Shown: one piece after another, positions 1 through 64,000 of the stretch
Layout: every line of letters begins with the position of its first letter
Numbering within the stretch: the first letter of the stretch is position 1
Origin: Mytilus californianus
Taxonomy: Eukaryota
Assembly (NCBI RefSeq): GCF_021869535.1
Contig: NW_026262668.1
Location: 50,158,001 to 50,222,000, forward strand
Reading direction: 5' to 3'
Length of the DNA: 64,000 nt
Translations under genes and position numbers: made by a program
The notes under the pieces: generated by a model
Database searches by the model: none
What the model saw: the letters and a program-made list of their open reading frames with translations, nothing else
Told to the model about the DNA's origin: nothing

Positions 1-1341
1 CGTTACTTTTGTTGACTAGTATGTATCTATACTACGACTGAAGATGTTTTTGCAATATTTCTGCCACTCACACTAGGACATAAAAGATTTATGTTGAAAT
101 TTTATGTCTAATAAAAGATGAAGTGTCCAAATTTGACAAAACGTTCACAACGCCCAAAATAAACCATATAGTTACAACAATGGATGTCTGAAGTTAAAAT
201 GTAACGCATTAGTAAGGTATTTGACACTTTTTGTGTCATATAGATTATGATGCATCATATACCACTATAGAAAATTAATGTTGATTGCTGCTTTAAATGG
301 TAAATATGTATGCCAAGTCCTCTGTTGCCAAATTTATTAACAACACTGTGTTAACACTTAAATATCTTTAAATGTGATCATCTATTGATTTTTAAAAAAA
401 AGCCCAGATTTATGTAAGGAATTTCTATGTTCTTTTCGAACTTTGTTAGTGGAAATTCCATTTTAGCACTTAAGCTTAGGTTATATGACCGTTTTAATTT
501 TCTTTTTTTGAATTTTCGTTTATTTCTTTTTATTATGTCCTTCTTCTTTCCTTTTTGTGGGAAATGGGAACCCTTTGTTACAAAAAATGTTACTAGACGG
601 TTTTTTTTTTTTCATCTTGTCAAACTGACTTTTCGTCAATATGGATTTCAAAATGGGTTGAGCAGAGACTAAAAGATTCATTTATACAATCTTAGTATTC
701 AGAAATGTTTAACAATCCTAAAACATAATGATTTGTGCTATATTTATAAAACTTTTTTGTTGGTTTTGAACAATATATTTCAGAATTATCACCATATTAC
801 ATTGTAGGTGTCAAGTCACCAATTCACCCACTCACATTTATAACAAATATAGCCCTACTCTCACTAAAACAGTGATTTTGATGTTATTGAGTTTTTTTCA
901 ACAAACAAATGAATTTACATGAAAGAAACTTTTGCTGAATGAGAAATATATTTTGACCATTTGAGCCTAAATTTACTTGTGCATGAATTTGCACTACAAT
1001 TTAAGGGTAGATGAGGTAAAAGTTTGCCTATAGATTTTGAGAAAACCGATTTTTTTTTTTAGTTCTTACTGCTGTAGGTGAATACCGGAATGTCATGTGT
1101 CACACATTTCAGGATATATATCTATTGAATTTAATCTTAAAGTAAAATATAAAGAGAGCTGTGAAAATTGAAAAATTTGTTTGAATATTTAAACGAAAAC
1201 CAATGTAGTATGTCATGTATCTTTTTCAAATAAGTGAAAAAACAGTTTGCTTAAATTTGTCATAAAAATGAAACACTTTGAACAACTTTTTTCTTCAAAA
1301 AATTTATTTGTGCAAAAACTAAGGATTACCAATAGATATAA

Positions 1342-1720
1342 AAATAAGAAGATGTGGTATGATTTCCAATGAAACAACTCTCCACCAGAACCCAAATGAC
1401 ATTGATGTTAACAACTATAGATCACCGTACGGCCTTCAACAATGAGCAAAACCATATACCGCATAGTCAGCATAGGAGGCTATTCCACAAACACATGTCG
1501 TGCGTACTCAAATTTTTGAACAGATTGAAATAGTATAACATTTTTTTTCTTTTTTGAATTCTTACATATTTTGACACGCCGGGGCCTTTTAATACTTACT
1601 ATACGGTATGAGTTTTACTCATGGTTGAAGGCCGTATGGTGACTTGTATTTGTTTACATCCTCGTCCTTTGAGATTTGGTTTGATAGTTGTCTCATTGGT
1701 TATCACAGCTCATCTACTTT
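1342..1720. repeat. Two inverted copies of the abundant GGTATGATTGCCAATGAGACAAC repeat family
   Basis: Plus copy 1342-1470 and minus copy ~1575-1720. The family also occurs at ~9040, 10220-10520, 26215-26790, 29700, 42310, 48805 and 54420. Confidence 0.7.
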
Positions 1721-2933
1721 TAAATCTTTATATTTCAACAAAGGCTGTGACACATTAATTAAGGTTCATGTGGACCCTTTGGCTAAAATGGCTACGTTTT
1801 CACCTCAAAATTTACTCTGAGTACAGACAAACCTGTGCATCTGGAAAAATTTTAAGACACAGCATGCCCTAGATAAAATAAAATTAATGTGGTTGAAATA
1901 TACTAAATGTGTTTATTAATTTCACAACAACCTGTATAATTTATCTATATACAATGTACCAATCTTTAATTTACATTTAAAACGGGTATAAAATATTTAA
2001 GAATCTCTCTTAACTATTGACGTTTTAACCCCCGTCTCCTATTTCTTCATATTGACGAAGAGCTCTTAATGACAAAATGTAATTCATTGCTTAGAAATAA
2101 CAACCACGGTACCAATTTTAATGCACTAGATGCGCATTAGAAAACATTACGAACATTACGAACTCCAGTATATTGGTTCGGTCAACGTGCACTTGGATAC
2201 CCCTGAAAGATTTGCAGTTGAAATTACAAGTATGTTCCATTTGTCGTACACACACAATCCCGTTCATGATAATTTTTGCAGTAAACATATTTGAAGTTAA
2301 AAAAACCAAACGTATCATCGATTTCCTTGCACAAGACATGTATTTCTTGAGTAACTTCTATCATATATGTTCGAGATAAAAAATAAATATATTTATAACG
2401 TTTAAGAGGAATTAAATTTTTGAACCGTTTAGCAAAAGAATTCCTTTGACACACCCTTTGAATCATTCAGATTATCTGCTATAATCTTAAAAGATTCGTC
2501 TTATAGCACACACATATTTTCTAGTAAGAATTTACAGATTCAAATTTAAAGGGACAGCTTAAAGTAAAATATGCAACTGCTATAAGTTTGCAATGGGCAT
2601 TTTAAAATATATTAGATTAATAAAACATAAAGCGTCCTAATGAATTTGACTTGTATTTTCTTCTTCTACAGTCTGATCTGTATATGTTTCAATCCTATCC
2701 TAAGTTCATTCTGTTAAATAATTATAAGCAATTATATGACTTTGTGTGTGTATTTCAACTGACTGACCCCGTGTTTTGAATTTTATTACAAAAGAAAAAG
2801 CCGTGTTTCATTACACAGAAAACCATGTCAGGGACCATAACAAAACAAAAGAATCTCTTTGTAAAGCTTGCATTTTTTTTCCGGACGATGTAAGCCATCA
2901 TTAAATTATCAAATTAAAATCAAAGTATTACGT

Positions 2934-2939
2934 TTTATT
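2934..2939 (-). promoter_or_regulatory. AATAAA polyadenylation signal of gene A
   Basis: AATAAA 12 nt after the stop; an AATAAA occurs at a similar distance after the stop in the other E6 copies (e.g. 43587-43592 for E, 56657-56662 for F). Confidence 0.5.
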
Positions 2940-2951
2940 GATTATTTTATA

Positions 2952-5900
2952 CTAGGCTCGCCGTATCATCATACGTGTCGCCTTCAATGAGCTGTATCCT
3001 TTCCAATGCTTCCAGGTGACACCAATAGTATTAGTACCCTTTAGATACCTCCCGTTAAGATTGGAGGCATAACAACCACTATACCACCATCCTCCCTTAT
3101 ACATTTCAGAACAGTTACCGCCGTAAACATCATTATCTCTATCCCTTGTAGAAAATCTATATCCATTATGAACGCCTAATGAATTCCCTGTGTTAAATAA
3201 AATATTGGCATATAAAAATATTGAAACTATGTATATTTATTGGTGCTTGGAAAATAATGATTTACTATTTTCAATTAAATTTATTATCTTTTTATAACAA
3301 ACCTGCATCGTAATTCCTGTTGAATATTCTGAACTAATAAGTTAGCTACAGGAATACTTGCCGAGCACACTATTTAACTATTTGTTCTATTGTTACTACT
3401 ATTATCTATTGTTTCAATTTGTAAAGATTAGAATAGAAATGTTTCCTAAATGTTAATACCGAAGAAATGAAAAACAAAGAAAGGGCATAGAAGGCCATAA
3501 TATAATTTAGTGATTACAATAAAATAAAAAAAAAAATGTTCAGAGTGTATTGGAACATTTGACAAAATAGTGTTTTAATATTGGGAACGATCATTTTTAA
3601 CTTTCAGGGGGGAGGGTATGGTTTTTTTTTCATTCAAAATCTATTTTTCGTACCACGCAAGCATCATTATACCATATTGTTTTCTTCCAAATTGGAAATC
3701 GGAATATTTTTTTAGGAAATTATCATAACCCAGTAACGATTCTAATGGAAACTACACAAGATTCGGGGTCATTATCATGATTTTGTTGACAATTCATTTG
3801 TCCCTAGCGCAACCAAAGAGAAGCAGGTTATCGCAGTCTTAAATCTTAAGATATCAGTATTGTCGTTTAAATTGTAAATTTACAGATTGCGTCCCTGTTT
3901 CCTATCTTTCCATTTGGTCGTAGTTTGGATTTGAATGACAAAAACCTTACAATTTACAGCAACGAATTACCTTAACGTTTTGTGTCGTTAATTAGATTTA
4001 TATTATCTTATAAGGTTTTAATTGATGTAGTGTATATTCTATTTCAATTATCATGAATCTACATTACCTGCATTTCCAGTGTAACCAGCTACTTCCAGCT
4101 TGTACCCTGACCTTTCGTTCTTAACAACAAAAGTGTTGTAGATGGCATATCGGTGGTTATTTTCAAAGTCCCACATGTCTATTCGCAATATGTAATATCC
4201 CTGTTCTGTCAGTTTGCTCAAATACTCATTCCCTATAGTTAAAATTGCACAATTTATTGCCACATTGCAATAATAAAAAGTTTTGATATGTGTCAGTTAA
4301 ACGTTTTATGAAGAAATGCATGTACTTCATCAATTACTAGTAACAACATCACAATAGTGTGAATAAATCACCTACATCTCCTTTTTACTTATATCTTAAG
4401 AATCAGTAAGGTACTGTTAGAAGTGTAAGAAGCACAGAATATTAAAACCTTTCGAAACACTAAGATTTTTACCTCCAAAGGCATGAATAACATTATCAGT
4501 ATTCGGCGCAATATTTTGTACATTTATGGTTTCAATTATGTTTTAAGGTCGTAACTGATTTGACTTTCCAATTTTTGTTTAAATTTAGCGCCACTAATGA
4601 GTTTCGTGTTGACGAAAGCGCGTCTGGGGTACTAAAATATGAGCTTGGAATCTTTAATGAGGATTTAGATTTGTTTTAAATTGTAATTGAAAAAAATATA
4701 AATATATTATATTTTAATTTATCTCTGTCAAATAAGCCGACAATTAGATAAACAAACCTTACCTAACCAGAAATCTCCTTCAAAATTCCCAAAGCCATTT
4801 TTATACGACTCCCAGTCTCTGTAAAAGCCAACAAAACCATTGGTTCTTCGTTGGAATAACTGTGGAAGACAATTCCTTTTAGATATCATTTCAGCGATGA
4901 ATGAAATTTGACTTCGTTACATGCATCTCTATTAATCAGGGGATACTTTCTATATCTCTTGTTTGTTCTTTAATAAATTATGTTATTACTATCATATCTC
5001 AAAACAGCATATCATACTCGTAGTGCGTTTGTGTTGATAGTATTATATGTTATTTATAGAGCTCCTTTTACGAATTAACGTATGAAATGCACGGAAAGCG
5101 TTGTTGTTAGTCATACCGATAAAATGAAATTAAATGCTTTTTCTGAAATAATTTTGATTTTGATTTTTCTTTGTTTAATTTATTATTCCATTTGTCGAAA
5201 TTGAAAAAAAGAGGATTGGGTTCTTAAAACAAAACAAAAAATCTTGTCCTTAACCATCCTCGTCATTGGATGTCTTTGTTCATATAATTGTGTTGTGTTT
5301 TCCTTTCAATAAGTAGGTGTTTGTGACAGGATCTTAAGCAGTTCTTTATTGATAAGGTTGCTGTCTTCTTGAAGTTTCTCTCTTTCTTCATATTAGCACG
5401 GTTCTGTTGCATTGTTCTTGCATATCAAAAGGGATTACGGTATCGTACATTTGTACTTGTGGACTCTTTATTTTACGTTTTCCTCTTTTTAACAAACATA
5501 AAACTATGATAGTTTATAGTTTATCTGAATTTATTACATAAACTAATCAAAATGTTTTCAATTTTTAAACGGCATTTCTAAAACGGCACAACTTTCAGTA
5601 AATATCATATATACGAACCGTCCAACCACCTCCAAAACTCTTCATATCACAAAAGACATTGAAACCGGAAGTTCCGTCCGGATAAATTTTATAGACTCCA
5701 CTTTTGTTTTCTGATTTTCTCATTTCACCACAGTCGGAAGGTCGGGCGCCTAAACCTTTATAGGATATAAAAATAAAGAATAAAGATGATATGACTCTCA
5801 AACATGTTCTATTTTATCTATTTTATAATTAAGAAACTTAAGGTTCTAATACAGTCTGGCAAAGATGACCTGAGATGAATTTGGCTATTCGGTTTAGGTC

Positions 5901-6708
5901 ATTTTTTGTGCCTGGCTATCACATATTAAGGTTTGAGGGTGCCTGATGAAGGTTACTCCAGAAAATCCTTCGAACGCCTAGATGTATAATGTGTTTATTT
6001 TATTTCAAAATGATAAGTGCTTTCTTTTTAACAGCCTGCCAAAACTGAATATTTAAAAAGATATATTTTTGGTAGACGAAGAAAATTGTTGCATCCATAA
6101 ACTTTGATCTATCTTATTGGATAAAACTTATAGTTCCATCTACAATCTAATTTATTTTTGTTAAAGTTTGAAAGAACCAACTCAAATAACATGTAAACGA
6201 TTTTTTTAATTGTAGCACATTACCTTTGGAAGGGGACGCGATGCATTGACTCGTAGTTTCTGTGATAAGATTAGCCACTTGGTCGGCTACTTCCCTGACA
6301 CATTTCTCTACAATAAATATTTGAAGACATCTTATTCTAATTTCAATCATTAAAACTATTGAAAACAGATATGTTAAATATGAACTCGAACAGTTCAAAC
6401 AAAATCGATGTAACAAAATATTGTCGTAGCAGAAATTTGTAATTCAAATTGTCATAGAAGAAAATGTTTTCAACGTGGTCTTTTATAAACGCGTGATGAT
6501 TTATTGCAACATTATATACCTATATGGAATTATAGCTTGGTACTTGATTTAAATTTTGTTTTCTCGGTCAATGTGTTCATTGATTTCAAATTAATTTGTT
6601 CATCAAATCAAACATAATATTGTGCATTTTCCTACCTTTGTTTATTTCCTTGCCATAGCTTTGTACAAAAACGAGAAGAAAGGCAGTTAACAGCAATTCC
6701 ATATGCAT
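2952..6708 (-). CDS. Gene A: intact secreted fibrinogen-related domain protein (FReD/ficolin-like), 6 coding exons, 263 aa
   Basis: Hand-spliced exons (minus): E1 6636-6708, E2 6224-6307, E3 5619-5755, E4 4763-4859, E5 4068-4232, E6 2952-3187. All introns are GT..AG and the total of 792 nt is in frame. Protein: [19 protein letters not shown] signal, [21 protein letters not shown], then FReD motifs [69 protein letters not shown]. Confidence 0.92.
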
Positions 6709-7694
6709 TGTATTCCGAATGTGACTTGAAACAAAACAAATGAATATGTTTCCTTACTGCTAGTATTTTGACTACATATGCTGCCACATAAATATACGTA
6801 TAGACTTTTACAAATGTTGTTGCGTGTTATATGTAATATGAGAGGCATTATTTCCTGATCATTTAATCGACTTAATTCTGTTATTCCCAAAACAGGTTCT
6901 GCATTCTTAAAAGTTCTAATACGTACCAAATGTCATTGACTGTACATAGGATTAGTTTAATTCTATACATGTACCAATGAAAAAGGAGGATTTTGGAAAT
7001 GAAAATTCTGGCGTGTAAAGAACTGGAAACAAAATAACCTTCGACAAGACTGGTTGTAAAATATATATTCTGCACAACAAAGTGTAAGGAATGAATGAGC
7101 ACAAAAGTGAAAAAGTTAGCGGGATTAACTTGTTACTTAAAAAAAAGTACTTTTTCTTTTCCTTTATTTACCCGTTACACAAGTACACGATTTGCCATTA
7201 ACGTTAGCATTCTTAGTCCAAACATACGCTTAAACACTGACTTCATAATATCGAAAACATTTTAAAACAAAATAAAAGGATAGCCGTTGGAAATTTGTTC
7301 ATTCACAAGTTCTTAAATGTTTATTTTAAAGCTTTAAATCTGGTATGCTCTAGTGTATAGGCCAATATATTTTGGTAATTTCTGTTTTCCTTTTTATGTA
7401 TTATTTAAATTGTGTCATTTATAACAAATAAGATGCGTCTAAAATTGTATAATTTGTGTTTCTGTAAAAAAAAACATAGTTGCAAAACCGTTTTATAAAC
7501 CAAGAGGACGATGCTCGAAAGATATAAAGCTAACGGAACCAGACAGGTTAAAGGACAAATACAAACATATATACATGTAAACGAAAATATTAAAAGAACA
7601 AAGAGGTCATTTACATTTTCGTTATTTGGTCTCTGATGTAAAGTTGTCTCATTGACAATCATATCCCGTCTCCCTTTTTATAAGGAAACCTCAC

Positions 7695-7790
7695 GTTATT
7701 TCTTATTCATATACCACAGGCAAACATAATTGGTTTTTGACAATGGACAAGCAACCAAAACCATAAGACATGCTATCAATGTTGATTCCA
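7695..7790 (-). other. Putative non-coding first exon (E0) of gene A
   Basis: Block conserved upstream of A, B (from 12967), D (from 38891) and E (from 53161), ending in a GTGAG donor on the minus strand. E1 is preceded by an AG acceptor 16 nt before the ATG. The 5' boundary is approximate. Confidence 0.5.
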
Positions 7791-8685
7791 AAAAAAATAA
7801 ATTTAATGGACGAAAAGATAGGCATGTAGAGACAGCTACAAAGAACGATACAATTAACGACCTTTGAAATATTAAAAACTCATCTTAAAGGCTTATAATT
7901 TTGTACGTCAAACTCGTGTTTCATCTACTCAAGGCTCAGTGACGCTCGGATCAAATACATGTTTATTTAAAATAAACTGCTATATCATATGTTTTAGTAA
8001 GAATCTGAAATGAAAATAGTAAATACTCGGTTTTCCGTGCGGTCAGATAAGGATAATGTATAAATGAAAGGTGATATCGCAAAAAATATCAGCGCCAGAT
8101 CAAACATAATTTAGATTTAAACAACACACCTAAATGCAGAAGAACACAAAAAGCGCAAAAAACTTAGGATAAGCTAGAATCGAAGATCTGGTATTGTTAC
8201 ATAATTTTACAGCATACGACTTTTTTTATAAGAATTTGACTATCTAGTATTCAATGACATATTCATAAGTCTAAACCCTTATATTTATGACTTTACCAAA
8301 CATTTGGCACATACGAGCGAATTCTAGCACCTTCCTCTTTTACGTGCATATATTTCTGAAAAAATATGATGATGAAGTTGTTTATGTATAGATGATGCAT
8401 CAGTTTTGCATTTAGTCTATATAATAGGGATAATTAGTTTAATAAAAATCTTGGGACGAATCGATTTTTATTTAGATTTTTTTTCTTTATTGAAATAACG
8501 TAAATATTCCAGTATTTAAACTCCCCCAAAAAACCGAGGAAAAACAGACAATACCAGCGTATGGATTTTCTACCTAGGAATAGATTACCTTAGCTGTATT
8601 TTGCAAAACCTTTCGGAACTTTGTGCCCTCAATGCTCTTCAACTTCGTACTTTAATTGGCTTTTTTTAATTTTGTGATTCGACGA

Positions 8686-8729
8686 GCGTCACTGGTGAGT
8701 CTTTTGCAGACGAAACGCGCGTCTTGCGT
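8686..8729 (+). ncRNA. Degenerate minimal type-I hammerhead ribozyme motif (Penelope/retrozyme type)
   Basis: GCGTCA-CTGGTGA-GTC(TTTTGCA)GAC-GAAA-C(GCGC)G-TC-TTGCGT; topology is complete but the core CUGAUGA is mutated at A6. Confidence 0.6.
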
Positions 8730-9214
8730 ACACAATTCTAATCCTAGTATTAATGATGTGTTTATTATTAAGTTAAAATTGTTCAAATGGCATAAGGATT
8801 AATCATCAAATGGTAAATATCTATTACGGAGTAATAGAGACATTATTTTCAGCTTGGTTCAAATACCATTTAAAATTAAAACTGACTCTTTAAGGATACT
8901 GTAGTATATAGTTCATATGAACATAACATCTTGATTTGCTGCCACTGCTGTACTGATAGTTCCTGACATTTTGATATCATGTTGATGATAGATTTTTTTA
9001 ACTGAACCTGAAATAAAATCAGTTAAATATAAAAAAGGGGATGAGGTATGATTGCCAATGAAACAACTATCTACCTAAGTTCAAATGAAGTGGATGCAAG
9101 CAATTATAAGCAACCGTACGGCCTTCAACAATGAAATATAAAGTTTAACTCGGATGATATGATATATTTGCTTAAGGTCCGGGTACATGTAAGTCATTTA
9201 TATCTATTTTCGAT

Positions 9215-9530
9215 CGTCACCTGCCTCGAGTGCGGGAGTATGTGGTTTCGATCCATGGCCGGGTCAACCGAAAGTCTTGGGCCTATAATTGCTTACAACA
9301 CTTCATTTGAACTTTGGTGGATAGTTGTCTCATTGGCAATCATACCATATCTCCTTATTAATATATTGGGACTTGCTGTTTTTTCCGACAAGCACGATGG
9401 GAGAGATAAGACAAAGACTGGTTGACCGGGGGTCTGAATAATGTGTCCAGGTATGGTAACAGGTCTTCTTGTGGTCTGTTACCTTGCAAATTGGCACGTT
9501 AAAAATTCAACACAGTGTGTCGGTCTTTTT
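9215..9530 (+). mobile_element. Meta-type SINE (paralogous copy at 42520-42740)
   Basis: Same head and core layout; this copy carries an ~80-bp nested repeat at 9284-9365 that is absent from the 42.5 kb copy. Confidence 0.6.
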
Positions 9531-11059
9531 CAAAAATAAAACCCAGGTAGCTATGATATTACACAACCACTGACGCGGTTCCTGGCGCGGTTCAGGCTGA
9601 ATATTAGTATGTACTATCGTTGATACTCCTTCCCTTACTTACTAATTTTAAGTTGGACGTGCAATGTCAGCAATATTTTAGTTCACTTTATTATAAGGTT
9701 GGGGTAAACAACGGATTAAGCTCTTACATTTCGAGGAAGTTGCAATACAATCTATACTACTGAAACATCGAGGTCCAATTTGATAGCCGGCATGACGCAA
9801 AAACGACGAATCAAAGAATTCAACTTGATGTATAACTAATACAGGACAATGGTGTTGATTAAAATTACACCATTCCAGGCCCTTTCGTTTTCTACATAAT
9901 AAATATTACCAATAATTAACAAGCTCCGGTCGAATCTGATACCGATACCAATAGTATTATTACATGTAGTTTCCAGTTTTAGTAAGAAAACCAGGACGGG
10001 TTCAAACGGAAAGATTTTGAAAGCAAAGACAACTGTGCACCTTATAATTAGTATGACTTTATCAGATGACAATACGAATACTAATAATCCAGGCTTAAAA
10101 CAAGGTGTAGGTACTTTAATTCAGTCATTGACCCGCGATGTCGCGGGTGTGTTCTAGTAACATTTAAAGGTACCACATTAAATTTTCCAGATACGCATTT
10201 TGAAAATCGATGTCTCCTTAGTGATGCTCAAGGTAATGGACTCAATGCTCAAGGAGCCTGTTGTTTAGTGGTTGTCGTTTGTCGGTGTGGTCATAAGTGT
10301 TTCTCGTTTCTCGTTTTGTATATAGATTAGACCGTTGGTTTTCCTGTTTGAATTGTTTTACACTAGTCATTTTGGGGCCTTTTATAGCTTACTGTCTGAT
10401 GTGAGCCAAGGCTCCGTGTTGAAGGCCGTACTTTGACCTATAATGATTAACTTTTTACACATTGTGACTTGGATTGAAAGTTGTCTCATTGGCACTCAAA
10501 CCACATCTTCTTATTTATAATCAATCCTGTGTGTCCAAAAATTAAGGCATTATATAATGCTAGAAATGGTTAATCCACGTTAATAGAACATACACAGATA
10601 TTTATTTTGGACTATATAGTTTTAGTACGTGTTGTGTACAAGACTGTATGTGAACGAATCTTGAATTGACTTTGCAGTGGTAGCGTATAAAAAACACAGG
10701 TTAATCAATAAGGGAAATCAGACATCAAAAGAGGACAAAAACAAACAGCGAGATAAATGAAAAATGTACACAAAATAAAAAAAACCATAGGAGATGGAAA
10801 ATATTTATAACAAAAGATTTGGACAATACGTTCTCCAAACGAAAAGGTTTGTAATTAGATGATCAATACAAATGAACTGCAGCATTCAAATTAACTGTTA
10901 AAGGTCAAGTTCGAAGTAAATTGAAAAACTTTGAAACACAAGTATGTATTACAAAAGAATAAGACAACCCCTGTGTGAAGCTTTATTTTTTTTAGAGAAT
11001 AAAGTACATTTTAGTGCAAAACTGAAATCAGGGTATTCATTTTTATTTCTTATTTTTTG

Positions 11060-12889
11060 CTAGGCTCGCCGTATCATAATACGTGTTGCCTTCAATGAGT
11101 TGTTGTATTCCTTGCAATGACTCCAGTTGGCACCAATAGCATGAGCACTGTGTTTTCCCTTTATGTACCTCCCGTTAAGATTTGAGCTATGACACTGATT
11201 ATACCACCATCCTCCTTTATACATCTCTGCACAGTTATGGCGGTAAACATCATTATCTCGATCCCTTGTAGAACATTTATATTCATTATGACTGCCGAAT
11301 GAATCACCTGTATAAAATAAAATATTTAAGTCTTAACTAGTCAGTTGGTGTCTGAAAAATAATTTTCAACTAAATATATTATATATTATCAAACCTGTAC
11401 CGTATTCTAGTCCGAGATTACTCTGACGTTCAACGGCTGTTTTGCCAGACAAGCTGGGGCCGTGGGACGTCAGAGCTCGTCCCATATCAAAAAGTGGATA
11501 TTTGCCCGTCCAAAATAGATGCGCTGCTTCGTCGCTTCTGGTGCCAACGGACGGCCTTGGAATTATATAAATCGGGTATCAATTTGTTCATTTTTCATTT
11601 ATCTCTTCATTTATGTAAGTTTCAACTACCTGCCACCCTTTATTTTCTTGTATTTAGACAGTTTTCACAGTGACCCACCGATTCTGGCATTTTGACTTTC
11701 ATTTTGAAAGATTGTCATGTGATCACGAGAAAAAAGTAAGGCACAATGGACTATGGGAAATGATGTATGCATATGACCCTAGGTCAATAATGAATATATA
11801 ATCTAACACCTCGCTCATTTACGATGCAAGCAATGTAAATATCCGAGAGCTTCCGAATGTTATCGTGGTTGGCACTAAATGCTTAATACCGATCTCCTGT
11901 AAAGGAGGTGAAAAATCGTGGTTGGCTACTAAATGTTTAATATCGATCTCCTATAAAGGACGTGAAAAAAGTATAAATATTTGCATATTTGAGTCTCGAG
12001 GTCGCAAAATCTCGTCCATTTGAAAATAAAAGTAAAAATGTCTGAATCGATGGGTCACTGTGAAAACTGTCTAAATATGAGAAAATAAAGGGTGGTAGGT
12101 AGGTGAAACTTACATAAATGAAGAGATATCCACTTTTTGATATGGGACGAGCTCTGAGAAAACAAAGAAGGTCATTGAAGGCCATAATGTAATTTGGTTA
12201 ATACAATTAAAACATTATGAGTGCAGAGCGAATTGGGACATTTGAAAAAATAGTGTTTTAATATAGGGAATAATCAGGAATAATCATTTAAATTTGGGGT
12301 GGGTGGGGGTATGGTATTTTTTTTCATTTTGAATTTTTTTTTCGTACCACGCAAGCATCTAATTTTTTTGTCGCGCAAATTCTTTTCCTTAGAATTTAAC
12401 ATTAAATTCAATGGTAAATACTCTCAATCCTTTTGGTCGGTCTTTCATTTGGACCAATCCTGACACTCCTTGGTGTATTATAATTCAAGAAAAACCTTAA
12501 AATATGTATTATCTATAACTTATTTCAATTTCAACAAAACAGATATGCTAGATATAACCTCGAATAGTTCAAACAATATCGATGTAGAGATGCAACAAAA
12601 TGTTTTCGTAGAAGAATTTTTTCATTCAAATTATCAGGGAAGAAAATGTTCTAAACGTAGTCTTTTAAAACGTGTGATGATTTTTTGCAACATCATATAC
12701 TTATATGAAATTTACTTGTTACTTGATTGAAAATTATGTTTTCTTGGTCAATGTGTTCATAGATTTGATATTAAATTTGTTCATCACATCAAACATTATA
12801 TTGTTCATTTTCCTACCTTTGTTTATTTCCTTGCCATAGCTTTGTACAAAAACGAGAAGAAAGGCAGTTAACAAAAAATCCGTATGCAT
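11060..12889 (-). CDS. Gene B: internally deleted FReD paralog, two exons (signal peptide + terminal P-subdomain exon), in-frame 106 aa ORF; functional gene or pseudogene unresolved
   Basis: E1 12817-12889 ([29 protein letters not shown] donor) and E6 11060-11307 (TACAG acceptor; [39 protein letters not shown]). No E2-E5 lie between them; the intervening 1.5 kb is a chimera of intron-1-like and intron-5-like sequence. Both junctions are phase 1. Confidence 0.7.
11400..12156. mobile_element. MITE/foldback element in the intron of gene B
   Basis: About 140-bp inverted repeat: 11471-11501 plus 11601-11710 versus 12017-12156 (CAGAGCTCGTCCCATATCAAAAAGTGGATAT...). Internal 53-bp tandem duplication at 11862-11968. 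Absent from the homologous intron of gene E. Confidence 0.7.
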
Positions 12890-14240
12890 CGTATTCCGAT
12901 ATTGACTTCAAACATAAATAATAAATGTGTTTATTACTACTAGTATTTTGACTAAGTAAAACTCACATTATCTTTTATTCATATACCATAGGCAAACATA
13001 GATATCTCAATTTGGCTTTTGACAATGAGCAAGATACCAAAACCATATGACATGCTATAAATTTTGAGACAGTCGATAACGGAGCCGACATGAAATCAAC
13101 AAAAAAATCCTTTAATTGAAAAGAGAAATATATCGAGACAGCAACTAACAACGATATAATTCACAACCTAAAATTTAAAAAACCTCATCTCAAAGGCTTA
13201 TAGTTTTGAACGCCAGACTCTTATTTCATCTACTCAAGACTCATTAGTGACGATCGAATCAAAACACATGTTTATTTAAGAAAAAAACTGATCTATTATA
13301 ATTTTAGTAAGAATCAGAAAATAGATATAGTAAATGCTTGGTTTTCCTTGCAGTCAAATAAGGATATTGTTTGAATAAAAGATGTTATCAAGCAAATATC
13401 TGTACCAGTGTAAACCTTATGTAAAAGAAACACACATCTATATCAACAATAAATCGATGACACATTAATCTATAAAAAAAAACTGAAAAAGATAATTTGC
13501 GTATGAGTACGAAATATTTGGAAAAAAATATAATTTCTTTTATTGAAATGACCGGAATTTCCCAATTTCTATAAAACTCCCTTAAATTCGATTAACGATT
13601 GACACTGATATAATGTCTTATCTAGTATCTTTGATAAGTTGTTGTTGCTTGCATGTACTTCCGATAGTATAATGCATATGTCGAAAATAAAATGATATCA
13701 CTGTACATGTTTCAAATTGACTGACTATCTGTAAGATTTGCAAAATGGAAGGATGGATCACAAAGGAAACCTAAGAACACTCAAAATTAAAAGCTGACAA
13801 AATAACTCAAACATGAACTTGGGAAAGAGAGGCGAAAGATACCAAAGAGACATTCAAACTCATAAGTTGAAAATAAACTGACAACGCCATGGATAAAGAA
13901 GAGAAGACCAACAGACGAACAATAGTACATAAAACACAACATAGAAAACTAAAGACTGAGCAACACGAACCCCACCAAAAACTGGGGGTAATCTCAGGTG
14001 CTCCGGCATTACGACATTTGGAACATATCCGCTATCATCTGTGAAACGGATATTCCATATAGGTCAACCAACTCGTGATGGCGTACGTAAAATTTACGAA
14101 AGGACGATGATTTCAATTTCTGCATTTGTGAATCTTTTTATTTACTTTATAATTTCCCCATCATTTGTATTTATGCTATTATGTTCCTTTTGGTTGTATT
14201 ACTCTTGACGTGACTCGGTATTTGTGAATCCAGCTATTGC

Positions 14241-14242
<2 letters not shown>

Positions 14243-14273
<31 letters not shown>
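14243..14273. repeat. Poly(T)31 tract
   Basis: Direct count of the run. Confidence 0.9.
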
Positions 14274-14278
<5 letters not shown>

Positions 14279-15772
14279 GGTCGTTCCTAGTGCAGGTGCC
14301 ATATAGGAAACAGGATAATGTTTTTTTTATACTTTCTGAGAAGGTAAATAAATTGTGTGTTCCGATTAATGAGATGAAAATTGCCAACTACATCAGGAAC
14401 AACTCTTTCCCAATTTAAATGGCAAATTTATCAAACCTTCATCATAATCAAATGCTTGTACCATTATCCAATGTTTTTGTCGCTAGGAGTACCTGTGATT
14501 TTTCATTGATTGTTTTGATTATCTATGAAATCACATAATAAAACTTGTATAGCATAAGCTTTTCTACTGACATTATGTATGACGATACTCTTTGTTGGCA
14601 AATATTTTAATGTACGTTGCCACAGCTAAAAGATTTCGTTATTGTCCTATACTTTATTATTGTCAATATCATCTTACAACTTTTACCAAATTGAATTCAT
14701 TTAGTTTCTGGACAGAGCTATGCAATTAGATGTAAGCATGAATAAAACGAGATGGGGGATTCGTCAACAATACTGCAATCATAAGCCAAAAATATCCAAA
14801 GTCATCTAGACTGGCGCGGTTAAAGACCGGCACATTAATGTGAGTATAGAAATATACTACATGTTATTCTCTAATGCTTGTTTTATTTACTTGATAAACT
14901 CATCATAGATACCAGGATTAAATTTTTACGCCAGACGAGCGCTTTGTCTATAAAAAGACTCATACAAATATATTTCTACGACCAAAACAAAAACAAACAA
15001 ATCCAACCGTCACGTTTGTCGCTTGCATTTTCTATCTAATGATATAAACAATCATGGAAGTGAAAATTAGAATTCAATGCGTTAATTTTTATTGATTATT
15101 TTTACTAGGCTCGCCGTATCATCATACGTGTTGTTTTCAATGAGTAGTTGTATCCTTTCCAGGTAGACCAATTAACACCAATAGCATAAGTACTGTGTTT
15201 TCCCATGAGGTACATCCCATTCAAGTTGGAGTGATGACAACTCGTATACCACCATCCTCCGTTATACACCTCAGCACAGTTCCTGTTGTAAGCATCATTA
15301 TCTCTGTCCCTTGTAGTAAATTTATATCCATTATGTTGGCTTAATGAATTCCATGTATAAAATAAATGTAAACATTCATATAACTATGTATATTAGTACT
15401 ATATTGAGAGTTTCTAAAAACAAAGGATAAATGTGTTTTTATAAAATGTAAAATCTTTGTAAAATAAATCTGCACCGTTTTACCGTTGAATATTCTGAAC
15501 CGATAAGTTAAGTAATTACAAAAACACTTAAGCACTGTAGTAATTATTTTAAAATTATTTGAAACACACGTAAAAATTGATTTGTAAGCGAACAATGATG
15601 TCATACGTTAAAGTTCATTTCAAAAAGATAGAGAATTTTGACTGTTAAGATTCGATCAAAATGTGCAAACCTAAAATAATGAGAATCCCTCAAACTTAAC
15701 AATTAAAAAAAATACACTCGAAAGGAGACATACTTATAGTATAAAGGTTTTGCATTTATAAGGTTAAATTAA

Positions 15773-16045
15773 AGGTGTACCCAACAGTTTGACTAAAATA
15801 TAATTGACTCGTTTAATTTTCATCAAGATTTTGTAAGAATATTAACCTTGGCCTGTTGACAAAAATATAAAAATTTCAAGAAAATTGAACGTCACAATTT
15901 ACAGGAAAATTTCATTGAATATATAGCATTTTGACGAACACTAATGTTGATGATTTAGAAGCTTGATTTCTCTTTACTAATAGTACGGGATTAAAACGTT
16001 CAGTGTTTTTTTAAGAATTATCTCCCTGAGGTGCTCTGTACCCCC
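15773..16045. mobile_element. Kolobok-like MITE with TTAA flanks
   Basis: TTAA|AGGTGTAC ... GTACCCCC|TTAA; the TIR is short and imperfect. Confidence 0.45.
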
Positions 16046-18825
16046 TTAATTGTAAATATACCGATGTCTCCCTTTCTTTGCATCGTGAATGTAAGTCAGT
16101 CGACGCGTCCAGTTTCTCTAAGTTTGGAGTTCATGCGATTGTCTAAGGTTTTGTTTTAACTTCGTTTGAATATTTAAAACTAATTTACGCGTTTAAACCT
16201 TTGCCAACTCATTCGTGTTTTTGTTGAGAAGATACACAGACGGCATATTAGCATTTAAATGATAAATTATAATAGACTTTATTTGCATTGATAGTAATGC
16301 TAGGAGTCAAAAGCAACCCATTTATATTGAAACTTAAACTATAATGCAAGATTAAACTTTCACTGGTAAATGACGACATGTATTAAATCATTTCAAAATC
16401 CAACAGTAGATATCTATATTACTAGATCTAACCACGAAGTCAACAATCGACTTTTAGGTTTTTGACATAAGAGGAAAGGAAGATAAACAGTGATAAAACA
16501 TAAGACAAAAATCTTATGAAAGACTAGAAAAAAGCTAATGCGATAAAAAAGTAGAACTTTTATTGCGGTTCTTTTTACTTTTAATTTAAAAAAAATTAGA
16601 ACTGATCGCAAATGTAGAGTTTTGTTTACGGGAACATAAAAGCACAATGATCGTAAAAAAAATCCAGGAAAAACACTCTATTTTATTCTAAACTTTGCTT
16701 TTACGTGCTTATATGAGCGATCGAATTATGAATTCAACAATATGATGAATGTTAACAAAATTATCGTAAAGTTCCGGTTATTTTCAGGATTAAACACAGA
16801 AAAAAATTCATATAAATTACTATAACAAGTCAATTAGCGCAAACGGAATACTTCTTGTTCGCGCAATGTAATACTGGTTAAAATTCAAATTCGCGCAAAT
16901 GCATGTCGCCCAAATAATGCAAGTATATGCAAGTTAAGTTTTTGGTACTCTGTGGTTTATAGATATCACGTGACTTTTATATCGGGAATGCTGCCAAGAT
17001 GGCGACATGTCGAGAACTGATAGTTATTGTTAAAATCGAATTTGATCTCTTAGCAAGGAGAATAAAACGTTAATATTTATGAATATAATATTTGTCATAC
17101 ATAAAAAAAAAAACTAAATCATACATTCAAAGTAAAGAGGATAGCTAAACGGGATCCACTATCATAAATCGAAAACAGACTACCAACACTATCGTGAAAA
17201 GAAAAAAACACACGAAAAGACGAGCAATTGCATAAGAATCACCATACTGTCCGAGATTAATCATACGGCCTAAATTGACATCTACCACAAATTCCTGATA
17301 TAGGACAGTTATATAAACTTTGGCCGATTTAAACTATTTAGTGTATCACTTTCTCATACAGGTAGACTTTGATTTTGGTCAATTTTGAAATTTTCCATGG
17401 CAGTTTAGAATATTTGTCACTATATTTTCAACAATTTCATACGACAGTATAAAGAGTATTATATAATTTTACCGATTATCAGGTTGTCTGCGTATTGATA
17501 TTTTACAATATAAATATGTAGACAACCAGATAATCGGTTTATCGGGTTGTACTTGCGTATTTTGCATGATAGAAACGAGTGTTTTCTTTGTTTCACCAGC
17601 AAACCGGAAGATGACGTGATAAGGTCGGGTCAAACTTATCAACGTCGGTTCATTTATTATGACGTCGGTTATATGTCCGGGTCCAAGTTATCAAGGCCGG
17701 GTCAACGTATTTGACGTCACAAAGCCGTGATATGCAATTTTATTAAGAGCTGGGCAAAGTGATACAGACAGAGGGACGACCGATAATGTTGAATATTTGT
17801 TTTATTATTTAGTTTAATGTATATAATTTCAAATGCATAAAATTCTCTTGTTATATTATTCCATTTCAATTTTTATTTTTATCACCTGCATTTCCAGCGT
17901 AATCAGCTACCTTCAGCTTGTACCCTGATTTTTCGTTCTCAACAACAAATTTCTTGTAGATGGCATATCTGTGGTTATTTTCAAAGTCCTCCATATCTAT
18001 CCGCAGTATGTAATATCCTTGTTCAGTCAGTTTGTTCAAATACTCGTTTCCTGTAGTAAAGTGCATAATACACTTTTTAAATATACTTGCATTATAATTG
18101 TCAATTAATTTGTCGATCAATATACTTCATAGTTAACAATATTTTTGTGAAAGAAAATGTATTTGACCATTTTGAACCAAAATTTACTTGTTCATGAGTT
18201 TGCATTATAAATTGAGGATTCATGTGTTCCATGATACATGTATTCTTATTCAAGATTTCCAGAAAACCAGGGGTTATTTGTAGTAAGTGACCTCTGAATG
18301 GTCGTGTTTCACTTCAAGACTTTAAACATTCCTTGGTTAAAAATATGCATATAGAAAGGTGATACATGTGCAATTTAGGATATATCTGGATTCTATGAAG
18401 TTAAACTTAAAAGTTAAATATTTAGAAAGCTGTGAAATGAAAAAAAAAACGAATGTTTGAATTGATAGGGACATTGAATTGGTGGTCTGACACCTTTTAT
18501 TACTTATTACTGGATACCTTAACTTCCCAATAACCCTTTTAAAGAACGATATATAGCACGGTCGTCAAGATGTACGGCTTACCACCAATATTTCTACAGT
18601 AAAATATGGCCTTTAGAAATATTGTGATGAGGTACATTTAACCGGCGATGTCAATCAGGTGTGGATTCTTTAATATCTTAAATATCTACACCAAAATCTT
18701 CAATAACAATCTTTACAATTTTGTAATAATATCAAAACCATTGCTTTTTCTACGTTTTACACTACTATTCTTCTTACTCATTGAAAGATTGACTACATCG
18801 TCTCATTAAACTGAGATTTTTCTAC

Positions 18826-19700
18826 ACAAATGGGAAACAAATACAAAGATACAACTTCTTGTTCAAGGTCGTAAAAAATCTCAATTTGTTAAAAGCTACT
18901 CTGATTTCCACAACAAATACACCAAAGATGATATCACTAAAATGATTGACTTTTAAATTGACAACATAGGTGTATACATATTTCTTACTTTCTTATTTTC
19001 TATTACTCGTATGGATTAAGAATTCATACAGAACCTTCTATTAAAAAGACAAAACAAAAGTATCCTACAAAGTTCTTTAATTTCTCTTTCAGAAATATTG
19101 ACGATGTTCTGTCAATCAATAACCCACATGTCAATGAGTGCTCACATCTCATATATCTTAGTGAATTTGAGAATAAGGAATCAATCGAAAGTAGAAGGTC
19201 TGCTTCTTATCTAGATCTCTTTCTCGATATTGACACAGACGAACGACTTCAAACTTGAGTCTTTGACAAACGTGCTAATTGTTGAATTCCAATTTCCCAG
19301 CGGTAACATACCTTCTGTCCTATTGTATGGTGCTTACATATCTCAGTTAATACATTATGTTCGTCCATGTTCACACGATATGGACTTCGTTAACAGGGGT
19401 GTGCTCCTTACACTTCAGAGTTACAAATGCATGAGGAAGAACAACTTATATCGACATTACATAATTTACGGTCACAATCACGTATTGGTTGACCGATACG
19501 ATGAGTCGGTAACCCAACTCACTAGTGACATGTTTTCGAGATTTTAGATATTTCGATACCAGTATAGGTCGTATGATCTGTAACTTTATCGATTGTGTCC
19601 TATTCCCGATTGTGATGTTTTGACTTAGTGTTAATTCGAATTGCTTGTGGTTCATGCATAGCAGGAGACGCTTACCTTGTCCACACATCCGGTCTAGCTC
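18826..19700 (+). mobile_element. Degenerate Penelope-like retroelement RT fragment
   Basis: Frameshifted translation gives FRNIDDVLSINNP (YIDD box decayed), SASYLDLFLDIDTDERL and GAYISQLIHY, all typical of the Penelope-like RT C-terminus. Confidence 0.8.
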
Positions 19701-20709
19701 TTTTTGCAGTTGATGCCATTCCCTCAGTTTTTATTTGTTACCTTGATTTATTACTTCCTAATTGATAATCGAGATTGGAATATCAAAAATCTACTGTCGC
19801 CTTAATTTAGCATTGTTTAAAATGTATAGATAATTCTATTCTCAATTTATAATCATATATATTTCTAATGCCATCTACAACATATAACCATACCCAACCA
19901 GAAATCACTCTTTAGATTTCCAAACCCATTCTTGTAAGATTCCCAGGCTCTGTAAAAGCCGACATAACCATTTGTTCTTCGTTGAAATACCTGTGGAAGT
20001 ATAAACTTATTATTTCTCATTCTGATGCAATATGACATGCATGGCTTATGATCAGATTTCTAGTCTGGATTTGGCTTTATTTTAAGGTGTTTTTTTGTTT
20101 GTTTGTTTGATCGATCAGAACTTCAACGTTTGTATTAGATTGGGATTTTTAAATAATTCGGCCTCGACCATTAGTGAAGAGACATTAATTGTCGAAATGC
20201 GCATCTGGTGCAGTAAAATTGGTACCGTTAATATTATGTTACGATACTTTTGATTTGTTTACATATGCCTTCAATTTCACTGGGTCGTTACAAATAGACA
20301 ATCAAATTCATTTCAGAGATGACTATTGTATTTTGTTTTACCTTTAATATAATATATAAATAAAAAAAATAAAAAAATAGGGGTTTACCTATATATATTA
20401 GGAAGAATTCATTTTTTGCCCCGTGGAAAAACTTATTATATTTGTTAATGAATACTTTCATTTGTTTTAAAAACCACTATGAATCATTTAATGTCCTCCT
20501 GCATCAATATTTCATATTAGCGGCCTTTACACAATTATAAGCTTACTAAGGCAAACCGCAAAAAAACTCTTTGCCTAAAATATGGACGTAAAGTATTTTT
20601 TTATTCAAAATTAGGTAAATGTAGGGCGCGATTTCCAACTGGAAAGCCGCCGTCTAAAACAAAACCCACTTTCAGAGAAAGTATGTGCCTTCACATCAAC
20701 ACTCAATAT

Positions 20710-21640
20710 AAAAATAAGAAGGTGTGATATCATTGCCAATGAGACCACTTTCCACCTGAGACCAAATGACGTAGAAGTTTGCAACTATAGGTCACCGTAC
20801 GGACCTCAACAATGAGTAAATGTCATACCGCATAGCAAGTTATAAGAGACCCCGAAATGACAAATGTTAAACAATTCAAACGAAAAAAACTAACGGCCGG
20901 ATTTGTGTTTACAACAATAAACGAAAAAAAATATATGACATAAAGCAACAAACAACAATCACTGAATTACAGGCTCCTGTCTTTTGCCAGGTAAATACAG
21001 AATGTTTAAACATGTTTTGCAAGCACCCAACCCTCTCCCTAACCCGAGACAGTGTTGAAACATAAGAACAAACTATAAAAATCAGTTGAAAAAACTCATC
21101 AGATCGACATAAAGGACAAAAACAACAAACAAAAACACAAAAGACACAAATTACAGATCTGAGAGTACTCTTAGTTACTGAAAGAATTTAGTGACGGTTT
21201 TACGTAATTTGTGGTAAATCCAGGGCCCTCGGTCATAAAACTTTATTTGGTACTCGAAACACCAAATCCAGTATTTTGATTGGTTGATTTCTGAGTCTGA
21301 GTACGATAATCGTGCTTGAAAATTTTATGACCGCAAGTCCTGGACTTATTAATTTACCAGTTATACATAGATAACATTCATTGTAATCAAAAACGTCCCT
21401 ACATACACGGGCAAAGCGATCGAGTTGGGATATACAAAATCCGTAAGATGGAACCAAAGGAACATTACCGTCCAAAAAAAAAGGAAAATGAACAATAGTT
21501 AACGCAAAATCGTGCCTTTTATCGTTAATTTTAGTGTAGAGTTTCCCGTGCTAAACTGAAATATCTATATCCAACCGGAAAGGACAGTTATTGCTGTTTA
21601 TATTTGATTTATTAAAAGTAAGTCCCTTTTGGTAAATTCC
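20710..21640 (-). mobile_element. Penelope-like element relic (RT C-terminus plus abundant terminal repeat)
   Basis: ORF-track peptide DGNVPLVPSYGFCISQLDRFARVC at 21233-21475, adjoining the GGTATGATTGCCAATGAGACAAC-family repeat at 20710-21180. Confidence 0.7.
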
Positions 21641-23658
21641 GGCGTATATTTAGAGAATTCTTTGTTATTTAACCCAAAAACATCCTCTATTGTTTTAATA
21701 TTATTTCTTAACCAACAAAAAATTCAATACAAATACGAACCGTCCAACCACCTTCATCAGTCTCCATGTCACAAAAGACGTGAAAACCAGAAGTTCCATC
21801 CGGGTAAATTTTATATACTCCACTTTTGTATTCTGATTTCTTCAAATCACCACAGTCAGAAGGTCGGTCACCTAAATCTATATAATACAATGGAGATAAA
21901 GAATAATGATTCTATTGCTCTCAAATCTGTCCTAAATATCGTTTGAAAATTTATCATCTGCTCAGTAGTCAGTGCTTCGGAACTGACATGATTTACGTCA
22001 TTGTATACTTATTTTTGTCCTAGGTTAAAGTTATCTTTTTGACATTGAAACATCTTTTTTATTTATATTGTGTCATAGATCAAACTTATTCGTTGTGTAT
22101 TGTCTTTTTGATTGAGTTAAGCCATTTCAATTGATATTTTATTGTGTGTCTTTTTATGTTGTAATGTTATACCACTGTTTCAGGTTATGGTGAAGGTTGG
22201 CGCCTGTTAAAACGTTTAAACCCGCTGCATTTTTATGGACCTGTCCTTAGTCAGGAGCCTGCTTTTCAGTGGTTGTCGTTTGTTGGTGTGGTTCATTAGT
22301 GTTTCTCGTTTCTTATATAGATGTGTTTGAGCTTTTGATTATGCCATTTATTAAGTGACTTTCTGTTTTGAATTTTCCTTGGAGTTCGGTATTTTTTGTT
22401 ATTTTACTTTTTACCTTTGGAAGGGGACACAATGCACTGACTCGTAGTTTCTGTGATAAGATTAGCCACTTTGTCAGCTACGTCCCTGACACATTTCTCT
22501 ACAATAAATATTTGAAGACGTCTTATTTATAATTTCAGACCTTCGAACTATCAAAAACAGTTACAAAATGTATACCAGATATAACTCGAATAGTTAAAAA
22601 AAATGTCGATGTTAGATTGCAATAAAATGCTCTCTCTGCAGTTTTTATTCAAATTGTCATGGAAAACGCTTTCTCTACAATAAATATTGAAAATATCACA
22701 TTCAGACTTTCAAATATTATTAATATCCCAAATAAAGTAAAAAAAGATAATTTGGTCGAGAATTGCACACTGCAATCCGAATAGTTCAAACAATATCGAT
22801 GTGAGGTTGCAATAACATATTCTCTCTGCCAAAACTTTGTTCAAGTTGTCAAGGAAAACATTTTAAACGTGGTCTTTTAAAAACGCGTGTTGATTCTTTT
22901 TCAAAATTAATCTTGACGTTAGAGTCAAGAAGATTGAAGATGCAACACAAGTTTGTTAGTACAGCTGCAGGTATTTTCATCATGTTATTGTACGTATACG
23001 AAGCTCACTTAGTATTTGATTAACAATATTCCTTTATTTGTCATGTGTCCATTATTTTCATATTAATTTGTTCACCAAATCAAACATTTATATTAACTTC
23101 GTCGTTGTGAACATGCATGAGATATTTGCCACTGGACGTCAAGCAAACAACAATTAATTAATCATATATGAAATACTTACCTTTGTTTATTTTATGGCCA
23201 TGGCTTTCCTCAGAAACAAGGAGCAAAGCAGTTAACAATATTTTCATATGCATGGTATTACGATATTCACTTCAGAGGAAAACCTGTACTGAATCTGTTT
23301 CCTCGCTATTTTGACTACATATGTCAACATTTCAAATATAATTTTCAGAGTTTATTTGCGTGTTACATGTAATAAGAGTCGTATTGTTTTCCTGATTAAT
23401 ATATCAACTAAATTCTGAAACGCCAAAAATCTCGCTCGGTATTCAAAGTTACCATATGTACTAAATTTAATACACTGTAGATATAGTACCAATGAAAATA
23501 TGCAATTATTTATTACTTTATTTTAAAAAACTAATTTGTTATTTACTTATTTGGTTTCATTTTAAAGGCCTTATTTAATTTTCAACATTCTGTTTTATAT
23601 CCAAAGGAAGCTTAGTATAGAAATACACCCAAGGATAATTGGGGAATAGAAATATAGT

Positions 23659-23774
23659 CACTTTGTTCTTCTTCCGACCGGCAGTAAAACCCTTGCTATA
23701 GTAGGCGTCCGTTTGGCTGTGCAGGATGTACAAGTACGCAGCGACGTTAAGCAACTAACAATCAATCAATCAAT
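23659..23774 (+). mobile_element. 5'-truncated retroposon with (CAAT)n tail and 13-bp TSD
   Basis: ATAGAAATATAGT duplicated at 23646-23658 and 23775-23787; the insert ends ..AAGCAACTAACAATCAATCAATCAAT. Confidence 0.75.
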
Positions 23775-24799
23775 ATAGAAATATAGTTTCACGATACAAA
23801 TGTTTCCTCGTTAAGCGAAAATAAGTTAATACAGACAACAGTAGTATGCCGGTGCTCAAAAGTCATAAATCGATTGAGAGGAAACAAATACGGGTTACAA
23901 ACTAAAACCGAGGGAAACACATCAACTATAAGAGGAAAACAAAGGAACAAAAGGAACACTGAAGTGCAACAAAAACAAACGCCAACATACATAGAAACGA
24001 ACTATTTGATAACAACTGCCATATTCCTGACTTGGTACAGGACATTTTAAGAAAAAATGGTGGGTTGAACCTGATTTAATGGCTAGCCAAACCTCCCGCT
24101 TTATTACAATGTTGAAAAATATCGCTAAAATGACAACACTACATGACAGAAATATAGCACAAACACATAATATAATAGTCGACACAACATATAAACCGCA
24201 GAACAACAACGAACATATTCCATCAACGACAGACACCACAGGAAATCACAAACAGTGACGCGCTTACGTAACTAACATGCAATCTCGAACTTTATACAAT
24301 TATTTTCACAATACTCGTCCAAACAATTTTCATGACAATAATGTTATGGAAAGGCAATTTTATAATTATTTGGACTACAAACGATAAGAAATAACAGATT
24401 ATCCAACCGAAACCATAACAGAAACATCAAAAATAAATACATGAATGTTGGATGTACAAAATACCGAGACACGTCGTATAGCAATGCAAATTCACATTCG
24501 GTATAACAGTCATATTCGGGAATAGATCACGTTCGATACTTAGCACGACAGGCTGAGAAGCAATCTCACAATGCTTCTTATCTATTCGATATACCGTAAC
24601 AGTCTCCATTAAATATATACAAACGAACCTTGTGCATGCTGCATAAATCCGAGACAATTATGACACATTTGGACCAAGAAGCATGCTAAGAACAACGTTA
24701 ACAATCCTCCATAAAGCCTAAATATATGACAAGTTACAATATGTTAATAACGTGTGAAGCAAAATTACCATATTAGATATACATAGAGCATCAGACTAA

Positions 24800-25080
24800 C
24801 CACTTCAGTGGTTTCATGGTAGCGTACTCGCCTTAAATGTGTGGGAGGTCGTAAGTTCGTCTGCCACTGAGTTCAATCAAAAAACTTGAAAATTGATATT
24901 TGTTGCTTCTATGATAAGCGCGAGAATAATGGAGTAAGTGCAAAGATTGGTCGGTTCAAAGTCAGATAAATGTGTTCGGGTAGGGCAATATGTCTTGTGA
25001 ACTGTTATCTTGTTAACCAGCACGCTAAAAAATGGTTCAGTGCAGGGTCTAGTTGAAAGAAGGTTTCATGTCATATTAAC
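24800..25080 (+). mobile_element. tRNA-derived SINE with Meta-like core
   Basis: tRNA-like head (GGTAGCGTACTCGCC..GTTCG) followed by ATTTGTTGCTTC..AAGCGCG..GGAGTAAGTGCAAAGATTGGTCGG..GATAAATGTGTTCGGGTAG, resembling the MetaSINE core of bivalves. Confidence 0.65.
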
Positions 25081-28000
25081 ATATTCTTGTACTAATATGA
25101 CATATTTGTATGAAAAACATTGCTCTGTCTACTTCATTTGGAAAATAAATAGCAGTACGTGGCAGATATGAAAATAAATTTCCAAACAACAACAAAACTT
25201 AAAGAAGCCAGACTGAATGGATGTAATTCAAGCAGAAAATATTGCACTACTGATATTATCAAGAGGAAACGCCTTGCTGTCTCCAAAAAAGGAATACCTA
25301 TTGGAATTGGTTCACATGCTTATATATTATAAAGGTCAATAATTTTCGCTATAATTTAAACTTTTTCAAGAAAGATTGTTAACAGTATGTTTTGCTAATT
25401 TTTTTTTATCTAAACTTACAGTGTAATATAATATCATAAAGAATTCAGGGATTCCATGAGAATGTTACTTTCTAAATTAGTTTTTTGTTGAGTTTTATAG
25501 ATTGCTTTCACTATTCTGTTCTTCCCTTTTGGTTTTGCTCCGCATAACTTTTTATGTATTTGCTTTCCAAATTGTTGTTCACAGGCGTATCTTTTCAATG
25601 ATATTCCGAAATCACGTATCGTGCGTTTTGAATTCGGTATTCCATGTTGATATCACAATCACCGAACTAGTACATCTAATGTTGGACTGTAAGTCCCTGG
25701 TGGTACCACCCGCCCAATACCCAGTGCGTTATTATTGGTATGATTTCAAAATGACACATGTCTGAATATGTTTTGATTATAAATCACAATCAAGGTTGCA
25801 AGTCCTTATTGTAAAAATATATCTTATTCATTGAGACGAGGATGACTGTTCTGGTAAAGCCAGTCTTGTATACCAGAAACATGTGTATGTCTAAATCACT
25901 ACGAATTGGTTGGTGCCTTTGTTGGTTGACTGTTAGTCTCGGTGGGTACCATTCAGGCATTCAACCAGTAGGAAGTGGTAGGCTGGCACAACTAAGAGGA
26001 ATTTTTAAGTTATGTTGTAGTTACTGAATTATATTTTTGTAATATAAAACAGATATAATTCTATCAGACAAAGTAGATATTATACGGTTCAAGGTGTTAT
26101 GCTTATGTCATTATGGTTTCGATGATCACAAGGTTGCATGCATTAAGCTTTCTAAACATTAAAGCGTACCTCTAAAAACAGGTATCATGTGTATTGAAAG
26201 TTGTTCTAGATATATATAAATATGAAGATGTAATATGATTGCCCATGAGAGACTTATCCACAGAGATCAAAATGACGTAGATGTAATCAACTATAGGTCA
26301 CCGTACGACCTTCAATAATGATCGAAACACCTACCGAATAGTAAGCCATTAAAGGACCCGACATAAAACAATTCAAAAAATTCAAACGAAAGCCAAATAT
26401 GATAGACACCAACCATCGACAAACACTGAATTACAGCTAGGGTCCTGGATTGGGACAGCCAAACGCAGAATGTGTCGGGGTTGAACATGTTTGCACAACT
26501 ATTAAAAAGACAAGACACATAGTAAGGATCTTAGAGAAACAGTCTCAGTTGCTAGAGGATATTTCAAAGCCAATTACAACTAATACATAAATAATGTTTT
26601 CCAGACTAAAATATCAATCAGTACACATCAAAAGGGTTTAGTGTAAAAAAAAACATAATTAGTCTTTGGATAGAATGTAAGATCGTATGCGTGCATAACT
26701 GTATAGGATTACAATTCATATTTAGTTATTTTAATTCAATTTAATAACACATTCAATGTATTAAAGTTACGATAAAACAATATTCAAAATTATTATTGCA
26801 GTGTTAAATTGATAACCTTTTAGAATAAGATCATTCATAAAATAGATAAGTTTACACGAATCGTATCTAAATTTACGGGCTTTAAACAAACATCATCACC
26901 GTAAAAATGAAGGTGTGATATCCCGTTTGTAATAAGTTTTCATGGTGTACAGTCAAACTTCAGAAACCAAATATTGTTTCTATGAAAGAATTTTAGTGAA
27001 GGTTCTAAGTAAATCTCTATGTATACTTATTCATTGAGTATTTATATAATGTAATTCTCATCCATTTCAAAAGGCGTTTTTCGAGGAATTGTTGGATGTA
27101 CAAATACGCAGTCATTCATGGTATTTGAACCCTATGTAGTAACATCATGATGCGCTCTCTGCACATTGTTGCAGGATTGTTATGACAAAAACTATGCAAT
27201 GAAATGTTGATTGAATACACAATTTCATTGAATGTTCAGAGCTGAATAAAACGTAACCTTTTTATTATACAGAAGCTATTTCTAAAACAATATTTCTTTG
27301 CCATCAGAGTTATCGCTCTTAGTCCGAAAATTGAAACCATGAGTCCATACAAAGCAGCAAAAGATGATAGAACAGAAATATTTAGACTGTAATTATTATA
27401 GCATCACAATACAAAGTATGAAAAAGGGAACAATACGCGAATTATAGACACAATTCAAATTAAATTAATTATTCGCATGTATTCGTCCATTCATCTCGTT
27501 CGCATATCTGCAAACGAAGTTCGATTAAAGAATTAAAAATATGTTGTATAATGAGAAATATTTAGGAGTTACTCATTTATCATTTTTAAAACAAAGGTGA
27601 AAACATCTCTTTTTTTATAAAATACATGAAAGTGATAAAAGCTAGACTTCAATGAAATGTTCATAAAATGAAACAAAGAACACAGTAACGAAACTCAGTA
27701 GTAAAGAGTTTGTGGAATGGTTGCTTTGACTTACAAACATATTGGAGACCACAGACGTTGCATTCTAGAATTTAAATGACATCTGAACTTCTGCAGGTCA
27801 CCATCAAAATATTTTGAGTGGTTATTGTTAGTGTTTGTAGCATTTGTAGATGTTATCAACACAAAATCGACATTCACCAGAAGCATTATTGGATCCAGAA
27901 ACAATATGTACCTGCAAAATTTTTGTTTAAAGGTTGAGATTTTTTCTTGTTTTGTACATGTTGTAGTATATCTAAATTGTATATTGTCCCGACAATGTAC

Positions 28001-30479
28001 GCATATTGTTTTCTACCTTGCAATCTAACATTGACACTTGAAGTGTTTAGTTTTGTAAGACTTAGTCCAAATAACTATTTTTTTTAGAAATCCACATAAC
28101 TTAAATGCGGACCGAGAAGAGAGCCCCAAACTGACCTGATACGTAAACAGTACTCATAGCATTATCGTTGGCTTAACATAGAGCCAGGATAACATGGGTT
28201 TCTATTTGTATATTATAAAAATAAAGCAACTAATCATTTGCATACCTAAAATTTGTACAATAGTTGGCTTAATGTTTTTGCCAAAGGCTAAGGAGCAGTG
28301 CCAAAATACAAGAACTTTTTTTAATCCCAAGGATCGTATTGAAAAAAATGCTTACGTATATTTCTCCCATTCGGCAATAAAACATATGATACAGTGGGCC
28401 ATCCGAATGACTTGTCAGTATTATTGCAGTCACGTCTGACTGGAATTGGGACGTCAAACCTTATGCCTCGTGAAGGAAAAACATATTATGGAATCCCTTT
28501 TACAAGTCTTCGAAGGGTCCGTAAGTAGCCTTTTGCACGACAAAATTCCTGGCCCTATGAAACATGACCTTATTTTCCGTTATTCATCCCGGTCGGCATA
28601 ATTTGCAGAGCCTACATTTTAACTCTATTGTTGATATCTCATTGTCCTTAATATGCTTGGACTATTTTCCACTGGACGTAAAGCAATCAAAAACTAATCA
28701 ATCAATATCATTTCTGTTATATGAATAATTTGGTTTTGATGATTATCTGTAACTCTTTCAGTCTAAGGGCAAATTATAAAATGTGTGTTTTGATCATTGG
28801 TATAGACTGACTTGAAATTGTTCACATCTTTGTCCTAATTAGGTATTTATCGATAGTTGTCTTATGGGTTTTCATTCCACCTCTTATTTTTATATTGACA
28901 TATTGAATGGAGACCTGTTTATTGTTGACAACCAAACGTTGCTCTATATGCGTCTTTTAATTAGTTATGTTATTGGGTTACTGTCTTATTGAAGTATAGT
29001 TTACCCAAAATATGCTTTTATTTATTTCATATGTTTTAGGGGGAATTTTACAGTGACTTGATTGTTAATGTCCTTTCTACCAAATGCAGTTCAAAATTAA
29101 AAAGATCTCTAAATGTCTAATTGTTTGTTTTTGTTAAAGGTGTTAATGTCTGATTGACACATGCCCCCATCTCCTTTTATTCAAAAGAAATACATTTTAA
29201 AGGTGAAACAAAGAACGTACAGTTTTGATTAATCTTACATAAGTAGGGCCACCAACCCTATGTGCTTAAAAATACAGATATCATATGATGTGAAGTAGCT
29301 ATGTATAGTTTTATCTTAACCCCTTTTTAAGATAAAATTATCTTCCTTCATTTACAGTGTTCTCAGTCAAACATTTCGGACGGTCATCCCCCTTTTTGTG
29401 AAAATTCTGTTGGAAATCAAAGTCCGCTTCTGCCAATATTTAACCCAAAGTTTTACATGTAGTAAGATAAAATTGATAAAAACAATGAAGTTAAAAAGGG
29501 AAACAAAAAATCAACATTTAACTAACGCAGTACTTCCGGTCTCAAATTATAACACACACACACAGTCGATTATGATTTATCTTAGCTACTAGAAAATTAT
29601 TAACAAAAATTCAGTCCAGTACACCATAATGAGACAAATGAACATTTTGTGCATTTCTACTGATACAAATTGCGTATCATAACATTTCTGTCAGAATATA
29701 AAAATAAGAAGACGTGGTATGATTGCCAATGAGACAACTCTCAACCAGAGACCAAATGACATAGAAGTTTACAACTATAAGTGAGCGTACAGCCTTTAAA
29801 AATGAGCAAAAGCAATTAGACCGCAAAGTCAGCTATATAATACTTGTTTTTATTTCAGTAAAAAAACAGAAACATAATACTACTTCAATATCCTTTTAAC
29901 AAAATAGAAATGTCCAGGATAAGAGTAATTTTTAAGAATAAATTCTCAGGTTAAAGAGTAATACCAGGATATGGACATGACAGTAACCCAACGACAAAAA
30001 AAACAAGAAAAAACTTTTAAAGGGCAAAATACCATCTTCAACAAAACCTTTGCAGATGCATGCAAAATATGTCAAGCTCTTAAACGTCCCGTATCTAAAA
30101 AAAGCTGTGAATAATTTGAAAAGAAACTATAAAAATGGTCTGCTATCAACGTCCATTTCTCCAAATAACCGAAAAACATTAAGATATGACATAACACAAC
30201 AACTGTCCCGAATCCTGACTTCGGACAGGAAAATTAATATCAGTAATTACTACATTTCAAACTGCTTGTCCTACTTACTAGTTTTAAGTTGCATTAACAT
30301 TGAAAAGAAAACCTTTTAATTACCTCAGTGAGAGGGTTTAAGTAAACAAATGTGTGCAGCTCTTGGTTTTCGAGATTGTTCAAGTGCAGTAACAATTAAA
30401 AACCAATTGTTCAGAGAACAATTGAAGGTCTTTCCACCCCCAAATGCACATATTTTGTTAGGAAAATATTCACTTTCGG

Positions 30480-31300
30480 TTTAAAATGTCATATCTGGTG
30501 TCAGATTATAGAATTATTTACGCTGATTCCAAAAATATGTTTTTTTTTATATACTTTTGCTAGAAATTAAGTAGATCAGTTGGTACTTTCCTTTTACCAA
30601 ATTTCACTTCCGGTTGTATTTAAACCCGACTTCACACTGATTCCAAAAAATTAAAGTTCTTGTATTGTTTACATGAAAATAATGCAAAAAAGGCTACTTC
30701 CGGTTTACATAATGTCACTTCCGGTGACTATCTTCAAGGTCATTTGTCTGCAACCTAATGTCTAAGGCCCTACGACTTTATCATATACCAATAAAAAGTT
30801 ACAGCAAAGGTCAAAATCTAGAACATCAAATTAAACTTTGACCTTGACTTCAATTTCTAAATCATAAGTCAAGGACCTCAAATCAAAAGACCGTTAGTCT
30901 TTACTATATATGCTTAATGAGTTATATTACCATACACGTAATTTTAAATATAAAAGGGAAGAAAACTCCCACTAAATGTCAACGTACCTTTCCAACCAAA
31001 ATTTATGTTTTACGACATGACGCTACTAACAATTTAGTAAAAATATTTTGACGATATCTTTTACGGTTTTTAAAAGTAATTGAAATTAGCCAAACTCATA
31101 ATTCAGAACATGACCTTGACTTTTGACCTAATTTTCCTTTTTGTGGACCAAGGACAAATCAAATCACTTATGGTGTAACAGTTAAAATGCATACCACTTA
31201 TATTAAATACATAAGGGGAAATAACTCTCATATGGAGTCTCCGGATAGCTTCGTTCAAAATGATCATATAAGAATGAATATACTTGAACTGGTCTATCCA
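30480..31300. repeat. Interspersed repeat (HINE-like body); a related piece lies at 57700-57960
   Basis: Shared GAACATGACCTTGAC..GGACCAAGGAC..TACATAAGGGGAAATAACTC segments between 31100-31250 and 57785-57920; repeated CACTTCCGG and GACCTTGAC motifs. Confidence 0.45.
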
Positions 31301-31861
31301 TGAGAATGTATTTAACACGACTGTATGAGAACAAACCTTAAATAAAGCTTTATATGGTGTACAATCATAGCTAGTATGGAATAACAAGCTGAAAGGTTCC
31401 TGAATTGACAAAATTAGACGTCAAATCAGCCGAAAACAATCAGCGAAGTAAACAAAAATCAATAAAAATCTATATGAACCGGAACAGATTGATAACCACA
31501 AATCTTTACACAAATCGTGCTCCACCCAAATCTGAATACTGTAACCAGGTACTCAAATGCATCGGGATGAATATATCATGGCCCCACAGACTACAACATT
31601 CAAACTACTTTTTAAGTTCAGGCCGATACTAGGTTAAACTCGAAAAAACTTGAAGAACTTCGAAAATCATGTCAGGGACTATAACAAAACAAACGAATCT
31701 GTGTGTAAAGCTTGCATTTTTTTTTCGGACGATGTAAGCCATCTTTCAAGTGAAAAATTTAAATTAAAGTATTAATTTTTATTGATTATTTTTTTCTAGG
31801 TTCGACGTATCATCATACGTGTCGCCTTCAATGAACTGTATCCTTTCCAATGCTTCCAGCT

Positions 31862-34800
31862 GGATTTCTGTTTATTTATTTGTTATTTTTATGATATTGA
31901 AGTATATAAATAGATATATAACTATTTTCGATTGTTAGATGTAATATTTTCTACAACCGTTCTAGATTAACGGAGAAAAAAATAAAAAGGCAAGTAAAAA
32001 TGATGAATTGAGTGAACCTTGCCTCGAATTTGTTTAATTCTCGTAAAATTGTGCATGTTGTACGGAAAGAACGGTACGGAAAGAAAGATGTTAACATGGA
32101 GATTGCAAGACTAGTCATGTGAGCACCTCAATATTTGTATTTCTGTGCATGGAACGAAAGTAATAGGTCATGTCAAAATGGAAGGACCCTGTTTTGTCAA
32201 TTTTGTTTACTACATAATGACCCGGTTTTGTTTTTGTATAGCTCCCGGTTTTGTTTCGTTTTGAAACCACAAAATTATTAAACGCGACGTTAACACGGAT
32301 CCGAAAAGTGTCCGTCGAAAAAAAAATCAATACTAGTAAATAAGTTATTGTAAAACAAACCTGTCTTGTTAAAATTTATCTTAAACGGGCACTTTTCGAA
32401 ATAGTGAGTACATATTTTTTGAATGCAAAATCTATACCTTATTGCACTTATCTTTATACCATGCACGTACATTAAATATTTTATAACATTATGATTTTTG
32501 TTTGTTTACAATACTAGTATGTAATGATGTAAAAATAAGAAGTTGTGGTAGGATTGTGTTACCTTATGAATTTATTAAAAGAGTAAAGCTAGTATGTTTT
32601 ACTATACCAGTCAGGATTCTACTTCTTCAAAATTATCTCCCCATTACGCCAGCTATTTTTTACAATCGTAAAAATGGAAGCCATTGTAGGGATGACGCGC
32701 TGCCAATTTAGCTCTTGAATACCGATACATTTATCCACATAGCACACTTACGATCCTTACATGCCAGTTTTATTTTAAAATTCAAATGTATCTATAAGCT
32801 ACTGAGCATCATTTAATGTAATTTTCTGCATTAAGTCAACTTAAAACTATTGTCTGATCGGTTGTTTTTTTGAGGTTATGCATTTTTAAGATCCACTTGT
32901 AAAGTCTGTCGTCAGGTACTTTTAGTAAAAATTTATTATTCGAACACACCTACTCTGTTCTTATGACTCATTAGAAAGGTATTTCACTTGACCCATTTAT
33001 TTAATGTTACTAAATCAACCTGTATCCTAAATATATAAAAATAATAAAATCTGAAGCGAGATGATGTATCAAAGTTTTTTTGCTTGATACGTTTTCAAGA
33101 CAGATTAGTCAACTCAGACACGGACGAACATAAAAAGGTGCACTCGACTTTCTCTTTTCGATGAAATTATTGCCCATTTGTAGGATTTTCTCCCAAAAAA
33201 CTGTCGCCGGGGCACAGATGCAAGTTAATGCTTTAAAAGACCAATCTATTATCTTTGTGTAGAATTTTTCGGCGGAATTTATGCTTATGCACAAAAAAGA
33301 TCCACTTGTATTTGTATCTACCACAATCGACTGTTTTATGAAAAATTGTCTATAATTTAAAAGTTTACAAACATCTCGAAGCTCCATACTATAATTTAAG
33401 TAAAGACACGTATATAAGATTCATATAATCCTAAATTATGCACTTTTATTAAACTTTTAAAGTTCTTTTGTTTAATTTCAACTGGGTATCCGCCTGCTAT
33501 ACTATACGCTTTGTCTACAATATTTACTATCATTTACTCATTTATTCATTCATTGAAAAAAGACTTTAGTCTATCATATTCTGTACGAATTAATCATGCA
33601 TGCAACCTTGCCAAATTTTCTGGTACTATATATATAATACTGTGTAACTCGTATTGTACGACTTTGCCCCCAGCAGAGCTATAGAAAAACCGTGCAATAA
33701 GTGTGTTACACGGACACTTTTTTGAAGTAAGACGGACACTTTTTCTGAATAGATTAACTCGTGCATCTATTGAGTTCATAGGCAGTTTTTCGTTCACCTT
33801 GTGACAATATTACCTGTTATATGAAAAGTGTTCGTAAAGATTATATTTCTATCTCTAATCAAAAACATCGCACAAGTCACATAAAAAACATAAGTTACAA
33901 AAGAAACGTGGTGGTAACAACCAGCCGTATAGTTTTTTCTGCACTCGTAGTCAGGTCAAAGTCCTCGGATGTCGCCTCGGACATTGACCTGACTACTCGT
34001 GCAGAAAAACTATACGGCAACGTTTGTTACCAGCCTATTTTTTGTTACCTTTGTTTTGTATCAAATACCTAACGCGAGTTTTCACACTTGAGCACGCACA
34101 TAACATAGCTGTGGGATTTTCAACTTTCCACCTATTTTCAGGTAAGCACATTTGATTTTATCGGCCTTTTAACGCATGTTTTCCATATCATATTCACAGT
34201 TCAAGTTCCAAGGAAACTTCAAGTTAACATTTGAAATAATTATGTATTTTCCATATCATATCTTTAGAGCTTTTAAACCAACATAAGATTGTGGAAAGTT
34301 TGGTTAAATTTGGCACAGTAATTTCAGAGGAGAAGATTTTTGTAAAAATTAACGCACGACGACGGACGACGAAGGCCAGGTGATGAGAAAAGCTCACTTT
34401 GCCCTTTGGGTCAGGTGAGCTATAAGCCCACTAAGAATTCCAAACAAGATTGCATCGTTCTTAAATTAAAACAAAGGTCTAACAATTCATAATTGAGTCG
34501 CACACAGACGGGAAAAACTAATCAGACAAATAAAAAAATAAAATTATTTTTGTTGCAATTAAGCAGTAATTCAAGTGTTTACGGATTCAAATAAATGATA
34601 AGTTGTCTTCTAAAAGAAATCCGTTTCCAACGAACCATCAAACTCCGTTTGAATGCCGGAGTTTAATTTACGTTATGCGATTATGCATTATTTTCTATGA
34701 CAAAACCGGGTCCTGCTTTGTTAATTTTCAGGACGAAACCGGGTCGTACACATTGACAAAACCAGGTTCTTCCATTTTGACATGACCCATTTCCTTCGTT

Positions 34801-35093
34801 CCATGCACAGAAATACAAATATTGAGGTGCTCAACATGACTAGTCTTGCCATCTCCAGGTTAATATTTTTCTGTCCGTACCGTTCTTTCCGTACAATGTG
34901 CAGAATTTTACGAGCAATTAAGCAAATTCGAGACAAGGTTCACTCAATTCATCATTTTGACGTGCCTTTTTACTTATTTCTCCATTAATCTAGAACATTT
35001 GTAGAAAATATTACATCTCACAATCGAAAGTAGTTATATATGTATTTATATTCCTCAATATCATAAAAATAACAAATAAATAAACAGAAATCC
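31862..35093. mobile_element. Long-TIR (foldback-like) non-autonomous DNA transposon, 3.2 kb, disrupting gene D exon 6
   Basis: About 370-bp imperfect inverted repeats (31862-~32235 vs ~34700-35093) starting GGATTTCTGTTTATTTATTTGTTATTTTTATGATATTGA, with repeated CCCGGTTTTG/CAAAACCGGG subterminal motifs. No TSD is visible because of an adjacent deletion. Confidence 0.85.
34290..34424 (-). mobile_element. Helentron/HINE-like terminal fragment nested in the long-TIR element
   Basis: Minus strand AGCTCACCTGACCCAAAGGGCAAAGTGAGCT hairpin followed by a (CGTC)-rich microsatellite. Confidence 0.55.
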
Positions 35094-35618
35094 TACATTT
35101 TTTTCTGTCTGTTGATGGTCCGTCACCGTACCGGATACTAGATACCATTGAGTCCAACATTTTTGTCAGGGTAGTTTAGACACAGTGAACATGTATTATT
35201 ATATATTATTTCAATTTGTAAAGACTAGAATAGGAATACTGCTTAAATGTTAATACTGAAGAAATTAAAAACAAAGAAGGGTCTTGAAGGCCATAATATA
35301 ATTTGGTCATTACAATTAATAAAATGCGAGTTCAGAGCGAATTGGAACATTTGACAAAATAGTGTTTTAATATTGGGAACGATCATTTAACTTTCAGGGG
35401 GAGAGTATGGTTTTTTTTTCATTCTGAATATTTTTTCGTACCACGCAAGCATAAATATGCCATATTGTTTTCTTCAAAATTGTGAATCGGGTGGTTTTTT
35501 TTTATAGGAAAATATCATAACCCATTAACGATTCTAATCGAAACTACACAGGTTTCGGGGTCACCATCACGATTTTGTTGACCATTCAATTGGCTCTATC
35601 TCAACCAAAGAGAAGCAG

Positions 35619-35726
35619 CGACTATTTTCACAAAAAATCTTACGATTAAAATTGATCGTAAGTTATACTGAAATGTGTATGACTTACGAGTATTTTTACT
35701 CTTAGGATTTTTTGTGAAAAGAGCCG
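35619..35726. mobile_element. 108-bp MITE with 3-bp CAG target duplication (Harbinger-like)
   Basis: TIR CGACTATTTTCACAAAAAATCTTA vs reverse complement CGGCTCTTTTCACAAAAAATCCTA; CAG on both flanks; single-CAG empty site in gene A at 3824-3826. Confidence 0.75.
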
Positions 35727-35811
35727 CAGGTTTTCGCAGTCTTAAATCTTACGATATCAGTATTGTCGCTTAAATAGTAAATTTACAGATTGTGTCCCTA
35801 TTTCCTATCAT

Positions 35812-36163
35812 TGTTATGATATTGTAACTATCATGTTTATTAAGTTGGCCTAATTTGTTTTGTGTGGCCTTATAATATGTTTACATAATATTTATAGTTG
35901 TTTACAAAATAATATTGTAACTGTGCAGTTTAGAAATCACTGGAAAAATCATAGATACTGATGGAATGATTAGAACTTTCTATTTGACTTACATAACGAT
36001 TCCAGAATGATCATATTAAAAGATGCGTAATTTAAACGTCTACGTTGTTCTAGAAGTTTTCGTTCTACAGTTTTCTAGGAGTTTATAGTAAATCTTGTTA
36101 AATTTTATTATTGATTTGTGTCTTTTATTGGCTACAATTTAAAGGTGATTTCTGTCCGTAACA
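35812..36163. mobile_element. Solo LTR (352 bp) in intron 5 of gene D
   Basis: TGTTATGA...TCCGTAACA termini, 4-bp TSD TCAT (35808-35811 and 36164-36167); absent from the homologous intron of gene A near 3900. Confidence 0.75.
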
Positions 36164-37113
36164 TCATTCTATTTGGTCTTAGTTGGATTTGAATGGCAAC
36201 AATCTACAGTTTACAGCAACGAATTACCTTAACGGTTTGTGTTGTTAATTGGATTTATATTATTCTATAAGGTTTTAATTATTATAGTATTAAATATTCT
36301 ATTTCAATTATTAAGAATTTCATTACCTGCATTTCCAGTGTAACCAGCTACTTCCAGCTTGTACCCTGACCTTTCGTTCTTAACAACAAATAAAGGCAAC
36401 AGTAGTATATCTCTGTTCAATAGTCATAAATCGATTAAACGAAAACAAATCCGGGTCACAAAGCAAAACCGAGGGAAACACATCAACTATAAGAGGAAAA
36501 CAACGGAACAACAGAAATACTGAACTGCTACAAAAACAAACGCCAACATACATAGAAACGCACTATTTGATAACAGCTGCCATATTCCTGACTTGGTACA
36601 GGACATCTTAAGAAAAAATGGTGGGTTGAACCTGGTTTTTATGGCTAGCCAATTTTCGAACCTCCCGCAAAAGTGTTGTAGATGGCAAAATGAATTATTT
36701 CCTTTACTTTTTTGCCCGTTACACGAGTACACAATTCGCCAATAACGTTATCATTCTTAGTCCAAACATACGCTTTAACCTTGACTTTATAATATCAGAA
36801 AAACATTTTAAAACATAATAAAAGGATAGCCCTTGGAAATTTGTCTTTTCACAAGATTTTTAATGTGTATATTGAAGCCTTTAATCTGGTATGATCTGGT
36901 TTATAGGCCAATATGTTTTGGTAATTTCTGTTTTCCTTTTTATGTATTTTTTAAATTGTGTCATTTATAAATAATAATTGTCTAAAATTATGCAATTTGT
37001 GTCTCTATAAAAAAAAATATAATTGCAAAACAGTTTTATAAACCAAGAGGACGATGCTCGAAAGATATAAAGCAAACGGAACCAGACAGATAAACGAACA
37101 AATACAAACAGAT

Positions 37114-38750
37114 ATGTGACCCGTCATGACATTTCCAGGCTTATGGCGGTAAACGTCATAACGAGAAAACGTCGATGTAAAGTAACGTAACGTATTCTGG
37201 GCACCTGTTATAGAATGTCCAATTATATCATGCGTTTAAACACAGTTTATTTTTTTCTTGACTTGAGGCAATTTGAATCTTATGTTAAGATAAACAAAAC
37301 AAGTAGATTTTTTACGTAAAATTAATAATTTAGGATAAAATCCCGCTTGAAATCGTGTTCTAAATTCACACATTAATTTATCTTCTAGATTTCATTGCCT
37401 CAATCTGATATAAAACTAATTCTCAGAGGGGCCTGGATACTACTTCAGATCATTATAGGCATTTCAAAGTGCAGAGTTTATATTTTTTCTTATTTATTAC
37501 CAATACAGATTGCAGCATAAACATTAAGTTTTTGGAGTAAATTTGATTAATGTTTCACGTTGTAAGGGAAAATATAAACATATGTATTGTCATATACAAG
37601 TATAAGTAAATCAAGCAAGATATGCCTCATCCAATGTTTGTTCGTATGTTTTTATCTATGTCTGTCTTAGAACTACATAAACAAGATGCTTTTTTGTTGA
37701 AAGTATTCTTACCTCCCTTTCACCTGCATGCCGTAACATATTGATCATGCTGTTTGACTGTTTCATCTTAATCTGCATTAATAGATCTTTGATTTAATCA
37801 CTTTGCCAGGATACATGTACAAAATGTATTCACAATAAGATAATAGATGAACATTATAAAGTATATTAAATATTACACAGCTCCTTGATGGTTTATTATA
37901 TATCTTGGTATTCAATTTCTTAGCATTGATGTAGTTTTCCTTAAGAGAAAGAAAAATGTTTAAAGTCATTATTATTTAGATTGCAGATTCCGGTACATTG
38001 TTGCTATGGCAACCGAATGGTTGATATAGAAATAAAATTCTTTATTTTTTTAATTTTTACAGTTTAATTATTTCAAAAAGACTAGACCTCCCTCTCTTCC
38101 TAAAAATATATGACACAAGTTTCAAAGATAACTATTATAATAGATGAACATACATGTGAAAAACTGAAATTTTGTTGTTGTTGATAAAATCGAAAGTAAC
38201 AAAAATGACCATTATTCTGTCATTTTGCAGAATCTAGCAAAATGACTTGTCAGGGTGTTTTGAATCTATGTATACTTAAAAAAAATGCAATATACTCATT
38301 TTGACCCTGGTACCCCCATAAACCTGAAAATCTTATGGCTGGTCACAAATACAAACAAACAAATTGTTAAGTCTATAAGGAAAAAAGGTAAAATTTCCGC
38401 TGCTATTTTAGCTAAATAGGTGCAATTTGGGTACTCGGTGCAATTTGGGTACTGTGACGTTAGATGATATATATTGATAAATGAGTATTTTAAACAGCGG
38501 TATACTACTGTTGCCTTTATTCATATATATTTGTTTATTTCATGATTGAAAATGATATAATATGATTTAATTTAGATGTAATATAATGATGCTTACCAGA
38601 GAGTAAGTCTGGATTTCTGGTAAAAAATACAGGGACCTTTCACTAGAATGCTGGAGTAGTGAAGTAAATTGTTAACAGCAGTAGTGCAATATGTTGTTGA
38701 ATAAAGATAAAAATAGTATTATCTGAAAAAAAAAACAAAAAAACTAAAAA
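37114..38750. mobile_element. 1.6-kb insertion of unknown class upstream of gene D
   Basis: Absent from the homologous site in A (~7570); begins ATATGTGACCCGTCA with a weak inverted match near 38455-38472. Confidence 0.35.
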
Positions 38751-39107
38751 ACAAAAACAAACAGATATACGTGTAAACGAAAATGTTCAAAGAACAAAGA
38801 AGTTATTTACATTTTCGTTATTTGGTATCTGGTGGAGAGTTGTCTCATTAACAATCATACCCCGTCTTCCTTTTTATAAGTAAACCTCACATTATCTTTT
38901 ATTCATATACCGCAGGCAAACATTCATATCTAATTTTTTATGACAATGGGCAAGCAACCAAAACCATATGACATGCTATAAATGTTGACTCCAAAAAAAT
39001 TACTTTAATGGACGAAAAGATAAGCATGTAGAGACAGCAACAAACAACGATACAATTAACGACCTTTGAAATATTAAAAGCTCATCTCAAAGGCTTATAA
39101 CTTTGTA

Positions 39108-39150
39108 CGCCAGACTCGTGCTTCATCTACTCAAGATTCATCAGTGACGT
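39108..39150 (-). ncRNA. Degenerate minimal hammerhead ribozyme motif upstream of E0 of gene D
   Basis: Minus strand ACGTCA-CTGATGA-ATC(TTGAGTA)GAT-GAAG-C(ACGA)G-TC-TGGCGT; GAAA is changed to GAAG. Paralogous copies lie near 7905-7950, 13207-13252 and 53400-53433. Confidence 0.55.
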
Positions 39151-41402
39151 TCGAATCAAATACATATTTATTTAGGATAAAAGAGAGGCGAAGGATACCA
39201 TAAATTGCTATATCAAATGTTTTAGTAAGAATCAGAAATAATTAATATTCAGTTTTCCGTGCGGTCAAATAAGGATAATGTATGAATGAAAGGTGATATC
39301 GCAAAAATATTAGCGCCAGATCAAACATAATGATGTTGATGCAAGAATCCAAGATCTGTTATTGTTACATCGTTTTACAGCATATGACTCTTTTTATAAG
39401 AATTTGACTATGCAGTATTCAATGAAATAAACTTCACCCTAAGATTTATGACTTTACCAAAAATTCTAGCACCTTCCTCATTTACGTGCATATATTTCAG
39501 AAAAAAAAAATGCTGAAGTTGCACTTAATCTATAGAATAGGGATAAATTATTTGCTAATAAATCTTAGAACGATCGATTTTTATTTAGTTTTTCTTTTTT
39601 TTTTCAAATAACGTAAAGTTCCCTTTTTTAATGCCCCCTTATATTCAATAAACGGTTGGCAAACATATAATAGTGGTTCATCTTAAACTGACCTTATCAT
39701 AAATTTTAACATCAATGCACAAGATTGTATATTCCCGTTGATGTATGAAGTAAGAGGACAATAGTTAACCGATGTTCAAATCTCTTAGATCGATAAGGAA
39801 AGAGAAAAAAATGTTGGTATGGTCAAGACGTTTGGTTAAGTAAGCATATGTTCAAGAGAGTTATCTCTCCTTAACCAGTTATTGGGTTTTGTGTAGTCCG
39901 TATTTGGTTGATATATTAGTTTTACAGTTGATTGTTCTATGGATTAATTGTGACCATGCATGTACATGCGTTTGAGAAATAGAACTTCATTAGCAAGACA
40001 GAATCTAAAATTGTTTACCAATTTTTGCATTATGGGCGAGCACTATTGCAGATAAAAAAAGACAAGACCTTCACATATTTAATTCAAAATACTTGTGTCG
40101 AAATAGTCGGTCGACTCCTTATACGAGTTTAATATTTTAATGTCAAGTTTTACCCATTTTTGTGATTTAAATAAAAACAATAATAGTTGACAGAGAGACT
40201 TTATAAAATATAATTGTCTGCAACACAAGATTTAAACATGAATTATACTCTAGTATATACTGTTGGAGAGTTACCATTGTTGAAGATGCACATTGATCAA
40301 GATGAGCAACACAGATTCTTTAGAGCCTCTATTTTATTGCATGTTTGATGTACATGTTGATAGTCCACTGATGGAAATTAAAATGAATACGAATGTGATT
40401 TCTAAAAAATAAATTAACCCCTAAATGTACCTTTTTCATGTCCTTGCCTCAAGTCAGGAACCTTGGCATAAATTATCTTTTTCAAATATCCGATGTTTGT
40501 CTCATGTTACATTTTAATCGGTTGTTTTATATCATATCTCAATGGTTTTTCATGGAATTTTTTTAGGAGATAATTTTGATGTTTTTAGGCCACACACTCT
40601 GCACATGAAAGTCATGTGGCCTGTTGCATGACAAAATATGTATCCCTATTCAACATGTCCTCATTTTCTGGTGGCAATACAAATTAATCTTTAATTACTC
40701 GATCCACTCAATTTCTAGTTTTAATTTTTTTTCGTCTTCATTATGCATGGACTGTTTGCCACTAGACGTGAACCTAAAACAGAGCAACCAATCAATAATT
40801 GTTTTAAGGAATATGTTGTGCAAATATCAGCTATTTAGGGGGGTTTTGTTTAAGTAATTCTCAAGTGTTTGAGTCTGTGGGCGATTTAGGGATTGAATGT
40901 TGAAAAGACACCTGTTTCTTGTTATAAAAAAAGAATTGTATGATGGCCTCAAAATGTATATTGGTTATGTCGTCTTTAACTGGACCATTGATGAATACTA
41001 CAAATTATCAATTCATGTCATAAGCTTGGAAAAGTTGTTTATAGACGAAATCATATGATTCATTTATTTCTCGTAAGAAAATAACAGCTTCCTCAAAATG
41101 TAGAATAACCGATTCAAATGCAACTTGCCTTTTGACGCGTCAAAATGAAAATAGATTTACTTTAAAAATCAAGTTTATACACACAAAGAGGCTGACGTTA
41201 CAAAGGGAACAATAAACAAAAACACAAGTCGAGGAAAAAAGACAATACCATCGCAAGGATTTTACTACCCCAGGAATAGATTTCCTTAGCTGTATTTGTT
41301 AAAATCTTTCGGAGTTTTAGGCCTTCAATACTCTTCAACTCCGTACTTTATTTGGCTTTTTTTTTACTTTTTTTATTCTAGAGTCATTAATGAGTCCTTA
41401 CA

Positions 41403-41924
41403 CTTTACGTCACTGTTTGTGGCGTTGATACATTCGTGTGACGCACAGTTTATAATTCGTTTGTGGTGTTCTTGTGTGCTGTCGTGGATTCATGGAAGGT
41501 GTCCGTTGTTATTCTGTGGTTTACATGCTGTAATGTACTATTATATTATTTATCTATGTGTTTCTCTGTCCTGAGTGTTCTTGCGTTTATTTGTACTGTA
41601 TTCCTGTCACGTAATGTTGTCATTTTAGCGGTATTTTCAACATTGTCATTTAAGCGGGAGGTTCAGCTATCCATAAAACCAGGTTCAACCCACTATTTTT
41701 TCTTAAAATGTCCTTACCAAGTCAGGAATATGGCAGTTGTTATCAAATAGTCCGTTTCTATGTATGTTGGCGTTTGTTTTTTGTTGCAGTTCAGTGTTTC
41801 TGTTGTTCCGTTGTTTTCCTCTTATAGTTGATGTGTTTCCCTCGGTTTTGGATTGAGACCCGGAATTGTTTTCGCTTAATCGATTTATGACTATTGAACA
41901 GCGGTATACTACTGTTGCCTTTAT
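41403..41924 (+). mobile_element. Retroposon-like repeat (3' end ..ACTGTTGCCTTTATTT) with TTACA TSD; family also at 23826-24240 and 36391-36668 in opposite orientation
   Basis: Three near-identical copies share one end and are variably truncated at the other. TSD at 41398-41402 and 41925-41929; empty site near 8700. Confidence 0.7.
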
Positions 41925-43604
41925 TTACAGACGAAACGCGCGTCTAGCTTACAAAATTATAATTCTTGTATATATGATGAGTTTATTATTAAACATATTG
42001 TTCAAAATGCATACGGATAATTCATCAAATGGCAAGTATGTCTGACGGGGACAATTATTTTCAGCTTGGTTCAAACACAATTCTAAATTGGAATTAAATC
42101 TTTAAGGATACTATTGTATTTAGCTCATATGAATATCACATATTGGTTTGCTGCCACTGCTATACTAATAATTCCCGGGAAGAACTGTATGCAAGATTTC
42201 CCTTTGTTCCGACATTTACCATTTTTGCTTAATATATAAACATCTCGCTATCTACATTGATGATAGATTTTTTTAACTGAACCTCAAACAAAATAAGGTG
42301 AATATAAAAGTAAGGAGACGTGGTATGATTGCCAATGAAAAATGAAACAACTATCTACCTAAGTTCAAATGAAGTGGATGTAAGCAATTATAAGTAACCG
42401 TATAGCCTTCAATAATGAGAAAACCCATTCCGTATAGTCGGCTACAAAAATTTACCTTGGACAATTTGAAATATTTGCTTACGGTCCGTGTCCATGTAAT
42501 CATATAAATTTATCTTCAATCGTCACCTGCCTCGAGTGCAGGTAAGTAGTTTCGATCCATGTCCGGGTCAACCGAAAGACTTGGTAGTTGCTGCTTTTCT
42601 GACAAGATCGATAAGAGAGATAGAACAATGACTGGTTGGCCGTGGGTCTGAAACATTGTCCAAGTACGGTAACATGTATTCCTGCGGCCTGTTACCTTTG
42701 AAATTAGAACGTTAAAAATTCGACAAAATGTGTCTGTCTTATTCCTCCAAAGTATGAAGTTATGACATTACAAAATCACTGACGCGGTTCCTGACGCGAA
42801 ACAGGCTTAATATAAGTATGCTTTATAGTTGAAACTGCTTCCCTTACTTAATAATTTTAATTTGGACGTGCAATGTCAACAATATTTTAGTTCACCTTAG
42901 TAAAAGGTTGGAGTAAACAACGGATTCAGCTCTTATATTTCGAGGATTTTGCAATGCAATAACATTTAAAGGTACCACATTACATTTTTATAGATACGCA
43001 TTTTGACAATCAATGTCTCCTTAGTGATGCTCATGGTAATTGATTCAATGCTGAGTGTCCAAAAATCAATGTAGAATATTATGTTGGAACTGGATAATCC
43101 ACAAGAATAGACCATACACATTTGTTTTGTACTATATAATGTTAGCACTTGTTGTATTCACTGTTTAATACTTACTTAACAAGACTGTATACGAACGAAT
43201 CTCAAAAAAACTTTAAAAGGTTTGCAGTAGTAGCGTATAAAAAGCTGACAGGCTGACTAATAAGGGAAATCAGACACTAAAAGAGGACAAAAACAAATAG
43301 CGAGATAAACGAAAACCATACAAAAAAATCTAAAAATATTGATTACAAAAGATTTGTATAATACGTGCTGCTCCAAACAAATATAGTTTGTAATTAAATG
43401 CTCAATGCACATTACTGCAGCATTCATATTATTTTTTAAAGGTCAAGCTCGAATGAACTTGAAGAACTTTCAAAAGCATGTATGTGTAAAGAAAGAACAA
43501 GATAACCCCTGTGTGAAGCTTTCATTTTTTTTAGAAAATAAAGTAATCCATCATTTTAGTGAATAACTGAAATCAAGGTATCAATTTTTATTCCTTATTT
43601 ATTG

Positions 43605-46600
43605 CTAGGCTCGCCGTATCATCATACGTGTTGCCTTCAATGAGTAGTAGTATCCCTTCCAATGATTCCAGTTGACACCAATAGCATGAGTACTGTGTTT
43701 TCCCTTTAGGTACATCCCGTTAAGATTGGATTTATGACAGTTATTATACCACCATCCTCCTTTATACATCTCAGCACAGTTATAAGGGTAAACATCATTA
43801 TCTCTATCCCTTGTAGAAAACCTATATCCATTATGACCGCCGAATGAATTACCTGTATGAAATACATTTTTTTAGTCTTAACTAGTCAGTTAGTGTCTGA
43901 AAAATAAGGATTTACTATTTATCTACTATTGTTATTATAATCATATTAAAGATTACAATATGTAAACATAGAAATGTTGTTTAAATGGTAATACCAAAGA
44001 AATTAAAAAACAAAGATGAGGCTTGAAGGCAATAACGTAATTTGGTCAATAAAATTTAAAAAAAAACATGTGAGTGCAGAGCGAATTGTACCATTTGAGA
44101 AAATAGTGTTTTAACATGTAAAGATCATTTAAACTTGAGGAGGGTGGGGTTAATTGTTTTCTTTTATCATTCTCGTTTTATCATTTTCGTACTACGCAAT
44201 CATCAAATTATTTATTTTTTGTCACACCAATTTTTTTTCTTAGAACTTAACATTTAATTTAATGGGAAATACTCAAACATGCTGTTTTCCCTCTCCATGA
44301 TCAAAGTTGTGACTACGTTTTAAGAAAAAACCATAACATCCCCCCTCGTCGGATTAAATGATCATTTCCTTAGCTTACTTGTTTGAAGCTACCACTGTGG
44401 CCTTAACATATCGCAGTTGATATGCTACGTTCATGCATACATTATACGGACTTCATTTACATGGTAGTGCTCCTTACGCAAAACTTCTTCAGCAGGGTTC
44501 TGAAAAAACTATTCTACACAGGTTTCGGAGTTACCATCATAATTTTGATAACCATCCATGTGGCTCTGTCTCAACTCATGAGAAACAGGGTTTCGAAGTC
44601 TTAAATCTTAAGATACCAGAAAAGTCTAAAGTGAAAATTTACAAATTGTGTCCTATTCCTTATCTTCCATTTCGTCTAAGTTTACATTTGAATGGCGGGA
44701 ATCTTACAATTAAAGGTAAAGATTTACATTAATGTTGACGAAAAGATACAATTTATTATTAAACAATAACCGTTAGAGTATATGGAAAGTAGGTAAGCAT
44801 CTTACTATTACCTATATTGTAATTATCATACCTATTTTTCAATGACACCAAAACAGTATTGCAATTGTATAATCCGATTTTAGTCTTTGGGATACAAACT
44901 GGTTAAAACAATAGTCTTCTAATTAGTCTTGATTTATTGTTATCAAGACGTTGAAATAAAACTCTTTTATAAGAATAAAAGTTGATGTCGGATAAAAATC
45001 AATTTGACAAAATCTATACAATCTAGACAAAAAAATATATATATACATTCAAAGACAATAATAAACCTAATTACGCAACGATAATCGAAAACGGACTGTC
45101 AGCACTGTCGTCAAAACAAATATTTGGAAAAATACTTATAGTATTCGAAACATTAGAGTGGCAAAAGAGATGCAAAAGATACCAAAGGGACATTCAAACT
45201 CATAAGTCGAAAATAAACTGACAACACCATGGCTAAAAAACCAACTCGTGATGGCGTCCGTAAAATTTACGAAGGGATATTTCAATCTCACAACTTCCTT
45301 GTGAGCAGCCACCCTCTTTATCAAGGAAATCATCATAGGAAATACAAGCCCAGGAATATCATATCAACCGGGAGATATATACTTCGTATGCACGCGCTGC
45401 AAGAATGTTGCTACATAGAAATGGAAACTTCATAATATGGAAACTGTAATCACCTTTTTTTGTCGTAAACTTTTGTTTTCAACCGTTCAACCGACCTGCT
45501 TTATCAATTTCTAGATGTAAGTCAAGATATGTGGCAGACTTAACTGTATTTGTTGTATCTTTTATTTCAAGTTCGATGGAATAGCTGCGTTCAACATAGT
45601 CACCAAATTTTGAATTATTTAGTGAGAAAACATCACCTATATGACGTAGAGTATTATATATAAATTAATAATAATTAGATTTATGGTATCTATAATATTG
45701 TAATTGTTATATTATTCTATTCAATTATCATGAATTATATTACCTGCAGTTCCAGTGTAACCAGTTACCTCCAGCTTGTACCCTGACTTTTCGTTCTTAA
45801 CAACAAAATTGTTGTAGATGGCATATCGGTGGTTATTTTCAAAGTCCCACATATCTATCCGCAATATGTAATATCCCTGTTCTGTCAGTTTGTTCAAATA
45901 TTCATTCCCTATATATAGTAATAGTTGCCCAATTTACAATAACAAAAAGTGTTGATATATTTCAATTAAAATATTGATGAACACATACATGTACTTCACC
46001 AAATGAACAACATTGCAAGAATATGAAATAACCAGCTACATCTCCTTTTTACTCATATCATAAGAAACTATACTGTGCTGTTAAAGTCGTAAGAAGCAAA
46101 GAATATTAAAACCTTTCGAAGCATTAAGATTTTTACCCTAAAAGCATTGTTGACATGAGCAATATTCGGAGCAACTTTTTTGGACATTTTTGGTTAGATA
46201 AAAACTTTGATGAGATTTTAGATTTGTATTTAATTGTATTTAAAAACAATTAGGCAGAACAATAATATATTAATCAACCTTACCCAACCAGAAATCTTCT
46301 TTTAAATTCCCAAAGCCATTTTTATACGACTCCCAGTCTCTGTAAAAGCCAACAAAACCATTGGTTCTTCGTTGGAATAACTGTGGAAGAAAATGCCATT
46401 AAGATATCATTTCAGAGATGAATGAAATTTGACTTCGTTACATGTATCTTTATTAATCAGGGTATACTTTCTATACCTGTTGTTTGTTCTTCAATACATT
46501 ATGTTATTAGTATTATATCTCAAAACAGCATATCATACCCGTAGTTCGTTTGTGCTGATATTATTATATGTTAATTATATAGCACTCCTTTTACGAATTA

Positions 46601-48278
46601 ACGTATTAAATGCACGAATAGCGTTTCGTTTATCATACCGAAATATCATGAAATAAAATGTTTTTCTTTAAATACATGGTAGTTTTCATTTTCATTTTTC
46701 TTTGTATAATGTATTATTCAATTTATCGAAATGTAAAAAGGAGGAGGGCTGGGTTCTAAAAACACCCAAAAAACTTGTCCTTAATCATCCTCGTCATTGA
46801 ATGTCTTTGTTCATATAATGTGTTGTGTTTTTCTTTGAATAAGTAGGGTTTTGTGACAGGATATTAAGCAGTCTATTGTTGATTGGGTTGCTGCCTTCTT
46901 GACGTTTCTCCCTTTCTTCATATAAGCACGGTTCTGTGGCATTGTTGTTGCATATCAAAAGGGATTACGATATCGTACATTTGTACTTGTGGACTCTTTA
47001 TTTTACGTTTTCCTTTTTTAATAACAAACATTAAACTATAGTTTATAGGTTTATCTGAATTTATTACATAAACTAATCAAACTTTTTTCAATTTTTAAAT
47101 CACTTTTCTAAAACAGCACAACTTTCAGTATATATCATACAAACCGTCCAACCACCTCCGAAACTCTTCATATCACAAAAGACACGGAAACCGGAAGTTC
47201 CATCCGGGTAAATTGTATAGACCCCACTTTTGCTTTCTGACTTTTTCATGGCACCACAGTCCGAAGGTCGGGCGCCTAAACCTATATAAAAAATAATGAT
47301 GATATTACTCTCGAATATGTCCTATTCTATCAATTTGCTATTTAACAAACTAAGGTACCGATTCCCTCTGGCAATGTTGATCTTAGATGAATTTAGCTAT
47401 TATGTTAAGGTCCTTTTTGGTCATATAGCTTCTAATGTTTCTGCGTAGTTACGCATCCCTGGCTAACAAATATTCGGTTTAAACGTTCCTGATGAAGGTA
47501 AATCCAGAAAAGTGATTCAGACGTACTAAATGTATAATGTGTTTATTTCATTTGCAAATGATAAGTAATTTCGTGTTAACAGGCTGCCAAAACTGTCCAT
47601 TTAAAATTAAATATTTTTGATAGACGGAAAACATTTTTTGTATCTACATACTTTGATCTATCCTTTTATGATAATACTTATAGTTCCATGTACAATTTTT
47701 TGTTTGTTAAAGTTTGAAAGAATAATCTCAAATAACAATTTTTTTTTAATGTAGCACATTACCTTTGGAAGGGGACACAATGCACTGACTCGTAGTTTCT
47801 GTGATAAGATTAGCCACTTTGTCTGCTACATCCCTGACACATTTCTCTACAATGAAATTGAGAATGGAAATTGGGAATATTTGAAGACATCTTATTATAA
47901 TTTCAATCATTAAAACTATTGAAAACAAATATGCTAGATGTGAACTCGAAAAGTTCAAACAATATCGTCGTAAAATTGCAACAAAATGTTCTCGTAGCCG
48001 AATTTTTTATTCAAATTGTCAAAGAAGAAAATGTTTTAAACGTGGTCTTTTAAAAACGCGTGATGATTTATTGCTAAATTATATACCTATATGGAATTAT
48101 TATAACTTGGTACTTGATCTAAATTTTGTTTTCGCGGTCAATGTGTTCATTGATTTCAAATCAATTTGTTCATCAAATCAAACATTATATTGTGCATTTT
48201 CCTACCTTTGTTTATTTCCTTGCCATAGCTTTGTACAAAAACGAGAAGAAAGCCGGTTAACAACAATTCCATATGCAT
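43605..48278 (-). CDS. Gene E: intact secreted FReD/ficolin-like protein, 6 coding exons, 267 aa
   Basis: E1 48206-48278, E2 47763-47846, E3 47145-47281, E4 46284-46380, E5 45744-45908, E6 43605-43852. All introns are GT..AG; 804 nt in frame with no internal stop. The signal peptide [19 protein letters not shown] and all four canonical FReD cysteines are present. Confidence 0.93.
45150..45650 (-). mobile_element. Degenerate Penelope-like RT fragment in intron 5 of gene E
   Basis: Minus-strand translation [53 protein letters not shown]. Confidence 0.75.
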
Positions 48279-48798
48279 TGTATTCCGATTTTGACTTAAA
48301 AACAAAACAAATAAATATGTTTCCTTACTACTAGTATTTTGACTACATATAATGCCATATAAATATACGTATAGACTTTTATAAATGTTGTTGCGTGTTA
48401 TATGTAATATGAGAGGCATTATTTTCCTGATCATTTAATCGACTAAATTCTGTCATTCCCAAAACAGGTTCTACATTCTTAAAAGTGCTAATACGTACCA
48501 AATGTCATTGACTGTATACAGAATTAGTTTAATTTCTATTGTTATTATATTAAAGCCTCCAGTCTGGTGTGGTCTTGTGTAATAACCAATATATTTGGTA
48601 ATTTCTGTTTTCCTATTTATGTATTATTAAAATTGTGTCATTTATGACAAATAAGATGTGACTAAAATTGTACAATTTGTGTCTCTTTAAAAAAAATCCA
48701 ATAATTGCAAAACAGTTTTAAAAACCAAAGAGGACGATGCTCGAAAGATATAAAGCAAATGGAACCAGACAGGTTAACGGACAAATGCTAACAGATAT

Positions 48799-50136
48799 AA
48801 AAAAAAAAGATGTGGCATAATTGCCAATAAGCCAACTCTTCACACTCCAACACTTAGCAACTTTAGGTCACCGTACGGCCTTAAACAAATAGCAAAATTC
48901 ATACCGCATAGTCAGCTATAAAAAGCCCCGAAATGACAAATGTAAAACAATTCAAATGAGAAAAATAACGGCCTGAGTATTATGCACAAAACAATGAACG
49001 CAGATGAAATATGATATACAGCAACAAGCCACAACCACTTAAATGCAGGCTCCTGACTTGGGACAGGCACATAGATAATGTGGCGGGGTTAAACATGTTT
49101 CCCCCTTACCTTTAGCAATGGTGTATCATCACATCATATGAACAAACTACAAAAATCAGTTGAAAAGGACTTAACTCATCAGATCAATACAAAGCAGAAA
49201 AACAAGTAACAAAAACACAGACCGGACGTGGCATGGTATTTATACATCCCACAACAAAAAGACACTATGCACAGATCTGAGAGTACTCACAGTAAGTGAC
49301 AGCTAGTTCAAAGCCAACAACAACTTATAAAAAAAATCATTTATCTAAGACTAAAATATAAATCAGTTCACATCCAACATCCAATGGATTTAGCGTAAAG
49401 ACGCAAATAACAGTCAGAGAAAGACATGACATGCAATGCAAAATTACTGGTACTTACATATTGTAGAACCTTGCATGTGCATAACAATAATTTCGTTTGA
49501 TTTTAAAATTTACCGATAACAAAATCAACATTTATACAAATAAAAACAATATTCAAGGATCTAATTACGGTGTTGAATTGATAACAGTTTAGAAAAAAAG
49601 TTTATTTGAAGGATCGATAAGTTTATCCGGATCGTATCTAAATTTCCAGGCTCGGTAAACATTAGGATGTGCTATCCCGTTTGAAATGAGATACAGCAAA
49701 ACTTCCAAACCAATTTTTTTTTGTATTGGAAGAATTTAGTAAAGGTGTTAAGTAATTTGAGGTAACGAAATCCCTGACTTAATACAAGAAATACATAGAT
49801 TACGTTCATCGAAATCAAAAACGTCACTACAGACACGGGCATAACGAACCAGTTGTGATATATAAACGCCGTAAGATGGTGCCAAATGAACATCACCATC
49901 CAAAAAAAGGAAAGTTAACAACAGAGAAAGAAAAAACTTCCCTGTTGTCGTAATTTTTTTTTTGTAGAGTTTCCCATGTGAAAATGAAATATATAAATTC
50001 AAGAAAGGACAGTTATTACCGTTTATATTTGAGTGATTTACAGGAAGTTCCTTTGGATAAACTTCGGCAGTATATTTAGAAAATTCTTGATTATTTAACG
50101 AAAAAATATCATTAAAATAACGATAAGTGTATACAA
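48799..50136 (-). mobile_element. Penelope-like element insertion (RT C-terminus plus long 3' repeat) in the 5'-UTR intron of gene E
   Basis: ORF 49748-50167: FNDIFSLNNQEF..YPKEL..CPFLNL..FLDGDVHLAPSYGVYISQLVRYARVC. The whole segment is absent from the homologous intron of gene A near 7570. Confidence 0.75.
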
Positions 50137-51354
50137 GACATGTATATGAAAACGTTAAAAAAAACAAAGAAGTTATTCAAATTTTCGTTATTTGGTGTCT
50201 GGTGGATAGTTCACTACTGGAACAATGCCCCGTAGATTGGCCGTGAAAATGTTCGTAAAAATGCTGGTGATTTTTACAGTGTTTGTCACGGTTAATTTAC
50301 GGTGGGCAGTAACACTTATCCGTGACAATGCCGTGGAATGACTGTCGTGAAAAGGCTGTGAAAAGGCCGTGAAGAGGTGCAACCTGAAAACTTGGGTGAA
50401 AAGACCGTAGAAACCCTGTGAAAAAAAATGTACACCGTGAAAAAGTCGTAATAATGCATTATGTGCCCATTGTGAAAAGACCGTGAAATGTAGATATAGT
50501 ACAGTATATGCCTTTATTTGTCGTGAAAAGGCCGTGAAAAGGTGCCAACTGAAAACTTTGGTAAAGAGACCGTAGAAACCCTGTGAAAAACAAAAATGTA
50601 CACCGTGAAAAAGTCGTGATAAATTATGTGCTCATTGTGAAAAGACCGTGAAATGTACATGTACTACTGTGATAAACAGCCATTCACTGATTGTGAAAAC
50701 TTCTGTATAATGTTAAATGTGATTTTCAGGCCATAATTTAACAAAAAATTTAAATGCTGTTTCAATCAAGTGAAGTGAAATGCCTGAAAACCTAGTGTAA
50801 ACATCTACAGACAACTTATTTAAGTACAATGCAAGTGAGACTATGAAAAACCATATTAAAATGCTGTATTTTTTTAGTAATAATTGTGACAAAGAATACA
50901 AATATTAATTTTAATAGAACTGTAGTAATTATGTAAAGAAAACATAAAAGCACACACATGTCAATGTGATTAAGTAGCTAAAGTCAGCTGTAACATGCAT
51001 GTATTGTAGAAATTTTGTACATCTCTTGGGTCTGATTTTACCACTAGAGCAATATTTGTCTAATGTAATCCTTCACTTCACTGCCCTTTTGAATAACTAT
51101 TCCAGAAAAACATTTATAGAAGTTCCTGTTAATTCCCAGGAAATACTTTTAACTGAAAAGCTCTTCTTTCCAACTGGATTCCTGAACTATTTTATATAAA
51201 GACTGCTATATCCTTTTGCTCTTCATTCCTAAAATAAATAAAGAAACATTACATGTCTTATACATGTATATAAAAAAACTATTTATATATTCAAATTAAT
51301 TTTTGGCATTTATGTACATACATGTACTTAAAACAGCTACAAAATTATTTCATG

Positions 51355-51566
51355 CAATACAGGACTTCACGGTTAATGACCCCATATTGAATAGGGGGCA
51401 GATTTTCATACTGAAGGTGAAAATGGTATGAAAAATACTATAAAACATCATTGAAACAGAACAGCCACTTGGAAACATGCAAATGTTTTCCCATATTTTC
51501 ATACCATTTTCCAGAAAATCTGCCCCTATCCAATATGGCATCATTAGTTAACGAAGTTCTGTATTG
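51355..51566. mobile_element. MITE nested inside the CACTA element
   Basis: About 75-bp imperfect TIR (CAATACAGGACTTC..CCATATTGAATAGGGGGCAGATTTTC..GAAAATGGTATGAAAA and its reverse complement). Confidence 0.65.
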
Positions 51567-51731
51567 TCAACTTATATTATTTTTTTTAGATTTTTTTAAA
51601 GACTGAAGATACTTTTAAGACAGACTATTAAATTTAAATGTTTCTTTGGAGTAATAATATGTATGGCTAAAGCCAAACTTGTCTAGACTAAGTGGCCGTA
51701 ATGAGTCACAGCTATTTATTTTACAGGGGGC

Positions 51732-51889
51732 CAGGGGCGTAGCAACTTTTACTGCAGGCACATTCGCCATACCAATTATTTTTGAAACACCTCATTGCCA
51801 TACCAATTATTCTTATGATATGGCACAAACCCTTCTAGAAAGGACATTTTGCCGTACAAATATTAAATTCTTTCCCTGCTACGCCTCTG
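51732..51889. mobile_element. Small hAT-like MITE nested inside the CACTA element
   Basis: 13-bp TIR CAGGGGCGTAGCA / TGCTACGCCTCTG; no 8-bp TSD visible. Confidence 0.45.
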
Positions 51890-54800
51890 ATTAATCCCTT
51901 TTGAACTCTGTGTCCCGACGGCCAAGTCAGAAAATACTTAAATAGCTCCCGACACATTCAAAGGGGGTTACGCATCTGATTATTAGAGTGAACTCCATTT
52001 CAGAGATACTTATTGCTATTATAATCATTTCCAATTATCTATGTCTATGTCTACGTAGTGTACTGTACATAAATGTCATTTTTGTTTATGTGGCCAGTGT
52101 GAGGAAAAAGGACCCCCCCTTTTTTCCCCAAATACATAAACAAAACAAAACCGTAATCGTATTTAAAGGATCCGGTAAGTCTTAGAAAACATTAACCGAA
52201 ATGATTAAAGGAATCAAGTGCAACAGACTCAAATATAAGTGAATATATCACATGCATGTTTGCGCGGTTTCTGCAAATTCAGTGAAAATCAGTTCAATGA
52301 AAATGTTCACAAACGTCATCAACATTTTGGTGATATGATGCATAAAAGAATAAAATTTGAATAACTTAACTTACCTCAAACTTGCTGTCACTCGTCTTGC
52401 ATCTATAAAGTAAATATTAATCGACCTTCGGCGTCTTTCAAATTTTCAAACCTTGCGGAAATGTTACAATTACTCTAAAAGAAACACGAATCCGGATACG
52501 GTCTGATATTCTGGGAAGTTCTCGTTTTTACATGTTTCGGTTCCAATTAAAATTAATGTTTACATTGTTTATAATAATGTACAGACGAGAAGCAAAATAC
52601 TTTTCTTTAAATACAAAATATTTATTGGCACAAAGTCATTAATTATAACAATGAATGGTTCCATTTAAAAGTCAGTCCTGTACAGTAGTATTGCATATAA
52701 TAATATTTAAACAGACATATATTTATAATGAAAAGTTTATAGGATATTTAGAAAAAATGTGAGTGGAAATAATTAGACCATATTACAATAATCACATGGG
52801 ATGTTTTAAATCTGAATTAGGATAAGAAAAAATTGACATGAAAAAATATCACGGCCTTTTCACTGGTTTCAACAACCAGTGAAAAGGCCGTGATATTTTT
52901 TATTAAGCATGAAAGGACAAATTATCACGGCCTTTTCACGGGATATTGAAAATTCACGGTCTTTTTCTAACATCATATATTTTTCACGGCCTTTAGAAAT
53001 ATTTTTTTTACAAAAGTCACGGGGTATTTTCACGGGGTTTTCACGGCCCTGTGATATTTCACAGACATTCACGGCCTTTTTATGGGCTGTTGTTACAGTA
53101 GTGTTTGTCTTATTGACAATCATACCACGTTTCTTTTTTTTTTTAATATGTAAACCTCACGTTATCTTTTAGTCATATACCACAGGCAAACATAAATATT
53201 TGAATTTGGCTTTTGACAATGAGCAAGATACCAAAACCATATGACATGCTATACATTTTGAGAAAGTCGATAGCGGAGCCGGTATGGAACCAACAAAAAT
53301 CCTGTAATTGACGAAAAAAGAAACATATAGAGACAGCAACTAACACCGATATAATTCACGATAGAAAGTTATTAAAAACTCATATCAAAGGCTATCATTT
53401 TGTTTCATCTACTTAAGAGTCATCAGTGACGCTTGAATAAAAAACATAAGTTTATTTAACACTGTTCTATTTTAATTTTATTAAGAATCAGAAAATAAAA
53501 ATAGTAAATGTTTGGTTTTCCTTGCGATCAAATAAGGATATTGTTTGAATAAAATATGTTATCAAGCAAACATCTTTGCAGAAATACAGAAATAATGCAT
53601 TGCCTAGTGTGTCTCTGAAAAGTTTTTTTTTTTTTGCCTATATGAAATTTCGATAGTTAAATGCAAATGTTGAAATTAAAATGATCCACTGTGCACGTTT
53701 CAAATTGACTGACTATCTGTACATGGCGGACATCTCGAATAAAGTACTACAAAGGAAAAGTAAGAACACTCAAAATCAAAAGATAACTTAATTATATAAT
53801 TTGAAGATGAGAAGGTATATTTTTACAACGGAAAGTACCAAGATCTAATATATAAATAATTAGTGTACACTTCACAAATAATACAAATAACACAAGATTG
53901 TCTTGAGTAAAAGATTCTAGGCACAGTATTTGTGTATCAATTATTTTGGCTGCTGGATCCCAATTTTTGTCACATTAACCAATTATGTCTGTTTGGGTTA
54001 CTCACCAAATATTATCAATATAACGGAAATATAAACAATTTTCATACAAGTGGGAGGTTAAGCTAGCTATAAAACAAGGTCTTATCCACTATTGTTTTCG
54101 GAAAATGTTTGTATCAAGTCAGGTATATGACAGCTGTTCTTCATTCGTTCCGTTGATTGATAAAGTCTGACATTTGATTTTTGTTAATGTTTTATCGACT
54201 TCTATGGAGCTAACTTTTTATTTTTTTTTTATAACACTCCTGATCAAAAATATAACCAATCCAGCATCATAAATCTGATATATAAGTAAATAATTTACCG
54301 TATCACAAACTTTAACATGTAAATTACGCAAACGCTTCAAAGACAATAAACCATGCCCCATTGGGTGAGTCCGACATGATCTCCTTGGAATAACATTTAT
54401 ACATGCTTTGAAACTCTTTAACCTATCATGGTTTACTTTTACAAATTGTGACTTAGATGGAGAATTGTCTCATTAGCGCTCATACCACATCTTCTTATAT
54501 CTATTGTAATAGTAATATATCAAGTATCAATCGCCATTTGTGGTTCACCTCAAACTGACCTTATCACATACTTTTAACATCATAGCACACGATAGTACCT
54601 TCTTATACTGGTGTTGACGTTGATATATGATATATGAATTGACGCGACGATAGATTGATGTTCAAATCTCTTGAATCGATTAGGAAGAGACAAATCAATG
54701 TAACAAACAGAAACTGGAGTAATCGTATGAACACCAAAAGGAGCGAGACTGGGTGCATCGACAAGGTAATGGCCTCCTGCTATTCATCATGCATCTACCG

Positions 54801-54899
54801 CAATGCGAGTTCACATTCAGTAAATATGTCACATTCTGGAATAGGACACTATCGGTAAAATTACAGATCAGACGACGTTACTTGTATCTAACGATCTGA

Positions 54900-55520
54900 G
54901 ATCGATAAAACATATCGTCAGTGGATTGAGACACCGATGCGTCGTACCGGTCAACAAATCGTGATGGTGACCGTAAATGTTATGCTTTGTCGATCTCATT
55001 AGTTCTTCCTTATAACTCTGTTTGAGCAGGGTTTTTTTTGTAAGTAGGACACCCCTGTTTATGAAATCTGTACAGTGTGAAGATGCACGAGTGTAACTTA
55101 CTAACTTGAATATTAAAACGCCATACGATTGGTCAGAGGATATGTTACTGATAAGAAATAGGATATCGTATCAACTGGGAGATATATTCTCCATATTCAT
55201 ACTCTGCTTGAATGTTGCTACATAGAAATGGAAAGTTCACAATAAGTTATAATATGAGGCAGCCATAAAGTTATATGTGACATCCTTAATTTTAAGTTCG
55301 ATGGGATAGATGCGTTCAACATAGATACCAAACTTTAAATCATTCAGTGGGAGGATATCATTTATCTAGCGGAATTTGAAATTAAAGGATTATGGTTTTT
55401 TTTTTCATTCTTCCTCAGGAAGTAAATAAATTGTGTGTTCCGAGATGGAAATTCCAAAATAAATCAGGAATTACTCTTTCCCAACGTGAATGGCAAATTT
55501 ATCAAACCTTCATCATAATG
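54900..55520 (-). mobile_element. Fragmented Penelope-like RT relics
   Basis: Patches similar to the 45.2-45.6 kb RT copy (e.g. TTGCTACATAGAAATGGAAA, TTCGATGGGATAGATGCGTTCAACATAG); a paralogous patch lies at 14030-14470. Confidence 0.55.
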
Positions 55521-56673
55521 AAATGCTTGTACGAGTTGCTTGACTGTTAGGGAATATCTGTTAAACAAATGACGACGGATATGTTCTGATTGACATAACC
55601 ACAAACCGTCATCTTTTTCTTGGAATTGACCTATTTAATTGTAAATAGTTAAATAACGCTATTGATATATAATTTATTATTGTTTTTATCATCATACAAC
55701 TTTCACCGATCCATTATGTTTCGAGGCATAGCTATGCAAATAGATGTAAGTATAAATAAAACGAGATATAGGATATGCGTCAATAATACAGCAATCTAAC
55801 TGCAACCATATTTAAAAGACACCTAAAGGGCAATATGCCAATGTCAACAATAGGCAAGTGTCTGTACATAATTCAAGGGAAGATTAAATCGTCTCTACGC
55901 CAAAAAAATAACATTCTTTAAGATATGACGTACGACTACCATTGATGCGGTTCCTGACTTAAGACAGGCACATATGAGTATAAAGTCATAGTATATGTAC
56001 ATTCTCCGCTGCTTGTGTTACTTGCTAATTTTAAGTTGAACATGCATTGTAAACAATGGTTTCAACGATGTAAAAAGAAAGTAAGGCAACAAATTCAACA
56101 CTCGGTTGCCAAAAAAAGTTTCCAAAAGGGAATGCATCTAATAACCCCCAACTGATTAATAACTATGATTACAGAATTTAAAGATTTAATTTTTGTTCTT
56201 TTCTATTGCAGTGTTTGGTGTATCAGCCGTTTAATACGTAGTTAACAAGACTGCATATAATTTATAAACCTTGAATATGCTTTATAGGGTAGCTAGTATG
56301 GTATAACAAGCCGTTCTTTAAGTAGGTAAATCAGACATCTGATCTATATGGAATACAAATCAGAAAAGATAGAATAATTCCTTACGAAAAGAAAATTTAT
56401 TTTACATGCATTTAAAGCTATTGTATGTCTAGCCAAAACCGGTACTGACATTCCAATACGATACACATATCCTGCTTTGAAAACTACAGCCATCATATTG
56501 CTCAGTGAATAAGCCGATAAAAGGTCAACCTTGATGAATATTAAAGCACATAGAAACAAGTGTCTACAACCAGAAAGAACACACGAATCCATGTGTGTCG
56601 ATTACATGAAATAAATATACATGGAAGTGAAAAAAAACAGAATAACTATTTGTATATTTATTGTTACAATTTG

Positions 56674-59600
56674 CTAGACTCGCCGTATCATCATGCGTGT
56701 TTTTTTCAATGAGTAGTTGTATCCTTTCCAGTCATACCAATTGACACCATCAGCATAGCTACTATGTGTTCCCATGAGATATCTCCCGTTCAGATTGGAG
56801 CGATGACAATTTGTATACCACCATCCTCCTTTAAACAACTCGGCACAGTTCTTGCTATACGTATCATTATCTCTGTCCCATGTAGAAAATTTATTTCCAT
56901 TATGTTTGCTTAATGAATCCCCTGTAAAAAATAGATATCTTACAAAAAAAATATATAATCTTATCTTGCCAACAGGTTTGAGAATAAAATGCTTCTTTTT
57001 CAAACTGTAGTAAATAAAACTGGATGTTAATGTTTCATGAAATTATATATTAATAATGTTCCCCGTGTTGTGCATATTTTATCTATCCAAGGTACAAGGG
57101 CAATAATTAAAATAACTCATTAAAAATATTTGACCAGCACTTATTTTCGAAAGTGTAAAAGACATTGCTAATATAAAATTTATGATCTAAGTTTCATAAA
57201 ATACTGGCAAATATTGTACACATGAGAGCGCTAACAATGCAATTTTTCATATAATTAATGTTTCCAACGGGCATAACTCTTTTAAAAATAATTGATTGGC
57301 ATTGATTTTCGAACTCGTCCAAGACATTGTTGATATAAACCAATGATATAATATTCATAAAAATCAGGCAAGAATTGTACAAATGAGAGCGCTAACGATG
57401 CAATTTTCCATACAAATAATGTTTCCAAGGGGCGTAATGTTTATAAAATAATTGATCGGCACTGATTTTCAAACTTGTTTAGGGCATTGCTGATATAAAC
57501 TATTGATGTAAGTTTCATAAAAATCTGGCAAGAATTGTACATGTGATGGCGCTAACAAGACCGGACGGACGCACCGACGGCCAGACGAACGAACAGACGG
57601 AAGGACGGACGCCCGGTATTTATATGTCCTCCGCAACGCGTTGCATAGGAGACAATAACAAGGAGACACATACTTAACTTTATCAAATATTTTACATAAA
57701 TTGCATTTTTTTCCAGACTGAATCTTATGTCAAAATTTATTATGGTTTCTGAGGAGTAGCAATAACATGCAAAAGTAAAATATTAGAACATGATCTTGAC
57801 CTTATTTTCATTTTAATGGACAAAGGACTTCATATTAATAAAAACTTAGCCTCTTTCATTCACGGGGCAGAGTTATAATTTACTTTCTTTTATGTGGAAT
57901 ACATAAGGGGAAATCACTTTCATGTGGAATCTATGGATGACTTCCGCCAAACTTGTTTTCGACATCCTGAAGATGTAACGAGCAATTTGTAAAAATGATT
58001 TTGTCTATATCTTTTACGGTTGGATGTTGCAGTGATAATAAGATAAACAGTGTCTTTTGAGATAAGTCTTACAGTAAAATTGTTCTGTTTAACATGATGG
58101 GTTTTAAAAATGAAATAACTGTTCGATATCATATACCAAATATCTAACCAACATCTCGCAGAGCCAAAATACTTCGCAAGGTATTAAAGTGGTGGAAGAA
58201 AAATAAGTATAATCAAAACAAAGCCTATAGGTCTTACCACTGAAAAATTGGGAAATGTTATGATAACAGTATTCAGAACGAACCCTTTAGGTATTTCCAC
58301 AAAAAGGTGGAAAGACCTAATAATCAGAACAAACCCTATCGGTCTTTCCACGAAAAGAGGAAAGACCTTATAATCAGAACAAATCCTAATAATTAGAACA
58401 AACCCTATAGGTCTTTCCACGAAAAGGTGGAAAGACCTAATAATCAGAACAAACCCTATCGGTCTTTCAACGAAAAGGGGAAAGACCTTATAGTCAGAAC
58501 AAATCCTATCGGTCTTTTCACGGAAAAGTGAAAAAAACCTAATAGTAAGAACAAACCTTATCGGTCTTTCAATAGAAAGGTAGAAAGACTTAATAATTTA
58601 ACAAACAATGTAACTGAAATGTTGGTCAAATGTAATTAAAAGGGAGGCGAAATTTACTTAAAAGGACATTCAAATTCATCAGAGGAAAAGAAACTGACAA
58701 CGCCATGGCAAAAAAAAGAAAAAGACCAAAAAGATAAACAACAGTATACAAAATACAACATAGAAAACTAAAGGCTGAGCAACACGAACCCCACCAAAAC
58801 CCGAGGGTGATCTCAGGTGCTCCGGAAGGGTTAAACAGATTCTACTCCACATCTGGCAATAAAATTAAATGAATAAATCAGGAAGGCGATTTTGCCACAG
58901 GGGTTATCAAATATATTTCTTTTGTACAGTTTCTGTTCAAAATGGTTAATTGTATGAATCCGATAATAAGAATACAATCACTTCAAAGAAAAGATGGTTA
59001 ATTGTATGAATCCGAAGATAGAAATACAAAGACTTCAAAGTTAAAAAAAATATATACTGTGATGCTAAGGAAAATGGCGGTTTTAAATGACGGCTTCGGA
59101 CGCATGAAATTTATAACGTGCTTTTTTTCATTTTTTAAAAGAAATGGTACTTTATAACAAATTGTTTGGTCAGATAAAACATAAAATAAACTTTAAACAT
59201 TAAAGCTATTTGTGCATTAAATACATGTACCTTGTTTATTTTCAAATATTATTGTTCAAAGATATCCTTACAAGGCAATTCGACAGTTTTTGTAGTTTTC
59301 CTTTAAAAGGAATATAATGGATTTTAATCAAGTTTTACTATTAAAGAGTCTTTTTATGGCTTGATTTTTGCTCAGCATTGAAGATCATGCTTTGACCTAT
59401 GCCTTTACGAGTGAATTACGTGTACGTCCTAGTTTTTTATTCTATGATAATTATTTGTCGCATTGACAATCATATAACATTTCCTTCTTTTTATATACAA
59501 TGGCAAAAAGATATATGGGGTCTTAAATTCTAGATTGATGACTTAACTGTCGACACTTCATTTGTATCGTCAAAAGAAATAAAGTAACTTCAGAACATAT

Positions 59601-62526
59601 AGACAGGGCACATGATCTCACTAAAAACCGGTAGTGACTTCACCTACGGCCTTCAACAGACAACCAAAAAGGACAACCACCTACAGGATTCTTGACAAGT
59701 CATTTAAACATTGGCCAGGTAACACTTATAAGTATAATGTCTTGTTGAAATATTTTACAGTATCACTGGTCTTGCCAAAATATCGGCTTCTTCTGATTTG
59801 TTTTCTAATCTTTCTAGTGTTTTATTATTCAATTCTTATAATTATGAATTATATTACCTGCATTTCCAGTGTATTTAGCTACCTCTAGCTTGTATCCTGA
59901 CTGTTCGTTTTTAACAACAAATGTATTATAGATGGCATATCGGCGGTTATAACTAAAGTCCCACATATCTATCCACAGTTTGTAATATCCCTGTTGAGTA
60001 AGTTTGCTCAAATACTCATTGCCTGTTCGAAAAATGTTGCTATGACTAAATGTTTTTGATATCTGCCAGTGTAACTGAGACTATTTATTTACTTCCTTAA
60101 TTGGTAATATTTCATCCATCTTAAATAACCATGAATGATATAGTCACTATGTATAATAACATCCTATTTTTATTGTATTTTAAGAAACCTTAAGGTGCTA
60201 AATGTGTCAATAACCACTCAATATTATTTAAGCATTGTTTAAATGAATAAATAATTACATATTGATATAATTTTTCTATGTCAATGCAAGCGAGAAGAAG
60301 ACAGATATATCCTTACCCAACCAGAAATCTCCTTTTACATTTCCAAAGCCTTCTTTATACGCCTCCCAGTCTCTGTAGAATCCAACATAACCATTTGTTC
60401 TTCGTTGAAATACCTGTGGAAGTATAAGCTTAACACTTCTCAATAATACTCAATATAGTCCACCGATAATATTTCAGAATTGAATGAAAATTTATTACGC
60501 TACATATCTTCTATCGGCCATGTGACAATTTTTATATCTTTTGTGCGTTGTTTTTGCAGTAGAATATGTTATAACTATTAAGAGTTCGAATTTGTAGTCT
60601 AAAATTGTTGCTATTTAAGTATTTGGGATGCTGTATCGGTGACATATCCTTTTACTCCTATTAAACGCCGACTACAGTGACGCTATTTTGTTACAACAAG
60701 AGTAATATTAAAGAGCCTGTGGATGAATTTGCGCAATTAATTTCATGTATGACAGGTCGTTTTGAAACTAAGACATTTTCACATATGTGATTTACCTTTC
60801 AAGATACATATCTTATGTCATTTTTCACTTTTTGCAGTATAGAAAACTAACAAGGGCTGTGTATGATGGGGCTTCAACGAATAAACAATCCATTTTTGTA
60901 AAACACAATTGAATTCTCTGTAAATTCAATTCTTTGCAAAATTTAATAAATCAATCTTTTTTTTTTTATCTTTATTCTATTGTTCTCTACTCTTCATAAA
61001 AGCACAAATGATTATGCTAAATCAATTAATGAAAAAAAAAACTTTCAAAAGTTGACAAGCTTTATTTAAAAAAAGCTACATGTCTAATATCACTGTACAA
61101 CGATTTATTATTTACATATTATAATTGTGTTCTTCTCATTGATGCGCATTTACGCTAATGAACCAACTATGACTGTATAATCTATGTAACTGGTGAATTA
61201 TCAAATCATGGATTTTGTTACCATAAATTTCTTAAAACTTATCCTAAATTCTTTCGAAGATTTAAAGATGTGGTTTGTATTTTGGTTTATGGATATTATT
61301 ATTTTGTCACTGAACAAGGTCATGCTTATCTCAAACTGTTTATGACATCTTTACTAAAATCCGTTGGATACGTACTGAGTGATAATTCAGTGTGGTAGAA
61401 CATGATTTTCTTATTATGGAACGACCATTTGTACCATTTTCCTGTACCAAGTCAAGAATATGACAGTTCTTTTCCATTCGTTTAATGTGTTTGAGCTTTT
61501 GATTTTGACATTTGTTAAGGGAATTTCCGTTTTGAATTTTCCTTGGTAGTTCGGTATTTTTGTTCATTTACTTTTGATTTCCTTGAGGGGAAATGAATTA
61601 TTTGGCCGGGTAAGAACTGAAAACAAATAATTGCACAAAAAAGGATGAAAATGAATATTCTGCAAAACAAAAAAGCAGGAAACAAATGTGTACAAAAGTG
61701 AAAATACATTTTCCCCCGGCCACGTCGAAGAAAACAATTTAGCATGCGTAGCATCAGATAAAAGAAATAAGCAATCCGGAAAAATCCTCCCTTCCCCTAG
61801 AATATCAAATTGTCTTCCTCTCACTTGTTATTGGCTTAGAACAAGCGTTCAGATGAGTGTAGCCATTTCCACATGAATTTTACAGTTCGTTTTTATGTTG
61901 TCATGTTACCGTAAAACCTATAATCACGTTGTCTTTTATCATCAATATTCATGATATCAATAGCTTTTCTATATATTTCCCCCTGTCCCATACTGCTATT
62001 TAGAATAAAAGGATCCATGCTGTCTGTAATCGTTTTATTCATGTAAGCTTTCAAGATTTACTTCAATCTTCAAATTGTTTATGTGTTTGTTGATTCTAAA
62101 CAGTATCCACAAGATGAAATTCTATAAAAGTAATATCATGGTTATTTTGGAGTAAATGCTGGGTTCGAAATTACTCTTCGCCACATAACAATCAATTTCA
62201 ATGATACACTACTAACATATGTTATATATAAATTAAGGAATTTCACTCAGTCAATACGTTATATATGGACCTGTTAGATTATATCAACACTCGCTTTTTG
62301 TCCTCGGTCAATATGAACTGAAAAGGTACATATATACCTTATTGCTCTCGTCAAAAGTCCATAATTGATAAATATATATCATACAAACCGTCCAACCTCC
62401 TCCGTAACTTTCCATATCACAAAAGACGTAAAAGCCGGAAGATCTATCAGGATAAATTTTTATAGACCCCACTTTTGTATCTTGACTCCTTCAAATCACC
62501 ACAATCAGAAAGTCGGGGACCCAAAT
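56674..62526 (-). CDS. Gene F (5'-partial): FReD paralog, exons E3-E6; +1 frameshift in E3 (pseudogene or sequencing error)
   Basis: E3 62389-62526 is 138 nt against 137 in paralogs, with an extra T in the run at 62457-62461. E4 60317-60413, E5 59858-60022 and E6 56674-56921 are open with canonical splice sites. E1 and E2 were not found before the window end. Confidence 0.8.
57190..57662 (+). mobile_element. Helentron/DINE-like (HINE) 3' end with ~160-bp internal tandem repeats
   Basis: TTCATAAAA..GGCAA recurs at 57193, 57354 and 57514 (period 160-161), followed by ACAAG, a (GACG)n microsatellite and the terminal hairpin CCGCAACGCGTTGC. Confidence 0.65.
58203..58600. repeat. Minisatellite of ~51-bp palindrome-containing units
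   Basis: About six full units plus partial ones of TAATCAGAACAAACCCTATCGGTCTTTCCACGAAAAGGTGGAAAGACC, each with an 11-bp hairpin stem. Confidence 0.85.
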
Positions 62527-62849
62527 CTAAATTAAAAATCATATAATGCAGATTATGATAAATAATGCTTTTTCTCTAAAATATTTCTTTCTTATATGTT
62601 AATATCAAAACGCTAAGTACATTGTAATTTCATTTCATCAGATCATGATGTGAAAAGGTTCAGTATGATCTGTTGAAAGACTTGGTGTCCGCCGTTAACG
62701 ACAATGAAAATAATCTTTGGTGTATCTATTTTTTAAAATGTGATCGATCATTCCATCTGCCTACCTTAATGGCTGCAAAAGTAGGGATGGAATGCGAGGG
62801 ATCGCTATAAACCATAAAAGATAGAAACCTGGCAAAAGTTAATGTCAAG

Positions 62850-63341
62850 TTCTACCAACTGCCTATGGTTACCAAAATTGAAAGACGACTCCTTATATTA
62901 GTTATAATAACCCTAAATAGATTATTTTCCCATTTGTGTTAGTTGTTTGCTTCATCTTTACAAAACAAAAGAAAGACAGACTCTGAAAAACAGTTTTTCT
63001 ACTAGTAGTCAAATGAGCGGTATCGTCAATCGACTCCATAAAGCAATTATTGTCCGTAAATGACATTGTGACGACGGTTTTCACCTATACAACGGGCAAA
63101 TGAATGAAATACACGATTTGTGTTCGCATTGCAAACACAGTCTTTGCACATAAACAAATTTACGTACGAAGTTTCAATGAAACGCAGAGCCTTTTTAGAC
63201 AAATTTATTTATAAAGATGACAAATTCATTTCAATCAATAGTCCGGATATGACAACGTTTACCAAGACTGCAGAAACATTCCAGTACTTGGAACAAGCAA
63301 ATTCAAATCCACAGAATGATAAAATGCTTTTTAAAAGGTAA
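62850..63341 (+). mobile_element. Degenerate Penelope-like RT fragment of a second clade
   Basis: ORF 63120-63341, LHINKFTYEVS..AFLDKFIYK..DMTTFTKTAETFQYL, resembles the KFT.E.S...FLD..YK...KPTETFQY thumb region of Penelope-like RTs (motif recalled, not searched). Confidence 0.6.
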
Positions 63342-64000
63342 AGTATACACCACAAAAGAATACAGAAGTTTAGATAAAGAAATGATCAAAATTATTCAAG
63401 CCTTTCAATTAAAACGCACATAAAGAGGATATATAAAGCAAACATACTAAATGATATTACTGGGCAGACAATAAATGCAAACAAAGTACATCTCTTAAAG
63501 GAAAATAATACGATATTAAAGAAACTATTTGTAAAGTAACAAAATGTAATCCTCATCTTAGAAAATAAAAGCCTATAGAAAGCAAAATGATGTACAAGAA
63601 TACAAACATATAAAAACTGTCAAACACTGAAAGAAAATTCTTAAACCGGTGTATAGACAACATAGAATGCTTTAAACAAACGTAAAGATGTTTTTTTTTT
63701 TAAATTAGGTCACCATTGTTGACGTCAGACAAATGGCGCACTCTCGGTAATTTCCAGATTATACCAGAACACGACAAAACAATAGCCGACTTTGCTAGGG
63801 CACGAGTATGTATATGATACGATACAAATAACTCAAGCCTTTAAAGAGGACATAAATCAAAAGAATCAAATGATATTATTGAGGATATAATACATACAAA
63901 CAAAGCACACCTGTTAAATAGAAAAGAAAAATATTTGTATTGTTTCCAACATCTAATCCTTATCCCAGGAAAATAAAAACGCAACAATGAATCATTAGAT

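What the first reader, a model, noticed from the sequence alone, without database searches (positions are those of the whole stretch)
11060..12889. A two-exon 'mini-FReD': signal peptide fused in frame to the ligand-binding P-subdomain only, with two new cysteines
Seen: B lacks E2-E5, yet keeps the E1 ATG, the signal peptide, the GTAGG donor, the E6 CAG acceptor, the stop and an AATAAA. Both junctions are phase 1, so splicing gives a 106-aa ORF (about 87 aa mature). Established: the last FReD exon encodes the P-subdomain with the Ca2+ loop (DRDND) and the Cys-His ligand site. Seen: relative to its paralog E, exon 6 has 19 amino-acid-changing codons but only 3 purely synonymous ones, no stop or frameshift, and two otherwise invariant aromatics become Cys (FST>CST, WKG>CKE). 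Inference: either a decaying pseudogene or a new small secreted lectin/antimicrobial-like peptide, possibly stabilised by an extra disulfide. I do not know of a described stand-alone P-domain protein.
Basis: partly seen in the sequence, partly recalled or inferred. Interest (0 to 1): 0.82.

Follow-up and report, generated by a model that had tools for sequence, protein, structure and literature searches.

The report
Truncated fibrinogen-lectin gene remnant, likely dead
One copy in a tandem row of invertebrate fibrinogen-type lectin genes has lost its four middle exons and most of its promoter, and although the two remaining exons still join in frame, everything testable says it is an ordinary decaying gene remnant, not a new mini-lectin.

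Summary
Copy B (minus strand, 12889-11060) keeps only exon 1 and exon 6 of a six-exon FReD gene. Both junctions are phase 1, and the join gives a 106-aa open frame with F>C and W>C changes.

The interpretation as a new secreted mini-lectin is not supported.
- The in-frame join is automatic: four of the five introns, including 1 and 5, are phase 1.
- On the B branch, exon 6 shows 12 replacement and 3 silent changes. That equals the neutral expectation (3.3:1), is spread evenly over codon positions, and accrues at about the non-coding rate. B-E dN/dS is 0.97, against 0.33-0.54 for the other paralog pairs.
- A second deletion removed the upstream block conserved in A, C and E beyond about -70.
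- A high-copy foldback element sits in the merged intron.
- B has the lowest Pfam score of the five exon-6 peptides.
- RNA contigs that show spliced paralog transcripts hold no B-specific exon 1 or exon 6 sequence, and no 12817/11307 joint was seen.
- The open frame has a roughly 4-13% chance under pure drift, so it is weak evidence.

Independent DNA runs cross the intron-1 breakpoint, so it is not an assembly collapse. The array also holds another decayed copy.

The parts
12817..12889 (-). Exon 1 of copy B: ATG, signal-peptide-like N-terminus ([24 protein letters not shown]), phase-1 donor G|GTAGG
   Evidence: There are three private replacements (M3T, E4D, L5F) relative to A/E. The 3' 46 nt are identical to paralogs.
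11060..11307 (-). Exon 6 of copy B: C-terminal third of the FReD (Pfam PF00147 positions 142-219 of 221), with the DRDND loop, the conserved Cys pair (C25, C38-His39) and stop TAG at 11062-11060
11042..11047 (-). AATAAA poly(A) signal-like hexamer just after the stop
   Evidence: read from the sequence, use not shown
11308..12816 (-). Merged intron. 11308-11362 and 12159-12423 are homologous to paralog E intron 5. 12536-12816 is homologous to E intron 1. 12424-12535 is poorly alignable filler at the deletion joint.
11470..12157 (.). Foldback/MITE-like repeat inserted in the merged intron: 32-nt perfect terminal inverted repeats plus 110-nt inner arms (91%). It is absent at the homologous site of E and is high-copy in the genome.
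   Evidence: word depth in the DNA run X3 is several thousand to about 69,000 over the bins covering the element, against about 45-60 for unique sequence
12890..12954 (-). The only upstream sequence still shared with A, C and E (about 65-70 bp before the ATG)
12953..13443 (-). Sequence homologous to the far-upstream intergenic block of A (7681-8135) and E (53140-53575), here abutting the promoter stub. This marks a second deletion of about 0.9 kb (relative to A) that removed the promoter-proximal block conserved in A, C and E.

Best explanation
Copy B is an unprocessed, deletion-derived remnant of a six-exon secreted FReD lectin gene, sister to paralog E, in a birth-and-death tandem array. One deletion ran from intron 1 to intron 5 and removed exons 2-5, that is the short linker and the A and B subdomains of the FReD. 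It spans roughly 3.1-3.6 kb measured on E.

A second deletion removed the promoter-proximal block beyond about -70. A high-copy foldback element then landed in the merged intron.

Introns 1 and 5 are both phase 1, so any such deletion leaves E1 and E6 in frame. The 106-aa frame is therefore a by-product and not a design.

Since then exon 6 has drifted neutrally, and the two new cysteines are two of these drift changes. Most likely the locus is not transcribed, or only trivially, and makes no functional protein.

Shown: the anatomy, both deletions, the substitution pattern, and the absence of B-specific RNA in the two libraries laid. Inferred: the lack of function.
For: Anatomy:
- Only E1 and E6 are present.
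- Homology to E is confined to E6 plus the 3' flank, pieces of intron 5, the start of intron 1, E1 and 65 bp upstream.

Intron phases: 1, 1, 0, 1, 1 in paralog E.

Substitutions:
- B-E dN 0.115, dS 0.118, ratio 0.97. Other paralog pairs give 0.33-0.54.
- Polarised with A, C and F, the B branch has 12 replacement and 3 silent changes, at codon positions 6/5/4. The E branch has 5 and 2.
- The neutral expectation is 3.3:1.
- The B-branch rate in exon 6 is 0.062 per site against 0.071 in flanking non-coding DNA. The E branch gives 0.029 against 0.059.
- Seven private replacements fall at positions identical in the other four paralogs; sister E has none.

Pfam scores of exon-6 peptides: F 104.7, E 96.8, C 95.3, A 80.9, B 77.3 bits.

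Promoter: A/E share 94% identity over about 260 bp upstream, and C is still alignable to about -240. B breaks off at about -70 and jumps to the homolog of A 7681-8135.

RNA:
- X1 contigs show E1-E2 and E5-E6 spliced paralog transcripts at word depth 125 and 54.
- X1 has depth 0 on B exon 6 and on the B-specific 5' part of exon 1.
- The raw RNA run X6 has depth 0 on both B exons.
- No 12817/11307 joint was seen.

Context:
- The array holds another decayed copy, D.
- Truncated FBG-domain genes are common in expanded FREP families (PMC1242226).
Against: - The remaining frame has no stop or frameshift. Under pure drift this has roughly a 4-13% chance: P(no stop) 0.36-0.43 times P(no indel) 0.10-0.32.
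- The splice sites, ATG, signal-peptide hydrophobic core, Ca2+ loop, conserved Cys pair and poly(A) hexamer are all intact.
- The substitution test has little power. 12 of 15 replacements is only marginally more than expected at the family's usual constraint (one-sided p = 0.059), and the B-versus-E relative-rate test gives p = 0.13.
- The RNA evidence is thin. Only 6% of X6 was read and the neighbouring gene C was silent there too. X1 is a small contig set whose tissue is unknown.
- A TATA-like AT-rich motif happens to lie about 85-97 bp upstream of the B ATG, so transcription cannot be excluded.
Confidence: 0.8

Rival explanations
1. B is a young functional gene. It is transcribed from the retained 70-bp stub plus new upstream sequence, spliced E1-E6, and secreted as an about 87-aa peptide that keeps the Ca2+ loop and acetyl-group pocket. 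The two new cysteines form an extra disulfide that compensates for the lost A/B subdomains.
For: Open 106-aa frame, with intact splice sites, signal-peptide core, DRDND loop, Cys-His site and poly(A) hexamer. The chance of an intact frame under drift is only about 4-13%. Several private changes replace large hydrophobics with smaller or polar residues (F>C, W>C, V>A; Y69N is B-branch but not scored private because A has a gap there). That could suit a surface newly exposed to solvent.
Against: dN/dS is about 1, with an even spread over codon positions and a non-coding-like rate. The conserved promoter block is lost. No B-specific RNA is present where paralogs are expressed. No stand-alone signal-peptide-plus-P-subdomain protein was found among short relatives; the nine sequences read out of the 13 hits are last-exon ORF fragments. 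Every solved relative carries the whole FReD. No confident fold is predicted for the fragment, although the control fragment from intact E is equally poor.
Confidence: 0.1
2. B exon 6 serves as an alternative terminal exon of the upstream gene C. C's own exon-6 acceptor reads AT instead of AG in this haplotype. C exon 5 (phase 1) would splice to the B exon-6 acceptor (phase 1), giving a full-length FReD with a different P subdomain.
For: C has an intact 267-aa frame, but its exon-6 acceptor is ...ATACAT|GG. The phases are compatible. B exon 6 lies 3.8 kb downstream of C exon 6 on the same strand.
Against: RNA depth is zero on B exon 6 in both RNA sets. B exon 6 evolves neutrally. Such a transcript would have to read through C's poly(A) site. 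There is no joint or loose end at 11307 in the rows shown.
Confidence: 0.03
3. Assembly artefact: a full-length gene was collapsed, and exons 2-5 exist in the real genome.
For: Repeat-rich, paralog-rich region with a high-copy element inside the interval.
Against: Contigs of two other DNA data sets from different studies cross the intron-1 side breakpoint at 12536: X5 12490-12805 with 1 mismatch, and X3 12527-12835. Unique-level word depth (about 45-60 in X3) covers B exon 6, exon 1 and the flanks. The B-specific divergence of the flanks, the promoter deletion and the element insertion are coherent with a real, old locus. No single record spans the whole 1.8 kb, so this is not a complete proof.
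Confidence: 0.03

Closest known systems
Fibrinogen-related domain lectins (Pfam PF00147; ficolins, tachylectin-5A, FIBCD1, molluscan FREPs/FReD proteins)
   Same: Exon 6 matches profile positions 142-219 of 221 (77 bits). The best solved relative is ficolin-2, residues 137-216 of 217, followed by tachylectin-5A, ficolin-1 and FIBCD1. The DRDND Ca2+ loop, the Cys pair and Cys-His are present. The full paralogs A, C and E in the same array are ordinary 263-267-aa secreted single-FReD proteins.
   Different: B lacks profile positions 1-141 (A and B subdomains). It has lost the otherwise invariant Phe of the FST motif and carries six more private replacements. All solved chains that matched carry a complete domain.
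Truncated FBG-domain genes and pseudogenes in expanded invertebrate FREP families
   Same: PMC1242226 reports that 24-25 of 53 Anopheles gambiae FREP genes have 5'- or 3'-truncated FBG domains of 30-160 aa, clustered on chromosomes. The present array likewise mixes intact copies (A, E), a copy with a damaged acceptor (C) and fragments (B, D).
   Different: That paper notes that part of its truncations are misannotations. Here the truncation is a verified genomic deletion with mapped breakpoints. The remnant happens to keep a signal-peptide exon in frame.
Unprocessed (duplicated, deletion-type) pseudogenes in tandem immune-gene arrays
   Same: Loss of internal exons and promoter sequence, a transposable-element insertion, neutral substitution pattern, and no detected transcript.
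   Different: No stop or frameshift has yet accumulated in the 106 remaining codons.

Membership tests
FReD / Fibrinogen_C (PF00147) lectin | Complete domain of about 220 aa with A, B and P subdomains | tested here: not met
   Only profile positions 142-219/221 are matched. tblastn with the paralog E protein finds no E2-E5 in B.
FReD / Fibrinogen_C (PF00147) lectin | Ca2+-binding D-x-D-N-D loop and conserved P-subdomain Cys pair followed by His | tested here: met
   D15 R16 D17 N18 D19, C25 and C38 are invariant in the 17-sequence alignment and present in B; H39 is present.
FReD / Fibrinogen_C (PF00147) lectin | Family-conserved core residues kept (purifying selection) | tested here: not met
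   F11C hits a position otherwise invariant in 17 sequences. There are seven private replacements at paralog-invariant positions, dN/dS is 0.97, and B has the lowest Pfam score of five paralogs.
FReD / Fibrinogen_C (PF00147) lectin | N-terminal secretion signal | not tested
   A hydrophobic core [10 protein letters not shown] is kept. No signal-peptide predictor was available.
Unprocessed pseudogene | Loss of essential coding or regulatory parts relative to functional paralogs | tested here: met
   Exons 2-5 are deleted. The upstream block conserved in A, C and E is deleted beyond about -70.
Unprocessed pseudogene | Neutral evolution of the remaining coding sequence | tested here: met
   12 replacement and 3 silent changes on the B branch, against a neutral 3.3:1. 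The rate is 0.062 against 0.071 in non-coding DNA. Power is low: p = 0.059 against a ratio of 0.4.
Unprocessed pseudogene | Disabling stop or frameshift in the remaining frame | tested here: not met
   The 321-nt frame is open and exon 6 has no indel against E.
Unprocessed pseudogene | No, or only aberrant, transcription | tested here: inconclusive
   Depth is 0 on the B exons in X6 (6% of the run read; neighbour C also silent). Depth is 0 in X1 contigs, where paralog transcripts are present. Tissues are unknown and only two libraries were laid.
Small secreted cysteine-stabilised peptide (AMP or mini-lectin-like) | Expressed, conserved, and the cysteines positioned to pair | tested here: inconclusive
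   No RNA support and no conservation signal. The models of the fragment have pLDDT 42 (B) and 41 (E control), so no Cys-Cys distance can be trusted.

The most novel reading that the evidence does not exclude
The remnant is expressed in some tissue or condition not sampled here. It would then yield a secreted peptide of about 87 aa made only of the FReD ligand-binding end, stabilised by a new C11-C64 disulfide. That would be a naturally occurring minimal acetyl-group or Ca2+ binding module, or a decoy for the full-length lectins of the array.
Probability: 0.07. Interest if true: 0.6.

Novelty: already known. Interest (0 to 1): 0.14.

Why it matters
As it stands it matters little. It is a clear, well-mapped example of gene death inside a fast-turning tandem array of invertebrate immune lectins. 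It also shows how phase-1 symmetric introns make internal deletions look like designed mini-genes.

It is a useful caution for annotation. An open frame with a signal peptide and good splice sites is not evidence of a gene when the intron phases guarantee the frame. A raw count of 19 replacement against 3 silent codons is what neutrality predicts.

Only if B-specific spliced RNA or peptide were found would it become interesting, as a stand-alone FReD ligand-binding fragment.

Tried and rejected
1. Word-index protein search with the exon-6 peptide. It gave no near-identical hit, so the mini-protein is not in that collection. The nine of the 13 short hits whose sequences I read (62% identity or less) are last-exon ORF fragments without a signal-peptide exon. 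This gives no support for a stand-alone family, but also no proof of absence.

2. AlphaFold2 of the B exon-6 peptide (pLDDT 42.4) and, as control, of the intact paralog E's exon-6 peptide with the same alignment (40.7). Both are poor, so the models say nothing about B's mutations or the Cys-Cys distance. The tool returns no coordinates anyway. No fold search was run on such models.

3. RNA reads. The only raw RNA run was sampled at 6% and shows no FReD expression at all in the stretch laid, including the C exon-6 control. It is therefore a weak negative. The X1 contig touching 12817-12862 is E1 joined to E2-like letters, and that part of E1 is identical in A, B and E, so it cannot be credited to B.

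5. Pfam on ORF fragments inside E intron 5 (45139-45664), which I suspected to be transposon-derived: no family.

6. Search for repeats at both deletion breakpoints in E that could have mediated the deletion: nothing convincing. The 112-bp filler at 12424-12535 has only weak, partly non-collinear matches.

7. The costly exhaustive protein search was not used. Its top hits would be full-length FReDs and would not bear on the question.

8. Organism identity was not established, because run names are coded. The composition (32% GC) and the FReD array suggest an invertebrate, possibly a bivalve mollusc, but this is inference only.

Full report
**Setting.** The window is AT-rich (about 32% GC) and carries a tandem array of fibrinogen-related-domain (FReD) genes, all on the minus strand. 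tblastn with the exon peptides and with the reconstructed paralog E protein places the following copies:
- gene A (E1 6708 to E6 2952);
- copy B (E1 12889-12817 and E6 11307-11060 only);
- gene C (E1 23253 to E6 15105);
- a decayed remnant D (an E5 piece at 36390-36322 and an E6 piece at 31862-31786);
- gene E (E1 48278-48206, E2 47846-47763, E3 47281-47145, E4 46380-46284, E5 45908-45744, E6 43852-43605);
- gene F (E3-E6 at 62536-56671; its 5' end was not found in the window).

A, C and E translate to intact 263-267-aa proteins made of a signal peptide, a short linker and one FReD. Their exons 3-6 each match Pfam PF00147 in order.

**Check of the observation.**
- the ATG at 12889;
- a 73-nt exon 1 ending G|GTAGG;
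- a 248-nt exon 6 after ...TATACAG|;
- TAG at 11062-11060 and AATAAA at 11047-11042;
- a 321-nt, 106-aa joined frame.

B differs from E in 19 of 81 exon-6 residues, with three codons changed only silently, and has no stop or indel. FST>CST and WKG>CKE are private to B. The Phe is otherwise invariant in a 17-sequence alignment.

**How B arose.** blastn of the B locus against the window shows homology to E in four blocks only:
- exon 6 with the 3' flank and 55 bp of intron 5 (10521-11362);
- a further piece of intron 5 (12159-12423);
- the first 280 bp of intron 1 with exon 1 and 65 bp upstream (12536-12954);
- nothing in between.

About 3.1-3.6 kb of E, containing exons 2-5, has no counterpart in B. 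Between the intron-5 pieces B carries a 688-bp foldback element (11470-12157) with 32-nt perfect terminal inverted repeats and 110-nt inner arms. It is absent from E. The DNA run X3 shows word depths from several thousand to about 69,000 over the bins covering it, so it is a high-copy transposable element.

A second deletion lies upstream. A and E share 94% identity for about 260 bp before the ATG, and even the more distant C aligns to about -240. B leaves this alignment at about -70 and continues with the homolog of A 7681-8135 and E 53140-53575. So B has lost the promoter-proximal block that is conserved in the three intact genes.

**Why the frame is open.** In paralog E the intron phases are 1, 1, 0, 1, 1. 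Any deletion with one end in intron 1 and the other in intron 5 leaves exon 1 and exon 6 in frame with usable splice sites. The in-frame fusion needs no selection to explain it.

What needs explaining is only that 81 codons have stayed free of stops and indels. Simulation gives P(no stop) = 0.36-0.43 for 15-19 substitutions. The indel density of the B-E non-coding alignment gives P(no indel) = 0.10, or 0.32 if coding sequence is half as indel-prone. The joint chance is roughly 4-13%. That is unremarkable for one remnant picked out because it looked intact.

**Selection.**
- Nei-Gojobori dN/dS between B and E exon 6 is 0.97 (0.115/0.118). The other nine paralog pairs give 0.33-0.75, and the pairs without B give 0.33-0.50.
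- Polarising each B-E difference with A, C and F puts 12 replacement and 3 silent changes on the B branch, falling on codon positions 1/2/3 as 6/5/4. The E branch gets 5 and 2.
- Random mutation of this exon is expected to give 3.3 replacements per silent change.
- The B-branch substitution rate in exon 6 (0.062 per site) is close to that of the flanking introns and intergenic DNA (0.071). The E-branch rate in exon 6 (0.029) is half its non-coding rate (0.059).
- B has seven private replacements at positions identical in the other four paralogs (G8E, F11C, L48I, V59A, W64C, G66E, M76I). Its sister E has none.
- B's exon-6 peptide has the lowest Pfam score of the five: 77.3 bits against 80.9-104.7, and 19.5 bits below E, without any indel.

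The power of these tests is limited by 81 codons. The replacement excess over the family's usual constraint is p = 0.059, and the relative-rate test is p = 0.13. Still, every measure points the same way and none indicates constraint or positive selection. Both new cysteines are single-base changes (TTT>TGT, TGG>TGC) within this drift.

**Transcription.** One call was available.
- In the raw RNA run X6 (about 6% of the run read) depth is 0 on both B exons. It is also 0 on exon 6 of the neighbouring gene C, so the library says little.
- The contig set X1 is more telling. It contains a contig in which the 3' 46 nt of exon 1 (12817-12862, identical in A, B and E) continue into letters that are the reverse complement of the start of exon 2 of the paralogs. 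It also contains a contig joining an E5-like end to an E6 start at 15352. X1 is therefore spliced RNA of this gene family, at word depths of 125 and 54.
- Even so, X1 has depth 0 on all of B exon 6 and on the B-specific 5' part of exon 1.
- No 12817/11307 joint appears in any run.

This is absence of evidence from two libraries of unknown tissue, not proof of silence.

**Assembly.** Contigs from two other DNA data sets of different studies cross the intron-1-side breakpoint: X5 12490-12805 with one mismatch, and X3 12527-12835. Unique-level depth covers B's exons and flanks. Together with the coherent divergence of B's flanks, this makes an assembly collapse very unlikely, although no single record spans the whole interval.

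**Structure and relatives.**
- The exon-6 peptide aligns to the last 80 residues of ficolin-2, tachylectin-5A, ficolin-1 and FIBCD1. Every solved chain that matched carries a whole FReD.
- From my recollection of the fibrinogen gamma-C structure literature (not checked here), the final strand of the domain belongs to the central sheet of the B subdomain and the P subdomain packs on it. If so, exon 6 is not a self-contained folding unit.
- AlphaFold2 gave no confident model for the B fragment (pLDDT 42.4). The same fragment of intact paralog E, run as a control, was equally poor (40.7). The result reflects the fragment and the shallow alignment and cannot judge the proposed disulfide.
- The word-index search found no near-identical protein. 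It returned 13 short relatives, and the nine whose sequences I read are last-exon ORF fragments.
- In the literature, truncated FBG domains are frequent in expanded FREP families: 24-25 of 53 genes in Anopheles gambiae, some of them misannotations (PMC1242226).

**Verdict.** The reading as a new mini-lectin is not supported. The best explanation (about 0.8) is a deletion-derived, promoter-damaged, neutrally drifting gene remnant whose open frame follows from intron phases and youth. A functional secreted fragment remains possible (about 0.07-0.1) and would need junction-spanning RNA, conservation or peptide evidence.

The scan's index holds one note on this stretch, which is the same first-reader finding. 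It also holds notes on other FReD architectures on other pieces of this genome that I did not test.

Noticed in passing
window 15350-15356 (minus strand): Gene C has an intact 267-aa frame, but the acceptor before its exon 6 reads ...TATACAT|GGAATTC (AT instead of AG) in this haplotype. An RNA contig in X1 starts an exon 6 exactly at 15352 with one mismatch in 44 nt, so it may come from another allele or paralog. C may be splice-defective here.
   Followed up: partly
window 31786-31862 and 36322-36390 (minus strand): Remnant D holds only a 3' piece of exon 6 and a piece of exon 5 of a FReD gene, 4.5 kb apart, with intron-5-like sequence at 35268-35452. It is a second, more decayed copy in the same array.
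   Followed up: partly
window 2952-6708 versus 43605-48278: Identity between genes A and E is mosaic. Exons 1-5 are 90-97% identical and the first about 260 bp upstream 94%, but exon 6 only 82%, with two in-frame deletions in A. This suggests gene conversion over the 5' part, faster diversification of the ligand-binding exon, or both.
   Followed up: no
window 13655-14245 and 14837-15033: Extremely high-copy repeats between B and C. Word depth reaches 2.4 million in DNA run X3, with many internal joints and loose ends. They are also present in the RNA runs on both strands, and a T31 run lies at 14243-14273. No Rfam family matches.
   Followed up: partly
window 45139-45664 (minus strand): Open reading fragments of 61 and 75 aa lie inside intron 5 of gene E and look like transposon debris. 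They have no Pfam match.
   Followed up: partly
window 7681-8135, 12953-13443, 38877-39308, 53140-53575: A 450-490-bp intergenic block recurs once per array unit, upstream of each gene (72-82% identity). It is useful as a marker of the duplication unit. In B it abuts the promoter stub.
   Followed up: partly
An Rfam scan of this window at gathering threshold found no RNA family at all.
   Followed up: yes
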